Source: an uncultured Actinomycetota bacterium
GTDB taxonomy: Bacteria > Actinomycetota > Actinomycetes > Propionibacteriales > Propionibacteriaceae
Length of the DNA: 64,000 nucleotides
Assembly (NCBI GenBank): GCA_963836855.1
Contig: CAWILN010000004.1
Coordinates: forward strand, 75,577-139,576
Reading direction: 5' to 3'
How positions within the stretch are numbered: the first letter of the stretch is position 1; every line of letters starts with the position of its first letter. The notes beneath the pieces were generated by a model. It worked only from the letters and a program-made list of their open reading frames with translations. It made no database searches and was not told where the DNA came from. A program made the position numbers and the translations under genes. Of this stretch, positions 1-64,000 are shown one piece after another.

Positions 1-122
1 AGAAACGGCCCACGCTCCAGCCAGAGCACCTTCGTGCCGTTCGTGGCAAGCCGGTGCCCGAGTGTCCCACCTCCGGCTCCCGTCCCGATGATGACAACGT
101 CGTAGTGCTGGTCGTCTGCCAT
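1..122 (-). CDS. FAD-dependent oxidoreductase, first ~40 codons only (gene continues off the left edge)
   Basis: Minus-strand ATG at 120-122. Translation MADDQHYDVVIIGTGAGGGTLGHRLATNGTKVLWLERG is a classic GxGxxG flavoprotein N-terminus (GMC/amine-oxidase-like). It is absent from the ORF track because it runs off the window. Confidence 0.55.
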   Translation of the reverse strand, partial: MADDQHYDVVIIGTGAGGGTLGHRLATNGTKVLWLERGPF

Positions 123-210
123 GCCGGATCCCTCCTGCAACGCGGGGTTCTCGGATGTACCGATGCTGTCTCTAGACACTTGAGAATGTCCTGCCTGGGC
201 GACGACGTCA

Positions 211-227
211 TCACCCGCCCCGGGTGA
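211..227. promoter_or_regulatory. Perfect 17-bp palindrome TCACCCG-CCC-CGGGTGA upstream of zwf (candidate operator or 5'-UTR hairpin)
   Basis: Read directly. The arms are identical to the site at 10994-11010. It lies in the divergent intergenic region between the flavoprotein gene and zwf. Confidence 0.3.
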
Positions 228-248
228 TCGTTGCCGCAGCCGAGCAGA

Positions 249-267
249 GTCACCCGCAAGGGGTGAC
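249..267. promoter_or_regulatory. Second related palindrome GTCACCC-GCAA-GGGGTGAC upstream of zwf
   Basis: Read directly. It starts 38 bp after the start of the first site and uses the same TCACCC/GGGTGA arms. Confidence 0.3.
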
Positions 268-374
268 GACTCGATCCTCAGCCGCTGGTTGACTGCGAAG
301 CAGGGTCTAGGCCGTGCACGGAAGGTTCCGGCGAGACCCATACCCGTGGAGTCGATCACGCCAAGGAGATAACA

Positions 375-1820
375 ATGGCAACGACGATCGAGAGCCAGAC
401 CACGCCTGTGCGCGGCCAGCCGGAGAGCACGGGCCAGCGCCCCGCCGACGTCTTCGTCATCTTCGGGATTACCGGCGACCTGGCGAAGGTGATGACGTTC
501 AGATCGCTGTACCGGCTCGAGCGGCGCGGGCTCTTGCAGTGCCCGATCGTCGGAGTCGCGGTCAACGACTGGACGCTCGACCAGTTGGTGGAGCGCGCCC
601 GCGAGTCGATCGAAGGCACTGGGGAGACGATCGATCCCACCATCTTCGACCGTTTCACTGCACGACTGTCGTACGTGCAGGGCGACTTCGGCGACGCAGG
701 AACCTACAAGCGAGTCGGAGAGGCGATCAAGGGCGCCGAGACTCCCGTGTTCTACCTCGAGATCCCACCCTTCCTGTTCGGCACAGTCGTCAAGGGCCTG
801 GCCGAGGCTGACCTGACCACGAGTGGGCGTGTCGTGGTGGAGAAGCCGTTTGGAAACGACCAAGCCTCCGCCCATGCGCTGGCCGATGAACTGCACCAGT
901 ACATCGACGAATCTCAGCTGTACCGGATCGACCACTACCTGGGAAAGATGGGCCTGGAAGAGATCCTCTACCTGCGGTTCGCCAACTCGATGTTCGAGCC
1001 GGTCTGGAACCGCAACTTCATCGAATGCGTGCAGATCACCATGGCGGAGGACTTCGGCGTCGAGGACCGAGGGCACTTCTACGATCCCGTCGGCGCGCTG
1101 CGCGATGTGGTCGTCAACCACCTCATGCAGGTCGTATCCGCCGCCTCCATGGAAATACCCTCTGGACGTGACCCACGAACGATCAAGGACTCCCAGGTCG
1201 CGCTGTTCCGCGCGGTCGCCGAGGCTGATCCTGCCAACTACGTCCGTGGCCAGTATGAGGGCTATCTCGGTATCCCTGGCGTCGCCGCCGACTCGGCCAC
1301 AGAGACCTACGCCGCGCTGCGGCTCGACATCGACAACTGGCGCTGGTCAGGGGTTCCGTTCTTCATCCGCACTGGCAAGCGGCTCCCGGTCACCCAGACG
1401 GAGCTCCGCGTTGTCTTCAAGCAGCCGCCGCGGCTTGGCTTCGGCCTGCATGGCGATCGACGACCGGAGCCGGGCCAGCTCGTCGTCAGACTCGATCCAT
1501 CGACTGGGATCAGACTCAGGGTCGAGGCCCGGCGCGCGGACTCACCCATCCCTGAGACCATCCACCTCGACATGGAGTTTGCGGAAGAGGGCGGGGAAGG
1601 GCCCACTCCATACGAGGTGTTGCTCCACGCCGCGATGGTCGGCCAGATTATGCGGTTCACCCGCCAGGACGGGGTCGAGGAGACTTGGCGGATCATGCAG
1701 CCGCTGCTGGACGCCCCGCCCCCGGTACACCCCTACGCGCCCGGCTCGTGGGGGCCGTCGGCCGCAGATGAGCTGACGGCACCAAGCGGCGGCTGGCACG
1801 AGCCCTGGGTGGGGCAATGA
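375..1820 (+). CDS. zwf: Glucose-6-phosphate 1-dehydrogenase
   Basis: Intact 481-aa ORF. It has the N-terminal NADP motif [11 protein letters not shown] and the G6PD signature RIDHYLGK. Its stop overlaps the next start (ATGA at 1817-1820). Confidence 0.95.
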
Positions 1821-3713
1821 GCACCAAGGCACCGCGGCAGGAGAAAGAGCAGAGCGCTGCTGCCCCCTCCCCATTCCCGCCGATTGCGGACTATGCGTTC
1901 TTGTCGAACTGCCACACCGGTGCCCTGATCGCGCCCGACGGGGCGGTCGACTGGCTCTCCGTCCCGCGCTTCGACGCGTCCAGCGTGTTCGGCTCCCTGC
2001 TCGACCGTCAGGCGGGCTACTTCAGGCTCGGGCCGTTCGGGATCAACCACCCCGCGGCGCGCGTATACGAGCCCGGAACGAACGTCCTCTCGACGACCTG
2101 GAAAACGCCGAGGGGCTGGCTCCTGGTCCGCGATGCTCTGACGATGGGTCCACGGGAAGGCGAGGACGAGATCACCCCGCACACCCGGCCTCCTGCCGAC
2201 GACGACGGCGATCACATGCTGGTGCGTACGGTCCGCTGCCTGGACGGCACCGTCGAGATCGAGCTGATCTGTGAACCGGCGTTCGACTATGGCAGGTCGC
2301 CGGCCGAGTGGACACTAGTCGATGGCAGTCGGCATTCAGCCGACGCGAGCGGCGCGGGCCAGACGATCAGGTTGCAGACAGATCTCGCGCTCGGCGTCGA
2401 GGGCAACCGGGCCCGCGCCCGGCATATTCTCTCGGCTGGTGACGAGTGCTACTGCGCACTGTCGTGGGGCGAGGGTCTGGCCGCACCGGCGGACGTCGCG
2501 GAGGCCAGCCGCCGCATCGATGCCACTACGCGGTTCTGGCGCAACTGGCTGGGGCGGGCGCGAATGCCTGACCACCGCTGGCGCGACCCGCTACAGCGCT
2601 CGGCATTGGCCATCAAGGGCCTTACCTACCTGCCAACCGGAGCCACGGTCGCCGCACTCACCACGTCGCTGCCGGAGACCCCCGGCGGCGAGCGTAACTG
2701 GGACTACCGCTACACGTGGATGCGCGACAGCCACCTTCACGTTGCAGGCGCTGCACTTCCTGAACCTGGACTGGGAGGCCGACGAGTTCATGCAGTTCGT
2801 CGCCGACCTGGAGCCGAACCAAGATGGCGCGCTGCAGATCATGTACGGCATCGATGGTCGGCGGGACCTGACCGAGTCGACCCGTGAGGATCTCTCCGGC
2901 TATGCGGGTGCGCGACCAGTGCGGATTGGCAATGGAGCGTTCGACCAGCGCCAGAACGATGTGTTCGGCGCCGTGCTGGACTCGATCTTGCTGCACGTCC
3001 GACGCAGCGACCGCCTGCCGCGGCGGCTATGGCCGATCGTCCAGTCACAGGCCCAGTGCGCTACCGCGGTCTGGCGCGAGCCCGATCAGGGGATCTGGGA
3101 GGCCAGGGGCAAGCCCCAGCACTATGTGTCCTCCAAGCTGATGGGGTGGGTCGCCCTGGACCGCGCGTCGAAACTGGCTGAGATCCGCGGCGACCGCGAT
3201 CTCGCCGCGACCTGGGGTGCCACCGCTGCTGAGATCAAGGACGACATCCTCGCTCATGGCGTCGATAAGCGCGGCGTGCTGCGTCAGCACTACGACACGG
3301 ATGCGTTGGATGCCTCCACGCTGCTGGCAGCCATCTTCGGATTCCTCCCCCACGACGACAAGCGGCTCCGCGCAAGTGTGCTCGCAATCGCCGACGAGCT
3401 GACTGAAAACGGCTTCGTGCTGCGTTACCGCACCGACGAGACCGACGACGGTCTGTCCGGCAAGGAGGGGACGTTCCTCATCTGCTCGTTCTGGCTGGTG
3501 TCCGCGCTGGCGATCATCGGTGAGGAGCAGCGTGCTCGTGACCTGATGGAGCGTTTGCTGCGGGTCGCCTCGCCGCTCGGGCTCTTCGCAGAGGAGTTCG
3601 ACGTCGACACCGGTCGACACCTCGGCAACTTTCCGCAGGCGTTCTCCCACCTTGCGCTGATCGAGGCAGCGGCGCGGATCATCGCCGCCGAGCGGTTTGC
3701 GGAGTTCTCCTGA
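1817..3713 (+). pseudogene. Glycoside hydrolase family 15 (glucoamylase/trehalase-like), frame-disrupted near 2729
   Basis: The N-terminal part is in ORF 1817..2887 (FPPIADYAFLSNCHTGALIAPDGAVDWL...ERNWDYRYTWMRD). Homology continues in ORF 2322..3713 (TFTLQALHFLNLDWEADEFMQF...GTFLICSFWLV). One extra base around 2729-2732 separates the two frames. This could be an assembly error. Confidence 0.85.
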
Positions 3714-3738
3714 CCGACCCCCGAGGAGGGCGCTTCGG

Positions 3739-5077
3739 ATGAGTGAACGGGTGCTGGTTCTTGGTGGCGGGCTTGCTGGCGTGGCCTGTGCGCTCGAGCT
3801 GGGTGATGCCGGCGTGGAGGTAACTCTGGTTGACCGCAACGACTATCACCAGTTCCAGCCGTTGCTCTACCAGGTGGCCAGCTCCCAGCTGCCCGCCGAG
3901 GATATCGCCCGCCCGCACCGGACCATTTTCAGGGAATACCCCTCGGTCGAGGTGGTGACGGCGCAGGTGACCGCCGCGGACTTGTCCGCACGTAGTCTCA
4001 CGCTCGCCGACGGGAGGGTGTTGCAGGGGTCGCATCTGGTGATGGCGGCGGGTGCTCGGCCGAACTTCTTTGGAGTGCCCGGCGCCGCAGAGCACGCGTT
4101 TCCGCTGTATTCGGTGGCCGACGCTGAACGTCTGAGGCTGCATCTGCAGGGGCTTCTGCAAGCCGCGGTGGACAATGCGGCGGCCAGTGAGCCCGGTTCG
4201 ATCGATGTAGTGGTCGTGGGCGGCGGGCCGACCGGGGTCGAGACCACCGGAGCGTTGGCCGAGCTGATGCTGGCGCTGCACAAGTCTGGGCGGACTCGCG
4301 GTGCCGGGCCAGATCACCCTGGTCGACCGGGGCGACGCCCTGTTGGGGCAGTTCTCCGACAAGGCCCACGAATACGCGCTGAAGAAGCTGACCGAGGCGG
4401 GCGCGGAGGTGCGGCTGGGCGTCGGAGTCACCGCGGTCCATCCCGACGGGGTGCAGTTGGACGACGGCAGCGCCATCTCGACCGAGACCGTGATCTGGGG
4501 CGGAGGGGAGTCGGGGTCTGCGGTCGCGCAGTCCACCGGACCTACTCCAGGTCGCGGTGGTCGCCTCGACGTGCGCCCGGACCTCGCCGTGGCCGGCTAC
4601 CCAGGTGCCTACGCCGTGGGTGACGTCGCGAACATTCCGTCCGGTGACGACGCGGCATCGCTGCCGCAGCTGGGCTCGGTGGCCCAGCAATCGGGGAAGT
4701 GGGCTGGGGAGAACATTCTCCGTGAGCTACACGGGAAGCCCACTGAACCCTTCGTCTACAAGGACAAGGGCATCATGGCGATGATCGGCCGCAACGCGGC
4801 CGTGGCTGAGGTCGGCAAGCATCACCATCAGGTGGAGGGCCCGGTCGCCTTCGCCGCCTGGCTCGGCGTCCACGCAATGCTGCTCAGCGGCGTGCACAGC
4901 AAGATCGACGCATTCCTCTCCTGGGGCTGGGACTACTTCGACCGCGACCACGCGGCCACCATCGAGGCAACGGCAGCAACGCCGGAACGGCTCGCCTGGG
5001 CCGACCACGGCGAGGACGTACCGCACATCGTGCTGGACCGGCCCGCCACCACGAGCACCAGCACTCAAACCGCTTGA
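3739..5077 (+). pseudogene. ndh: Type II NADH dehydrogenase (NDH-2), frame-disrupted near 4288-4300
   Basis: ATG at 3739 follows a GAGGAGGG RBS. The N-terminal frame carries VLVLGGGLAGV...DVVVVGGGPTGVE. The sequence then shifts into ORF 4301..5077 (GQITLVDRGDALL...YAVGDVANI...KGIMAMIGRNAAVAEV). Removing one G from the GGG run at 4288-4290 restores a continuous NDH-2. Confidence 0.85.
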
Positions 5078-5256
5078 GGGCCTCATCGAGCTGGAACCAG
5101 GGGAGTCATGGCAGGGGACCTGGGGCTGGGCAGCGGTCAGTCCTGAATCACGTGCGGGGGCGCCTACCGATTAGCCCGCTCGCCGGCGGACCAGGCTCAG
5201 CCCGTCAGTCATGCGGGCGCTAGCAGCCAAGAGATCATCGGACCACGCTCGAGCAC

Positions 5257-5751
5257 TCAGTGGAACAACGCGGAGACCCCGAAGGCTATGGCCAGAAACA
5301 GCACCATCCGCCCGAGGAGGACGGCAGCGCCGAAGAGGATGACCGACATTTTGGTCGCGGGTACGGCGAGGGTCACCGCGTACAGCGGCGGAAGACCGAC
5401 GCAGGCGGAGAGCAAGACGATCGGCACTCCCCAGCGGCGCTCACCCAAGAGCCCCATCATCCGGTCCGACCAGGCTCGCAACTTTGTCCGAACGCGACCG
5501 GCCGGCTTGCGGGGGCGCTCGCGTACCTTCCGCACCAGACGTGAACTGCGGCCCTGGCGCAGGGCGAGCACGGTGCCGACCTTGCCGATGGTCTGTCCGA
5601 CAGCACAGCCGACCGCCGTCGTGACCTCCTCGGTGAACCCACCAACCTGAGACGCCACGATGTAGATCTCGGCGTTGAAGATCGGTACCACCGAGGACAA
5701 GACGCCGTACCCGACCGCGACGACGAACTCGATCAGCAGTCGCCACTCCAC
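5257..5751 (-). CDS. Small polytopic membrane protein, YqaA/DedA-like (VTT-type), copy 1
   Basis: 164-aa ORF with four hydrophobic segments and a basic central loop (RKVRERPRKPAGRVRTKLRAW). The family call rests on overall resemblance only. Confidence 0.6.
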   Translation of the reverse strand: MEWRLLIEFVVAVGYGVLSSVVPIFNAEIYIVASQVGGFTEEVTTAVGCAVGQTIGKVGTVLALRQGRSSRLVRKVRERPRKPAGRVRTKLRAWSDRMMGLLGERRWGVPIVLLSACVGLPPLYAVTLAVPATKMSVILFGAAVLLGRMVLFLAIAFGVSALFH

Positions 5752-5858
5752 GCCGACACCTACCTACAGGACGCGCCCGTCACCTAGGCACTGAGACTTG
5801 TGCCAGTCTGCGCCTCAACGTCACGGGGCTGCAATCGGGCCGTGATGAGGTGGAAGAC

Positions 5859-6353
5859 TCAGTTGAACAACGCGGAGGCACCGAAGGCTATCGCCAGAAA
5901 CAGCAGCATCCGCCCGAGGAGGACGGCGACGCCAAACGAGATGACCGACATCCGGGTCGCGGGTACGGCGAGGGTCACCGCGTACAGCGGCGGAATATAG
6001 ACGCAGGCGGACAGGAAGACGATCAACACTCCCCACAAGCGTTTGCCCAAGAGCCCCAACATGCGGTCCGACCAGGCTCGCAGCCTTGTCCGAAAGCGAC
6101 CGGCCGGCTTGCGGGGGCGCTCGCGTAGCCGCCGCACGAGACGGGAATTGCCGCCCCGGCGCAGGGCGAGCACAATGCCGACCTTGCCGATGGTTTGTCC
6201 GACGGCACAGCCGACCGCCGTTGTGACCTCCTCGGTGAACCCACCGACCTGAGACGCCACGATGTAGATCTCGCTGTTGAAGATCGGTACCAGCGAGGAC
6301 AAGATGCCGTACGCGAGCGAGACGAGGAACTCGATCAGCGGTTGCCAGTTCAC
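5859..6353 (-). CDS. Small polytopic membrane protein, YqaA/DedA-like, copy 2
   Basis: Paralogue of 5257..5751, about 80% identical. Confidence 0.6.
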   Translation of the reverse strand: MNWQPLIEFLVSLAYGILSSLVPIFNSEIYIVASQVGGFTEEVTTAVGCAVGQTIGKVGIVLALRRGGNSRLVRRLRERPRKPAGRFRTRLRAWSDRMLGLLGKRLWGVLIVFLSACVYIPPLYAVTLAVPATRMSVISFGVAVLLGRMLLFLAIAFGASALFN

Positions 6354-6745
6354 GCCGACACCTACCTAGCTACATGACGCCCCCGTCAACTAGGCACTGA
6401 GGCTTGTGACTGTGTGCGCCTCAATGTCACGGGGCTGAATCGGGCCGGATCTTCGTAGCGTCAAGTCAGAGCCGGCAAGCCTAACCACCATGGCAGCGGC
6501 GGTGCGGTGGCTGCAAGGTCTCGCCCACTGGCAGATTGCCCGCTAGGCCGTACACCGGAACCCGTCGCCCGCTGCGGGGTAGGCGCGGACGGGATTGCGG
6601 CGTGATAATTATTGCGGCGCCTGGCCGGTCATGGAATGCGACAGATCGAGGCGGAAACATGTCGCCACGACAGCTATACCGTCGGGGGAGTCGAGACCCG
6701 CGTCAACGCACTGGATACCTCTCGATACCTCACGATGGAGGACTC

Positions 6746-8429
6746 ATGGCCACAAGCATCGTCAGCAGCGACACCAGCGTCGAGGACCGCCAGGCGATCG
6801 GCGAACGGGCACGCGACCATACGCCGCTGTCCAGCTCAGGCCGACTGGGAGCCGGCGGCCGGGCGGCCCGACCCGGTTGAGCTCCTGATCGAGCAGAACA
6901 CGACGCGGGAGGCCGATCTGGTGCCGGTGAGGCACGGCCGGATGACGGTGTCACCGTTCACCTTCTACCGCGGCGCGGCGAAGGTGATGGCGACCGATCT
7001 CGCCACTACTCCGATGGCCGGCCTAGTGGTCCAGCTCTGCGGCGACGCCCACCTGTCCAACTTCGGTGGCTTCGCCTCACCGGAACGGGAGCTGCTGTTC
7101 GGCCTGAACGACTTCGACGAGACCCTGCCTGGACCGCTCGAGTACGACCTCAAGCGGATGGCCGCCAGCTTCACGATCGCGGCACGCAACAACCGCTTCA
7201 CCCCTGCCGATGCGCGAGCGGTGACCATCGAGTCGGTCAAGTCCTACCGGTTGGGGATGGCCGAGTTCGCCGCGATGCGCACACTCGACATCTGGTACGC
7301 GCATATGACAGAACAAGACATCCAAGACGCGATGCGGGCGGTCGAAGAAGCCTCGGTCGCCGGCGCGAAACCGCGCAAAAGCAAGACTAGGAAGAAGAAA
7401 CATGACGCCTCCAAGGACGGCAGCGCAGAGGCTGACCTGGAGGCGAAGGCGCTCAAGAGGGCGAACAAGACGCTCCGCAAGGCCCACACCCGCGACAGTC
7501 TCGACGCTTTGACCAAGTTCGCTGAAGTCGTCGACGGCCGCCATCGCATCGTCAGCCGACCACCCGTCATCATCCCCCTGCGAGACCTGGCGGCCAGCTA
7601 CGAGATGACACCCGACCAAGCCCGGAAAGAGGTCGAGGAGCAGTTCCGCGTCTATAAGGCCACGCTCAGCAACAACCGCCGACAACTCCTGGACAGATTC
7701 ACGATCGTCGACGCGGCACGCAAGGTGGTCGGCGTCGGCAGCGTCGGCACCCGAGCGTTCATGGTGCTGCTACAAGGCCGCGACAGCGCCGATCCCCTGT
7801 TCCTCCAGATCAAGGAGGCCACGAGCTCGGTCCTCGAAGACCAACTTCCCAAGAGCCGCTACGCCACTCCCGGCCAGCGCGTGGTGGAAGGTCAGCGGTT
7901 GATGCAGGCCGCCTCCGACATCTTCCTCGGCTGGACCACAGGAGTCCAAGCCAACCGGTACTACTACTGGCGCCAGCTGCGCGACATGAAGGCCTCCGCA
8001 GAGGTTGAGGGTATGTCACCGTTCGGGATGAAGTTCTACGCCAGTATCTGCGGCTGGACTCTTGCCCGCGCCCACGCTCGATCCGGGGATCCCATCGCCA
8101 TCGCCGAATACCTCGGCAGCGACGACACCATCGATAAGGCCATCGCCGACTTTTCCACTCGCTACGCCGACCAGAACCAACGCGACTACGACACCTTCGT
8201 CAAAGCCATAGCCGACGGCCGAATCCAAGCCGTCATCCGGGGATCTGAGCCGACACATTTACAGCACCGCTACCGCAGGTCAGCTGCTGTCGCTGCTCGG
8301 GGTCTGGACGAGCGGGTGCTTGCCGGAACGGGCGAGGCTGACCGCGACCGCGGGGAACACGATGACCGACAGCACACCTGCGCCGACGAGTGCGGCGGCG
8401 TTCTCGGGCAGCATCGTCCCAGACTCTAG
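6746..8429 (+). pseudogene. DUF2252 family protein, frame-disrupted near 6830; the 3' end probably also lost its stop
   Basis: The N-terminus MATSIVSSDTSVEDRQAIGERARDHTPLSS is in the frame of ORF 6536..6880. The rest is in ORF 6612..8429 (ADWEPAAGRPDPVELL...RHGRMTVSPFTFYRGAA...QLCGDAHLSNFGGF). The ORF tail after ...DGRIQAVIRG runs about 60 codons antisense into the antiporter gene. One extra G in the GGGG run near 8243 would give ...AVIRGI-stop. Confidence 0.75.
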
Positions 8430-9467
8430 CCCGATTGCGGCCAGCGCGACGAGCATCGGTAAGGCGGTCGCGGTGAGCAGCATCATCTGGACCCGCCCAC
8501 GCATCGGCAGGTCGTGACGGTAGAACAGCAAGCTGGGGAGGCCACGAACGACGAGGAACAGGACGAAGAAGACGACCAGGCGCGCCGGCGATTCGATGAT
8601 CGAGTGAAGGTCGAGGCTCATGCCCGACGTCACAAAGAAGACCGGTATAAAGAAGCCGTAGCCCACCGCGTCGAGCTTGGCCTCCAACGCATGCACATCG
8701 CCCGGCGCCCAGCGGCGCAGGACCACGCCGGCGAGGAAGGCCCCGAGCACCACGTCGAGCCCCCGTTCCGCGGCGATCACCAGGAGAGCGAAGAGCAGGA
8801 ACATGGTCCAGCGAAGGCGAGCCTGCGACGTCCCGTGTTCACCCTCAGAGAGGATCCCCTGGATCTTCTCGTAGCGGACCAGACGCGGAGCGAACGTGAA
8901 CAGCAGCGCGATCCCTCCGATAAGGACGAGCGAGAGTAAACCGAGGAACGCGCCCTGGGTGCTGAGGAAGACCGCGACGGCCACAATAGGCAGGAACTCC
9001 CCAACGGCTCCGGCAGCCAGGATGAGCGCACCGAACCGGCCTTCTAACATCCGGTTGTCCCGCAGGATGGGCAGGAGGGTGCCCAGCGCGGTTGTGGTGA
9101 GGCCGATCGCGACCGGCACGAACGCACGGACGAAGCCGACCGCCGCCAAGGCGCCGGTCACGGCCACCGCAGCCACCACTGTCACCAGCCAGGAGGACAG
9201 TGCGAGCCGTCCGGCCCGCTCACGGAACAGCCCGAGCTCGAGCTCGTAGCCCGCCAGCAGGAAAAGGAACCCGAGGCCCAGGTTGGATATCAGCTCGATG
9301 CCCTCCGGCTCGGCCCACCCCAAGAGCTGCGGACCAACCAGGATCCCGCCCAGAATGAGGATCACCACCTGAGGCACGCGCCCGGACAGGAGTCCCGCCA
9401 CGATGGGGGTCAGCGCGGCGATCAGGCTGACGATGGCGAGGTCGATCAAGCTCTGCTCAAGACTCAC
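8280..9467 (-). CDS. Cation:proton antiporter (CPA2/Kef-type Na+/H+ exchanger family)
   Basis: Intact 395-aa polytopic ORF with a typical N-terminus: LTPIVAGLLSGRVPQVVILILGGILVGPQLLGW...LGLGFLFLLAGYELE. Confidence 0.8.
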   Translation of the reverse strand: MSLEQSLIDLAIVSLIAALTPIVAGLLSGRVPQVVILILGGILVGPQLLGWAEPEGIELISNLGLGFLFLLAGYELELGLFRERAGRLALSSWLVTVVAAVAVTGALAAVGFVRAFVPVAIGLTTTALGTLLPILRDNRMLEGRFGALILAAGAVGEFLPIVAVAVFLSTQGAFLGLLSLVLIGGIALLFTFAPRLVRYEKIQGILSEGEHGTSQARLRWTMFLLFALLVIAAERGLDVVLGAFLAGVVLRRWAPGDVHALEAKLDAVGYGFFIPVFFVTSGMSLDLHSIIESPARLVVFFVLFLVVRGLPSLLFYRHDLPMRGRVQMMLLTATALPMLVALAAIGLESGTMLPENAAALVGAGVLSVIVFPAVAVSLARSGKHPLVQTPSSDSS

Positions 9468-9580
9468 GAGGGGACCACCTTCCTCGAACGACCTCGATCA
9501 CAGCACCGGCCGGAGGAGCGACCTCATCCTGACCACACGATAGCGGTCGGGAGCGGTGGCACGCCCTAGCGAAACGTGCC

Positions 9581-10909
9581 TCAGCCAAGTCCTCGTGGAT
9601 CCGGACGAGGGGTAGCCATGGGATGCTCGGGGAGGATCGCTCCGCCGGCAAGAGGCTCGAGGAGAGCGATGTGCCGGGCGACGTCAACGCGCAGATCGAA
9701 GGGGACCGATTGTTGCAGACGCTCATATGCCGCGGCTAGCCTTCGCGTGACCGCCGGCGATGACGCTCCATAGATAGCGATCTCCGTGAACGCCAGGTCG
9801 ACAGTCTCGGCCCACGTGGGTTCTGCATGCATGAGCCGCACGACACCGTCGGTATCCATGAAGAAACCTGTGGGCTGAGGGCGCCGCCCGATCCGCAGCA
9901 ACAGCTCCTCTAGACGGTCGATGACAACAACGGCTGTGGTCGGCTGGTTTACCGCCGGTGAGAGGGCCTGGCTGGCAACATCGACGAGTTCGCGGATTCC
10001 GTACAGCGGATCCTGGTACATCGTGCGGGACCGACCGAGGTGGACACAGCCGCGAACTGCGTCGTCAGGCGGGCCGTCGCCACCGTGAATCGCCACCAGA
10101 GCAGCGCCGGGCGGGAGATATTCTCCCACCTTTGGCAGGAACTGCAGCAGGCAGTCGTACTGCTTTCCTAGCTGTACCAACCGCTCACGGTCGACCCCGA
10201 GAATTACACCAAACTGGCCACCCCTGCCGTCGCCCCGCTCTTCTTGCAGCCGTACGAGTTGTGGGTCCTGATCCACTTGTGGTGCCGCGGCCGACAGATA
10301 GCTCGCCGCGACGGGTCGATTGAAACTTAGGGCGTGGCGCGTCTCGTCCGCAACTGCGGTCACCACCCAACTGACCTGCAACAGACGCATAGTGGCCGTC
10401 ACATAGACGACAAAGACGACCAGGCTCGCCAGTACAAACAGAACCCCGAGCGTGACGGCGAGGCGGAGCACATCTGCGCTGGACGACGCACCCTCGACGA
10501 CGATGACGACGATCGCGTACGCGAACGTGGCAAGGAACAGCCCGAAGGCAAGTTTCGTGACGCCCGACCGGACGAACGTACGGATCACCCGTGGGGAAAG
10601 TTGGGCGCTCGCCAACTGGAGGGCCACGAGCGTGATCGTGAAGACAACTCCGACGAAGGTAAGCATCGACGCGGCGATGATGCCCAGAAGCGATTCAGCG
10701 GAGCTTGCCCTGACAGGTAGGCCCCCTCCGACCTTGGCAAGTCCATCGATCGAATCCGCCCTCGAAACTGCCAACCCGACGGCAATCCCTGCAACGAGCA
10801 ACGCAGCTGGTACGACCCAGAACCGTTCGCGAACCCACTCTTGCGCGAGCACAACCCGGAATCGATTCCTGGATTCCGGCCGTAGGGCTTGCACTGATGC
10901 CGTGGGCAC
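9581..10909 (-). CDS. DUF2254 domain membrane protein
   Basis: 442-aa ORF with four N-terminal TM helices followed by a soluble domain. Same strand as the antiporter and upstream of it, so likely co-transcribed. Confidence 0.6.
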   Translation of the reverse strand: MPTASVQALRPESRNRFRVVLAQEWVRERFWVVPAALLVAGIAVGLAVSRADSIDGLAKVGGGLPVRASSAESLLGIIAASMLTFVGVVFTITLVALQLASAQLSPRVIRTFVRSGVTKLAFGLFLATFAYAIVVIVVEGASSSADVLRLAVTLGVLFVLASLVVFVVYVTATMRLLQVSWVVTAVADETRHALSFNRPVAASYLSAAAPQVDQDPQLVRLQEERGDGRGGQFGVILGVDRERLVQLGKQYDCLLQFLPKVGEYLPPGAALVAIHGGDGPPDDAVRGCVHLGRSRTMYQDPLYGIRELVDVASQALSPAVNQPTTAVVVIDRLEELLLRIGRRPQPTGFFMDTDGVVRLMHAEPTWAETVDLAFTEIAIYGASSPAVTRRLAAAYERLQQSVPFDLRVDVARHIALLEPLAGGAILPEHPMATPRPDPRGLG

Positions 10910-10993
10910 GACCGACCTACCTCGTTGATCAGAGCGTCAACGCTGTCTCTACACCGCCAGCTCAGACACTAAGCACAATGCCTCGGCAAGACA

Positions 10994-11010
10994 TCACCCG
11001 AGTCGGGTGA
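10994..11010. promoter_or_regulatory. Perfect 17-bp palindrome TCACCCG-AGT-CGGGTGA in the divergent region between DUF2254 and the K+ channel gene
   Basis: Read directly. The arms are identical to 211-227. Confidence 0.3.
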
Positions 11011-11147
11011 GGCAGTCACGCCTCGCTCTGGGCCAGCAAGATCCGTCGCCATCAAGGTCACCTTTTCTCGTGTACCTGATCTGCCTTCTGTGGGTGTCGC
11101 GTCGGAACTTCCAAAGGTCACCGCGTGACCCGGCTTAGCCTTTTTCC

Positions 11148-11738
11148 GTGATTGCAAGCGCGGGCCCGGGTCCTGACGCTTCCTCAGATGCTGGACGTGG
11201 AGTTCGCAGAGTATTTGTCACTTTGCTTCGGGCGTTGGGCTCCACGGTCGCGCTGGTTGCGATCTACTATCTGCTGCCGCTGGACCGCTCTTCGATCGGT
11301 GTGACTGTCGGGATGCTTGCCTTCGGGCTTTTGGCGCTTGTCGCCTTGATCGCCTTTCAGGTCCGCTCCATCAGCAGGGCAAAATATCCGGCGCTGCGGG
11401 CAGTCGGAGCCTTGGCGACGAGCGTTCCACTGTTTCTGTTGCTGTTTGCCGGCACCTATTTCGTTATGGCCGGAGTTTCCGAGGCCGATTTCAGCGAGCC
11501 GCTCACGCGTACTGATGCCTTGTACTTCACCGTCACGGTTTTCTCGACGGTTGGATTCGGTGATATCACTGCCACGACCCCGGGGGCTCGTCTCGTGGTC
11601 ACGGGGCAAATGATTGCCGGCATCGTGATCATTGGGCTTGGGGCCAGGATCATTGTTGCTGCTGTTCAGCGCGGGCAACAGCGGCAGCCGACGCAAGCAG
11701 GCGACGCCACTGACGACGCAGGTAGCCCTCTCGAGTAG
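11148..11738 (+). CDS. Two-TM potassium channel family protein
   Basis: 196-aa ORF with the selectivity filter TVGFGD between two hydrophobic helices. Confidence 0.8.
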   Translation: MIASAGPGPDASSDAGRGVRRVFVTLLRALGSTVALVAIYYLLPLDRSSIGVTVGMLAFGLLALVALIAFQVRSISRAKYPALRAVGALATSVPLFLLLFAGTYFVMAGVSEADFSEPLTRTDALYFTVTVFSTVGFGDITATTPGARLVVTGQMIAGIVIIGLGARIIVAAVQRGQQRQPTQAGDATDDAGSPLE

Positions 11739-11763
11739 GTCAAGCCCTGGCACCATCAACCGA

Positions 11764-11782
11764 ATCACCCGCGCGGGGTGTA
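11764..11782. promoter_or_regulatory. Related palindrome TCACCCG-CGC-GGGGTGT upstream of the 610-aa gene
   Basis: Read directly. It has one or two mismatches to the TCACCCG-N3-CGGGTGA pattern. Confidence 0.25.
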
Positions 11783-11928
11783 CCGGTGGGTGGGCCCCGC
11801 ATCACACGATGGGGTCGTCGAGGAGGGTGATCGGATGAAAGCCATCGCAATCGTTCCTGGGCTGAACCTGCTTTACGTCACTACCGCAACCGAGCACGGG
11901 ACCGAGGAGCGACCGCAGTCTGGCAAGG

Positions 11929-13761
11929 ATGCCGTCCGTGACTGAGGAAGGGCTGACGGAATCCGTCGATTCGCCAACGCAATCCCCGGTATCCGAAGTG
12001 TTCGCACTGGCGCGACGGTTCGAGCCAGTGCTGCGTTACACCGAAGGCGAATTGTTCCTTCCCATGCCGGTCGAACGTTACGTTGAGGCGGCCGCTTTGT
12101 TCCGCCGCATGCCAGGGCAGAAGGCGCCCGAGTTGATTGCGCCAGCGACCAAGATCAACCTAGCGACCTTGGTCAGCTACGCCGGCAACAACGGCGGCAG
12201 CGATCTCGAGCTCCACTTCGTCGACAAGCCGTTGGGTCGGTCTGCATACCGCCGCTGGCGGCGTCGCCCAGATCGCCCCCGCTTTCATGGCGGAACCCCC
12301 TTCGCAGTGGTTGGCCTTTTCGGTCGCCTCGTCGATTCACTCATGCGGTTCTCCTTGATCGTGCGAGGCAAAGTTCCTGGCGGCTTCGCCGCTGCGGCCC
12401 ATATCCGCTACAGGGATGCGGGAACCCTGGCACCCACGTACTACGTGCGTGCTTTCCGTGATGCCGGATATCTGGTCTTGCAGTACTGGTTCTTCTACGC
12501 GATGAACGACTGGCGATCGACGTTCAGCGGTGTCAATGATCATGAGGCCGACTGGGAGCAAATCACCCTCTTCCTGACCGAACCCGACGACGGCGGTGAG
12601 CCAGAACTGGCCTGGGTGGCCTTCTCCTCCCATGACGAGGTAGGAGATGACCTGCGAAGGCGCGTGGACGACCCCGACCTGCAACTGGTCGACCGAATGC
12701 ACCCGGTGGTTCATGCAGGTGCCGGATCACACAGCGGCGCGTACCTGGCTGGGGACTACATCGTCTCGGTGTCTCCCCCGGCACTGGAGAAGCTGACACA
12801 GCAGTGGCGCCGATTCGTCCGTACGATCACGCCCTCATCGCGAATCCAACACCGCCCGGGGATTGGTCTCCCGTTCATCGACTACCGGCGCGGGGATGGG
12901 CCGTCGGTGGGACCAGGCAGCGACCAGGCCTGGACCTGCGTTGTGATCGACGACGACACACCTTGGGTGCGTGACTATCGAGGGCTGTGGGGCTACGACA
13001 CCCGCGATCCATTCGGTGGAGAGCGCGCACCGGCAGGTCCACGCTACGAACGCAACGGCTCCACGCGGCTGGCATGGGATCGACCAGTGGCCTGGGCAGG
13101 GCTAGACAAGGTGCCGCCGACGCGAGCCGATGAGCTAGCCGCACTGCAACGGCGTGCCGACGACGTCGAACTCGAGCTCGTCGCCGCGCAGGTACGGCTA
13201 GCTGATGAGATAGACCGGCTGCGGTCACTGCATGAAGGGTTGCGAGCTCAAGCTGTTGAGGGAGCTCGCGCCACAGCGAGCTACGCCGCCGCACAGGCAG
13301 CTGTCGCTGCTACTCGGGACGAGATCGCGAATCTCTCGGCTGAGCAACAAGCAGTGTCGAAAGCTTTGGTGACGCCCTTGCTACCGGAACCTGTGCATGC
13401 ACATCTGCGGCATCGGGCGCTGCCCGATCAAGACGCCCTTCACCCAGCAGGGTGGACATTGCGTTTCTGGGCCGCTATCTCGGTCTCCGTCATGCTTCTG
13501 GCGGTCGCCGGCCTGATCATGTACGGCACGGCCTTGGGCATCACCGGGTTCATCGGGATCATTCTCATCGTTGGGGGCATCGAGGCATTGATCCGCGGCA
13601 GGCTGCTGACATTCCTGGCTGTCGTCGTGATCATGTTTCTGATCTTTATCGGCATCTACCTCGCGGTAACCAATATCAGAGTGGCCATTGCTGGTGCGCT
13701 TGTCTTCGCTGCGTTTGCCTTGCTGCTATCGAACCTGGCGGGCTACCTGCGGCGGCGCTAG
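11929..13761 (+). CDS. Hypothetical protein: Vps62-like N-terminal domain + coiled coil + C-terminal multi-TM anchor
   Basis: Intact 610-aa ORF. The block LVLQYWFFYAMNDW...NDHEADWEQITLF resembles the Vps62/DUF946 signature. An Ala/Glu/Arg-rich heptad-like region lies at roughly residues 400-470. The last ~110 residues form 3-4 hydrophobic helices. Confidence 0.7.
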   Translation: MPSVTEEGLTESVDSPTQSPVSEVFALARRFEPVLRYTEGELFLPMPVERYVEAAALFRRMPGQKAPELIAPATKINLATLVSYAGNNGGSDLELHFVDKPLGRSAYRRWRRRPDRPRFHGGTPFAVVGLFGRLVDSLMRFSLIVRGKVPGGFAAAAHIRYRDAGTLAPTYYVRAFRDAGYLVLQYWFFYAMNDWRSTFSGVNDHEADWEQITLFLTEPDDGGEPELAWVAFSSHDEVGDDLRRRVDDPDLQLVDRMHPVVHAGAGSHSGAYLAGDYIVSVSPPALEKLTQQWRRFVRTITPSSRIQHRPGIGLPFIDYRRGDGPSVGPGSDQAWTCVVIDDDTPWVRDYRGLWGYDTRDPFGGERAPAGPRYERNGSTRLAWDRPVAWAGLDKVPPTRADELAALQRRADDVELELVAAQVRLADEIDRLRSLHEGLRAQAVEGARATASYAAAQAAVAATRDEIANLSAEQQAVSKALVTPLLPEPVHAHLRHRALPDQDALHPAGWTLRFWAAISVSVMLLAVAGLIMYGTALGITGFIGIILIVGGIEALIRGRLLTFLAVVVIMFLIFIGIYLAVTNIRVAIAGALVFAAFALLLSNLAGYLRRR

Positions 13762-13984
13762 TTTCTTGGCGCTTCTCGCGCACGTCGCGCTGGGAGCTGA
13801 CACCGTCGTCACTCTTCGCGAACAAAAAGCACGTTCGCTCATCGTTCCTCCGATCGTCAGCGGCGCAACTCCGACGCTCGAAGCGCGATAGTTTTGGCGC
13901 TTCTCGCGCACGTCGCGCTGGGAGCTGACACCGTCGTCGCTCTTCGCGAACAAAAAGCGCGTTCGCTCATCGTTCCACCGGTCG

Positions 13985-16560
<2,576 letters not shown>

Positions 16561-16620
16561 TTACGACCACCGAAATTTCTCCGACCGGGCGGCCTGACTC
16601 GACACTGGCAGCCTCAACTG

Positions 16621-17073
16621 TCAAGTCGGCCGTCGCACGACGCGACCAGCGACGCGCTCGGGGCGAATGCGGACGAACAGCGTTCGGTTTCCAGTAGCCC
16701 ACGGCACCAGAGAGTCCGAAGCCCACAGATCGGCCAACTCGTCGGGCTCGCGAACAGCACTGGTACGCCCATGGAGCACGATGCTCCAGCCGGTCCGCGT
16801 TTGCTGATCCAGCTCGTCCACTTCGAGCGCGACACTGGTTGGCTGGGCCAGCTCCGCCAAGATCCCGTCGGGCAAAGTGCGGAAGTAGACAGAGCCCTCG
16901 TGCATGGCGTATGTGACCGGCAGGATCTGCGGCAGGTCGGCGGCCTGCCACGCGATGCGACCCAGATGATGGGACTCGATGAGATCGAAGCATTGCCGTC
17001 TGCCGATAGCTTCGAAGTAGCGCTCCGATCTGTCATCGGAGTCAGGCCTTCCGGCTGTGGATGGGTTGATCAT
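16621..17073 (-). CDS. Pyridoxamine 5'-phosphate oxidase-fold (PNPOx-like) protein, paralogue 1
   Basis: 150-aa ORF. The block LGRIAWQAADLPQILPVTYAMHEGSVYFRT...ALEVDELDQQTRTGWSIVLHG is typical of the family. It lies 22 bp downstream of paralogue 2. Confidence 0.75.
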   Translation of the reverse strand: MINPSTAGRPDSDDRSERYFEAIGRRQCFDLIESHHLGRIAWQAADLPQILPVTYAMHEGSVYFRTLPDGILAELAQPTSVALEVDELDQQTRTGWSIVLHGRTSAVREPDELADLWASDSLVPWATGNRTLFVRIRPERVAGRVVRRPT

Positions 17074-17095
17074 TGCTGCGCTCCTCCGAAGATAC

Positions 17096-17533
17096 CTACG
17101 ACTGGTGGACTCGACGACCCGTCATCATCGTCAGCTGCAATTGCACGACCAGCACATGCCGACCCTCCGGCCAAGGCTGGGGCGATTGGCCGACGTCGAG
17201 CATAAGCAATGATTCTTCGTCCAAGGGCTGGGCGTTGCCCACAACGAGAACGCTCCATCCGGTCTGAAGAAACTCGTCGACCTGATCAACCTCGAACGCA
17301 ATGGGATGATCGAACAGCTGGTGAGATGCCTCGGTGTCAATGCCCGTGCGGAACATCAGGGCTTCACTGACCAATGTGTAGTTCATCGGGACGATGCGAG
17401 GTCCGAAGTCAGTGCAGTACCCGAGACGGCCGACATTGGTCGAACCGAGGAGGCGGCGACACTCCTCACGATCGAGGGTCTCGAGGCGCCCTCCCCGGTC
17501 AAGCAATGACCAGCCCGGACTGTCGAAGGTCAT
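17096..17533 (-). CDS. PNPOx-like protein, paralogue 2
   Basis: 145-aa ORF: VGRLGYCTDFGPRIVPMNYTLVSEALMFRT...AFEVDQVDEFLQTGWSVLVVG. Confidence 0.75.
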   Translation of the reverse strand: MTFDSPGWSLLDRGGRLETLDREECRRLLGSTNVGRLGYCTDFGPRIVPMNYTLVSEALMFRTGIDTEASHQLFDHPIAFEVDQVDEFLQTGWSVLVVGNAQPLDEESLLMLDVGQSPQPWPEGRHVLVVQLQLTMMTGRRVHQS

Positions 17534-17618
17534 GGCTGCACATCACCTCTCTCATATGGCTGATCCAACTCTCTCGGCTATCGCGACGCTATGCACGTGC
17601 CGAAGGAGATACGTGTGT

Positions 17619-17632
17619 GGGACCAAAGTCCT
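17619..17632 (-). promoter_or_regulatory. DevR/DosR-box-like palindrome (minus-strand AGGAC-TTTG-GTCCC)
   Basis: It matches the GGGAC-N4-GTCCC core of the mycobacterial DevR consensus TTSGGGACTWWAGTCCCSAA at 13 of 14 core positions. It lies 86-99 nt upstream of the first gene of the PNPOx2-PNPOx1-kinase-regulator string. Confidence 0.45.
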
Positions 17633-17647
17633 CCAATTTTAAGGAGC

Positions 17648-17762
17648 TGCTCGCGCATCGCGCGTTGAACCCGCCGCCGTCGTCGTCCCTCGCAGAGGAA
17701 AAGACGCCTCCGCTCACTCCTCCTCCGAGCGCCGGCGCGCGATTACCGACGCTCGCAGCTCG
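17648..17762. repeat. Single copy of the ~115-bp structured repeat family, inverted relative to 54401-54635
   Basis: GCTCGCGCATCGCGCGTTGAACCCGCCGCCGTCGTCGTCCCTCGCAGAGGAAAAGACGCCTCCGCTCACTCCTCCTCCGAGCGCCGGCGCGCGATTACCGACGCTCGCAGCTCG aligns along its length with the reverse complement of unit 54516-54635. Confidence 0.85.
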
Positions 17763-17802
17763 AAATGATCGTCCCATGGTGCCACCAGCAGCGCGCTGCG
17801 CC

Positions 17803-18306
17803 TCAGCCGCGCTGAATCTGGATACGGCCCGAGGCTGCCTCCGCCGAGGGCTTCGGCATCCGGATCTCCAAGACACCGTCCTTGTAGGTCGCGGAAACAA
17901 CCTCAGGTGACGTACCTGGTGGAAGCCTGACCTGGCGAACGAAACTGCCGTAACGGAACTCGCTATGGAAGCCTTTGTCGAACTTCCCGCGGCTGCTTTC
18001 CCGACGTTCCGCTGCGATCGTCAGGACGCCGCTGTCGATCGACACATCAATGTCGCGATCGGGATCGACCCCTGGTATCTCAGCCATGACCACCAGCTGC
18101 TCGCCATCGACGAACTCTTCGACCTTGATGTCTCGGAACGGCCAGTTCATACCCCCGAAAGGTTGCCAGCCACCCCACAGATCCGTCAGATCCCGCGGCC
18201 AGCGCATCATCATGCCCGCAGACCTGCTCTCCCTGGACTCGCCGGTCTGGGTCTGGGTCTCGTCGGGCTGAGGCTCCGTTTCGTCGGGTTGAGGCTGCGT
18301 ATTCAT
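17803..18306 (-). CDS. Hsp20/alpha-crystallin family small heat-shock protein
   Basis: Alpha-crystallin domain VEEFVDGEQLVVMAEIPGVDPDRDIDVSIDSGVLTIAAER...VSATYKDGVLEIRMPK. I prefer the ATG at 18306 (MNTQPQPDETE...), which follows GGAAGGAG, over the ORF-track start at 18393. Confidence 0.85.
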   Translation of the reverse strand: MNTQPQPDETEPQPDETQTQTGESRESRSAGMMMRWPRDLTDLWGGWQPFGGMNWPFRDIKVEEFVDGEQLVVMAEIPGVDPDRDIDVSIDSGVLTIAAERRESSRGKFDKGFHSEFRYGSFVRQVRLPPGTSPEVVSATYKDGVLEIRMPKPSAEAASGRIQIQRG

Positions 18307-18394
18307 CGGATCTCCTTCCTGTGCGAGCCTTTCTCGCCCATCCATCCACCATGACGCGACATTTTCGGTTACCCAAGACGACCGGCCCGACATA

Positions 18395-19690
18395 TCAGAA
18401 TCCGGCGAACTGGGACTTTAAGACGCTGGCGAGCCGGTCAGCATCCGGGCACGTCTCCGGGTCGAAGCTCATCGTGATCACTAGACGGCTGTCGTAGGAA
18501 AGGGCGGTAAATGAGACAGTGACATTTCCTGTCGCCACGCTCAGCGGTACCACCTCGAGGACCCGGTGACCCATCAGCCTGAGCGCTAGGTCCGGACCGC
18601 GGAGGTCGCTTACGAAGGTGTGCACGAATGGCTGGTGATCAATGAAGTATTGGTATAGGCCGAGCCGAGCCAGCAGCCGGAAGAGCGGTCCCAAGACAGC
18701 TGTGGACGCGCCCCGCTGGTAGTGCTTGGCAGCTCGCATGATCGCTGATACCGCGGTCAGGCGATCGGAGAATCCTCCGCGGGTAGGGAGCTTCACGGGG
18801 ATGACACCGCTACGGTTCCCCAGCTGGTCCGCCTCCGTACGCGTCCTCGCGGCGAACGGTACGGAAACCACCAGAGCGTCCGACCGTTCGCCGCGGTCGG
18901 TGAGCAGCTGCTGCAGCGCACCGGTCAAGGCAGTCAGGACAAGATCATTGACAGTCGCGCCGTTGCTGTGAGCACGCTCGCGGACCTCGTGCAGGTCCAC
19001 GACGGTTGTGAGAATGTTCCGGTGTGGTCCGGTGGGCCTGTTCAGTGAGCACGATTGGGCACGTTCGGCCAGCGAGGGACGGAGCTCGTCCAATGCCGCG
19101 AATAGTCGGCCGGCTACTTTCGGGAGGCGCCGTAGTGAGCGAATGTGCTCTCTCCAGGCGTCCTTTGCGAGCGCGGCTCGGCTTGGATGCGCTTGTGGCA
19201 CGGGTGCGGTCGCGGGGGTAGGTGAGCCGTCGACGAGCCCTCGCAGCACGGCCAGCCCTGCCAACCCGTCTCCCACGACGTGGTGCATCACGATTACCAC
19301 AGCAGCTCGGCCGGCCGTCATGCTAGGAACGAGGGTGGCGGACCATAGGGGACGATCCTCAGGCAGCGGCCTGGTGACGAGGTCAGCGGCAATCTCCAGC
19401 AAGCCGGCATCGTCGGTCTCTGAGTGTGGCGTGACGACCGTCACATGATCATCGATCTTGAAGCCGGAGTCATCAACCCAGATCGGCCGTCCGCAGCCGA
19501 GCGGGACTTTCTGCAAGCGTTGCCGCAGCCGCGGGACCGCCGAGATCCGCTGCTGCAGAACTGACCGCAACAGACCCACGTCCAGCCCGCTGGACGCCTC
19601 CAAGATCAGTACCGCACCGACCTGTAGAGGTGGCGGATGCCGTCGTGAGACGAGCGACATCAGATCGTCGGCGCTCACCCTCTCAATCAT
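18395..19690 (-). CDS. Wax ester synthase/diacylglycerol acyltransferase (WS/DGAT, Tgs-like)
   Basis: Intact 431-aa ORF with the catalytic HHxxxDG motif (HHVVGDGLAG). Confidence 0.85.
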   Translation of the reverse strand: MIERVSADDLMSLVSRRHPPPLQVGAVLILEASSGLDVGLLRSVLQQRISAVPRLRQRLQKVPLGCGRPIWVDDSGFKIDDHVTVVTPHSETDDAGLLEIAADLVTRPLPEDRPLWSATLVPSMTAGRAAVVIVMHHVVGDGLAGLAVLRGLVDGSPTPATAPVPQAHPSRAALAKDAWREHIRSLRRLPKVAGRLFAALDELRPSLAERAQSCSLNRPTGPHRNILTTVVDLHEVRERAHSNGATVNDLVLTALTGALQQLLTDRGERSDALVVSVPFAARTRTEADQLGNRSGVIPVKLPTRGGFSDRLTAVSAIMRAAKHYQRGASTAVLGPLFRLLARLGLYQYFIDHQPFVHTFVSDLRGPDLALRLMGHRVLEVVPLSVATGNVTVSFTALSYDSRLVITMSFDPETCPDADRLASVLKSQFAGF

Positions 19691-19890
19691 CGTTAGTCAG
19701 AATCCGGTGTCGATCGAAAGGTGTCCAGAGCCGAACGCTTGGAATGACTTAGGCAACTTTCAGGACACTGCAGGACCTTCGACTCTTCATGGGACATCCG
19801 CGGCGCGCAAGCTTGAACCGCGGGGCGGTGAAGCCCGGCCTTCACGCAGCCATTTTCACCGCCCCCCAACCCAACGAACGGAGTCTGGTC

Positions 19891-20349
19891 ATGACCTCAT
19901 CACAGAATGAGAGACAACGGTCCACCAAGGATTTCGTCGAGCTGTCGGAGGCCAAATGTCAGGAACTTCTGGCACAGCACACCGCAGGCCGGATTAGTTT
20001 TGTGGCCGGGGACGGGCCGCTGATCCTGCCGGTGACCTACCAGTACCGCAACGGCAGCGTGATCTTCCGAACGTCTCCAGTCGGACCTCTTGCAGAGCTC
20101 GTCCGGCGAACGAGTGTGGCCTTCGAGATCGACGAAATCGACGAACAGAACAAATCGGGCTGGAGCGTTCTGGTGCTCGGATTCGCCGAGGCGATGGCTC
20201 ACAACTATCTGCTCACATCGGCCTGGGAGACTGGCCCGGTGCCCTGGGCGGACGGAGTTCGGAACCTATTTGTCGAGATCAAGCCGCGAAAGATCAGCGG
20301 CCGGGCGGTAGGGGGCTTCTTCACGACGCCAACGCCTGAAGCTCGCTAG
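19891..20349 (+). CDS. PNPOx-like protein, paralogue 3
   Basis: ATG at 19891 follows ACGGAG. The block AGRISFVAGDGPLILPVTYQYRNGSVIFRT...AFEIDEIDEQNKSGWSVLVLG parallels the other two paralogues. Confidence 0.75.
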   Translation: MTSSQNERQRSTKDFVELSEAKCQELLAQHTAGRISFVAGDGPLILPVTYQYRNGSVIFRTSPVGPLAELVRRTSVAFEIDEIDEQNKSGWSVLVLGFAEAMAHNYLLTSAWETGPVPWADGVRNLFVEIKPRKISGRAVGGFFTTPTPEAR

Positions 20350-20363
20350 GTCATTCGGAGTCG

Positions 20364-21380
20364 CTATGAGGACCCGGGTCCGCCCACGGCTCGAGTAACT
20401 CCAAAAGCCAGCCTTCGTACTGGGTACTCCATGCCCGCGACCACAGCCCGCGGCGCATCTTGGAGTGCGCTCTCCCAGGCGATCGCACGAGTAACGCAGC
20501 CGGTACTCCGCGCTAGTGCCACCCAGCGAAGGAGTTCTTCCCGGCTGCCCAGGTCGGTGAAGGGCTCGAGGTAGGCGTCCCAAATCCGCAGCACGCGCGG
20601 GTCGTCGATCCGCCCGGCGTCGTTCCGCACCCTTGCGTGGAAGGCGATCGAGTTCAAGGTGGCGAGCATCGTCCCGAAGGGATGTCCCACAGACGCGTCG
20701 CCCCAATCGATGATCCGCACTGAGGACAGATCGTCCACTTTCCCCGACCAGCAGACGTTGTTGGAGTGCAGGTCCTCGTGCTGCAGAGTGTCCGCCACCG
20801 GCGTGGCGGCGAGCTCGGCGCACCGGTAGTCGAGCCCCCGTAGTCGGTGCTCGAGGGCGGAGGCTTCGTCGGCGGTCAGCCCGCTGTCCTTGGTTGGCTG
20901 AGCGGCGAGTTCGGCGAGGAGCCTGCGGTACTCCAGAGGCAGCTGCGCTGGGCCCGGTCCGGGATTCCCGTTGCTAAGAGGCGGAGCCTGTGTTCGGCCA
21001 GGGCGAGCTGCGCTTCAGCGTATCGGGGCAGCAGTCTCTCCCAATAGGCCCACAACCGTCTGGCTCGGCTCTGGATCGGAGTGTCGGGCCGCCATCGCGG
21101 GTGAGCGACCATGCTCGCGCGTCGTCGTAGGCAACAACGTCAAGCGCCAGGCCTGGACAGATCTCACCGAGCAGGGCTAACAGTCCGGGTTCTTGTGCCG
21201 TCCCGCTGGCGTTGACCTTGAACCAGACCCGACCCTGGGTGGTCTCGAACCTGATGGTGCTCGACCAGACACGGCCGTGCGGCTGCTCCCACTCGCCGGG
21301 TAAGCCGGCCGCTGCGTGGTTCGAGCTGTGCCGCCACCCCAAGCCCGTACCTCCTCGACGAAGGCGCTGCTGGTCCACAA
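20364..21380 (-). pseudogene. Aminoglycoside/choline-kinase-type phosphotransferase (APH family), at least 4 frame disruptions
   Basis: Homology runs through three frames: WTSSAFVEEVRAW | VAAQLEPRSGRLT | GEWEQPHGRVWSSTIRFETTQGRVWFKVN...RSRAEPD | LWAYWERLLPRYAEAQLALAEH...IPDRAQ | LPLEYRRLLAEL...LQHEDLHSNN...IDWGDASVGHP. The shifts are near 21337-21340 (CCCC), 21298-21300 (GGG), ~21055 and ~20948. Confidence 0.75.
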
Positions 21381-21405
21381 CCCGACCCGATCTAGCGTCC
21401 CCCGC

Positions 21406-21798
21406 TCAGCGCTCAAGGAGTCTCTTGAGGGTTGCCAGGTCCGTCCGGATCGCCGTCGCGTCCGCCTCATAGTCGTCGTCCGACTGGTCCGCTCGGCGGC
21501 GAAGCGTGAATACCACCTCGCAGCCGGTGCCATCGGCGATCACACGCATCGGGTTGTCGAAGCTGGTTCCATCGGGCAGCCGTACCTCATGGTCGAGGAC
21601 GAAATGTGGGTTCTCCGGCACGATGATCACCTCGATCTCACCCATCGGTGAGTCGGCGAACCAATGTCCGTCCCGCTCCTCAATAGCGCCGCTTAGCCCC
21701 GCCGCCCAGTTCGGCAGGTTCGCCGGTTTCATCGCGTACGCGTAGACCTCGGCAGCCGGCCGCTCGATGTATGTGCTGAGGTGTTGCGACTCGCTCAT
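21406..21798 (-). CDS. SRPBCC-superfamily (polyketide cyclase/AHSA1-like) protein
   Basis: 130-aa ORF. The N-terminus STYIERPAAEVYAYAMKPANLPNWAAGL is typical of SRPBCC ligand-binding proteins. Confidence 0.6.
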   Translation of the reverse strand: MSESQHLSTYIERPAAEVYAYAMKPANLPNWAAGLSGAIEERDGHWFADSPMGEIEVIIVPENPHFVLDHEVRLPDGTSFDNPMRVIADGTGCEVVFTLRRRADQSDDDYEADATAIRTDLATLKRLLER

Positions 21799-22092
21799 TC
21801 CTCGACCCTAGACTCGCGCAGCGCAGGTGCGCACCACTACGCCGCTCGTTGATCCTGCTTGGGCAGTTTGATGGCGGCCCAACGCTTGGAGGAGCCATCT
21901 CTTGCGACGGGCTCATCGACGCACGATTCCTCATCTTCAGCGCCGTGATCATCCTTGTCGCGAGAGATATCGACCGTTTATCCGGCTTCGGGAAGGCCGC
22001 ACATGGGTAACGATCCGGCCACGGTGCAGTGGTATCCCCTCACGCTCAGCTGCTCTGCGCCAATCTGACGACACTCGAGTCTCGGAGGTTCT

Positions 22093-22467
22093 ATGAGCGA
22101 GGCCATGCAGCGGCGGCGAGGTCAGATGCCAGCTTGGCTGGTGTTTTCAGGGGTGGCTATTGGTGTCGTTGGAGCGAGCGTAAAAAAGCACGCCGAGAGC
22201 GTCGGCGAACTCGTCGGTCCACTAGGCAGTCGGACGAACATTTCGGATGTAGCGGTGGCTCTTGCGCTTGGCCATTGGGGCTTGGTGGTGCTTCTTGCTG
22301 GCGCTGCCGTGGTGCTAGCTGGGCTAGCAGTGATTGCACCCCCCGGCCGAACGAAGCAACGCTGTGCAATGGATCGCCAACGTTGCTCAGCAGCTTGCCA
22401 CGGCCTGACGCGGCTCCCTCCTTGCCCAAAGCCGAGCCGCCGGGTCAGTAGCGCCAGAGCGGCGTGA
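22093..22467 (+). CDS. Hypothetical small membrane protein
   Basis: 124-aa ORF with two hydrophobic segments. I recognise no family and the coding status is uncertain. Confidence 0.3.
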   Translation: MSEAMQRRRGQMPAWLVFSGVAIGVVGASVKKHAESVGELVGPLGSRTNISDVAVALALGHWGLVVLLAGAAVVLAGLAVIAPPGRTKQRCAMDRQRCSAACHGLTRLPPCPKPSRRVSSARAA

Positions 22468-22497
22468 GTCTGAGCCGCTGGCTGGCTCACGGCGCGA

Positions 22498-23484
22498 TTG
22501 TCCTGCGCAACACCGGAGCGTCTCCCACACTCATCCGCGACATGCGGTCAGATCGCAAGCTCAGGAGCACCGACAAGGCAGGATGAGCTCGTGGCCGCGA
22601 CGCTGCCGCCGGACCGTACGAGGCAGACTGCAAGCCGCCGTACGTCCGTCGGCCGCGCTCAGCTTCACGTGCGATGGGATCGAGTCAGCGTGCTCTTGGC
22701 GCTGGTCGCTGTGCTCGCCATGGTGATAACGCACGCCGTCGTCGTTGCCGTACGCGATGACCCGAAAGCTCCGGCCGAAGAGCCCGCACAGAGCCCGGCC
22801 TCCGACCATCTGGCCAACCCGCAACCCAAGTGCCCCAAGCCTGAAACTGGCATCGTCCGCACCGCACCGACCGTTCGTGATGAAGCCGACGCTGCAGCAC
22901 GAACCGTTGCACTGACCTTCGACGACGGTCCAGGGCCGGCGACGCCACAGGTGCTCGATGTGCTGCAGAGAGCGGGCGTGCGAGCCACTTTCTTCGTCGT
23001 AGGTCAGGATGCAGCCGCCAATCCAGAGATGCTGCAAAGAATCGTGGCCGGCGGCCATGTGCTCGGAGATCACACGTGGTCGCACCGCATGCCGAGCGCA
23101 TCAGCCGGTTGGAAGCGCAGCAGGCTGACCGGGGAAATCGAACACACCCGTCGCGCCATTCTCGATGCCACAGGACTCGAGCCATGTCTGTTTCGTCCAC
23201 CCGGCGGGATTGTGAAGGGTGCGAAGACTGTCGCTCATGCCGCGGGCCTCTCGATGGTCCTGTGGTCGGTTGACACGCGTGACTGGGCGCCATCCAAAGA
23301 CCGCGGGAAATTCCCGACGATCATCCGAAAGCGGGCTGCACTCGGGCTTACCGAGGAGCATCCGGTGATCTTGCTTCATGACGGTGGCGGGAATCGAGAG
23401 GCGACAGTCGCTGCGCTGCCAGAGATCATCAACGACTATCGCGCCCAGGGATACCGATTTGTCACCTTCGACGAGCCAACGTAG
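22498..23484 (+). CDS. Polysaccharide deacetylase (NodB homology domain) with N-terminal membrane anchor
   Basis: NodB motifs TFDDGP and HTWSH, with a TM segment VSVLLALVAVLAMVITHAVVVAV. The true start may be internal (for example the GTG near 22669). Confidence 0.8.
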   Translation: MSCATPERLPHSSATCGQIASSGAPTRQDELVAATLPPDRTRQTASRRTSVGRAQLHVRWDRVSVLLALVAVLAMVITHAVVVAVRDDPKAPAEEPAQSPASDHLANPQPKCPKPETGIVRTAPTVRDEADAAARTVALTFDDGPGPATPQVLDVLQRAGVRATFFVVGQDAAANPEMLQRIVAGGHVLGDHTWSHRMPSASAGWKRSRLTGEIEHTRRAILDATGLEPCLFRPPGGIVKGAKTVAHAAGLSMVLWSVDTRDWAPSKDRGKFPTIIRKRAALGLTEEHPVILLHDGGGNREATVAALPEIINDYRAQGYRFVTFDEPT

Positions 23485-23520
23485 CCATCCAATTAATCGC
23501 ACTCGTGTTCTAATAGATGG

Positions 23521-23850
23521 GTGAGGTTTGAGGCGCGACACATCGGCAGCGGGCGATGGGGCGTCTACGACGGGGGCGTGATGGGCTGGCGCGCTGTCGA
23601 TCTTGGAGAGGATGAGGCATGTCAGATGGCGATGGACATGGACGTGGTCTATAACCAGTACGGGCAACGAACAGCAGACGAGCGACGCGAGGTGCGGCCG
23701 CCGATCGAAGTTGAAACGGCAACATGGTCAGCCGCAGGGACTTTGGACTATTGGGTTCGCGAGCGCGGCGAATGGTGGGGACGCGTACGCGGGCCGGAAG
23801 GACGCCAGCTCTGGATCAGAGCCAAAGATCTGAGACCGACGGATAAGTAG
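23521..23850 (+). CDS. Hypothetical protein
   Basis: 109-aa ORF preceded by an AT-rich stretch (23490-23520). I recognise no family. Confidence 0.4.
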   Translation: MRFEARHIGSGRWGVYDGGVMGWRAVDLGEDEACQMAMDMDVVYNQYGQRTADERREVRPPIEVETATWSAAGTLDYWVRERGEWWGRVRGPEGRQLWIRAKDLRPTDK

Positions 23851-23871
23851 GCCCTTCGACAAGCTCAGGGC
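23851..23871. repeat. REP-like element half-site GCCCTTCGACAAGCTCAGGGC
   Basis: It starts immediately after the stop codon at 23848-23850, between convergent genes. Same family as 29092-29178, 35253-35340 and 38499-38559. Confidence 0.6.
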
Positions 23872-23898
23872 CCGTGATCGACCAGCCCTGGCCCGCAA

Positions 23899-24249
23899 TC
23901 ACAGGAGTCGGTCTTGCCTGGTGGTAGAGGCGAGTAAGTGGCGGGCTCGACGTCCAAGATCGTTGAGATCAACTCGGCCGGCCTCAGCTGCCGCCGCGAG
24001 CCGCGATGCCAGATCCAAAGCCTCATCGATGAGTGGCGCCTCCGTCACAGCCGCCTCCTGGCCCATGTCGCGGAGAATCGTCACCTCGGTGCGCGCGGCA
24101 ACGATCGGATCCTTGATGCCCTCAATCCACACCCTGGTTCGGTGGCCATCCCCCCGTTCGTCCCCGAGTAGGGGCTCAAGCGCATAGATGTGGTCTGATC
24201 GCGCGAACTTGCCAAAGCCGAGCGAGACCATCCGCGGTTCTGACGCCAC
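23899..24249 (-). CDS. Hypothetical protein with RemA/DUF370-like N-terminal region
   Basis: 116-aa ORF. VSLGFGKFARSDHIYALEPL...HRTRVWIEGIKDPIVAARTEVTILRDM loosely parallels the RemA pattern INIGFGNxxSANRxxxI...RRTRAVxxxDSxHxxLSAxQPETxxxR. Weak call. Confidence 0.4.
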   Translation of the reverse strand: MASEPRMVSLGFGKFARSDHIYALEPLLGDERGDGHRTRVWIEGIKDPIVAARTEVTILRDMGQEAAVTEAPLIDEALDLASRLAAAAEAGRVDLNDLGRRARHLLASTTRQDRLL

Positions 24250-24523
24250 GATCCGATCATGTCAGCCCGCATTACCGCGCGTCACTCGCCCTGCGGAACG
24301 AGAAGGTGGGCACGTCTCACCGGCAGCCGCTTTGTTCAAAGTGACCACGAAATGCCTCCAAATCAGCTACCGTGATTCGCGTTTGTGATCATTGCAGTCT
24401 GCGGTCGTTTCGCGCGACACGCCGATATCTCGGGGGACTCACAGCCGTCTCCGGGCCCCCTATGATCAAGACTGATCACATTAGTCACATGCTTCACTCC
24501 ATTAACGTCGAGCAGGAGTCGAC

Positions 24524-25222
24524 ATGAGCTATACCGCGGAGCCACAGGCTGACAAACTCGAACTCTGGACACAGGTCAATGTGGCCGGTGTCAAGTACCG
24601 GCGCCTTCCCCTGCACACCCGGTGGCTGGATGCGACTGACGATCTGGTGCTGGCGCTCAAGGAGAGCCTCAGGCTCGCCCGCCCAGGCGACACCGTTGGG
24701 GTCAGCGAGAAGGTCGCCATCCTGCTCACCGGTCGGACCGTGGACATCAGCACCGTGCAACCTGGTCGGATCGCTCGGTTCCTGGCTGCTCATGTCCGGC
24801 CGCGCACCGATTCGAAGGGGCTCGCAGTCCCCGAAAAGATGGAGTACGTCGTCCGTACTGTCGGCCTGCGGCGGATCATCCCGGCAGTAATCGGCAGTGC
24901 CGTCACTCGCCCGCTTGGGATGCACGGCACCTTCTATCGGGTGGCTGGATCGATCGCACGGGATGTCGATGGCGGGCGGCCGCCGTACGAGGCCGTGCTC
25001 TTCCCACCCTTGGACAGCAAGGTCGCACAAAAGATCTGCGCCGATCTCGAGCGGGCGCTGGATATCGGCGTCAGCATCGTCGATCTCAATGACTACGGCG
25101 GCTCGATCCGAGCGGTATCTCCACGATCACTGTCTGAGGAGACACTCGCTGCTGTGCTCAGTGACAATCCGTTGGGCCAACGACTCACGAGCACGCCATT
25201 CGTCCTCGTCCGACCCGCCTAA
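24524..25222 (+). CDS. F420-0:gamma-glutamyl ligase-like (CofE-fold) protein
   Basis: 232-aa ORF. RPGDTVGVSEKVAILLTGRTVDISTVQP...IGVSIVDLNDYGG resembles the CofE family layout. Assigned by resemblance only. Confidence 0.5.
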   Translation: MSYTAEPQADKLELWTQVNVAGVKYRRLPLHTRWLDATDDLVLALKESLRLARPGDTVGVSEKVAILLTGRTVDISTVQPGRIARFLAAHVRPRTDSKGLAVPEKMEYVVRTVGLRRIIPAVIGSAVTRPLGMHGTFYRVAGSIARDVDGGRPPYEAVLFPPLDSKVAQKICADLERALDIGVSIVDLNDYGGSIRAVSPRSLSEETLAAVLSDNPLGQRLTSTPFVLVRPA

Positions 25223-25256
25223 GACTCGCTCAGCCGGCTGATCCAAGTCGGATATT

Positions 25257-26828
25257 TCATCGTCGTCGGCGCGCCACCACATCGATGGCGTCGGTGAGCA
25301 GCTGTCGCTCGGGTGCGCGCAGCACGTAGAGGACGCCGATGAAGACTCCCAGCAGAACCAGTCCGACCGATGACACCAACAACAGCTCGCTGATCAAGCC
25401 CGTACCAACAACAGGGCCGAGCAGACGGTAGACCAAAGCGCCGGCAGCCGTGCCCACCGCCGCCGCAAGGGCCGTACGGCCCACCATCACAGGCAAGGTC
25501 CTGAGATCGACAGCCCGATGGCGTCGGGCAAGCAGCACCGTGTTGGCCACGGCTGCGAATACCACCGACAGCGAAGTCGAAGCAGCCAGTCCGGCGATTC
25601 CGTAGGTCAGGCCGAGTGTTAAATCGCCTACCACGTTGATGGACATGGCGAACACAAACACCAGCACGGGTCGACGCGAGTCGCCGAGCGCGTACGAGGC
25701 ACGCACCACCATCTCCCGCCATCCGAGAGCCAGCAGCGCTGGTGCGTACCACAGCATCGCGGTCGCCGTCCGCTGGGTATCGGCCGGAGTAAAGCTGCCA
25801 TGCTCGAAGAGCAGCGCGACCAACGGAACAGCGCAGACGATCAAGAAACCCCACACCGGCATCAGCACCGTGGCAACGGTCGACAAGCCGCGACCGACCA
25901 GGCGCCGCATCTCATCGAGGTCGCGGATGCCGGCAGCGGCGCCGAACGCGGGATAGAGCGCGGTCAGCAGGGACGCGACGAGTAGGGTCTCACCGAGCGA
26001 GATGACTCTCCAGGCATAGCTCAACGCCGAGATCGTTCCCTCACCAACCATCGAGCCGACGGCACGATCGACCATCGTGTTGGCGTTGCCCAGAGCACTC
26101 CCGATCAGCAGTGGTGGAATCAATCTCGCGATCGTTCGGAAGCCTGGGTCCTTGATGTCAAAAGAGGCACGTAATCGCAGACCCAGTGCACGAATGGGCA
26201 CCAACTGACACAGGAGCCGGGCTGCGGAGCCCACGACGAACCCGACCGCGAGGGCATAGACACCGTAACGAGGCCCGAACAGAACCGCCGCCGCGATCAT
26301 GATCAGGTTGAATGGAACACCCTGCATCGCAGACCAGAAGAAACGGCGATGGGCCTCCGCTGCAGCTGCGAGCAGGTTCGTGCCCGATATCAAGACAGTG
26401 GCAATCAGCACGATGCGGGTAAGCGAGGCAGCTAGCTCGGCTTGGGCCCCTTTGAACCCCGGCGCCAGCACGGTCACCACCGTGTTAGCCGCCAACGCCA
26501 TGATCAGCGAGCCGAGGCCGAGAACAAGCAGCGTCACCGTCAATACAACGGACAGGGTGTGAGATGCCTTATTCGAGTCGTGGTCGGTGCTGGTCTGTGC
26601 AGCGAGCACCGGCACTGTCGCCTTCGCCATTGCGCCGGCGACGAGTGCCAGCACCAGATTCATCAGGCCCTGAGCCACAAGATAGGCATCCAGCTGGGCG
26701 CCAGCACCGAACACGCCCGCAATCACGACATCGCGGCAGAAGCCGAGAATGGCGGAGAAGGCGGTCAGGACGGTCACCAGTGCAGCCGCTTGGGCAATCC
26801 CCGACCGTGCCTTCACGTCTAGCAACAT
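25257..26828 (-). CDS. murJ: Lipid II flippase MurJ (MviN family)
   Basis: Intact 523-aa polytopic ORF. The N-terminus GFCRDVVIAGVFGAGAQLDAYLVAQGLMNLV is typical of MurJ/MviN. Confidence 0.8.
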   Translation of the reverse strand: MLLDVKARSGIAQAAALVTVLTAFSAILGFCRDVVIAGVFGAGAQLDAYLVAQGLMNLVLALVAGAMAKATVPVLAAQTSTDHDSNKASHTLSVVLTVTLLVLGLGSLIMALAANTVVTVLAPGFKGAQAELAASLTRIVLIATVLISGTNLLAAAAEAHRRFFWSAMQGVPFNLIMIAAAVLFGPRYGVYALAVGFVVGSAARLLCQLVPIRALGLRLRASFDIKDPGFRTIARLIPPLLIGSALGNANTMVDRAVGSMVGEGTISALSYAWRVISLGETLLVASLLTALYPAFGAAAGIRDLDEMRRLVGRGLSTVATVLMPVWGFLIVCAVPLVALLFEHGSFTPADTQRTATAMLWYAPALLALGWREMVVRASYALGDSRRPVLVFVFAMSINVVGDLTLGLTYGIAGLAASTSLSVVFAAVANTVLLARRHRAVDLRTLPVMVGRTALAAAVGTAAGALVYRLLGPVVGTGLISELLLVSSVGLVLLGVFIGVLYVLRAPERQLLTDAIDVVARRRR

Positions 26829-26865
26829 AATGCAGCCAGGTCGGCTCCACCGGCGGAGAACACTG

Positions 26866-26887
26866 AGTGGGAGCCCAGGCTCCCACT
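26866..26887. terminator. Stem-loop AGTGGGAGCC-CAG-GCTCCCACT between the aminotransferase stop and the murJ start
   Basis: Perfect 9-10 bp GC-rich stem read directly. There is no clear U-tract on the minus strand. Confidence 0.3.
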
Positions 26888-26906
26888 TTCACAGCTCCTC
26901 AGACCT

Positions 26907-28094
26907 TCACGACATGGCGCGCACCATGCGCTGGACTGCGTCCGTGACGTGCTCTGGACTTGTCCCGAAGTTCAGCCGGACGAAGCCGGCGCCCTCGCGG
27001 CCGTAATCCAGCCCGCGACTGAGCGCGACCCGGCCTCTGCTGAGAAAGGTGGCCGCCGGATCCTCGCCCAGAGGTAGGGCTCGACAGTCCAGCCAAGCGA
27101 GATAGGAAGCCTTAGGTGGACTCCATGTGACTTCGGGAAGCTCGGCCCTCAGCAGCTGGCCGAGGAGCGTGCGGTTTGCTGCTAGCCGAGCCTGGACCGC
27201 GTCGAGCCAACGGTCGCCGGCCGTGAAGGCTGCTTCAGCAGCGATGATCCCGAGTATTCCGACCCGATCCGTCATGAGTGGTAGACGCCGCACCGCATCA
27301 TGTGCGCGATCGGATGCGGTGATCACGAGTGCCGCCTTGAGCCCTGCCACATTGAACGCCTTCGACGCCGAGGTGAGAGCAATGCCGCAGTCTCGCGCAG
27401 CCTCGGAGACCTCCAGCCACGGCGTGTGCGTTGCGCCCTCCAGGACCAGCGGGGCGTGAATCTCGTCGGCAAGCACCCACGCGCCGTACGTGAGGCACAG
27501 GTCAGCTATCTGCTCGAGCACCGGTCGTGGCACTATCTGGCCGGTCGGGTTGTGCGGATTTGCCAGGACCAGGACACGCACGCCGCCTGCCAGCACTGCC
27601 TCCAAAGCTTCCGTAACCATTGCTCCGGCGGTATCCAGCGGGAGTTGGACCAGCTCGACTCGGGCCTGTGGCAGTTCTGCAAAGAAGGGCGGGTATGCCG
27701 GGGTGAAGAACGCGACCTGCGCGCCAGGCTCTGTGAGAATCCGGCACAACTCGATGAGCCCGGCCATGACGTCCGGCATGAGGGTGACCTGTTCCGGATC
27801 GACGGTCCAGTGCAGCCGACGTTGTGCGAAACCCGCGAACGCGGCGCCAGTCTGGGCGGCAGTTGGCGCTGTGTAGCCAAGATCGTGACGATCCACCGCC
27901 GCATGCAGCGCCGCGGCGACTTCCGGTGCCAACGGAAAGTCCATCTCGGCAACCGTCAACGGAAGTACGTCGGGCGCATGGCCCGACCACTTCTCGCTAC
28001 GGCGCCGGTATAGCGTGCCCAGGTCCGGCACCTGCAGATCAATGGCACTGGTAGCCGGCGAGGTGGCCGCAGCAGCCCAATAGTGATCGCTCAT
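26907..28094 (-). CDS. PLP-dependent aminotransferase class I/II, MalY/PatB-type cystathionine beta-lyase
   Basis: Intact 395-aa ORF. It has EKWSGHAPDVLPLTVAEMDFPLAPEV and the PLP-lysine motif SASKAFNVAG. Confidence 0.8.
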   Translation of the reverse strand: MSDHYWAAAATSPATSAIDLQVPDLGTLYRRRSEKWSGHAPDVLPLTVAEMDFPLAPEVAAALHAAVDRHDLGYTAPTAAQTGAAFAGFAQRRLHWTVDPEQVTLMPDVMAGLIELCRILTEPGAQVAFFTPAYPPFFAELPQARVELVQLPLDTAGAMVTEALEAVLAGGVRVLVLANPHNPTGQIVPRPVLEQIADLCLTYGAWVLADEIHAPLVLEGATHTPWLEVSEAARDCGIALTSASKAFNVAGLKAALVITASDRAHDAVRRLPLMTDRVGILGIIAAEAAFTAGDRWLDAVQARLAANRTLLGQLLRAELPEVTWSPPKASYLAWLDCRALPLGEDPAATFLSRGRVALSRGLDYGREGAGFVRLNFGTSPEHVTDAVQRMVRAMS

Positions 28095-28146
28095 CAGTGT
28101 GTTAAGAAGGGCGCCGACAATGTCCTAGCGGCCTTGCGTCTTGAAT

Positions 28147-28356
28147 TTACCGGAGGTCCTCGTCCTCGCCATAGACCACGGTTTCCTGCTCGGCCAGGTC
28201 GGCCTCGTCGACCTCACGAATGCCCCGACCGACGCTCACGGGCTTGGTCTGCCGCTCGGCCTCGGCCTCGGCTAGCGGGTCAGCATCAAGGGTCTGTTCG
28301 GCCCAGTCGGCCTCGGGGACGTCCTCGGGCGGGGTGTCAGGGCTGGAAAGGGTCAT
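28147..28356 (-). CDS. Small acidic hypothetical protein
   Basis: I prefer the internal ATG at 28356 (MTLSSPDTPPEDVPEADWAEQ...EADLAEQ...). The repeated EAD(W/L)AEQ acidic motifs resemble small acidic actinobacterial proteins. Confidence 0.4.
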   Translation of the reverse strand: MTLSSPDTPPEDVPEADWAEQTLDADPLAEAEAERQTKPVSVGRGIREVDEADLAEQETVVYGEDEDLR

Positions 28357-28689
28357 CGGCGCCTCATGACGGTCACAGTTCTCGATCAAGGTCTGGTCCT
28401 CACCATATGCCTGCCCAATTAATCCGATTGCGCGGCCCAGGGACAGTTGCATCACCTGATCAAGGAATACATCGCGAGGCGATGTGGTTTTGGAGCCGAG
28501 AGGAGGTGCCCACCTTGTACATGATGACGACGACTCCGAAGACGCGGCTTAGCCGCGCTGACGCGGATCGGGTGAGCGCGCCCCTCGACTGCGTCGCGTA
28601 GCGCGCCACTCCTTCTGAAGGAAAATCCCCGTTACTGATGGGCTTGGGCGCCCATGTCGGCGCGCCCTCGCCGAGTCAATTACGCCTAC

Positions 28690-28925
28690 ATCACTTACTG
28701 CTAGCTGCGAGCGTCGGGAATCGCGCGCCCCGCGTGCTGAGCCAGGCTGGCGCGCCGCTGTTCTGGACGAGCGAGCGTGCAGACACGCATTTCGTCTGCG
28801 AGCGAGCCAGGAAGACAGCGGCTAACAGTGCCAGCCTCAGCGAGCGGAGCGAGCAATTTACGCGGAGCGAGCGAGGGGTTCTTCCTCGGCGAGCGACGAA
28901 CTAGGCGGATCAAGAGCACGCGATG
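28690..28925. repeat. Two diverged units of the structured repeat family
   Basis: CTGCGAGCGTCGGGAATCGCGCGCCCCGC... and ...GCGGAGCGAGCGAGGGGTTCTTCCTCGGCGAGCGACGAACTAGGCGGATCAAGAGCACGCGATGCGCGAGG align with blocks of units 54401-54635. Confidence 0.65.
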
Positions 28926-28955
28926 CGCGAGGAGCTTTTTAGAAAGGAAACAGCC

Positions 28956-29117
28956 ATGTTTGAGCAAGAGTACCGATCACAGGAGCAGATCAGTCGCGAG
29001 GCTGCAGAACGCTCCGCGATCATGGTCGCAATCGCGGCGCGTAAGGCTGAGGCCAAGCGCGTACGCAAGCAGAAGCGCCGCCGCTTCATGCGGGCTGAGC
29101 CTGTCGAAGCCCAGTAG
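28956..29117 (+). CDS. Small basic hypothetical protein (53 aa)
   Basis: ATG at 28956 follows AGAAAGGAAA. The last codons overlap a REP-like half-site. Coding status is uncertain. Confidence 0.3.
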   Translation: MFEQEYRSQEQISREAAERSAIMVAIAARKAEAKRVRKQKRRRFMRAEPVEAQ

Positions 29118-29178
29118 TGCCGGCTGAGAGTGCTAACTGAGCTGTGAGCGCGGATCCGCCCTTCGACAGGCTCAGGGC
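29092..29178. repeat. REP-like inverted pair GGGCTGAGCCTGTCGAAGCCC ... GCCCTTCGACAGGCTCAGGGC (45-nt spacer)
   Basis: Read directly. It lies between convergent genes 28956..29117 and 29208..30842. Confidence 0.65.
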
Positions 29179-29207
29179 GCGTCTCCGTTGCGCCCAGGAT
29201 TCACTGA

Positions 29208-30842
29208 TCAGCGGCGGCGGCGACGCGCCGTCCCAAAGATGCTGCGGATGATCTCCGTCCCCGCCGTACGCGCGAACTGCTTGAAAGCACTCGAATCGGT
29301 GATCTGCTCCACCATTGATTTCTCCGCGCGTTGCGGCCGACGCGACTGCGTCCGCGCGGTCGTCCGGGCCTCACGCTCAGCCTGGGCCTGAGCCCTTGCC
29401 CGCTCCTTCGCCGCCGCCTCCGCCTGAGCGGCAGCCTCCTTCTGCAAACGTTCTCGCTTTGCTTCCTCGGCTCCCGCCTGCAGCTTCCGAGCCAGGATCT
29501 CGTGTGCGGAGTCGCGATCCAACGACTGCCCGTACCTCACCATCAGCGCCGACGCCGCGATCCCAGGCCGGAGCACTCCTTCCGGCGTTGGCGCCATGAG
29601 CGACTCCGGTGCTCGCATCCGAGTCCAGGCAACGGGCGTCGGCGCGCCGTCGGGATCCATCACCGTGACGATGGCCTCGCCGATACCGAGCTGTTGCAGC
29701 GTCTCAGCCAAGGCGTAGTGGGATTTGGGAAAGGTGGCGACGGTCTGCTTGAGAGCCTTGACATCGTTCGGCGTGTGGGCGCGCAGCTGGTGCTGTACGC
29801 GGGATCCCAGCTGCGCGAGTACCTCGTCCGGCACATCCTTCGGGGTTTGGGTGACAAAGAAGATCCCAACGCCCTTGGACCGGATCAGCCGCACGGTCTG
29901 AGCGATGGCGTCAAGGAATGCCTTGGATGCGTCGTCGAAAAGCAGATGCGCTTCGTCGAAGAAGAAGACAAGCTTGGGCTTGTCGACGTCCCCGACCTCG
30001 GGCAGCTCGTGGAAGAGATCAGCGAGCAACCACATCAAGAAAGTAGAGAAGACTGCAGGCCGGTCCACCAGATTGGGCAGCTCCAGCAGGGAGACCACGC
30101 CGCGTCCATCCGACGTGACACGTAGCAGGTCCGCAGTGTCGAACTCCGGCTCCCCGAAAAACGCCTCAGCACCCTGATCGGCGAAGTTGATCAAGGTACG
30201 CAAGATCACGCCGACGGTCGAGGTGCTCAGGCCACCGACGTGCTTCAGCTCGGCCTTGCCCTCATCGCTGGTGAGATGGGTGAGCACCGCGCGCAAATCC
30301 TTGAGGTCCAGCAACGGCAGGCCGGCCCTGTCGGCGTAATGGAACACCAGGCCGAGCGAGGACTCCTGCACCTCGTTCAATCCGAGCACCTTTGACAGCA
30401 AGACCGGGCCAAACGAACTCATGGTCGCCCGCAGCGGCACGCCATTGCCTTGACCGCCGAGTGCGAAAAACTCCGTCGGGCAGGCTCGTGGCCGCCAGCT
30501 TTGGCCGATCTCCTCGATACGCGCCAGCAGCTTGTCAGTCGGCTGCCCAAGCGAGGCGATGCCCGAAAGATCACCCTTGATGTCGGCGGCAAAGACTGGC
30601 ACGCCCGCAGCCGAGATCTGCTCGGCCATCAGTTGCAGTGTCTTGGTCTTGCCCGTGCCGGTCGCTCCTGCCACGAGTCCATGCCGGTTCAGCATGCTCA
30701 TCGGGATGCGGATGACAGCTCCCGGAACGGCCGCGTCGTTCTCCATCAGGACGCCGAGCTCTATGGCTGGCTCGTCGAAGGTGTAGCCGCGGACGATCCG
30801 CTCCACCTCCGCCGAGACTTGCTGGGCGACGGGCTCGGTCAT
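29208..30842 (-). CDS. DUF853/YjgR-family P-loop NTPase (HerA-like fold)
   Basis: Walker A GATGTGKTKTLQ, with FFFDEAHLLF as a Walker-B-like segment, and a Lys/Ala/Glu-rich C-terminal tail. The start is taken at the ATG at 30842 (MTEPVAQQ). Confidence 0.8.
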   Translation of the reverse strand: MTEPVAQQVSAEVERIVRGYTFDEPAIELGVLMENDAAVPGAVIRIPMSMLNRHGLVAGATGTGKTKTLQLMAEQISAAGVPVFAADIKGDLSGIASLGQPTDKLLARIEEIGQSWRPRACPTEFFALGGQGNGVPLRATMSSFGPVLLSKVLGLNEVQESSLGLVFHYADRAGLPLLDLKDLRAVLTHLTSDEGKAELKHVGGLSTSTVGVILRTLINFADQGAEAFFGEPEFDTADLLRVTSDGRGVVSLLELPNLVDRPAVFSTFLMWLLADLFHELPEVGDVDKPKLVFFFDEAHLLFDDASKAFLDAIAQTVRLIRSKGVGIFFVTQTPKDVPDEVLAQLGSRVQHQLRAHTPNDVKALKQTVATFPKSHYALAETLQQLGIGEAIVTVMDPDGAPTPVAWTRMRAPESLMAPTPEGVLRPGIAASALMVRYGQSLDRDSAHEILARKLQAGAEEAKRERLQKEAAAQAEAAAKERARAQAQAEREARTTARTQSRRPQRAEKSMVEQITDSSAFKQFARTAGTEIIRSIFGTARRRRR

Positions 30843-30904
30843 GTGCCAAATCGTAACGACGCACACCGTGGAGTTGCCTGGAGAAACTTGATTAGAGTGT
30901 CACA

Positions 30905-31198
30905 GTGATTTTCAAGCGCGTCGGGGACGTACGCCCGTATCCAGATCACGGTTACGTCCAGAAGCAGTGGGCGGCGATCGCCCCGCACCAGGTGCGCTTG
31001 GATCAGCTCGTCACTACCAAACGCACGTTGGACCTTGAGGCGCTGCTCGAGGAGGACTCGACCTTCTACGGAGACCTTTTCGCGCACGTGGTCTCCTGGC
31101 GCGGAGAGCTGTACCTCGAAGACGGGCTGCATCGCGCCCTGCGGGCGGCTCTGCAGCAGCGACAGACAATGCATGCACGAGTGCTTGACCTGAAGTAA
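30905..31198 (+). CDS. Conserved hypothetical protein (97 aa)
   Basis: Intact ORF with good codon bias. I recognise no confident family. Confidence 0.5.
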   Translation: MIFKRVGDVRPYPDHGYVQKQWAAIAPHQVRLDQLVTTKRTLDLEALLEEDSTFYGDLFAHVVSWRGELYLEDGLHRALRAALQQRQTMHARVLDLK

Positions 31199-31281
31199 CG
31201 CCGAACTCCAGGTAGGCTCTCACCGCAACGGGGGGTAGTCGGGCGACGGGAGGAGCTCGGGGAACTCACGCATCGGGGCCG

Positions 31282-31836
31282 TTGCGGAGGAAAAGGAGTT
31301 CGACGTTGATCGGTCGGATCTTCCGTGTGGCAAGGACCCCGGTCACTCTCCTTGTTTTGTTCGGCGTGCTCTTGTACGGCGCCTGGTGGGGATACCACAA
31401 CATCATCAGCCCAATTCCGTCACTGCCGCCCGAGCCATGCGTCGATCAGAGTGTGCCCAAGGGTAAGCTGCAAGCCAGTCAAGTCGTGATCAAGGTGTAC
31501 AACGGCGGCGACCGGAAAGGCTTGGCTGCCGATGTGGGCCGATCCCTACGCAATAAAGGCTTTCGAGTCATTCTGACGACCAACACCGTGGAGAAGATTC
31601 AAAAGACCGTCATCGTCGGCGCAGACGCAAACAATCCCGAGGTGTTGTTCGTCAAGTCCTTCTTCAAGGGGGCGACCGTAAAACCCGACGGGAGGGTCGA
31701 CCGCTCGGTGGACGTGCTTGTGGGTAACAAGTACGGCGGCTTCAACAAAGACGCCGCGGCCACCTACCGCGTCGAGAGCACCACGGTCTGCTTGCCGTCC
31801 CAGACGCCGAGCTCAACCCCTGCCCTAGGCGGCTAG
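31282..31836 (+). CDS. LytR_C (LytR cell-envelope-related C-terminal) domain protein with N-terminal TM
   Basis: TM segment TLLVLFGVLLYGAWWGY, followed by VIKVYNGGDRKGLAADVGRSLRNKGFRV, which is typical of LytR_C. Confidence 0.75.
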   Translation: MRRKRSSTLIGRIFRVARTPVTLLVLFGVLLYGAWWGYHNIISPIPSLPPEPCVDQSVPKGKLQASQVVIKVYNGGDRKGLAADVGRSLRNKGFRVILTTNTVEKIQKTVIVGADANNPEVLFVKSFFKGATVKPDGRVDRSVDVLVGNKYGGFNKDAAATYRVESTTVCLPSQTPSSTPALGG

Positions 31837-31876
31837 TTCGCCGGCAGGGACCGACGCGCCGCGACGAGGAGGGTCT

Positions 31877-32096
31877 TAGCCTCGTTCCGCCCGCGCGCCG
31901 ATACCCCGAGCAGATCACACGCATATAGCACATGCGCCCGGCTCCATCAACGTCGAAGTAGGCTCGCTGCTGCACGAGGAACGGCCCGTCGGCGTTGCGG
32001 ACCAAGAAGCAGTAGTCGACGCGTTGCCGATCAGCGACGTGTCCGGCCTCGACGTAGTCGACGCGCTCAATCACGTCGTTGAGCCCAAACCACGAA
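31877..32096 (-). pseudogene. Possible remnant of an NTF2/SnoaL-like gene (C-terminal ~70 codons)
   Basis: Minus-frame translation WFGLNDVIERVDYVEAGHVADRQRVDYCFLVRNADGPFLVQQRAYFDVDGAGRMCYMRVICSGYR looks like the C-terminal beta-sheet of an NTF2-fold protein. The N-terminal half has no room (the NhaP2 gene ends at 32097) and there is no proper stop. Confidence 0.3.
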
Positions 32097-33623
32097 CTAC
32101 TCGGACGCCGCCGTGGATGTGTCGGACACTCCGGAGCGCCAGCGGGCGAGCCGACCACGGCGCCCCACGGCTCGAAGGCGTTCCTCTGTGTCTACACGCT
32201 TGTCCTCGGGTGTCACGATGAGCAGCTCGTCGCCGACTTTGATCCGCTCTCGGGCATCCGGATAGAAGGGCCGCTCGTCCCGAATGATCAAGGACACCAC
32301 TGTGTCCTTCGGAAGCCGTAGCTCGCCTACCTCGACACCCGCGAGGCGAGACTTGGGCGGGATGCGGACCTGCAGGAGATCAGCAGAGATCTTGTCGAGT
32401 GGCGCAACTTCCACTTCGACATCTTGGGCTGTCTCATCGTCGACCAGGCCGAGCCGCCGAGCGACCCAAGGCAGCGTAGGACCCTGCAGGCAGGTGAAGA
32501 CAATGACAAAGACCAGCACGACATCGAAAAGAAACTCTGCCCCTTCAACTCCCCGCGCAAGCGGAATCGTGGCCAGCACGATCGGCACGGCACCGCGCAA
32601 GCCAGCCCAGGAGAGGAACACCTGATGACGAAGCGGAACCCTGAACCACACTGCACATGCCACAACTGAGGCGGGGCGGGCAATGAGCGTGAGGACGAGT
32701 CCTGCTGTAATCGCGATCAGAGCGGCACGCGGCGTGACTCGGTCTGGGAAGGCCAGCAGGCCAAGCATGACGAAAAGGCCGATCTGGGCGATCCAGCCGA
32801 TACCTTCCACGAAGGAGCGGGTCGCCGCGCGGTGTGGCAGCTGGATGTTGCCAAGGATCAGCGCGCACACGTACACGGCAGCGAATCCGCTGGTATGGAT
32901 CAGCGCGGCGATGCCGTACACAAAAATGGTCCAGACCAAGACTGCGAGTGGATAGAGCCCGGAGGAGGGCAGGGCGACGCGACGCAAGATCTGCGCGCCG
33001 AGCCAGCCAAGGCCGCCACCGATGGCAAGGCCGCCGAGCAGCTCAAGCAGAATCAGACCGAAGAGGCCGGGAATGCCGAACTCCACTGGCTGGCCGATGG
33101 CGAACGAGCTGGCCAGCATCACAAGCAGCACTGTCGGCGCATCGTTGAGCCCTGACTCGGCTTCCAGGGCGCCTCGCAGCGAGGGCGGGATCGGAACGGT
33201 GCGAAGAACAGAGAAGATCGCGGCCGCGTCGGTCGGGGACGTGACTGCGCCCAGCAGCACAGCAACCCAGATCGGCAATCCGAGAACGTAATGGCCAAAA
33301 AGCGTCATCAGGCCGACGCTGATCCCGACGCCGACTGTGGCCAGCACCACCGCCAAGATGGTCGAGGACCTGATGTCGCTCCACCTTGTGGTCAGACCAC
33401 CCTCAGCAAGTATCACTACCAGCGCCGCGAAGCCCAGAGCCTGCGCTAGGTGGGCGTTGTCGAATTGGATTCCGATTCCGGAATCGCCCATGACCAAGCC
33501 GAGACCGAGGAACAGCAACAGGGAGGGTAAACCGACGCGAGCGCCGACCCGTGCAGCGATGATGGCGACGATCAAGACGACAGCACCCACCAGAAGGATG
33601 ACGTCGATGTCCACCATGCGCAC
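32097..33623 (-). CDS. K+/H+ (NhaP2/CvrA-type) cation:proton antiporter with C-terminal TrkA_C domain
   Basis: Intact 508 aa. It has a polytopic N-terminus and a C-terminal RCK_C-like region: LAGVEVGELRLPKDTVVSLIIRDERPFYPDARERIKVGDELLIV. Confidence 0.85.
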   Translation of the reverse strand: MRMVDIDVILLVGAVVLIVAIIAARVGARVGLPSLLLFLGLGLVMGDSGIGIQFDNAHLAQALGFAALVVILAEGGLTTRWSDIRSSTILAVVLATVGVGISVGLMTLFGHYVLGLPIWVAVLLGAVTSPTDAAAIFSVLRTVPIPPSLRGALEAESGLNDAPTVLLVMLASSFAIGQPVEFGIPGLFGLILLELLGGLAIGGGLGWLGAQILRRVALPSSGLYPLAVLVWTIFVYGIAALIHTSGFAAVYVCALILGNIQLPHRAATRSFVEGIGWIAQIGLFVMLGLLAFPDRVTPRAALIAITAGLVLTLIARPASVVACAVWFRVPLRHQVFLSWAGLRGAVPIVLATIPLARGVEGAEFLFDVVLVFVIVFTCLQGPTLPWVARRLGLVDDETAQDVEVEVAPLDKISADLLQVRIPPKSRLAGVEVGELRLPKDTVVSLIIRDERPFYPDARERIKVGDELLIVTPEDKRVDTEERLRAVGRRGRLARWRSGVSDTSTAASE

Positions 33624-33772
33624 ATCCTTCCCGACCGATCGCTCCCCGCGACACGCGGATGGCCTCGGCCGGGTAGGCGGTCTACGCCCTTCTATGCGCG
33701 AGAGCTGTTAGCCGACAGGCGGGAGCAACCACGGGAACAAAGGATTGAGGACGCTGGGCGCGGGAGCACCCA

Positions 33773-34150
33773 TCAGTCGTCATCATCGTCCAAGCCGACT
33801 AGCCACCTCTTGGCATCGTCGACCTCGTCGGTCTCGAACACCTTGATCTCGCCCGGCATAAGCCAACCGAAGGCCTTGATGCTGTTCTCCAACCAATCAG
33901 CGTCGGAGACGATGGCGACCTTCTTCCATCCCTCACGGTGTCCCGCGACCAACTTGGTGTCGGCCCAGAGAGCGCCAGGTGAGTAGGAGTCAAAGTCCTC
34001 GCCGAGGATGTACAGCAGGCGTACGTCGTTGCGCTCGAGCGCCGCACTGACCGCAGGGACCAGCACGTCGCGATAGTCGTCCTCGGTCACCTTCCCGACG
34101 GCCTCGAGACCGACTGTTCCAGTGGGCATGTTTCCAATAAGCCTGATCAT
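33773..34150 (-). CDS. STAS/SpoIIAA-like (DUF3478-type) protein
   Basis: Start taken at MIRLIGNMPTGTVGLEAVGKVTEDDY... The pattern is typical of SpoIIAA-like stand-alone STAS proteins. Confidence 0.6.
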   Translation of the reverse strand: MIRLIGNMPTGTVGLEAVGKVTEDDYRDVLVPAVSAALERNDVRLLYILGEDFDSYSPGALWADTKLVAGHREGWKKVAIVSDADWLENSIKAFGWLMPGEIKVFETDEVDDAKRWLVGLDDDDD

Positions 34151-34276
34151 TCGCGTTCCTTGGGGCTGGGCTCTGGGTAGGACCGGCACTGCTTTTGGTG
34201 CCGCTCAGAAACGTCACCGCCGGTGACATTACCGGGTTTTGGAACCGTGTCTGTTCACAGGAAGTGAATCAGCGCG

Positions 34277-35230
34277 TCAGGAGTCGCGACGAGATCGGGC
34301 TCGCCGTTTCCCCTCGTGCATCGCCTGGACTCGGGCGACAGGAATCGTATGACCCTCGGCTACCAGATCGGCGTCCAGCTGCTGCACCGGCGGCATCTGA
34401 TCCCTCCATGGATCGCGCCCGTCCAGCAGCCTGGCGGCGTTGTGGACCGTGAAGTCCGACGGGGCGACGCTCTCGAGATCTTCCCAGGCAACGGGGAATG
34501 AAACGGGTACGCCTGGCCGGATCCGTGGGCTGTATGCGGCAACAACGGTTGCACCACCGGCACGCGTCGAGTCGAGGAATACCTTGCCCGCCCGCTCATC
34601 CTTGACGAAGGCCGTGGTGGCCAAATCCGGATCGATCCGCTCGGCGCGTACGGCGATCGCGCGCGTAGCCGCTGCCACGTCCTCAGGCGATGACCCGGCC
34701 GCTAGCGGCACGAACACGTGCAAGCCCTTGGCGCCGCTCGTCTTCACTGCGCCATCCATGTGGGCCTCGTCCAGCGCTTGTCGAATCAAGTGGGCAGCCT
34801 GTACGACCACGGCAAAGGACGATCCCTCTGGCGGATCAAGATCAAGAATCAAATAGTCGGGCTGGTCCCAGTGATCAACTCTGAAGAGCGTGACGTGGTA
34901 CTCCACCGCCCGCTGATTGGCGAACCACAGCAGCGTACGACGATCGTTGCACAGGGCATAGGAGACTTCGCGCCGTGACGCTTCGGCCCAGATGGGCACT
35001 CTCGGCACCCACTCCGGGGTGTACTTCGGAAGGTTCTTCTGCATGAAGGGCGGCTGGCCAGGCCGGATGCGGATGACAGACAGGGGCCGGTCGGTTAGGC
35101 ACGGAAGGATGCGGGCCTGAACCGCGTCGAGGTAGTCGATCAGGTTTCGTTTGGTCGCACCTGACTCATCGAAGAGCTCTTGATCAAGGTGGGTGAAGGA
35201 GACGCCATCTCGCGTTTCGTCCCCGCTCAT
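34277..35230 (-). CDS. NHEJ DNA polymerase/primase domain protein (stand-alone LigD-Pol)
   Basis: Intact 317 aa. It has LILDLDPPEG...KTSGAKGLHVFVPL, characteristic of the LigD polymerase domain. There is no ligase or Ku gene in the window. Confidence 0.85.
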   Translation of the reverse strand: MSGDETRDGVSFTHLDQELFDESGATKRNLIDYLDAVQARILPCLTDRPLSVIRIRPGQPPFMQKNLPKYTPEWVPRVPIWAEASRREVSYALCNDRRTLLWFANQRAVEYHVTLFRVDHWDQPDYLILDLDPPEGSSFAVVVQAAHLIRQALDEAHMDGAVKTSGAKGLHVFVPLAAGSSPEDVAAATRAIAVRAERIDPDLATTAFVKDERAGKVFLDSTRAGGATVVAAYSPRIRPGVPVSFPVAWEDLESVAPSDFTVHNAARLLDGRDPWRDQMPPVQQLDADLVAEGHTIPVARVQAMHEGKRRARSRRDS

Positions 35231-35252
35231 GGATCAATCATCAGCCACGTGC

Positions 35253-35340
35253 GCCCTGAGCCTGTCGAAGGGCCCGTCGACAGGCTCTGCCCGCATGCGC
35301 CCTGAGCCTGTCGACTGGCGCGCTTCGACCAGCTCAGCGC
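35253..35340. repeat. Two adjacent REP-like hairpins (GCCCTGAGCCTGTCGAAGGGCCCGTCGACAGGCTC; GCCCTGAGCCTGTCGACTGGCGCGCTTCGACCAGCTCAGCGC)
   Basis: Read directly. They sit at the 3' end of the ABC importer operon, overlapping the last codons of the final ATPase gene. Confidence 0.7.
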
Positions 35341-36382
35341 TCATCTACGGCCTCCCGCGGGTAGTTCTCGGGGAAGTGGCACGCCACGTGGTGGCGCGGC
35401 AGCAGCTCGACCAGCGGCGGCTCCTCCGTCCGGCAGATCTCTTGCGCCTTCCAGCACCGGGTGTGGAACCGGCACGCCGGTGGGGGCGAGATCGGGCTGG
35501 GCACATCACCGCTCAGCAGGATCCGCTCCCGCTCCATGGCGGCGTCGGGTGTCCGGCACGGGAACGGCTGACATCAGCGCGACTGTGTACGGATGCATGG
35601 GCGCGCCGTACAACGCCTCCCGGTCGGCCAGCTCGACGATCTTGCCGAGATACATGACGGCTACCCGATCCGAGACATGGCGCACCACCGACAGGTCGTG
35701 GGCGATGATCACGTACGTCAGGTCGAACTCTTTCTGCAAGTCCTCCAGCAAGTTGAGGATCTGCGCCTGAATCGAGACGTCGAGGGCAGAGACAGGCTCG
35801 TCGGCCACAATCAGCCGCGGACGCAGCGCGAGGGTTCGGGCGATGCCGATCCGCTGCCGCTGACCACCGGAGAACTCATGGGGATAGCGGTTGTAGTGCT
35901 CCGGGTTGAGGCCGACCGCAGCAAGCAGGTCCTGAACCGCTTTCTTGACGCCGCCCGGTCGGCGACACCCCTTGCAGACGGAACGGTGCGCCGACGATCT
36001 TCCCAACCGTATGCCGTGGATTCAGCGAGGAGTAGGGGTCTTGGAAGATCATCTGCATGTCGCGCCGCAGGGGGCGCAACTGCGAATCCTTCAAATGGCT
36101 GATGTCGCGCCCCTCCAAGGTGATCTTCCCGCCGGTCGGCTCGAGGAGACGGATCAGCAGCCGGGCCGTCGTGCTCTTGCCGCATCCCGACTCACCGACG
36201 ATCGAGAACGTCTCGCCACGCTTGACGGCAAAGGTCACCCCGTCTACCGCCTGAACCGCACCTACCTGGCGGCGCAGAATCCCGGCGCGGATCGGGAAGT
36301 GCTTGATCAGGTCTTCGACAATGATCAGGTTCGAATCCTGCTCGGCGTCCGCCGCCGCGGGCTGCTGTGCGGGCGCGCTCAC
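35334..36382 (-). pseudogene. Peptide ABC transporter ATP-binding protein (OppF/DppF-like), two frame disruptions
   Basis: The gene is read in three frames. The first is the N-terminus with Walker A GESGCGKST (ORF 35876..36382). The second is the middle with [19 protein letters not shown]...[12 protein letters not shown] (ORF 35506..36006). The third is the C-terminal oligopeptide-ABC tail [23 protein letters not shown] (ORF 35334..35537). The shifts are near 35950-35965 and 35545-35555. Confidence 0.8.
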
Positions 36383-37473
36383 AGTTTCGGCGCAATCTCG
36401 TGTTCCCAGATCTCCTCGCGTTCGATCTGGGTCAGATGGCAGGCCACCAGGTGGCCAGGCTCGACGGGAGCCAGTTCCGGACGCACTTCCTCACTCCGAC
36501 CGTTGTTGCGCGGTGCGTAACTGCAGCGAGGGTGGAATGGGCAGCCGGGCGGCACGTTGATGAGGCTGGGCGGGGTGCCCTTGATCGCGAGCAGCCGGTC
36601 ACTCTTTTTGCGATCAAAGCGCGGCATCGACCCCAGCAGCCCCCAGGTGTAGGGGTGGGCGGGCCGGTTGAACAATTGGTCGGCACTGCCGTACTCCATC
36701 GCACGCCCGGCGTACATCACCAGCACGTCGTCAGCCAACTCAGCAACGACGCCGAGGTCGTGAGTGATCAACACGACAGAAGATTTGAACTCGGACTGGA
36801 GGTCGCGGATCAAATCGAGGATCTGCGCTTGGACGGTCACGTCGAGGGCGGTGGTCGGCTCGTCAGCGATGAGCAGGTCGGGATCGCACGACAGGGCCAT
36901 GGCGATCATGGCCCGCTGCCGCATTCCGCCGGAGAACTGGTGCGGGTACGCGTCGACGCGGCTGCCCGGCTCAGGAATCCCCACCCGGCCGAGCAGGTCG
37001 ATGGCGTGCTTACGCGCCACCTTCTTGTTCACCGGATTGTGGATGCGGTACGCCTCGATGATCTGGTGACCCACCGTGTAGTAGGGATTCATAGCCGAGA
37101 GCGGGTCTTGAAAAATCATGGCCATCCGCTTTCCGCGCAGGCTGCGTACATACTCCGGACTCTTGGCCAGCAGATCCTCGCCTTCGAGATAGATCTCACC
37201 GCTCAGCTTTGCGCCGGGCCGTTTCTGCTCCGAAGCCGGCCGAGTATGCAGGCCCATGATCGCCAGGCTGGTGACGCTCTTACCCGACCCCGACTCGCCC
37301 ACTATGCCGAGCGTCCGGCCCCGGTCGAGGGCGAAGCTCAACCCGTCGACCGACTTCACCAACCCGTCGTCGGTTGGAAAGTGCACCCGAAGATCAACAA
37401 CCTCGAGGAACGGCTCTTCATCGGCTTGCCCCGGATGCCGAATGACCAGGTCACGCAGTGCGGATGTCGTCAT
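36379..37473 (-). CDS. Peptide ABC transporter ATP-binding protein (OppD/DppD-like)
   Basis: Intact 364 aa with Walker A GESGSGKSV, the signature FSGGMRQR and the C-terminal motif PPGCPFHPRC. Confidence 0.9.
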   Translation of the reverse strand: MTTSALRDLVIRHPGQADEEPFLEVVDLRVHFPTDDGLVKSVDGLSFALDRGRTLGIVGESGSGKSVTSLAIMGLHTRPASEQKRPGAKLSGEIYLEGEDLLAKSPEYVRSLRGKRMAMIFQDPLSAMNPYYTVGHQIIEAYRIHNPVNKKVARKHAIDLLGRVGIPEPGSRVDAYPHQFSGGMRQRAMIAMALSCDPDLLIADEPTTALDVTVQAQILDLIRDLQSEFKSSVVLITHDLGVVAELADDVLVMYAGRAMEYGSADQLFNRPAHPYTWGLLGSMPRFDRKKSDRLLAIKGTPPSLINVPPGCPFHPRCSYAPRNNGRSEEVRPELAPVEPGHLVACHLTQIEREEIWEHEIAPKL

Positions 37474-38485
37474 TCGAGCCGCACCCGAGGATCAATGACG
37501 CCGTAGAGAATATCGACAATCAGGTTGGCGATGATCACGAAGAAACCGGCGACAAGTGTGACGCCGAGGATCTTCGGCAAGTCGTTACTGACGATGCCGT
37601 CGTAGGCGTACTTGCCCAGGCCATTGAGCGAAAAGGTCTTCTCGGTGATCACCGCACCGCCGAGCAGCAGCCCAACGTCAAGGCCAAAGATGGTAACGAC
37701 GGGGGTGAGCGCACCCCGCAGGCCGTGCCTGAGGATGACGGTACGCTCGGGCAGCCCCTTGGCCCGCGCGGTGCGGATGTAGTCCTCTGTCATGGTCTCG
37801 AGCATTCCCGCCCTGGTGAGCCGGGCGTACTGGGCAGCGAACAGAAACGCGAGGGTGATCCAGGGCAGCAGCAGCGAATACCCCCATCGCCATGGGCTCT
37901 CAGAGAATGGCACGAACGTGCCGCCGGGCGCGGTAATACGAAGGCGGTAGCTGAAGAATGCCAGCGCGATCAGTCCGGTGAAGAAGATCGGGAGCGATAC
38001 CCCAGCCAGCGCGATGCCCATAGCGCCCCGGTCGAACACTGTGCCCCGCCGGAGAGCTGATATCACGCCGACCGTGACACCGGCGATCAGCCAGATCAGC
38101 GACGCCCCGACAACCAGCGAGATGGTCACTGGGGCGCGGTCGAGCAACTCGGGCCACACCGGCTGCCGCGTAATGAAGGAATATCCGAGGCAGGGAGCAG
38201 GACAATGCTCCACGCCAGAGCCATAGTCGTACTCGGCGCCGACAAAGACTCCCTTGACCCAATGCCAGTACTGCACCGGTACCGGGTCAAGTAACCCCAG
38301 CCGTTCTGCAGTCAGGTGGACCGTTTCCGGCGTAGCGGCTCGCCCTACGTAACGTGTCGCCAGCGTTTCCGGGGTCGCCCCCCACCCAGTAGTGGTATCA
38401 GATAAAAGATGGCGAAGACGACGACGCTGAGTACGAACAGGAGAACGACCGACCACAGCAGCCGCCGCACGATATAGGCGAACAC
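37470..38485 (-). pseudogene. Peptide ABC transporter permease (OppB/DppB-like), one frame disruption at a G6 run near 38374-38379
   Basis: GTG at 38485 follows GGAGG and gives MFAYIVRRLLWSVVLLFVLSVVVFAIFYLIP. The frame changes at the C6 run on the plus strand (38374-38379). Downstream, ORF 37470..38456 carries TPETLATRYVGR... and the remaining permease helices. Confidence 0.8.
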
Positions 38486-38498
38486 ATCACCTCCTTAG

Positions 38499-38559
38499 AT
38501 GATCATGCGCGCTGAGCCTGTCGAGGCGCCCTCGGCAGGCTCAGGCGCAGATGATCGTC
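38499..38559. repeat. ~60-bp near-perfect REP-like hairpin between the binding-protein gene and the permease gene
   Basis: GATGATCATGCGCGCTGAGCCTGTCGAGG-CGC-CCTCGGCAGGCTCAGGCGCAGATGATC, read directly. It is intra-operonic. Confidence 0.75.
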
Positions 38560-38568
38560 TTGATTCTC

Positions 38569-40358
38569 CTACTTCTGGCACCCAGGCCGAGGTAGTCGTA
38601 CTCGCCGTAGGCATCGGTAACGAAGATGTTGCGTGGCATTCTTCGACCGCACCAGCAGGCTCTTGGAGTAGACGCCTGGGTAGATGACGGCCTCCTCCAT
38701 GACCCGCTTGTCGATCGCGCCCCAATCTTGGTTGCGCTTGTCCGTGTCGAGTTCGGTCAGGGCCTTGTCGAGCATCTGATCGACCTCCGGGATGCGGACG
38801 CTGGTATTGGAGGAACCGCCGGTCGGTCGGATGACCCGCGAGTCGACGATCTGGGACAAGAAGCCGAAGCCATCAGGCCAGTCGGCCGCCCAGCCGTTGA
38901 GCGCCAGACCCAGCTTGTTCTTCACCACGTACGGCGGAAGGCCGGCGTATTGGGCGAAGTAGTCGCCTTGCGGGTACGGCTTCAGCGTGAGCTTGATGCC
39001 CGACTCGAGCCAACGCCTGCTGGAACGCCTCGGCAGTGGCCTTCTCCTTAGGCCGCTCGGCCCGGTAGGCGATGTTGGTCTCGAAGCCGTTCGGCTGCCC
39101 GCAGGCTTCCAGTGACTTCTTCGCCGCATCGAGGTCGCCCTTGTGATCTGGACCGTTCGGGTACAGATCGAAGGATCTGATATGGCCCGGGATGGTCGGC
39201 GGCAGAAGCGTCGTTGCCAGGTCTCCACCGGCAAACTGGCCACCGTATGCGGTCTGGTAGGCGGTGTCGGTCCATGGCGTACATGATCGCCTTGCGGCAC
39301 TCGATGTTGTTGAGCGGCGGAACTGTCGGGTTGATCGAGGTGTACCAGAGCCGCGCACTCGAGCGGGTTGTCCGCGTTCTCCTTGAGGGTCGGATCCTGC
39401 AGACACCCGGCTCTGTGCGGCCGGTTGAACTCCGGTTGCGACGACGTCGACGTCGAGGTCGCCGCTGATGAGCCGGTTGTCAATGTCATCGGCATTGACA
39501 TTGAGCGTGACCTCGATGCGATCAGGGAGCGCCTTGCGGTTCGGGTCGGTCGCGGGATCCCATTGATCGTTGCGAACCAGATTGAAGCTCTTGCCGGGCT
39601 GCAGGTCGGCAAACTTGTACGGACCGGTGGAGACAATCGAGTTCCGGTATTTGGCGCCGGTGTCCTTGTCCTTGGGGACCGGCATCGTGTTGGGTTGCTG
39701 GCCGAGATAGTCGAAAGCTGCGAACGGCTTCTTGGTATGGAAGACGATCGTGTACTCATCTGGCGTCTCGATAGCCGAGTCGGTGTTCATGTTCGGTGTC
39801 TTGTAGGGACCCTTGTAGCCGCTCGGTAGGTCGAGGATGCGCCTCCCAGTACGCCGGTCCGTTGGGGAAGGTTTGCTTGTCGGTGGAACGCAGTACCGCG
39901 TACTTCACGTCGGCCGAGGTGACCTCGGTGCCGTCGTCGAACTTCACACCCTGGCGCAGCTTGTAGGTCCAGGTCTTGGCGTCCATTGGCTCGCCTGGCC
40001 AGGGCGCTTCGGCGAGATCCGGCACCAACTGGTTGCCCTCCTTGCCAGGTGCGGATTTGAACATCATGAGCGAGCGACCGTACAGCCGCGCGAAATTCCA
40101 CGAGTAGGCGTAATAGGTCTCGCCGGGGTCCAGGGTGTCCCAGTCACCGGCGTTGGCGAACTTCAGCGTGCCGCCCTTCTTGTCGGAGGGATTGACAACG
40201 CTGGTGGATGCAGCGTTGAAGCCGGCCTGAGCGCTCTGGTTGCTCGACCCTTGCTGGCTGCTAGCCCCGCCACCGCCACCGCAGGCGGCCACCAACAGCG
40301 CGGCCGAAACGCCAACGGCGGCCAGGCTCCTAGCTCGCCAGGATCTCGAATGGTTCAT
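38569..40358 (-). pseudogene. Peptide/nickel ABC substrate-binding protein (family 5, OppA/DppA-like), at least 6 frame disruptions
   Basis: ATG at 40358 and a lipoprotein-like signal ending LLVAACGG. Homology hops between frames: ...FPNGPAYWE | ILDLPSGYKGPYK...AIETPDEYTIVFH...GVQPAAQSRV | LQDPTLKENADNPL | SARLWYTSINPTVPPLNNIECRKAIMYAMDR | TAYQTAYGGQFAGGDL...ALARVG | IKLTLKPYPQGDYF...SKNAT | NIFVTDAYGEYDY. The shifts are near 39838, 39404, 39360, 39268, 39001 and 38632. Confidence 0.8.
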
Positions 40359-40405
40359 TAACCGAATCCCTTTCTTGTCTGTCGGGGAGTCCCCCGAGGT
40401 GATTC

Positions 40406-41407
40406 CTACCGGTTGGCTCGTGGATCGAGGGCATCGCGTAGCCCGTCGCCGAACAAGTTGAAGGCCAAGACCGTCACAAAGATCGCCATGCCAGGCCAGA
40501 ACATGAAGTGCGGTTGCGTGTAGTAGACGACGGCATCGGACAGCATCCCGCCCCAACTCGGGGTGGGTGGACGGATACCGACGCCGAGGAAGGACAGTGC
40601 CGCTTCGAAGAGGATGTTGGTCGGGATCAACAGCGAGGAGTAGACCAGGATCGGCGCAATGAGGTTAGGCAGCATCTCGGTGCGCAGGATGTAGCCGCGG
40701 CGGGCCCCAATGCTTTTGGCCGACTCGACGAACTCCCGCTCTCTGAGCGAGAGGGTTTGGCCGCGAATGATCCGCCCGATATAAGGCCAGTTGAAGAACC
40801 CGATGATGAAGATCAGCAACGCAATTCGCAACTGGTTGCCCTGGAGGCCGAACGCCTGGTCGGGGAAGACGCCGGCCAGGGCAATAGCCAAGACCAGCAG
40901 CGGGAAGGCCAGGAACACGTCCATCAGCCGGCTGGTGACAGTGTCCGTCCAGCCGCCGATGAAACCCGAGATGATGCCAAGGGTGGTCCCGATAGCCACC
41001 GACAGCAGAGTGGCCAAGAAGGCGATCAGCAGGGAGATCCGGCTGCCGTACACGACACGGCTGAAGATGTCGCGACCGTTCACGGGCTCAACGCCCATCA
41101 GGTGATCCCAGCTCATCCCTCCGAAGCGGCCGATCGGCGTCAGCGTGCCGCCCGCTGTGTCGATCAGCTCCTGGTGGAACTCGTTCGGCGGGTCACCGAG
41201 GTACTTCACGATCAGTGGGGCGAAGATCGCTACCAGAATGAGAAAGATCAGGAAGGCTCCGCCGGCAAGGGCGACCTTGTCCTTCTTAAGTCGCATCCAG
41301 GCGATCTGCCCGAGGGAGCGGCCTTCCGTCGCCCCGACGCCCGCGGCCAATACAGCCTCCGGGACGGCTGCCTCAGCCTCAGCACCGGCCTCCGGCGGTA
41401 GTGTCAA
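40406..41407 (-). CDS. Peptide ABC transporter permease (OppC/DppC-like)
   Basis: Intact 333-aa ORF of six-TM BPD-transporter type, with the N-terminal OppC-like extension. Confidence 0.85.
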   Translation of the reverse strand: MTLPPEAGAEAEAAVPEAVLAAGVGATEGRSLGQIAWMRLKKDKVALAGGAFLIFLILVAIFAPLIVKYLGDPPNEFHQELIDTAGGTLTPIGRFGGMSWDHLMGVEPVNGRDIFSRVVYGSRISLLIAFLATLLSVAIGTTLGIISGFIGGWTDTVTSRLMDVFLAFPLLVLAIALAGVFPDQAFGLQGNQLRIALLIFIIGFFNWPYIGRIIRGQTLSLREREFVESAKSIGARRGYILRTEMLPNLIAPILVYSSLLIPTNILFEAALSFLGVGIRPPTPSWGGMLSDAVVYYTQPHFMFWPGMAIFVTVLAFNLFGDGLRDALDPRANR

Positions 41408-41553
41408 TTTTCGCCTCCTACCCAGGAGTAACGTAGCTCGAAAGCTCAGCTGACGTATCGATTTTGAGCCGGTTGTGACCGCAGCGATACGCCCGTTTCG
41501 GTACGTCAGAAAGTGGGCTGACAGCTACTTCTTAGATTGACAGCTGGGAAACG

Positions 41554-43753
41554 ATGCGTGTCGCCCACTTGCGCCATTGGCTTGAGGCCAAGGATCCGGG
41601 CTTTCTTGCCGTCAAACGCGCCGTCCGGGTGACCCTGGCGGCATGCATCGCGTTCTACTTCAGCCTCTATGTGGTTGATGACACGCAGATGGCGACCTTC
41701 GCGTCCTTTGGTTGCATCGCTCTCGGTGCGTTGTCGGAGGTAACCGGTACGCCGGGGCAGCGCACCAAAACCTATGCGACTGCGCTGCTAGCCGGCATCG
41801 TCTTGGTGACGATTGGCACCATGCTCGCGGTCAACACCTGGGCCGCCGTTGCTGGGATGCTCGTGATTGGTTTCATGATCGCGTACGCCGGCGTCGGCGG
41901 CCCACGCGTTGTCGGTGCGGTAAACGGTCTGCAGTTGCTCTATATCTTGCCGAGCTTTCCGCCCTATGTTCCCGAGGCGCTCGGGTCCCGGCTGATAGGT
42001 CTCGTCCTGGCTGTCGGGCTACTCGCGATAGCCGACCGGTTGATCTGGCCGCCGCCCGTCCCGATGCCCTTTAGCCATCGGCTAGCCGACGCTATCCAGG
42101 GAGTTCGCCATCGGCTCGTGGCGTTACTCGAACCGAATGGTGATCGGCAGGCCAGCAGTAAGCCCAATACCGATGTTGCGGTGGATCTGCGGCTGAGTGG
42201 CATTCCACCTCTCGAACGACCGACCGGCCCCGGCAGACGAGATCGAGCAGCCATGCATGCGGGAACTCTGGTTCGCGGCCTGGAGGCCCGCGTTGGCGCG
42301 CTGGATGAGCTGATCGAACGAAGCCAGGGCGCAGCAGTCCATGCCAAGGGGGTGCAACTCCTGGGCGTCACTGCACGAAGCCTTAGCGAATCGGCGGAAG
42401 CCCTTGACCATGGCGGCCCGGATCCGGACACCGCGCCCGTCGAGGCCGGGCTCTCCGAGTATGTGCACTGGCGGGAAGCACCTTTCGTTGGGACGGAAAG
42501 TGACCCTGCCTTGCGGTTTCGGCTGCGCTATGCCGTCGCGATAGAGGAGCTCGCTGCGTGGACCCGGGATCTCGCCATGGCCGTCGGGATCATGCAAGGC
42601 GCGCGTGTTCCAGAGCCGCCGACACGATCTGTGGCCGAACCGTTCTGGTACGCGAGCCGCTCCACGCTGTCACTTTGGTTTATCCGGTTCCGTGGTCACT
42701 TCACTCCCCGATCGGTTTTCTTTCAGAACGCAATTCGGTTGGCGGTCGGGCTGGCTGCTGCGCGACTGATCGCCGGGGTATTTGATCTGTCCCACGGGTT
42801 CTGGATGCTTCTGGCGACACTCACCTTGATGCGCACGTCGGTAGCGATGACACGTGCCGCCGTGGTTCCCGCTTTTCTTGGAACTGTCGCTGGCGGACTG
42901 ATTGCGGCGGCGGTTCTGGCGTTGGCAGGTGGAAATTCGGTGGTCTATGAGGTGGCGTTTCCGTTCGTCATGCTCCTCGCGCTGGCCGCTGGGCCTATAG
43001 CCGGGCCTGTGGCCGGCCAGGCACTGTTCACCCTGCTGGTTGCGATGCTGTTCGCCCAGATGGCGCCTGTGTCCTGGCGGCTCGCCGAGGTACGCGTGTT
43101 CGACGTTGTGTTGGGCGGGCTGCTCGGCGCGGTCGTCGGCCTTCTTGTTTGGCCCTTTGGCGCCAAGGGCGAGATGCGGCGTACCGCTAGGGCGACCGTA
43201 GACGCCGCGGCCGACGACTTGGAGTCGACCGTGCGATCGTTGACTCATCGGGAGGTCGCTTCGTCTGGCCAGGAAGACGCTGCCACCCAGGCAGTACATC
43301 TGATGATGTTGGCTGACTCGACGTACGCGCAGTATCGATCCGAGCTCAGCAGCGCGCCCAGACCCGGTCGATTGGTGGGGCGTTCTCCGGGTGGTCCAGG
43401 AAGTCGTTCGAGGTGGTCAGGTTCTTCGCGGCACTCATGGAATGGCAGGACCGCTGCCGTGGCCTGGGGTTGCCGCCGACCTCGAGCGTTTTGGAGTTGG
43501 CACAGCTGATCAACTCCGGGTGATCTCTGGATTCCTCAGCCAGAACTCCTCCCACCCCCACGCCACGAGGGAGGCCGCCGATTCAGCGGTGGAGTCATGG
43601 GTGTCAACCGATGCCGCGCGAGACGTAATACGACGACAGTCCGATCCAGCCAGCGCAGTCCGAGCCCTCGATATCTGGGGATGGCTCACAGGCGTGTCCT
43701 TCGACAGCCGGAGGGAGATGGACCGTCTCGCACAGACATCCGACTCGCGATAG
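41554..43753 (+). pseudogene. FUSC-family (fusaric-acid-resistance/aromatic-acid exporter-like) membrane protein, one frame disruption near 43357-43365
   Basis: The N-terminus KDPGFLAVKRAVRVTLAACIAFYF and two TM bundles are typical of FUSC. After ...YAQYRSELSSA the homology continues in the frame of ORF 43391..43753 (DPVDWWGVLRVVQEVVRGG...). Confidence 0.7.
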
Positions 43754-43989
43754 CTGTATCCTCTCAACGAAGATCACGTTGCGCGCGTTGATGAGTTGAT
43801 CTTCGAGGGACGTACCCAAGAAATGATCATGCCGTGGTTGGACAGCGGGCCAGTGACTTGCACCAGCTTGCTTTGGCTCAGCTAATCCGCGAGAAGAGCG
43901 GGCCAAGCAAGTGATCAACGATCTTCGTAGCTGAACGCTGGTCCAGGTCATTATCGCCGCGCGAAAGCTACCACGACTCCCTGAGCCAT

Positions 43990-44443
<454 letters not shown>

Positions 44444-44551
44444 GCTCGTCGCGGCGCGGGCGGCGGGACAACGACGATCCGGTGGATTCGCGGGTCCACC
44501 AAATGGTGGATGCCAGTGTTTGACGCGCGGGAATCCCGCACCGAACCTGGA

Positions 44552-45049
44552 ATGGTGACTACCGAACTGGCCGAAGTGACCGCCTCTGAAACACGACCAC
44601 CTGGCTTCCGCATCCGCTGGGGCTGGTTCCTCGGATGCATCGCATCGGGCCTCGTGGCCATCGTCGTCGGGTGGTTCGTCGCCGCGCCGGCAGGTCGCAC
44701 GAGCTATCTGGCCGGGGTACTCGTCAACGTCGGGACCACCCTGCTGCTCGTCGGCATCGTCGTGCTGCTCGAGCGGCGAATCGTCGACAATGCGGTGAGG
44801 AAGTTCCGGAACGCTGCCGAAGAGGCGCGCGCGAGGATGCGGGACGATTTCCGCGTCGAGGTCCAGGACTTCACGGATCGTGTGAACGCCGAGTGGGCCG
44901 CCGCATCGCCGGAGGACGTCGATGCGATGAAGGAGCGGACCAAACGCCTCTCCAAGGAGCTCGCGGACAACTATTCCAAGGAGCTCGCTGACAGTTATGT
45001 CGACGAGACGCTCGAGGCCTCCGACGTGGATGAGACGCCGGGGCGGTGA
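44552..45049 (+). CDS. Hypothetical membrane protein (two TM helices + acidic helical tail)
   Basis: The ATG at 44552 lies inside the 341-aa ORF 44024..45049, whose upstream half is antisense to the ABC remnant. I recognise no family. Confidence 0.45.
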   Translation: MVTTELAEVTASETRPPGFRIRWGWFLGCIASGLVAIVVGWFVAAPAGRTSYLAGVLVNVGTTLLLVGIVVLLERRIVDNAVRKFRNAAEEARARMRDDFRVEVQDFTDRVNAEWAAASPEDVDAMKERTKRLSKELADNYSKELADSYVDETLEASDVDETPGR

Positions 45050-45638
45050 GGGGGCGCGAGCTAGGTCAGGTACTCGCGGAGCTACTCGGCCGCGATTGGG
45101 TAGGGCCCACGCAGAGAGCGGCGGCGCTAAAGGCCCTCAGAACCCTGACCCAATACGCACGCGACGCACGAGACCGAGCTAGTGCCCAGAAACTCTCTTC
45201 GCGCGAAACCTGTTGATCACCTTCCCAGGCGACTTGTCGACAGATTCCCTCGGCTGACCTCATCACCGCACGGTAGATTTCGTCCTTCCATCGGTCGATC
45301 TCCGTGATTCTTGGTTGTAGATCTAATCTCTCCGCATATGAACCAATCGACTCCCGCCAGTCGTCTTCGCAGCTGCTCGGGACAGCGGCGCGGCGTACGG
45401 CGGCCTCGTCCAGGACTCCGGTCCGCTAGACGATCGGTGGATTTGCGACGTCGAGCTGATCGTGGTCGTCCGCCAGCGGATGCCGTGCGGCACCGCGGCT
45501 CCGGGTTTCGAAGGCCGGGGAGTAGCCGAGCTGCGTGCGCGCCTTCTCGATCGCCTGGCGCGCTCCCTCCGAAGAAATTCCGGTGCACATCGCGGGTGGG
45601 GATTGGGTTTCCCTGGTTCCTCGTCTGTGGTGTGGCGC

Positions 45639-46874
45639 TTAGGCGAACAGCTCGCCGAGCAACTCGGGGCCGATGGCGATGGGGGCGGGGCGGTAGGCGG
45701 GTGGCTGCGTGCCCATCAGCTCGCGCACCAGGAAGTCCCAGCAGCGCTTGCGGACATAGGCCAGGCAGTCGATGAACGTGTGCTCGGCCCCGGGCACGAT
45801 GAGCAGGTCGAAGTCCTTGTCGGCGGCGATGAGCCGGTCGGCCAGCCGCAGCGTGTGGTCCGGGTGGACTTGGTCGTCCGTTTCGCCGTGGATGAGCAGC
45901 AGCTTGCCCGCCAACCGGTCCGCGAGGTCAACGTTGGAGGCACGGGCCCAGGCCTCGGGATTGTCCGCGCCGTCGTAGGTCTCCACGAAGCCCAAGTTGA
46001 AGTAGCGGGCGTCGTGCGGGCCGGAGAGGGCGACTCCGGCCTTGTACACCTCGGGGAAGTCCACCATCGCCCGCGCTGTGGCGAACCCGCCTCCGGAGTG
46101 GCCGATCGCGCCCACCCGGTCCAGGTCCATCCACGGCCGGGTCCGGGCCAGCTGCCGCAGCGCCGCGACATGGTCGGCCAGGCAGCCCGCATCGGCCAAG
46201 TGGCCGTATGAGGCGTCGTGGAAAAACTTGCTCCGCCCTGGGGTGCCTCGCCCATCCACCGCCACCACCACGAAACCCAGCGTTGCGATGGGTTCCGCGT
46301 CGAGGCCCATCCCGCCGGGGTCGAAGCAGGGGGCGACCCGGTTGACCTGCGGGCCGGGGTAGACGCTGTCCACCACCGGGTAGCGCTGGGCGGGGTCGAA
46401 CCCCCGCGGCCGGTATAGCACCCCATAGATGTCCGTCACCCCGTCCGCCGCCTTGACGCGGAACCGTTCCGGCGGCGTCCAGCCGGTGGTGGTGAGCTTG
46501 GTGATATCGGCGCGCTCCAGCTCGACCAGCACCCGCCCGGACCAGTCGCGAACCGTCGTCACTGGCGGGGTGTCCACAGTGGATGCCGAGTCGATGAAGT
46601 ACTCCATGGTGTCCGGCATGGTGACGATGTGGTCCAGCTCGTCGTCGGTGACCTTGGCGAAGCCGGAGCCGTCCAGACCGACCCGGCACACCGTGCGCCG
46701 GTACGGATCCTCGTCAACCAGCCCCGAGACGGTGAAGTACGCCACCCGCTCGGCCTCGTCGACGTGCAGGATCTGCCGCACCGCCCACTGGCCGGAGGTG
46801 ACCTGCCCCAGCAGCTCGCCGGTGCGCAGGTCGTACCGGTACAGGTGGCCCCAGCCGTCCCGCTCACGTCTCAA
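45639..46874 (-). pseudogene. S9-family serine peptidase (DPP-IV/prolyl oligopeptidase-like), 5'-truncated
   Basis: The catalytic domain is intact (GHSGGG nucleophile elbow, VAVDGRGTPGRS). Only ~190 residues of beta-propeller precede it. The frame opens just after a TGA near 46900, and an unrelated gene ends at 46993. Confidence 0.65.
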
Positions 46875-46992
46875 CGCTAAACCGTGGCGTACGCTCCAAG
46901 GTCAATCTCTCCCTGCTGCGGACTGGTTGCAGGAGCGCAAACCGGCGGAATTGCAACCGCCCGGGAGTGTCCTCGACGGTTGCGCCGCTCGC

Positions 46993-47538
46993 CTAAAGCT
47001 CGTTCAGGATTCGGGTTCTCTGCTGCGCGTGCTCTTCTGGCGTAATCTTCCCATCGGCGAGCAGCTGATCGACAGCCGCAAGTCGCTCCTCCACGGACTG
47101 CTTTGGCTCGGGCAGACCTTCGATTTGAGCACGCGAGCCGAACTTCTGCCTGAACATCTGCACAGCCGCTGCTATGTCGTGAATGTTTCCAGTCGCTGAT
47201 AGAACCACCACGACAATTGCGGCCGCCTCAGTCAAATCCCGGGTCTCCCGCGGCGGCGCGTACCGAACAGATACGCCGTGCTCTTCCAGCATTTGCGCCA
47301 GCACGCTGACGCCCCGCACGCCTCCCCGATAAGTCAGCCGAACGGTGTCAGATTCCATCCGACCAGCCAAGCACAATTCGACGGCGTCCACCTGACCGTC
47401 GCGGGCAGCATACCGCTGCCGTGGGCCGTTAGCCTTCGTCAACTGCTGCAGCGTACGAACGCACCATTCGCGGCTCGGTGGCCTGGAACCGGTTGGCTCC
47501 TCGCGCGTGAGACAAGTCATCATCGACAACAACGCCAT
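46993..47538 (-). CDS. SHOCT-domain protein with uncharacterised N-terminal domain
   Basis: The C-terminus VEERLAAVDQLLADGKITPEEHAQQRTRILNEL matches the SHOCT pattern. The N-terminal domain is not recognised. The start may be the ATG at 47358 (MESDTVRLTY...). Confidence 0.55.
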   Translation of the reverse strand: MALLSMMTCLTREEPTGSRPPSREWCVRTLQQLTKANGPRQRYAARDGQVDAVELCLAGRMESDTVRLTYRGGVRGVSVLAQMLEEHGVSVRYAPPRETRDLTEAAAIVVVVLSATGNIHDIAAAVQMFRQKFGSRAQIEGLPEPKQSVEERLAAVDQLLADGKITPEEHAQQRTRILNEL

Positions 47539-47924
47539 TGACAGCTCAATGACCAGATCGAAAAGGTCTTGCAGGCGTCAATGAGTCGATTACCGCCCAA
47601 AAGAGCGGACTAGGCCGCGTACGAATTGTCGTCAGGCAGTCTCGCGAAGGCAGAGGGTTGGCTGGCTCTCGCTGCGTGTCGGAAACAAGTTATGTAGCTC
47701 ACACGGGTAGTGACGTCATACAGCGATGGCCGTAACCGGGTTCCTCAGCTCGCGCGATCTGTACGATCTGCAATGGCGAAAGCCTTACCACCGAGCTGAG
47801 TACCCCGTGGGGTTCGCCATCGGCCTGCCGAGTGTCGTTACACGTGGTGTCGGTAGCGAAAGGCTGCAAGGCGGCGCGCATCTCGGTCAATTCTCCTCGT
47901 ATCGCTCTATTGCGTACTTTGAAG

Positions 47925-48300
47925 TCGGTGCACGACATGGGCTCGTCATTCGGGCGCCCAACCACATCGGCATGCCGCTGGTCTCGCCTAAATTGAAACT
48001 GGACTTCCTGCGTCGCCAGGTCCTGATGAGCGCAACATCAGCGGCGGACCGCCGATCTCGGTGTTCATGGGTGGGCTGAACTACCAGATCGAGCACCACC
48101 TGTTCCCCTCCATGGCGCGACCCCAACTGGGTAGGGCGCAGGCGCTCGTCGCCGCCTAATGCGCCGCCCAAGGTGTCCCCTAGACCCGCACCACGCTTTG
48201 GCAGTCCTACCGCATCGTCATCGGCTACCTCAACACCGTCGGACTACGCGGCAAGGACCCCTTCCTGTGCCCCCTGATCGCTCAACGCCGCGCCCTCTAA
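47925..48300 (+). pseudogene. Fatty-acid desaturase, 3' fragment only, with two frame disruptions
   Basis: APNHIGMPLVSPKLKLDFLRRQVLMS | NISGGPPISVFMGGLNYQIEHHLFPSMARPQL... | ...GVPYTRTTLWQSYRIVIGYLNTVGLRGKDPFLCPLIAQRRAL. This carries the third His box (QIEHHLFP). The N-terminal two-thirds of the gene are absent. Confidence 0.7.
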
Positions 48301-48975
48301 CCCTGCCGATTCAACTTCCCGCTCTGGGAGCCCGGCCTAGCTCCTTCTTCCTGCGATGCCGGCGAACACACAGAATCAGCGGCGCAATGCCGGCATTGCG
48401 GCAGCGCGAGCCCGATGGCGAGCGCGAGCGCATACGTGGTGCCGAGGAAACGACGACCTGCGCAGGGGACGATCAGTGCCCGGTGGTCCCGACTCTGCCG
48501 AGCTTCGTCTCGGCCGTAATCGATTCTCCTTCGACTCGTGCCGCTGCATCAACCTCTGAACCGAGCGCGTCAAACCTCAGCGCACCCGCTAGTAACCCGT
48601 TGACCACCGCTCCCGGTCCATACCCCTCATTGTTGCCCGCCGCCAGCGCCGTTGATCACCCCACTTCGGGCCTACGGCCGGCGGACGGGCCCTCCATGAG
48701 GGCATGCAAGACCTGCGCTAAACCTACCGAGCGTCTGACCTTGGCGCCTGGGCTTCTCGCCCACCATTAGGGCGGGCCCGTCAGGAGATGCAAGCTCCGA
48801 AACCGGCCCTCGACCGGAAGGGCCCGGCCGCGACCCCATCATCGCCAGAGTCGTGCTCGCTGAGGGCAGAATCAGCCCAAGCGACCGCTCATTGTCGAGC
48901 CCGTGGACCGGAAGCATGCCGGTCGTGATCTTGATCCGCCTGCAGCTGAGCATCGCGCGGAAGCGCGCCGGCGCT

Positions 48976-49299
48976 TCATTCTTGATCATGACCCGACTGC
49001 CGCTGCGCAGTCTGACGGGCCTCAGTTGACGGCCACAAACCAACTGCCTCACGAGCTCTCGAGGTGATGTTCTCCACGAGCGTCGAAGGGTCGCTGCGGC
49101 GGTACGTGATCCGCTCGGGCCACCTCACGATCAGATATTCCACATCCAAAGCGCGCAGGGCCGCCGTCAGATCCTGCCGGGTCAGGCCGAGCTCGTCGAT
49201 CAACTGCTCGGTGTCCACTGGAGCGCTGCCCCGCTCTAGCTTCTCTGCTATCGCAGCCAGCACTGGAAGATCACGTGAGTACCAGGTGTCGTTAAGCAT
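48976..49299 (-). CDS. Hypothetical small protein (possible winged-helix)
   Basis: Intact 107-aa ORF. The ATG at 49299 follows GGAGGGTGAAGCA. I recognise no family. Confidence 0.45.
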   Translation of the reverse strand: MLNDTWYSRDLPVLAAIAEKLERGSAPVDTEQLIDELGLTRQDLTAALRALDVEYLIVRWPERITYRRSDPSTLVENITSRAREAVGLWPSTEARQTAQRQSGHDQE

Positions 49300-49398
49300 T
49301 GCTTCACCCTCCTACAGTCGTCACCGGGCCGAACAATAGCTTGAGCCCGACCCGCATCCGTTGACGCAGCGGCACCCTGGCCGGCCCGCGGCACACCT

Positions 49399-49470
49399 AT
49401 GAGTCCCGGTCGCGTGCACCAAGTGCACCGGACGATCAGGACCGGACTCAACGAGGCCGGCGTGACGGCA
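49399..49470 (+). pseudogene. Possible tyrosine-recombinase (integrase) core-binding-domain fragment
   Basis: SPGRVHQVHRTIRTGLNEA parallels the xxTVxxIHxxLRxALNxAV segment of actinobacterial integrases. Only ~20 residues match, so the call is weak. Confidence 0.3.
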
Positions 49471-49639
49471 GAACAGGCGAGTGCCTTGGTGGACCTGCTC
49501 ATCGATGAGGTGCTCAATCGTCGGTCGGTTGCCCTCGCCGCACCGGCTGACAACGTCGAGGAGCCAGAGGTGTTGCGGCGGGTCGAACTACACACCGCGG
49601 CAGACATGGCCGCTGTCCTGGACTGGCGCCTCCCCGAGC

Positions 49640-49781
49640 CCGCAGCCACCGATGGCGTCTCACCCCGTTCGATGTAATAAGACGCCAGCCCGGTATGACC
49701 CTTCTCGATCGCGTCCAGCGCTGCGATCTGCCGGGTCAGGTAGTCATACCCGGACCCCGCAGTGAGCTTGTGCATGCTCAT
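49640..49781 (-). pseudogene. MobF/TrwC-type relaxase, N-terminal ~45 codons only
   Basis: MSMHKLTAGSGYDYLTRQIAALDAIEKGHTGLASYYIERGETP is the conserved N-terminus of actinobacterial MobF relaxases. Similarity ends abruptly afterwards. Confidence 0.65.
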
Positions 49782-49845
49782 CGTCACACCCACCCGAAGG
49801 GGTACAAGCCGCCCAGACAGCACAATGAACGATCGAAATGTGGCC

Positions 49846-49869
49846 AGATGAGACCAAAGATGAGACCAA
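49846..49869. repeat. Perfect 12-bp tandem duplication AGATGAGACCAA x2
   Basis: Read directly. It lies just beyond the hairpin that follows the tRNA 3' end. Confidence 0.8.
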
Positions 49870-49875
49870 GACCTC

Positions 49876-49909
49876 GAACGCTGGCCCCACCTTGTGGCGG
49901 GGCCAGCGT
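49876..49909 (-). terminator. Stem-loop AACGCTGGCCCC-(10 nt)-GGGGCCAGCGTT immediately downstream of tRNA-Ser
   Basis: Perfect 12-bp stem read directly, starting 15 nt past the CCA end. Confidence 0.5.
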
Positions 49910-49923
49910 TTCGCCTTGTCAGT

Positions 49924-50011
49924 TGGCGGTGGCGGCGGGATTTGAACCCGCGGAGGGTTGCCCCTCACGCGCTTTCGAGGCGCGCTCTTTAGGCCGCTCA
50001 GACACGCCACC
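49924..50011 (-). tRNA. tRNA-Ser (anticodon CGA), encoded CCA
   Basis: The minus strand reads GGTGGCGTGTCTGAGCGGCCTAAAGAGCGCGCCTCGAAAGCGCGTGAGGGGCAACCCTCCGCGGGTTCAAATCCCGCCGCCACCGCCA. It has a 7-bp acceptor stem, the anticodon loop CUCGAAA, a long variable arm and the T-loop GGTTCAAATCC. Confidence 0.95.
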
Positions 50012-50216
50012 GCCGGAGAGATTACCCAAGGCGGTTCGGGTGCGCGAATCGGAAGACCAACCCAAGGTGTTCATGATCGTGTGTGGGCTTGAATAACTGA
50101 GACATCCGGAGCGGGTCGGTCGAGTCCCACCGAGGCTCAGCTGATGACGTGAATCCTTGTCAGCTATCGGCCGGCCAGTTGAGGTGTCCGACGCGCCACG
50201 ATCTTGCTCAGGAGAT

Positions 50217-50684
50217 TCAGCGGCTGGCGAAGAAGTCCTTCAGCAGGGCACTGCACTCAGCCTCGAGGATGCCGCCGCGCACCTCGACCCGATGGTTGAG
50301 CCGCGGATCCCGTACGACATCGAAAAGCGAGCTGACCGCACCGGCCTTCTCATCGAAGGCACCGAAGACCAGGCGTGCGACCCGAGCCAGCACGAGGGCG
50401 CCGGCACACATGGTGCACGGCTCGAGGGTGACGACCACAGTGAGGCCGGTCAGCCGCCAAGATCGCAGCCGCCGGGACGCCTCCCGCAGCGCGAGTAGCT
50501 CGGCGTGCGCTGTTGGATCATGTCTGATCTCCCGCTCGTTGCCCGCGGCGGCTAGCACGGTGCCGCCCTGGTCGAGAATGACCGCGCCGACTGGCACATC
50601 GCCGTGCATCGACGCCATTCGGGCCTGATCGAGGGCCAGCCGCATCGAGTCGTCCCACTGGCTCAACCCACTGAATTCACTCAC
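50217..50684 (-). CDS. tadA: tRNA adenosine(34) deaminase
   Basis: CDA zinc motifs HAE (HAELLALREA) and PCxxC (EPCTMCAGAL); 155 aa. Confidence 0.9.
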   Translation of the reverse strand: MSEFSGLSQWDDSMRLALDQARMASMHGDVPVGAVILDQGGTVLAAAGNEREIRHDPTAHAELLALREASRRLRSWRLTGLTVVVTLEPCTMCAGALVLARVARLVFGAFDEKAGAVSSLFDVVRDPRLNHRVEVRGGILEAECSALLKDFFASR

Positions 50685-51315
50685 CCACGGCTGCTTCGGC
50701 GGCCTTGCGGAATTGTGGATTGAGCTTGATCTTGTCAGCGATATCGATCAGCATGTCAACGCTACTCAGATCAAGATTGTCGATGATGGCACCCATATCG
50801 AAGTCACTCAGCCCGAGATCCGCGACGATGCCCAGGTCGCCAGTCGGCTCGCCTTCTTCCTCGTCGTCCTCCAAAGGCTCTTCGCCGAGATAGTCCACCA
50901 CATCTCGGGCAATCGGCCAGTCACTCGCCGCCGCTGCATCGGATAGCAGCACCTGGACATGCTGACCACGCACCCGAGTGATCACGAAGACCTCTTCGAC
51001 CAGGCTGACGAATCCCAGCGCACCCGCGTCGCCTGGCAACCGGCGTAGCTGGACGATCAACTCATCGAGGTCGTTGGCGAGGTCCTTGGCCAGCGACTGC
51101 ACGTACGGCTGGCCATCCTCCCGGTAACCGGCCAGTACGAAATCGATCTCGTCATCGGCGGCGTCCTCAAGATCGACTTCGTCGAAATCTTCGTCATCCT
51201 CGAGATCGTCGTCGAACTCGTCATCGCTCGCTGCCGGCTCTTTTACAGAGTCAGCGCTCCTGCCCGCGCCGTCCAGCTCGAACGACTCGTACTCCTCGTC
51301 GTCGAACTCCGACAT
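50677..51315 (-). CDS. tRNA adenosine deaminase-associated acidic protein
   Basis: 212-aa highly acidic ORF directly upstream of tadA and overlapping it. This is the conserved actinobacterial arrangement. Confidence 0.7.
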
Positions 51316-51420
51316 GACTGCCCCTCCCCAGCGTCGCCAACGCGGTCCATCGTGTCAGACGCCTCGCCCGGACACGAGTCCGATACCCAATCTCATTCCT
51401 TATCTCGCTACGGTTCCAGC

Positions 51421-52059
51421 GTGGACCTACGCATCGTCGACCATCCGCTCGTCGCTCACAAGCTCACTGTGCTGCGAGACCAGACGACCGATTCTCCGAC
51501 CTTCCGGCGACTCACCGAAGAGCTCGTCACGTTGCTCGCATACGAGGCGACCCGCGATGTCCGGGTCAGTCCGCACACGGTTCGGACGCCACTGCAAGCC
51601 GCTGTGGGGGTGAAGCTGTCGGCTCCGCGGCCGTTGGTGGTGCCCATTTTGCGAGCGGGCCTCGGGATGCTCGAGGGTATGACCCGGCTGATTCCCACCG
51701 CCGAAGTGGGATTCGTCGGCCTGGTGCGCAACGAAGAGACACTGGTCGCCACCACGTACGCCGAACGCCTGCCCAACGACCTGACCGGGCGACAGTGCTA
51801 CATCCTCGACCCCATGCTGGCGACCGGCGGCACCCTCGCATCGGCGGTTCAATTCCTGGTCAAGCGCGGCGCTGATCACATCACCTGCATCTGCCTGATC
51901 GCAGCTCCTGAAGGGATCGGCCGGCTCACCCAGCTGATTGAGGAACTCCACGTGCCCTGCACTTTGGTCTTGGCCGGGCTCGACGAGAAGCTCAACGAGG
52001 TCGGCTACATCCTTCCAGGGCTGGGCGACGCCGGAGATCGGTTGTACGGCGTCGTGTAG
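51421..52059 (+). CDS. upp: Uracil phosphoribosyltransferase
   Basis: GTG at 51421 gives [20 protein letters not shown]. The PRPP-binding loop is [11 protein letters not shown]. Confidence 0.9.
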
Positions 52060-52074
52060 GTGGCGGTAAGGGAG

Positions 52075-52968
52075 TCAGTAGTAGTAGGGGAAGCGACTCC
52101 AGTCAGGCGGACGCTTTTCGAGGAAGGCGTCGCGACCTTCTACGGCCTCGTCGGTCATATACGCCAGCCGGGTCGACTCGCCGGCGAACACTTGTTGGCC
52201 GATCAAGCCATCATCAATTGCATTGAACGCGAATTTCAGCATCCGCTGAGCAGTCGGGCTCTTGCCGCAAATGATCTTGGCCCACTCCAATCCAACCGTC
52301 TCGAGCTCCGCGTGCGGCACCACGCGATTGACCATGCCCATCCGGTATGCGTCCTCGGCGGAGTAGGTCTCCCCCAGGAAGAAGATCTCCCGCGCGACCT
52401 TCTGGCCAACCTGTCGAGCCAAGTACGCCGACCCGAAGCCGCCATCGAAGGAGCCGACATCCGCGTCGGTCTGCTTGAAGCGTGCATGCTCGGCACTTGC
52501 CAGGCTCAGGTCGCACACCACGTGCAAGCTGTGCCCGCCGCCGGCGGCCCAGCCGCTGACAAGCGCGATCACGATCTTGGGCATGAAGCGGATCAGCCGC
52601 TGGACCTCGAGGATGTGCAGCCGACCGAGGAGGGCCGCTTCGACACTTTGCCCACCTCCCGAGTCGTATTGGTAGCCAGCACGGCCCCGGATCCGCTGGT
52701 CTCCCCCACTGCAGAACGCCCATCCCCCGTCCTTTGGCGATGGCCCGTTCCCGGTGAGCAGCACTGCGCCCACGTCGGAGGAGATCCGCGCGTGGTCCAG
52801 GGCGGCGTAGAGCTCATCGACGGTGTGCGGCCGGAAGGCGTTGCGTACTTCAGGCCGGTTAAAAGCGACCCGGACCACAGGCGCTTCGTTGGCACGGTGA
52901 TAGCTGATATCGGTGAAGTCGAACCCTTTCACCTCATGCCACAGGTCAGGCGCAAATGGGCTGGTCAC
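52075..52968 (-). CDS. menB: 1,4-dihydroxy-2-naphthoyl-CoA synthase
   Basis: 297-aa crotonase-fold ORF. It has VAFNRPEVRNAFRPHTVDEL...GGWAFCSGGDQRIRG and the C-terminal EKRPPDWSRFPYYY, typical of MenB. Confidence 0.9.
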   Translation of the reverse strand: MTSPFAPDLWHEVKGFDFTDISYHRANEAPVVRVAFNRPEVRNAFRPHTVDELYAALDHARISSDVGAVLLTGNGPSPKDGGWAFCSGGDQRIRGRAGYQYDSGGGQSVEAALLGRLHILEVQRLIRFMPKIVIALVSGWAAGGGHSLHVVCDLSLASAEHARFKQTDADVGSFDGGFGSAYLARQVGQKVAREIFFLGETYSAEDAYRMGMVNRVVPHAELETVGLEWAKIICGKSPTAQRMLKFAFNAIDDGLIGQQVFAGESTRLAYMTDEAVEGRDAFLEKRPPDWSRFPYYY

Positions 52969-53465
52969 GCCCCCAAGTTAGCGGGCTCGCGCTCATCGTC
53001 TGCATTGCGATGCCGGACTTGCCAGACGATGTAGCCGGCCAAACCGGCAAGCACGACCACCAGGCCGACGATGGCGACAACAGGTGACAACTCGTACACC
53101 TCTCGCCAGCCAGCGAAGGTCGCAAATCCCACTGTCGCATACAGGAATGCCCAGACGATCGCGCCAACGATGAGCGCCGGAATGTAGCGACGCAGCGGCA
53201 TCCGCATCGCTCCGGCCGCCAGGTTCACCAGCGTCTGAATCCCCACCGTCAGAAACGACGCGATCACGACCGGCGCTCCCCAGCGGGCGACCATCTGCTG
53301 GATCTGGGCAAACCGGGGTTTGGACATGACACGGGAGAGCCGGCTCCTGCGTACGCCTTCTCGAGCGGCCCGCCCAATCATGTAGGTTCCGCCCGCTCGA
53401 AGCATGACTACGACGAACAAGGCGGCCACAGCGACCGGGTAGGGCCAGCCCTTCCAGAAGTCCAC
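52965..53465 (-). CDS. DedA/VTT-domain membrane protein
   Basis: 166-aa polytopic ORF. LRAGGTYMIGRAAREG...RWGAPVVIASFLTVGIQTLVNLAAGAMRMP fits the DedA pattern. Confidence 0.65.
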   Translation of the reverse strand: MDFWKGWPYPVAVAALFVVVMLRAGGTYMIGRAAREGVRRSRLSRVMSKPRFAQIQQMVARWGAPVVIASFLTVGIQTLVNLAAGAMRMPLRRYIPALIVGAIVWAFLYATVGFATFAGWREVYELSPVVAIVGLVVVLAGLAGYIVWQVRHRNADDEREPANLGA

Positions 53466-53548
53466 GCGATCCGCCTTACTCGCCGATCATTTCCAGCGAG
53501 TGTAGGCGGCGGAACTGTCTTGTTGCTTGGCCACCTGCGCTCCGCTGC

Positions 53549-53878
53549 CTAGCGGGCAGAGGCGTTGGCACCCGCCGTCGGCGGGAATGCGATTGGGTGG
53601 TCGACTGCCGGTGGGAAGTCGCCGTGGCGGTGCACGATGCGCCACTGCCCGTCCTCGCGCCGGTACACATGGGTAACGCGCAAGGTGTAGGTCCGCGGCT
53701 CGCCGGCAACCTTCACGCGATTGTGCTCGTACCCGACGGTGTAGGCCAGGTCACCGCTGGCGCCCGCCGCAACAAGCTCGAAGTCATATTCCGTCGAGTC
53801 GGAGAACCAGGACGCAACATTATGGAATATCGCGCTGAGATCATTCCAACCGACTCGTGAGTAAGGGATATGGCACAA
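53549..53878 (-). pseudogene. SnoaL/DUF4440-like (NTF2-fold) protein, apparently lacking its N-terminal helices
   Basis: GDLAYTVGYEHNRVKVAGEPRTYTLRVTHVYRREDGQWRIVHRHGD is the C-terminal sheet of the fold. Only ~25 residues precede the core, and the 5' end overlaps the TetR ORF start by 22 nt. Confidence 0.5.
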
Positions 53879-54400
53879 CCACGATCGCTGACATCGCCCG
53901 CGATGCCGGGGTCGCGGTCGAGACGGTTTACGCCGCGTTCCGCAACAAGCGCACCCTGCTGCGTCAGGTCTGGTTCGTCAGCTTCCGCGGCGACGAAGAG
54001 GACATTCGACTCTGGGATCGGCCGGAGATCCATGCGGTGATCGCCGAGCCGGATCTGGCCCTGCGGTTCAAGGCGCAAGCGGCCGTCTATCCGGCGGTGT
54101 TTCGGCGAATCACCCCGCTACTGCTTATGTTGCAGGGCGCGGCCGCCAGCCAGCCGGACGCGGCGGCGATGCTGGCTGAGTTTGACGAGCGGCGGCTGGA
54201 CGCGGCCGCGAAATACCGCGCGCGGCGGTTGCCACGGGCGAGTTGGCAGTCAGTGAAGACGAGTGCCGCGACGTGCTTTGCTCTGGGCGACTTTGGACGG
54301 CGCCCTGTGGCATCAGCTGGTTGCCGAACGCGGTTGGTCGGACGAGCGATTCGCGGCCTTGCTGGGCAAACTTTGGATTTCCGCATTGGTCACCCCCTAG
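53857..54400 (+). pseudogene. TetR-family regulator, missing the first HTH helix and carrying two frame disruptions
   Basis: It starts directly at ...SKGYGTTTIADIARDAGVAVETVYAAFRNKRTLL, with no preceding RxRILxAAxxLF helix. The C-terminus runs through three frames: ...AAAKYRA | ELAVSEDECRDVL | WATLDGALWHQLVAERGWSDERFAAWLGKLWISALVTP-stop at 54398-54400. Confidence 0.65.
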
Positions 54401-54635
54401 AACCGGGAAATCGCGCACCGCCGCACGGAGGAGAAACGAGCGGAGGCGTTCTTCCTCTTGCGAGCGACGACGACGGCGGCCGAATCCACGCGCGATTACG
54501 CGAGAGTCAAGGCCGATTGCGAGCGTCGGGAAATCGCGCACCGCCGCACGGAGGAGGAACGAGCGGAGGCGTTCTTCCTCTGCGAGCGACGACGACGGCG
54601 GCGGAATCCACGCGCGATTGCGCGAGCAATCACCA
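54401..54635. repeat. Two tandem units of the ~115-bp structured repeat family (54401-54515, 54516-54635)
   Basis: The units are near-identical when read directly: ...GGGAAATCGCGCACCGCCGCACGGAGGAG(A/G)AACGAGCGGAGGCGTTCTTCCTCT(T)GCGAGCGACGACGACGGCGGC(C/G)GAATCCACGCGCGATT(A/G)CGCGAG... Confidence 0.9.
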
Positions 54636-54910
54636 AACAAATTGGAGGGTGTCAGCCTCCCGCTACGCCAAGCGGGCCCCCGTTGACCAACACCCTCCAG
54701 GCTCCACGCCACAACCCTTCCCCAGAAGTGGGATCGGCTGGAATCTCCCCGACGGCTGGTCTAGCCCCCAAAGACCGCCTCACTTATCTTGAACAGTGCG
54801 GCAATTGTGCGACCACGAACAGCAGACGGACAATGAGTGGTCGTCGAGGCCGCTGAGGTCGCCAGATCTGACCGGCCTGACACGACGTTTTCCTAATGTG
54901 GCAAGGAAAG

Positions 54911-57277
54911 ATGACCCTGTTCGGTGAGGAGCTGCGTCGCCTACGGAGGCGCTCCGGCCTCTCCCAGGAATCCCTTGCCGCCCGCGCCGGCCTGAGTCCG
55001 GAAGCAGTATCGCTGCTCGAGCGCGGCCGCCGCTCGCCCCGAATGACCACCATGCGGCTGCTGGCTGAAGGGCTGAGCCTGAAAGAAAGCGACCGCTCGG
55101 CCCTTTTCGCCTCAGTCAACTTCCATGAACCATCGATCCCATCGCTTCCCGTTTTCGCTGACCATCCGATCGGCCGAGACGCAGAGCTCCAGGCGGTGGC
55201 GGAGCTCATCGAACGCGACGACACCCGGCTGCTGACGCTGCTCGGACCAGCGGGTGTGGGCAAGACCAGGATCGCTGTAGGGTACGCCGCTACCCAGCCC
55301 GCGCCGTTCCCGGACGGCGTGCACTGGTTCCCGATAGGAACACTGAACGACCCAACGACTGTGCTCAGTGCGCTGGCCGGCGTGTTCGGCGTACGCGGAT
55401 CGCCGAAGGCAACCGTCGAGCAAATCATCGATCACCTACGGCCCCTATCAAGCCTGCTCGTGATCGACAATGCAGAGCACCACCTGACGACCTGCGCCGA
55501 GCTTTGCCGCGCTATCTTCGCCAGAGCACCAAAGCTCACGATCTTGATCACGAGCCGGCATCTGACCGGAGTCCCGGGCGAGCTTGCCCTTTCCGTGGTT
55601 CCGCTGCAGCTGCCTCCGCAGGGCACACCAGCGGAGAAGCTAGGCGACATCCCGTCGTGTCAGCTGTTCCTCGCCAGATCATTGATCAACAACAGGCTCG
55701 ACCAGCCAGCGGCGGACGCTGTCATTCGCATCTGCCACAAGCTCGACGGCCTGCCACTGGCGCTGGAATTGGCCGCTGCCAGAACCAATGTGCTCACCGT
55801 TCACGAGCTTGCCGACACCCTGGAGAGCGAACTCAGCATCCTGCAGACGGCCGGACCGGGCGGCGAACAGGAACTGGTGGACGCGATGGTCGGCTGGACT
55901 TATCAGCGGTTGAGCGGCACCGAACGGTTGATCTTCGATCGGCTCTCGGTATTCGGCGGCAGCTTCAGCCGGGCTGCAGTCACCGGGGTGTGTGGAGGCG
56001 GCCTGGACGAGGTCGAAGTCGTGGATGTGCTGTCATCGCTGATCTCCAAGTCGCTGGTGGTACGCCAGGACGAAGGCGGCCAGGAGGCTCGATTCCGCCT
56101 GCTGCAACTGATAAGGCAATACGCTCGCAGCAAGTTCGCAATGCATCCGGATCGGGTCGTCACCCATCGACGCCACGCCGAGTACTATCGTGATCTTGTC
56201 GAACGAGCGGCACCAGAGCTCACGAGTCATGATCAACACGAATGGCTGTCGATCATTGACCGCGAGGTCGGAAACATTCGACCAGCTATCGCGTGGTCGC
56301 TCCACCATCAGCCGGAGATCGCTCTGCGCACTGTCGCTGCCTTGGGCCGCTGGTGTTACCTTCGAGGCCGCTATACCGATGGCCGGCGCTGGGCAGCCGG
56401 TGCCTTGCGGGCCTGGCCGGACGCGCCGAGTGAGTTGCGCGCCCAGCTATTGGTGATGGCCGGCACCCTTGCCTTCCTGCAGTGCGACTACGCCGAGGCC
56501 AGGCCGCTGGTAGAGGAGGCCCAGGCCCTCTTTGCTGAAATCGGTGATCGGGCGGGAGTGGCCTGGTCGATCAGCAGGTTGGGGGCAATTGCGCGCGAGC
56601 AGGGCACGTACGAGGAGTCAGCCAAGTTGCATCGTGAGGCACTGAGGCTAGCTCAGGAAGCTGGAGATGATCATGATGCAGCGGTCCAGCTGAACTATCT
56701 GTGCTTCCTGGCCTGGTTGAGTGGAGACCTGGACACAGCCGAAGCGATCGGGCCAGATGTGCTGCACCGGATGCGCGAACTCGGTGACCAGGAGGGCGTG
56801 ATCTGGGCCTTGATCAACTTAGGCACCACCGCGCGATATCGAGGTGACCTTACTGGCGCCCGGCTGCTACTCAGCCAATCCCTCGAACTCTGCGAGGATC
56901 TGTCGTTCCGGGAGGGCGTCGCCTGGTCGCTCAATCAGCTTGGCGTGGTCGCCCGACTCCGCGGCGAAACTGAACGCGCCTTCGGAATGCAGCTTGCTAG
57001 CCTCACCGAACACCACAAACTCGGCGACCGGTGGCGAGAGGCGAGCGTACGCGACGAGTTGGCAGCACTCGCGATGCATCGCGAAGATCCGGCCGACGCC
57101 GCATGCCACCTGGCCTCGGCCGATCAGCTCAGGGCAGAGATCCAGGCGGCAGTCCCAGCGGTCGAGAGAGCAGAACGTGAGCAGACAGTACAGGCTGCGC
57201 AGCGAGCGCTCGGGACGGCGTACGGCCTGGCCGGCCTGACCGGCCTGACGGCGGGACTCAGCGGCTCAGGCTACTAA
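54911..57277 (+). CDS. STAND-class regulator: XRE-type HTH + NB-ARC/AAA ATPase + TPR repeats
   Basis: HTH FGEELRRLRRRSGLSQESLAARAGLSPEAVSLLERGRR; Walker A GPAGVGKTRIA; the C-terminal third has repeated TPR-like units (GDxxGxAWSLxxLGxxARxxG). The ATG at 54911 follows AAGGAAAG. An alternative ATG lies at 54896. Confidence 0.85.
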   Translation: MTLFGEELRRLRRRSGLSQESLAARAGLSPEAVSLLERGRRSPRMTTMRLLAEGLSLKESDRSALFASVNFHEPSIPSLPVFADHPIGRDAELQAVAELIERDDTRLLTLLGPAGVGKTRIAVGYAATQPAPFPDGVHWFPIGTLNDPTTVLSALAGVFGVRGSPKATVEQIIDHLRPLSSLLVIDNAEHHLTTCAELCRAIFARAPKLTILITSRHLTGVPGELALSVVPLQLPPQGTPAEKLGDIPSCQLFLARSLINNRLDQPAADAVIRICHKLDGLPLALELAAARTNVLTVHELADTLESELSILQTAGPGGEQELVDAMVGWTYQRLSGTERLIFDRLSVFGGSFSRAAVTGVCGGGLDEVEVVDVLSSLISKSLVVRQDEGGQEARFRLLQLIRQYARSKFAMHPDRVVTHRRHAEYYRDLVERAAPELTSHDQHEWLSIIDREVGNIRPAIAWSLHHQPEIALRTVAALGRWCYLRGRYTDGRRWAAGALRAWPDAPSELRAQLLVMAGTLAFLQCDYAEARPLVEEAQALFAEIGDRAGVAWSISRLGAIAREQGTYEESAKLHREALRLAQEAGDDHDAAVQLNYLCFLAWLSGDLDTAEAIGPDVLHRMRELGDQEGVIWALINLGTTARYRGDLTGARLLLSQSLELCEDLSFREGVAWSLNQLGVVARLRGETERAFGMQLASLTEHHKLGDRWREASVRDELAALAMHREDPADAACHLASADQLRAEIQAAVPAVERAEREQTVQAAQRALGTAYGLAGLTGLTAGLSGSGY

Positions 57278-58257
57278 TTCTCTGTATCGGTGCTGGTGCC
57301 CGCATCTGCGGTCTCTGTATCTGTGGTGTCTGTGCGAGCCTCCCGAACACGGAGTCCGCGGTAAAGCTCGTAGGCGCGCGCAGTCCCGGGCGAGTTGGGG
57401 TCGTCGACGATGGGCTTATCCGCCATGAAGAGTCGGATGACATTAGCCAGTTCTCCGGGATGGGAGAAATTGATCGCGTGAGCGGCTCCATCGATCACGA
57501 CGAAGATCCCCCGGTGTTCCTGCTGACTGGCGACTTCCTTTATGCGCGCCAGACCGGGCAGCAGCGGGTCGCGGGTGCCGGCAACGACCAGTGCTGGCAC
57601 GTCCAAGGCAAGCAGCCGGTCAAGTGCCGGATACTGGGTGAGCGCCCGAAACATTCGAAAGGTGCTGGGAACACCGAAGCGCAGATAGTCCGGGACGGCG
57701 ACTCGCAATAGCCTGATCGGTTCCCGAAGACCATCGTGGCTGAGCTGCCGTACCGCGCGAGGCAGCGGTTGATTGTGCATGCCGCCGGCTGGTGAAACCA
57801 GAATGGCCCGCTCCAGCCGGTGTGGATACGAATAGCCGAATTCACAGATCACTGGACAGCCCATCGAGTTTCCAACCAGTGTGACCTTCTCAATGCCCAG
57901 AGTGTCCAGAAAGGCGGCAGCCGCATGCGCCAGTTCCGGCACGGTGAGTGGCTCGATGGCGTTACCGCTGCGTCCGAATCCCGGCAGGTCTGGCACCAGT
58001 GTGTGGAATTCGTCGGCAAGTGCCTCCGCCGTCGGCAAGAGGTAGCGGCCCGAGAGCCCAAACCCATGCAAGTGCATCAGTACCGGCGCATCCGGCGGGC
58101 TGGGCGACTCGCGATAAAAGACGTCGACGCCATCGATGGTCGTCCACCGCTCAGCCAGGAGAGATGCCGGCCGCGAAAAGCGCCGCCTCGTGCCACGGTG
58201 TGCGCGAGCCGATGTTCTCCGCTTGACGATGGGCCCGGCAGCATCCGAGCTGGTCAT
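57274..58257 (-). CDS. Alpha/beta hydrolase
   Basis: HGFGLSGRY oxyanion region and the nucleophile elbow GNSMG; 327 aa. Confidence 0.8.
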   Translation of the reverse strand: MTSSDAAGPIVKRRTSARAHRGTRRRFSRPASLLAERWTTIDGVDVFYRESPSPPDAPVLMHLHGFGLSGRYLLPTAEALADEFHTLVPDLPGFGRSGNAIEPLTVPELAHAAAAFLDTLGIEKVTLVGNSMGCPVICEFGYSYPHRLERAILVSPAGGMHNQPLPRAVRQLSHDGLREPIRLLRVAVPDYLRFGVPSTFRMFRALTQYPALDRLLALDVPALVVAGTRDPLLPGLARIKEVASQQEHRGIFVVIDGAAHAINFSHPGELANVIRLFMADKPIVDDPNSPGTARAYELYRGLRVREARTDTTDTETADAGTSTDTEN

Positions 58258-58634
58258 GAGGATCCCGCGAGCGCCTTCTGCTTCAGCTGGTCAAACTCGG
58301 CCTGAGTGATTGCACCCTGGTCCAGCAACGTTTGAGCGGATGCGATCTGATCAGCCGGACTCGACATGTGGATGATTTGTGGCGGCACGTAGGGCTCCTC
58401 CCGTGGTCCCTTCGCAGCCGCATGACGCTCGGCCATTCCCTTGCCCCGGGCGATGACATAGATCAGCGCGCTCAAGAACGGCACGATGATCAAGAAAATG
58501 ATCCACACCGCCTTCCACCAGCCGCTCAGATTCTCATCACGGAACAGATCGACAACGATCTGGAACAGCACGACCAGGTAGCAGGCGAAAACGAAGGCCC
58601 ACACCAGCAGCCAAAAGAAACTCGAGAAGTCCAC
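58254..58634 (-). CDS. PLDc_N membrane domain + SHOCT domain protein
   Basis: WKAVWIIFLIIVPFLSALIYVIARG is the PLD-nuclease N-terminal TM pattern. The C-terminal LLDQGAITQAEFDQLKQKAL is the SHOCT pattern. Confidence 0.7.
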   Translation of the reverse strand: MDFSSFFWLLVWAFVFACYLVVLFQIVVDLFRDENLSGWWKAVWIIFLIIVPFLSALIYVIARGKGMAERHAAAKGPREEPYVPPQIIHMSSPADQIASAQTLLDQGAITQAEFDQLKQKALAGSS

Positions 58635-58775
58635 AGCAGCACCCTCCCTCGGGTTATTGGGCTGAGTATTGCGCGGTCAGTTCACCCGGTACATCACTCT
58701 CCGGGGGTGAGTCTCCCGCCACCGCGATTCCGACGCTCGCAGCGGATGTGCCCCAGCACTGGTAGACATGGACAA

Positions 58776-59957
58776 ATGGGTAGCCATGTCATCGTGGCGG
58801 GGGCGGGAATAGTCGGCCTGGCGACCGCTTTGGAGCTAACGCGCCGCGGCCATTCCGTAACCGTGCTCGAGAAGGAATCGAGCCTGGCTCAACATCAGAC
58901 CGGCAACAACTCTGGCGTCATTCACTCCGGGCTCTATTACAAGCCCGGCAGCCTCAAGGCAACGCTGGGCACGGCTGGAGCAACGTCGATGCGGCGCTTC
59001 GCCGAAGACAATGGGGTCTTTGTCGAGATCTGCGGCAAGCTCGTGGTAGCAACCGACCCGGTACAGATCCCGGCTCTCCAGGAGCTCTATCGACGTGGCC
59101 AGGCCAACGGCGTTCCTTGTCGGATCATCAGCGCCGGGGAGGCCAAGGAATACGAGCCCTACATCGCGGCCGTGTCCGCGATACGCGTTGAATCGACAGG
59201 CATCGTTGACTTCCGTGGAGTTTGCGACGCGCTGCGAAAACACCTCGAGCAGGCGGGCGGTGAGGTCTGCTTGGATCAACGGATCGTTGGAATCGCGTCG
59301 CGTCCCGATGGTGTGACGGTCACCACCAAGGCGGGCGAGTTCAAAGCGGACCAGTTCGTCAACTGTGCCGGGCTGCACAGTGATCGGCTGGCCCGATTGG
59401 CTGGATTGAAGCCATTAGTACGGATCGTCCCGTTCCGCGGCGAGTACTACGAGTTGAAGCCGCACGCATCGCACCTCGTTAGAGGTCTGATCTATCCAGT
59501 GCCGGATCCGGCGTTCCCATTCCTCGGTGTGCACCTGACGCGCATGATCAACGGATCCGTTCATGCCGGCCCGAACGCGATCTTCGCGCTGGCCCGGGAG
59601 GGGTACACCAAGCTAGCGATCAACCCTCGCGACGTCGCGGACAGCCTTCGCTGGCCAGGGCTTTGGAGATTGGGGAAGCGGTTCTGGCGTACCGGAGTCG
59701 ACGAAACGGTGAGATCGCTATCCAAGAAGCGTTTTCTGGCAAGCCTTCGAGAGCTCGTCCCGGAGCTTCCGGATGATTCTCTATTACCAGCGCACGCCGG
59801 GGTACGTGCCCAGGCGCTGCACCGTGACGGAAGACTGGTCGATGACTTCTATTACGAGCGGGCGCCCCGTCAGGTCCATGTGCTGAACGCGCCCTCGCCA
59901 GCGGCCACAGCCTCACTGGAGATCGCCAAGCGCATTGCCGATGAGCTGGAGGTCTGA
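58776..59957 (+). CDS. lhgO: L-2-hydroxyglutarate oxidase (FAD-dependent)
   Basis: The ATG at 58776 gives MGSHVIVAGAGIVGLATALEL...HQTGNNSGVIHSGLYYKPGSLKA. The upstream 148 codons of ORF 58332..59957 are antisense to 58254..58634. Confidence 0.8.
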   Translation: MGSHVIVAGAGIVGLATALELTRRGHSVTVLEKESSLAQHQTGNNSGVIHSGLYYKPGSLKATLGTAGATSMRRFAEDNGVFVEICGKLVVATDPVQIPALQELYRRGQANGVPCRIISAGEAKEYEPYIAAVSAIRVESTGIVDFRGVCDALRKHLEQAGGEVCLDQRIVGIASRPDGVTVTTKAGEFKADQFVNCAGLHSDRLARLAGLKPLVRIVPFRGEYYELKPHASHLVRGLIYPVPDPAFPFLGVHLTRMINGSVHAGPNAIFALAREGYTKLAINPRDVADSLRWPGLWRLGKRFWRTGVDETVRSLSKKRFLASLRELVPELPDDSLLPAHAGVRAQALHRDGRLVDDFYYERAPRQVHVLNAPSPAATASLEIAKRIADELEV

Positions 59958-59975
59958 GCAGGCTCCTTCTTCTTA

Positions 59976-60033
59976 AGCCGACTTGTCAGAACCCAGCAGT
60001 GCAATAGCACGGCTGGGTTCTGGCAAGTCGGCT
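59976..60033. terminator. Bidirectional stem-loop between convergent lhgO and the PEP-utilising enzyme gene
   Basis: AGCCGACTTGTCAGAACCCAGC-(14 nt)-GCTGGGTTCTGGCAAGTCGGCT forms a 22-bp stem with one G-T pair. No U-tract. Confidence 0.55.
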
Positions 60034-62732
60034 CAGTAGGCGCGTCTGCGGCGGCGAACCAGCCACGCTGTCACCGCGGCCCCGGCGGCGGCACCCGCGG
60101 CCCCAACGATGATCAAACGGTGCGGACGCCTCGCTGGGGCGGCCGGCTGCGCCTCCTCGCCCTCCTCGCCCTCCGCGCCGAGCAGCTTGACCGTACCCGC
60201 ATCGCCATCAACCTCGATCAGCTGACCGCTATGAATCCGCCGGGTCGCCACCGCAGTCCCCAACACGGCAGGGATGCCATACTCCCGGGCCACGATCGAG
60301 CTGTGGCTGAGCGGCCCGCCGATGTCCGTCACCACGCCTGATGCCATAGCGAAGAGTGAAGTCCAGGCTGGTGTGGTGATGCTGGCCACCAATACGTCGC
60401 CGGGTTGCATCTGCCCGAAGTCTTGCGGCCCGCCGAGGACACGGGCGGGCGCGGTGACGGTTCCCATGCTTCCCCCGATGCCCTTGATCACATTGCCGGT
60501 CTGTTCCTCCGATGCCGCCGGCATCCATCTCCGGAACACGTCACCCCAGGAACCCTTCGGAAGCAACTGCGGCGGCGTCGCCCTGAGCTGGCCGCGCCAC
60601 ACTTGCCTACGCCGCTCAACTTGATCAGCGAGGCTGCCCACACCGTCGTCGATCTCCGTACGGTGCAACCAGAACACGTCATTCGCTTCGTTGATCACGC
60701 CGGCCTGCTGGAGTCGCCGTCCGAGCTCGAGCAGCATGCGGCGCACCTGTGGCCACGCCAGCCCGACATCAGCGAGTGCATCCTCGCGGATTGGCGCCAC
60801 GCTCTCGGCCCAGTGCAGTAACCGACGGAAGGCTTTGGCACGTACTGGATCGAGCCGCGCCAGGACAGCAGCCGTCGCTTCCTCCCGGCGGGTCGCGAAG
60901 CGCCGCTGGCGCTCGTAGGGATCGACCCCCTTCCCGCTGACGAAGAACCGCAAGGTTTCCAGCAGCGGAACCGGGTCGTCGGCCGGCACCGGGTTCATGA
61001 AGTCAAGGTTGTAGACCGTGTGCCCGTACGTGCTGAGGTGAACTTGGAAACGGGTGTGCCACTCGTGCCACACCGGATCGTCTGATGTGGCCGCCTGGTC
61101 GAGGAATTCCTGCGCTGGCAGTCTGAGCAGCCCCTCTGCCAGCTCTTGCTGGCTGCGGGTCCAAGTAGCGAGGTCATAGAGGGACTTCTCGGCTCTGATT
61201 GGCGCGCTGTCGAAGCCGAGAACAAATACCTGGGCGGGTGGATCGCCCTTGGTCCGGACTACCGTGTCGTAGAACCGGGTCAACGTGATCTCGCTTGTGG
61301 CCGCCGCCGGGATTATGGTCTGGACAGCGGTGTAGTACTCCGCGGCTGCATCTACCAGCTGCTGAGCGCCTGCCAGCAACTCCTTGGTGCTCAGCTCACT
61401 GATGTTGCGTCCAGTCCAGTCGCTGACGATCCGGCGATAGCGGGGATGAGAGTAGTTACGCCAACGACCCTGACCAGCCAGCGTTCCCCCACCAAGCAGC
61501 GCCCCAAATGCCTTCGGGCTCTTCCACATCAGCCGCGCCATCCCGGAACGGGTGTACTGGTAGTAGGCGTACCCATTGACTGTCGGCAGCCCAACGTCGT
61601 CATCCCTGATCACGTTCTCGCCCAGGATTTCCCCGAACAGGGTCTGCAGCGACCGGGTGACTGATCCGTCGATCATGTCGGCGAACAAGGGCGAAAGCGG
61701 GTCCGGCAGTTGCTCGACGATGCTGGCTCGGACGTACATGGCGCTGGGTTCGGGCACGGTCCAGTCCGTCGGTACGGGCCCTTCGACCTCAGGCAGGGCG
61801 GTGATCGGCCGGGCCTGGAGAATCCAGAACCTTCCGTTCGTGCGCGCCCATTCGATGTCTTGGGGTGCGCCGAAATGGTCCTCGATGCGGTTTCCGTATC
61901 CGGCCAACTCGGCGGCCTCGGCTGGGCTGAGCGCTGGACGGTTGCGTTGCTCGGCGGGCACGGGCAGCTCTTGGGTACGCCGCTCGGCGTAGGCAGTCAT
62001 GACGGCTTTGTCAGCGGTTTCGCTCGACAGAACGGTGCCGTCCGGCCTACGCACCACGATGTTGTCGGTATTGACCGATCCGCTGACGATGGACTCCCCT
62101 AGTCCCCACGCGGCGCTGATCACCGCCTCATCCCGGCGTCCGTTGCTCGGGTTGGCCGTGAACATGACGCCTGCCGAATCGGCGTCCACCATCAGCTGCA
62201 CCACGACAGCCAAACTGACGCTGGCCGGATCGATGCCTTGCCGCGCTCGGTACGCCATCGCACGCGCGGTCCAGAGTGAGGCCCAACAGTCACGGACCGC
62301 GACCAGCAGGTCCTCGAGCCCGCGGACATTGAGATAGGTGTCCTGCTGCCCTGCGAAGCTGGCCTCGGGGAGGTCCTCAGCAGTCGCCGAGGAGCGGACT
62401 GCAACCGGCACGTCCTCGCCAAGGGCGGCGTACGCCTCCGCGATCTCGGTGCGGAGGGCGTCGGAGATCTCTGCGGCAAAGAGCGCTTGGATCTGTGCCG
62501 AAGCGTTGTCGTATCCGGCCGGGTCATCGCTCGCGCCCGCAAGTCTGGTGATCTTGTCGCCGAGCTGGTGTTCCTCAACATAGGCCCGGTATGCCGCGGT
62601 GGTCACGACGAAGCCAGCCGGCACTGGGAGGTCAGCGTGGGTCAGTTCGCCCAGGTTCGCGCCCTTGCCGCCGGCTTGGTCGATGTCGCTGCTGCCTAGC
62701 TCGTCAAAATGCTTAATGAAGATCATGGTCAT
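60033..62732 (-). CDS. PEP/pyruvate-binding + PEP-utilising swivel-domain enzyme with rifampin-phosphotransferase-like architecture and a C-terminal hydrophobic tail
   Basis: Intact 899 aa. It has the N-terminal ATP-grasp/PPDK_N pattern (GGKGANLGEL...VAVRSSATAEDLP), a long middle domain and the C-terminal phosphohistidine domain (GGPLSHSSIVAREYGIPAV). The tail is HRLIIVGAAGAAAGAAVTAWLVRRRRRAY. Confidence 0.8.
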   Translation of the reverse strand: MTMIFIKHFDELGSSDIDQAGGKGANLGELTHADLPVPAGFVVTTAAYRAYVEEHQLGDKITRLAGASDDPAGYDNASAQIQALFAAEISDALRTEIAEAYAALGEDVPVAVRSSATAEDLPEASFAGQQDTYLNVRGLEDLLVAVRDCWASLWTARAMAYRARQGIDPASVSLAVVVQLMVDADSAGVMFTANPSNGRRDEAVISAAWGLGESIVSGSVNTDNIVVRRPDGTVLSSETADKAVMTAYAERRTQELPVPAEQRNRPALSPAEAAELAGYGNRIEDHFGAPQDIEWARTNGRFWILQARPITALPEVEGPVPTDWTVPEPSAMYVRASIVEQLPDPLSPLFADMIDGSVTRSLQTLFGEILGENVIRDDDVGLPTVNGYAYYQYTRSGMARLMWKSPKAFGALLGGGTLAGQGRWRNYSHPRYRRIVSDWTGRNISELSTKELLAGAQQLVDAAAEYYTAVQTIIPAAATSEITLTRFYDTVVRTKGDPPAQVFVLGFDSAPIRAEKSLYDLATWTRSQQELAEGLLRLPAQEFLDQAATSDDPVWHEWHTRFQVHLSTYGHTVYNLDFMNPVPADDPVPLLETLRFFVSGKGVDPYERQRRFATRREEATAAVLARLDPVRAKAFRRLLHWAESVAPIREDALADVGLAWPQVRRMLLELGRRLQQAGVINEANDVFWLHRTEIDDGVGSLADQVERRRQVWRGQLRATPPQLLPKGSWGDVFRRWMPAASEEQTGNVIKGIGGSMGTVTAPARVLGGPQDFGQMQPGDVLVASITTPAWTSLFAMASGVVTDIGGPLSHSSIVAREYGIPAVLGTAVATRRIHSGQLIEVDGDAGTVKLLGAEGEEGEEAQPAAPARRPHRLIIVGAAGAAAGAAVTAWLVRRRRRAY

Positions 62733-62743
62733 CTCTGGAAAAT

Positions 62744-63491
62744 CTACCCACGGCCTACGAAGGGCATCTTGGTGGGCAGCACTGTGATGGTCGCCACATT
62801 GGCGTCCAGCGGCAGGCTCGCCATGTAGACGACGGCCCGCGCGACATCCTCGGCTCGCATCCGCGGCTCCGCGCGTACGCTGCCGTCGGCCTGTGGCACC
62901 CCTGCGGCGATAGCCGATGTCATGTCGGTGGCGGCGTTGCCGATATCGATCTGGCCGCAGGCAATGTCGTACGTACGCCCATCCAGAGCTGTCGACTTGG
63001 TGAGGCCGGTAATGGCGTGCTTAGTCGCGGTGTAAGCAATCGATCGCGGGCGCGGCGCGTGTGCGGAAATGGAGCCGTTGTTGATGATGCGCCCGCCTTG
63101 TGGTTGTTGTGTGCGCATGACGCGGAACGACTCCCTCGTGCAGAGAAAGGCGCCGGTGAGGTTGACGCTGACGACGGCCCGCCACTCATCCAAGTGAGAT
63201 CTCGTCAGGGTCTCGCGGCGGCCCACTCATGCCGGCGTTATTGAAGAGCAGATCGACCCGACCATGCCGAGCGACCGCGCTGTCGAACAGGTTGCGTACG
63301 GAATCCTCATCAGTGACGTCGGCTGAGATGGGATCAAGCTGGAGGCTCGGATATGCCGCAGCGAGCTCATCCAGTGGTGCAAGGCGGCGGCCAGCAACGA
63401 CGACGCGCCAACCGGCCGCCGCGAGCGCCAGTGCCGCCGCTGCTCCGATTCCAGTGCCGCCACCGGTTACCACCGCGATCCTGTCGCCCAT
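62744..63491 (-). pseudogene. Short-chain dehydrogenase/reductase, one frame disruption near 63190
   Basis: The N-terminus VTGGGTGIGAAAAL...[11 protein letters not shown]...DEISL is in ORF 63186..63737. The rest ([13 protein letters not shown]...YTATKHA) is in ORF 62744..63226. One extra base in CC at 63190-63191. An alternative start lies at 63537. Confidence 0.8.
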
Positions 63492-63546
63492 GTAGCACGC
63501 CCCTCCCGGAACCGACTTGTCGGTCATGATGTCTGCATGAAGATTG

Positions 63547-64000
63547 CCATTCTTGGAACGGGCCCGGTCGGGCGGGCACTCGGTAAGGCCTTCTCCGCTG
63601 CCGGTCACGACGTCGTCATTGGCACACGGGATCCCGAGCAGACCAAGCAGCGGGAGGAGTTGGCCGGGCTCGACCTGCCCCTCGCGTCGTACCAAGACCT
63701 TGACGCGGAGGTGTTCATCAACGCGACAAATGGCCAAGGTTCGTTGGTGGCACTCCGGGGAGTGGGTGACGCACTCGACGGCAGGCTGGTGATCGACACC
63801 TCAAATGCGCTTGACTTCTCGCAAGGTTTCCCGCCCTCGCTCTTCGTCAGTAATACCGATTCGCTTGCCGAGCAGCTACAGCGTGCGCTGCCGGAGGTCC
63901 GGCTAGTGAAGATGTTCAACACCATGAACAACTCGGTCATGGTCAACCCACCGGGTCTTCCTGATGACTCGACGATCTTCATCGCCGGCAATGACCCCGC
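63547..64000 (+). CDS. NADP oxidoreductase, coenzyme-F420-dependent-type (NAD(P)-binding Rossmann), 5' part (runs off the right edge)
   Basis: The ATG at 63547 gives MKIAILGTGPVGRALGKAFSAAGHDVVIGTRDP...LVIDTSNAL. It is absent from the ORF track because no stop lies inside the window. Confidence 0.65.

Follow-up and report, generated by a model that had tools for sequence, protein, structure and literature searches.

A dispersed family of structured ~122-nt repeats in an uncultured actinobacterial soil lineage

MIRUs form variable head-to-tail arrays in the operon intergenic regions of actinobacterial hosts, with units that abut stop and start codons; they measure 46-101 bp, are not long hairpins and are defined by small overlapping ORFs. 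ERIC sequences were reportedly found by Wilson and Sharp in 2006 to be unusually conserved between species. They are co-transcribed, with reported effects on mRNA decay, and ERIC-type elements are described with terminal inverted repeats (TIRs), target duplications and a flanking 5'-TA-3' (PMC3184786). The RPEs of Rickettsia (~105-146 bp) occur between genes and in-frame within unrelated protein genes, to which they add a peptide segment (PMC10969869; PMC3184786). REPs are palindromes of 20-40 nt that bear a GTAG or CGTC tag; in a REPIN two of them, inverted, make one symmetric hairpin, and RAYT-mobilised REPs flank a single-copy RAYT (Y1 HUH) gene. In CGTC REPs the stem is 8-9 bp, the loop 4-5 nt and the tail CCA; they usually form head-to-head dimers and are without a dedicated transposase (PMC3733652).

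Here we analyse a window of 64 kb, meaning the whole stretch of DNA under study, which carries four loci of a ~122-nt repeat. The family is previously undescribed, and is set apart from ERIC, RPE, REP, Correia and MIRU by their descriptions. A preliminary description, made from the letters of the window, had left the choice between a MIRU/REP-type element, a MITE with no obvious transposase and a family of structured RNA genes; our data place the repeat between these, as a non-autonomous dispersed element with a covariation-supported structure and sequence constraint. Judging from sequence comparison, it is probably a new non-autonomous element of ERIC/RPE/Correia-like kind, co-transcribed and carrying a constrained RNA hairpin.

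The likeness to ERIC/IRU (~127 bp) lies in the near-equal size (~122-128 nt), the long imperfect palindrome, the location at gene 3' ends and in intergenic DNA that is probably transcribed, the use of either orientation and the internal insertion/deletion variants. In contrast, there is no sequence relationship and no TA flank, the host belongs to another phylum, and the outer stem P1 is only 6-7 bp long and variable; head-to-tail arrays and a one-stranded set of GAGCG motifs belong to the new family and not to ERIC. Size, shape and location fit, and sequence and flank do not, which makes it an analogue of ERIC rather than a member. With RPE it shares palindromic repeats of similar size, the want of a known transposase, and in-frame insertion in unrelated genes, here an AlkZ-like glycosylase and a SAM methyltransferase. 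The resemblance is one of behaviour, with no sequence homology; the host of the new family is a free-living, high-GC actinobacterium and its copies are mostly intergenic. Unlike RPE, it encodes no single conserved peptide, since its three forward frames are open and two are used.

Like REP/REPIN sequences, the units are GC-rich extragenic hairpins downstream of genes, where the flanking ORFs are co-directional or convergent, with stems kept by compensatory change, an unpaired tag beside the stem and no target duplication seen; their ~35-nt mini forms are REP-like and the core contains CGTC. For this last reason a CGTC-tagged REP was considered, and rejected because its stem and loop dimensions do not fit (PMC3733652). 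Each unit is a single asymmetric 122-nt hairpin of four helices, arranged in head-to-tail arrays, rather than an inverted REP doublet. Correia/CREE, RUP and classical MITEs resemble the new family in being non-autonomous, 100-160 nt in length and able to form a long hairpin; they often share the transcript of the gene at whose 3' end they lie, and relatives differ in which sites they occupy (PMC3184786). Classical MITEs have conserved TIRs of at least 20 bp that match a parent IS, and target duplications (TA for Correia), whereas the new family has neither: its sole TIR is the 6-7-bp P1, with at least 15 sequences among 73 copies. It resembles MIRU in its actinobacterial hosts, its variable head-to-tail arrays and the abutting of flanking stop and start codons; it differs in conserving structure and not coding, and the start codon within the unit is not conserved.

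Copies in the window and in related genomes

Between them, Tandem Repeats Finder (TRF), nhmmer and a covariance model recover each of the four loci reported at first, with more or less the full set of eight units, to within ~10 nt of the positions given (Table 1). Six units are strong (54389-54634 on the plus strand, 17642-17763 and 13767-14137 on the minus strand), and a diverged, composite copy occupies 28697-28945. An nhmmer profile built from the six finds all of them again in the 64-kb window, with E-values of 2e-24 to 3e-36. Two further matches, one at 28697-28863 (E = 1e-4) and the other at 28846-28945 (E = 3e-5), are weak; below E = 0.1 the profile has no other match in the window.

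Table 1 Repeat units and their parts in the 64-kb window. Scores are from a covariance model built from 73 copies and run with filters off.
Feature	Position	Strand	Description
Unit A1	54389-54510	+	Tandem with A2; 78.0 bits, non-canonical P1 and P1a pairs
Unit A2	54512-54634, with tail to 54641	+	Full length; 123.7 bits, E = 4e-23
A2 P1	54515-54520 / 54626-54631		5' arm GATTGC / 3' arm GCAATC
A2 invariant motif	54521-54529		GAGCGTCGG
A2 P2	54531-54539 / 54612-54619		5' arm / 3' arm GCGCGATT
A2 P3	54541-54545 / 54600-54604		5' arm CCGCC / 3' arm GGCGG
A2 purine loop	54549-54562		CGGAGGAGGAACGA
A2 P4	54563-54569 / 54577-54583		GCGGAGG / CCTCTGC; loop 54570-54576
A2 3' segment	54584-54599		GAGCGACGACGACGGC
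A2 3' motif	54620-54625		GCGCGA
A2 tail	54632-54641		A-rich
Unit B	17642-17763	-	Single, full length; 132.9 bits
Unit C1	13767-13888	-	98.5 bits
Unit C2	13895-14016	-	101.2 bits
Unit C3	14022-14137	-	79.9 bits; internal deletion
5' fragment of canonical unit	28697-28724	+	AGCTGCGAGCGTCGGGAATCGCGCGCC; directly upstream of D; from sequence, nhmmer and motif scan
Unit D	28725-28852	+	Diverged; 42.9 bits, E = 1e-6
3' half of canonical unit	28846-28945	+	…GAGCGAGCGAGGGGTTCTTCCTCGGCGAGCGACGA…GCGATGCGCGAGGAGCT and T/A tail; nhmmer E = 3e-5, model positions 49-125
Possible 25-nt fragment of element 5' end	58720-58749	-	GCTGCGAGCGTCGGAATCGCGG; inside FAD-oxidoreductase ORF; nhmmer E = 0.35, motif scan; membership uncertain

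Two tandem units had been placed at 54401-54635. Both are present (TRF: 54404-54626, period 123, 1.8 copies, 96% matches), but the upstream one is 5'-truncated: the 3' end of a TetR gene and the TAG stop (54398-54400) stand in place of P1 and GAGCGTCGG. Unit B, first given as a single inverted copy at 17648-17762, is recovered on the same strand with the highest score in Table 1. It lies between an HSP20 gene (17803-18393, -) and a PNPOx-like gene (17096-17533, -), sense to both.

The three inverted tandem units announced near 14 kb are all found by the covariance model, and TRF reports 2.9 copies of period 128 at 13766-14135 (95% matches). C1-C3 are head-to-tail units of a diverged subfamily, joined by the linker CAAAACTAT, with helices P1 (GCGCTTC/GAAGCGC), P3 (CTGAC/GTCAG) and P4 (GCGAAC/GTTCGC). 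The array lies between the TAG of an ORF at 11929-13761(+) and a LuxR-type response regulator at 13985-14836(-), whose ORF runs ~65 codons into C3 and C2. Synteny with the related locus L033 breaks at this array, and no empty site is readable there.

At 28.7 kb, the two diverged units described at 28690-28925 are indeed family members, but really consist of one diverged unit, D, flanked by a 5' fragment and a 3' half. Unit D keeps the helices with a different sequence (P3 CCGCTG/CAGCGG, P4 GCAGAC/GTCTGC) and is predicted to fold at -79.4 kcal/mol (z = -5.9). The half-unit stops 1-2 nt short of an ATG at 28947. From their sequence, the two flanking pieces look like one unit that D interrupts or to which it is fused. 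The 28.7-kb locus thus lies upstream of a gene and the response-regulator ORF enters the 14-kb array, so that the earlier statement that every copy lies outside genes, at their 3' ends, does not hold. The units also give rise to spurious ORFs, lengthen real ones and likely break assemblies.

The count of further copies proposed in the preliminary description turned up many in other genomes, and the units are not local duplications. A pattern scan of genome contigs yielded at least 112 loci; of those listed, 76, from 26 assemblies, hold full-length members according to nhmmer. The host assemblies are uncultured MAGs labelled Actinomycetota/Propionibacteriaceae, a soil lineage. The covariance model makes 110 matches in 562 kb of family loci, or about one extra locus per 25-30 kb, a density that resembles the four loci per 64 kb of the window. 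A well-defined, abundant repeat family is thereby added to a large uncultured soil actinobacterial lineage with none described, and the covariance model can be used for masking and annotating these MAGs.

As first supposed, the repeat belongs to no recognised repeat or RNA family. Rfam at the gathering threshold finds one tRNA in the whole window and no repeat match; in E-value mode the sole family matched by the units is mir-572, which has a threshold of 80 bits and scores 26-30. Plasmid sequences searched by blastn with the consensus unit gave no match, the one match of a pattern scan of viral contigs was rejected by the covariance model (L115), and a literature search on the core motif returned nothing but unrelated primer sequences. 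An IS and a CRISPR array had been set aside from the start, in agreement with our results: Pfam detects no transposase or integrase among the 38 ORFs of the window, conserved 9-10-nt linkers take the place of unique spacers, and no cas domains occur in the scanned ORFs. No transposase was found between paired elements in the loci, and the genes between inverted pairs are housekeeping genes. A tblastn search of ~0.9 Mb for a HUH/RAYT transposase, with one approximate IS200/IS605-type (IS608) TnpA query, gave as its best match a spurious one, a PlsC-type acyltransferase. The GC skew of the window is flat and replication direction is not readable from it; an exact-protein look-up of the window's kinase returned no record.

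Unit architecture and covariation

On the top strand a unit reads, in order, a short leader, P1, a basal module, P2, P3, a large internal loop that is rich in purines and conserved in sequence, the apical hairpin P4 with its U-rich loop, and a C/A-rich tail that closes the unit. P1 (NNNNGC/GCNNNN) is an outer stem whose sequence is free and whose complementarity is always kept, with at least 15 complementary types in the 73 copies. The basal module (GA·AG, GCGU/GCGC and a CGG bulge) is invariant; if a protein partner exists, this hairpin is a ready bait. The motifs GAGCGTCGG, CGGAGGAG, GCGAGCGACGACG and GCGCGAG are unpaired and near-invariant, and the 5' loop GAGCGTCGG is not the reverse complement of the 3' loop GCGCGA. 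A coding role for the unit was ruled out: a start codon follows GGAGG only in some subfamilies, unit length is not divisible by three, and it is simply the GC content that keeps every reading frame open.

Among 73 distinct copies, compensatory changes occur in the four helices P1-P4 and maintain them, as expected of a structured RNA. Counting each orthologous locus as a separate data point, as in the orientation statistics below, 95.1% of 2107 cells are paired, compared with 85.9% after shuffling and 26-53% when the alignment is slid as a control. Double changes affect 16 of the 29 pairs, in 165 cells, and the covariation score of 0.265 (versus 0.106) was reached in 0 of 500 shuffles. An identical signal would come from selection on a single-stranded DNA hairpin. 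The outer pairings proposed in the preliminary description are backed by this covariation. The inner pairing, GAGGAGGAACG/CGTTCTTCCTC, is thermodynamically possible in the 54.5-kb units and without covariation support; the conserved apical helix is another, GCGGAGG/CCTCTGC, replaced by GCGAAC/GTTCGC in the 14-kb units.

The two strands are not equivalent. The top strand is predicted to fold at -60 to -62 kcal/mol (z of -1.8 to -3.1) versus -48 to -53 kcal/mol for the complement (z of -0.7 to -1.2); unit A2 folds at -59.8 kcal/mol with z = -3.1 on the plus strand, against z = -0.7 for its complement. Likewise, 95.1% of cells pair on the top strand and 89.5% on the complement, a bias carried mainly by pairs 15·132 and 61·81 and balanced elsewhere (33 G·U versus 31 A·C cells).

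In E. coli, IHF and gyrase bind to BIMEs; by analogy, the repeat might act at the DNA level, its hairpin (or cruciform) or its GAGCG array being the site for a nucleoid-associated protein, a topoisomerase or a segregation protein. We consider this decidedly unlikely. Hundreds of copies along the chromosome (by extrapolation), invariant unpaired motifs with four to five GAGCG per unit, and the occurrence of both orientations would suit such a site; yet the GAGCG motifs are all on one strand, folding is stronger on the top strand than on its complement, orientation is correlated with that of the neighbouring genes, and double-stranded binding sites have no need of four co-varying helices.

The 3' tail is A-rich (a fraction of 0.51-0.75, versus 0.17 in the background) and belongs to the inserted segment. 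It bears on the proposal that the units are duplicated factor-independent terminators, which is extremely improbable. GC-rich hairpins do stand where genes end, also in the gap between two convergent ones, and a weak hairpin with a T-run exists inside the 14-kb units. However, on the top strand it is an A-rich tract that follows the hairpin, and on the other strand T precedes rather than follows; nothing terminator-like is found at the element base, and the total of such matches stays within shuffled expectation. Copies also sit between genes that are probably co-transcribed, and the in-frame copy in the AlkZ-like gene is retained in many species, which is incompatible with efficient termination.

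Gene context and orientation

Many copies lie 0-12 nt from a stop codon and 10-30 nt from the next start, in operons or within ORFs. With gene calls from a self-trained codon model, stops fall within ~12 nt of P1 at 19 of 35 convergent-gene and 15 of 57 upstream-gene positions. Between co-directional genes 32 copies are in sense and 11 antisense (p = 0.002), and the upstream gene shares the strand of the element in 57 cases and lies on the opposite one in 29 (p = 0.003). Sense orientation is a preference and not a rule, as shown by the 11 antisense copies of 43. Flank profiles are flat beyond position -6, with no direct repeat and no TA flank.

It is very unlikely that the units are small RNA genes with transcripts of their own, whether they encode a multi-copy sRNA or an RNA that serves a protein as guide or partner. 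The covariation-supported structure with its conserved loops, a conservation far above that of four-fold degenerate (near-neutral) sites, and an A-rich 3' tail and conserved 5' module resembling defined ends would all fit. Against this, the flat flank profile holds no conserved promoter-like sequence upstream, the tail offers no U-tract terminator, terminator-like matches are not above shuffled expectation, and Rfam has no match; placed so close to stops and starts, in operons and ORFs, the copies leave no room for separate transcription signals.

The copies that survive sit next to stop codons and are mostly in sense; they are therefore probably co-transcribed, as position, orientation and strand-biased folding together suggest. 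The hairpin of the top-strand RNA would then be a 3'-end or intercistronic structure that may affect mRNA stability, processing or translational coupling.

Gain, loss and sequence constraint

Copies are gained and lost at single sites, including in-frame within genes; they are amplified in tandem, trimmed and, at some orthologous sites, present in either orientation. One intergenic site is filled in L011 and empty in L098. One intragenic site, in an AlkZ-like glycosylase gene, is filled in L077 and L114 and empty in L113 at the DNA level. Target-site duplication, whose absence had already been noted, is not seen in flank profiles, and none longer than 2 nt is seen at these filled and empty sites, where a flank identity of 80-88% limits the calling of ends and of 1-2-nt duplications. 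The AlkZ-like protein fits its profile (PF06224) end to end around an insert of 41-42 aa (~126 nt), and orthologues exist with and without the insert, in a distribution that does not track protein relatedness. A second in-frame insertion, in a SAM methyltransferase in L101, uses another reading frame; all three forward frames are open and two are seen in use within genes. That an in-frame unit is kept within a DNA-repair gene in many species bears on whether such elements are junk or under selection. An origin of P1 from a palindromic target was ruled out at the AlkZ site, where the empty site has no such palindrome.

Tandem copy number varies between orthologous loci (2 in L032 vs 1 in L054; 3 in L022 vs 1 in L089), and tandem units are head-to-tail with conserved 9-10-nt linkers. 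An internal deletion between GCGAGCG direct repeats accounts for the pair L058 and L109, considered as a possible empty site, and there are ~35-nt mini forms trimmed to the basal hairpin. At three of ~19 orthologous sites the orientation is flipped.

Orthologous copies are 0.90-1.00 identical, against 0.51-0.85 at flanking four-fold degenerate sites and 0.87-0.985 at codon position 2. Mean identity is 0.746 within genomes versus 0.754 between them, and within-genome homogenisation is absent. Non-orthologous copies of different species reach 98% identity. Several rare P1 variants are common to orthologues: GGGCGC in L004/L045, CACTGC in L014/L066, GTTCGC in L006/L053/L080 and GGCTGC in L032/L054. 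This suggests inheritance by descent and not refilling; these orthologues are 92-100% identical while four-fold sites are at 51-85%. Turnover at hot spots could be another source of the high conservation, and the flipped orthologous sites point there. With orthologues 90-100% identical and synonymous sites near saturation, the family is a natural test, for ERIC/REP/RPE-type elements, of junk versus selection.

It is possible, if rather improbable, that the element is purely selfish: non-autonomous, of no use to its host, and only seemingly conserved, with hot spots that are repeatedly vacated and refilled from an active pool whose master sequence is fixed by transposase recognition. This reading would account for the three flipped sites, for the patchy AlkZ insert, for the near-identity of non-orthologous copies across species, and for clustering at stop codons, expected if only harmless insertions survive. 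It sits poorly with the rare P1 variants common to orthologues and their high identity beside diverged four-fold sites, and it does not predict the sense bias, unless insertion is coupled to transcription.

Under the favoured reading, of a co-transcribed element with a constrained RNA hairpin, movement would occur in trans, through a putative enzyme that recognises single-stranded nucleic acid by the conserved basal hairpin; such an enzyme would need no terminal inverted repeats and make no target duplication. The near-constant sequence across species would be explained by an RNA-level role or by a dedicated protein acting on the GAGCG motifs. A bolder version, to which we give little weight, is that the family is not a decaying MITE but a structured element under purifying selection at of the order of at least 100 loci per genome in at least 26 species, with a putative dedicated protein that reads the basal hairpin and the one-stranded GAGCG motifs. 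This protein might be an RNA-binding regulator of operon mRNAs, or else a single-strand (DNA or RNA) mobilisation machinery of a new kind, without terminal repeats or target duplication, excising precisely and flipping copies in place.

Within the window, constraint can be read at unit B, whose orthologue lies in the syntenic locus L033 at 3301-3418: the element is 90.5% identical, versus 60% at four-fold sites.

Repeat units and their range

Sequence reading bears out the two head-to-tail units proposed at 54401-54635. Tandem Repeats Finder gives this array a period of 123 with 96% matches, and the array at 13766-14135 a period of 128 with 2.9 copies and 95% matches. An nhmmer profile built from six window units recovers the same six at E = 2e-24 to 3e-36 and finds two diverged matches, with E = 1e-4 and 3e-5, at 28697-28945; no other match in the whole window falls below E = 0.1. 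A search of the window with filters off, using a covariance model of 73 copies drawn from many genomes, gives the six units 78-133 bits and 28725-28852 a score of 42.9 bits (E = 1e-6). The window has 63.7% G+C, and a Pfam scan of 38 ORFs shows ordinary chromosomal genes. As the preliminary description held, none is a transposase; none is an integrase either.

The family is real and widespread. A degenerate pattern made from three conserved blocks, scanned against a single genome for each GTDB species, matches at least 112 stretches. Full-length members occur in 76 of the matches listed (nhmmer, E = 1e-16 to 1e-29), spread over at least 26 assemblies; the other 36 listed are chance matches in other phyla. 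Host assemblies among the matches listed, a lower bound on the taxonomic range, are all soil or environmental MAGs of 62-70% G+C, labelled Actinomycetota or Propionibacteriaceae, save L033 (L-numbers denote loci on contigs of other genomes), labelled Chloroflexia. L033 is 82% identical to and collinear with window 14174-21483 and has the orthologous repeat copy; its contig (CAWJHK010000007.1; MAG 'uncultured Chloroflexia bacterium') is probably mislabelled or wrongly binned.

The 562 kb of verified loci hold 110 covariance-model matches, about one additional non-seed locus per 25-30 kb; the window holds four loci in 64 kb. By extrapolation rather than count, we estimate roughly a hundred loci, or more, in each genome. 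Plasmid sequences gave no match to the family, and a single pattern match in a phage collection was discarded, being rejected by the covariance model. The element had not been recognised as a known RNA family, and an Rfam search indeed matched nothing; we found nothing relevant on its core motif in the literature. The description that fits the family best is that of a new, modular hairpin element, non-autonomous and ERIC/RPE-like.

A four-helix fold kept by compensatory change

An alignment of 73 distinct units, which have a single architecture in common, gave the anatomy, described here for the top strand (+ at 54.5 kb). The 5'-most helix is the outer stem P1 (NNNNGC/GCNNNN). In the basal module, an invariant GAGCGTCGG lies opposite (T)GCGCGA and can form GA·AG and GCGU/GCGC with a CGG(A)A bulge; neither side ever varies, which puts this pairing beyond a covariation test. 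P2 is AATCGCGCG/CGCGCGAT and P3 is CCGCC/GGCGG. A large internal loop has two purine-rich strands of conserved sequence, CGGAGGAG… and GCGA[GA][GC]GACGACGACGG. The apical helix P4 (GCGGAGG/CCTCTGC) carries an 8-nt U-rich loop, and a C/A-rich tail follows P1', the 3' arm of P1; the A fraction at positions +9 to +12 is 0.51-0.75 (background, 0.17). Each unit has four or five GAGCG motifs, all on the top strand, and a 13-nt block, CTGCGAGCG[T/A]CG, in two places, following the P1 5' arm and following the P4 3' arm.

Subfamilies swap whole helices for complementary alternatives: TAGGCGCCCG/CGGGGCGCC for P2, CTGGT/ACCAG or CTGAC/GTCAG for P3, GCGAAC/GTTCGC for P4, and at least 15 sequence types for P1. 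In the 73-unit alignment, made by MAFFT without fitting to the structure, which was itself drawn from these sequences, 95.1% of 2107 cells are paired, against 85.9 ± 0.4% in shuffles and 26-53% in slid controls. A covariation count, a check of the kind suggested with the preliminary description, supports the four helices, with double-sided changes in 16 of 29 pairs (165 cells) and a covariation score of 0.265 versus 0.106, equalled by none of 500 shuffles. P1, P2 and P3 also come out of an independent RNAalifold prediction. The inner pairing GAGGAGGAACG/CGTTCTTCCTC, proposed earlier, does appear in the minimum-energy fold of the 54.5-kb unit, but not as a family-wide signal: its 4 compensatory cells are no better than shuffles. 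One subfamily may adopt it as an alternative conformer.

Folding is biased towards the top strand. Three window units fold at -59.8, -62.1 and -61.9 kcal/mol, versus -53.1, -48.3 and -53.5 for their complements, with z-scores of -3.1, -1.8 and -3.0 versus -0.7, -1.2 and -1.2. In the alignment, the corresponding difference in paired cells (bottom strand, 89.5%) is mainly due to two positions. A DNA-level binding site is one rival reading. We favour a constraint that would act on the top-strand RNA hairpin, through mRNA stability, processing or coupling, or on recognition of the invariant single-stranded motifs by a putative protein.

The element occurs in three sizes: 122 nt, about 35 nt and about 165 nt. 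The shortest form consists only of P1, basal module and tail (examples in the table). The longest has an extra block ahead of P2', the 3' arm of P2 (L016, L012, L079, L096, L043), a trace of which, GCGAGCGGAGCGAGCAAT, is kept by the window's 28.8-kb copy. In the orthologous pair L109 and L058 an interior deletion has its boundaries exactly at two GCGAGCG direct repeats, which makes the ends the constant part of the element.

Position, turnover and constraint

Elements tend to sit beside stop codons and to be oriented in the sense direction. Gene calls come from a self-trained codon model that reproduces the window's Pfam-supported genes. Across 94 element loci, some orthologous and hence non-independent, so that p-values are optimistic, elements between co-directional genes are sense in 32 cases and antisense in 11 (binomial p = 0.002), and the gene on the 5' side lies on the same strand in 57 and on the opposite strand in 29 (p = 0.003). 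The distance from P1 to the stop codon is at most about 12 nt for 15 of 57 upstream same-strand genes and for 19 of 35 convergent genes; the next start codon often follows 10-30 nt past the tail. Common ends read T|AGCTGC or TG|AGCTGC, and TGAGCTGC on the other strand, so the element supplies stop codons in both directions. All four window loci, two per strand, are sense to an adjacent gene. Terminators and free-standing sRNA genes are further rival readings; our own is that the element would be co-transcribed with neighbouring genes.

Copies are gained and lost, including in frame within genes. The intergenic site filled in L011 (7669-7790), where a gene's stop codon falls in the element's tail, is empty in the orthologous L098. 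An AlkZ-like DNA glycosylase gene in L077 has a unit inside it, and the PF06224 match spans the protein end to end around it. A database search returns orthologues of two length classes, about 395-420 and 350-360 aa, whose alignment shows a clean block of 41-42 residues, present or absent. Two carriers (orthologues P0001 and P0002) are 86-88% identical to insert-free P0008, P0011 and P0015 and only 77-83% identical to P0003-P0019, which carry the insert; this departure from protein relatedness implies repeated gain or precise loss at one and the same position. In the DNA the site reads GACC-CGCTGC…GCAGCG-CAAAA (126 nt) in L077 and L114, and L113 has a single codon in place of the element. The empty site shows no palindrome and no duplication longer than 2 nt, so P1 and tail belong to the element. 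In L101 a SAM-methyltransferase is interrupted by a second in-frame copy, which uses another reading frame.

Orthologous loci vary in the number of tandem copies (2 vs 1 and 3 vs 1), and at three orthologous sites element, leader and tail are in opposite orientation between species (L041 vs L081; L007 vs L091; L113 and L077 vs L114). P1 types, flank profiles and filled and empty sites reveal no fixed-sequence terminal inverted repeat. As noted earlier, no target-site duplication is seen: none in the flanks, and none longer than 2 nt in the filled/empty comparison. No transposase was seen near elements at the loci examined; tblastn over about 0.9 Mb with an approximate IS608 TnpA query gave only a spurious match, in a PlsC-type acyltransferase. 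Movement would rely on a putative enzyme, acting in trans, to which the basal hairpin is presented as a single strand for recognition.

The element evolves far more slowly than synonymous sites. In nine orthologous pairs elements are 0.897-1.00 identical, against 0.51-0.85 at four-fold degenerate sites and 0.87-0.985 at second codon positions of flanking genes; the clearest pair is L004/L045 (0.983 vs 0.508 at four-fold sites). Copies at unrelated loci of different species reach 98% identity. Mean copy identity is 0.746 within genomes versus 0.754 between them, which rules out ordinary concerted evolution as the cause. The rival here is a purely selfish element with hot-spot turnover. The flipped sites point to some turnover, and the rare P1 types common to orthologues favour descent over refilling; both processes may operate.

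Neighbouring genes and side observations

Features in the window and at orthologous loci
Feature	Location	Strand	Remark
DosR/DosS-like dormancy cluster	window 13985-19690		holds two repeat loci
LuxR-type response regulator	window 13985-14836	-	dormancy cluster
Two-GAF HisKA_3 histidine kinase	window 14812-16548	-	dormancy cluster
PNPOx-like protein	window 17096-17533	-	dormancy cluster
HSP20	window 17803-18393	-	dormancy cluster
WS/DGAT triacylglycerol synthase	window 18395-19690	-	dormancy cluster
tRNA-Ser(CGA)	window 49924-50011	-	sole Rfam or ARAGORN match in window
TetR-family gene	window 53857-54400		beside 54.5-kb units
25-nt stretch GCTGCGAGCGTCGGAATCGCGG	window 58720-58749	-	similar to element 5' end
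FAD-dependent oxidoreductase ORF	window 58332-59957		contains the 25-nt stretch
~35-nt form	L073 ~4360
~35-nt form	L058 ~3341
~35-nt form	L023 ~1714
Subfamily-2 unit	L077 4293-4480		adjoins extra ~40-nt deletion derivative
Subfamily-2 unit	L113 4075-4197
Subfamily-2 unit	L114 3984-4133		opposite orientation, ~30-nt internal insertion
111-nt insertion	L041 6126-6237		missing from orthologous L081

The GerE domain of the response regulator ends near residue 216 with no stop after it, and the ORF runs about 65 more codons into C3 and C2 (13985-14190), two units of the 14-kb array; the L033 orthologue stops about 8 codons past the conserved end. The extension is either a repeat-derived C-terminus or a local frameshift. 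Near 54240-54265 the TetR-family gene passes from one reading frame to another, with the N-terminal HTH in ORF 53857-54792 and the C-terminal end in the frame closing with TAG at 54398-54400; the split reflects either a pseudogene or an indel in the assembly. Several window genes give partial Pfam-profile matches (4301-5077, 38873-39790, 45639-46874); like the split gene, they may reflect indel errors in MAG-derived sequences. The 25-nt stretch may be an element remnant or a chance match.

All three subfamily-2 units lie directly after the stop of the AlkZ-like gene. The L041 insertion is built from another small hairpin repeat, CGTTTCGCAGCAC[AG]GCCGTC[GA]AAACG, present in two copies; it represents a second, unrelated repeat family of the same lineage.
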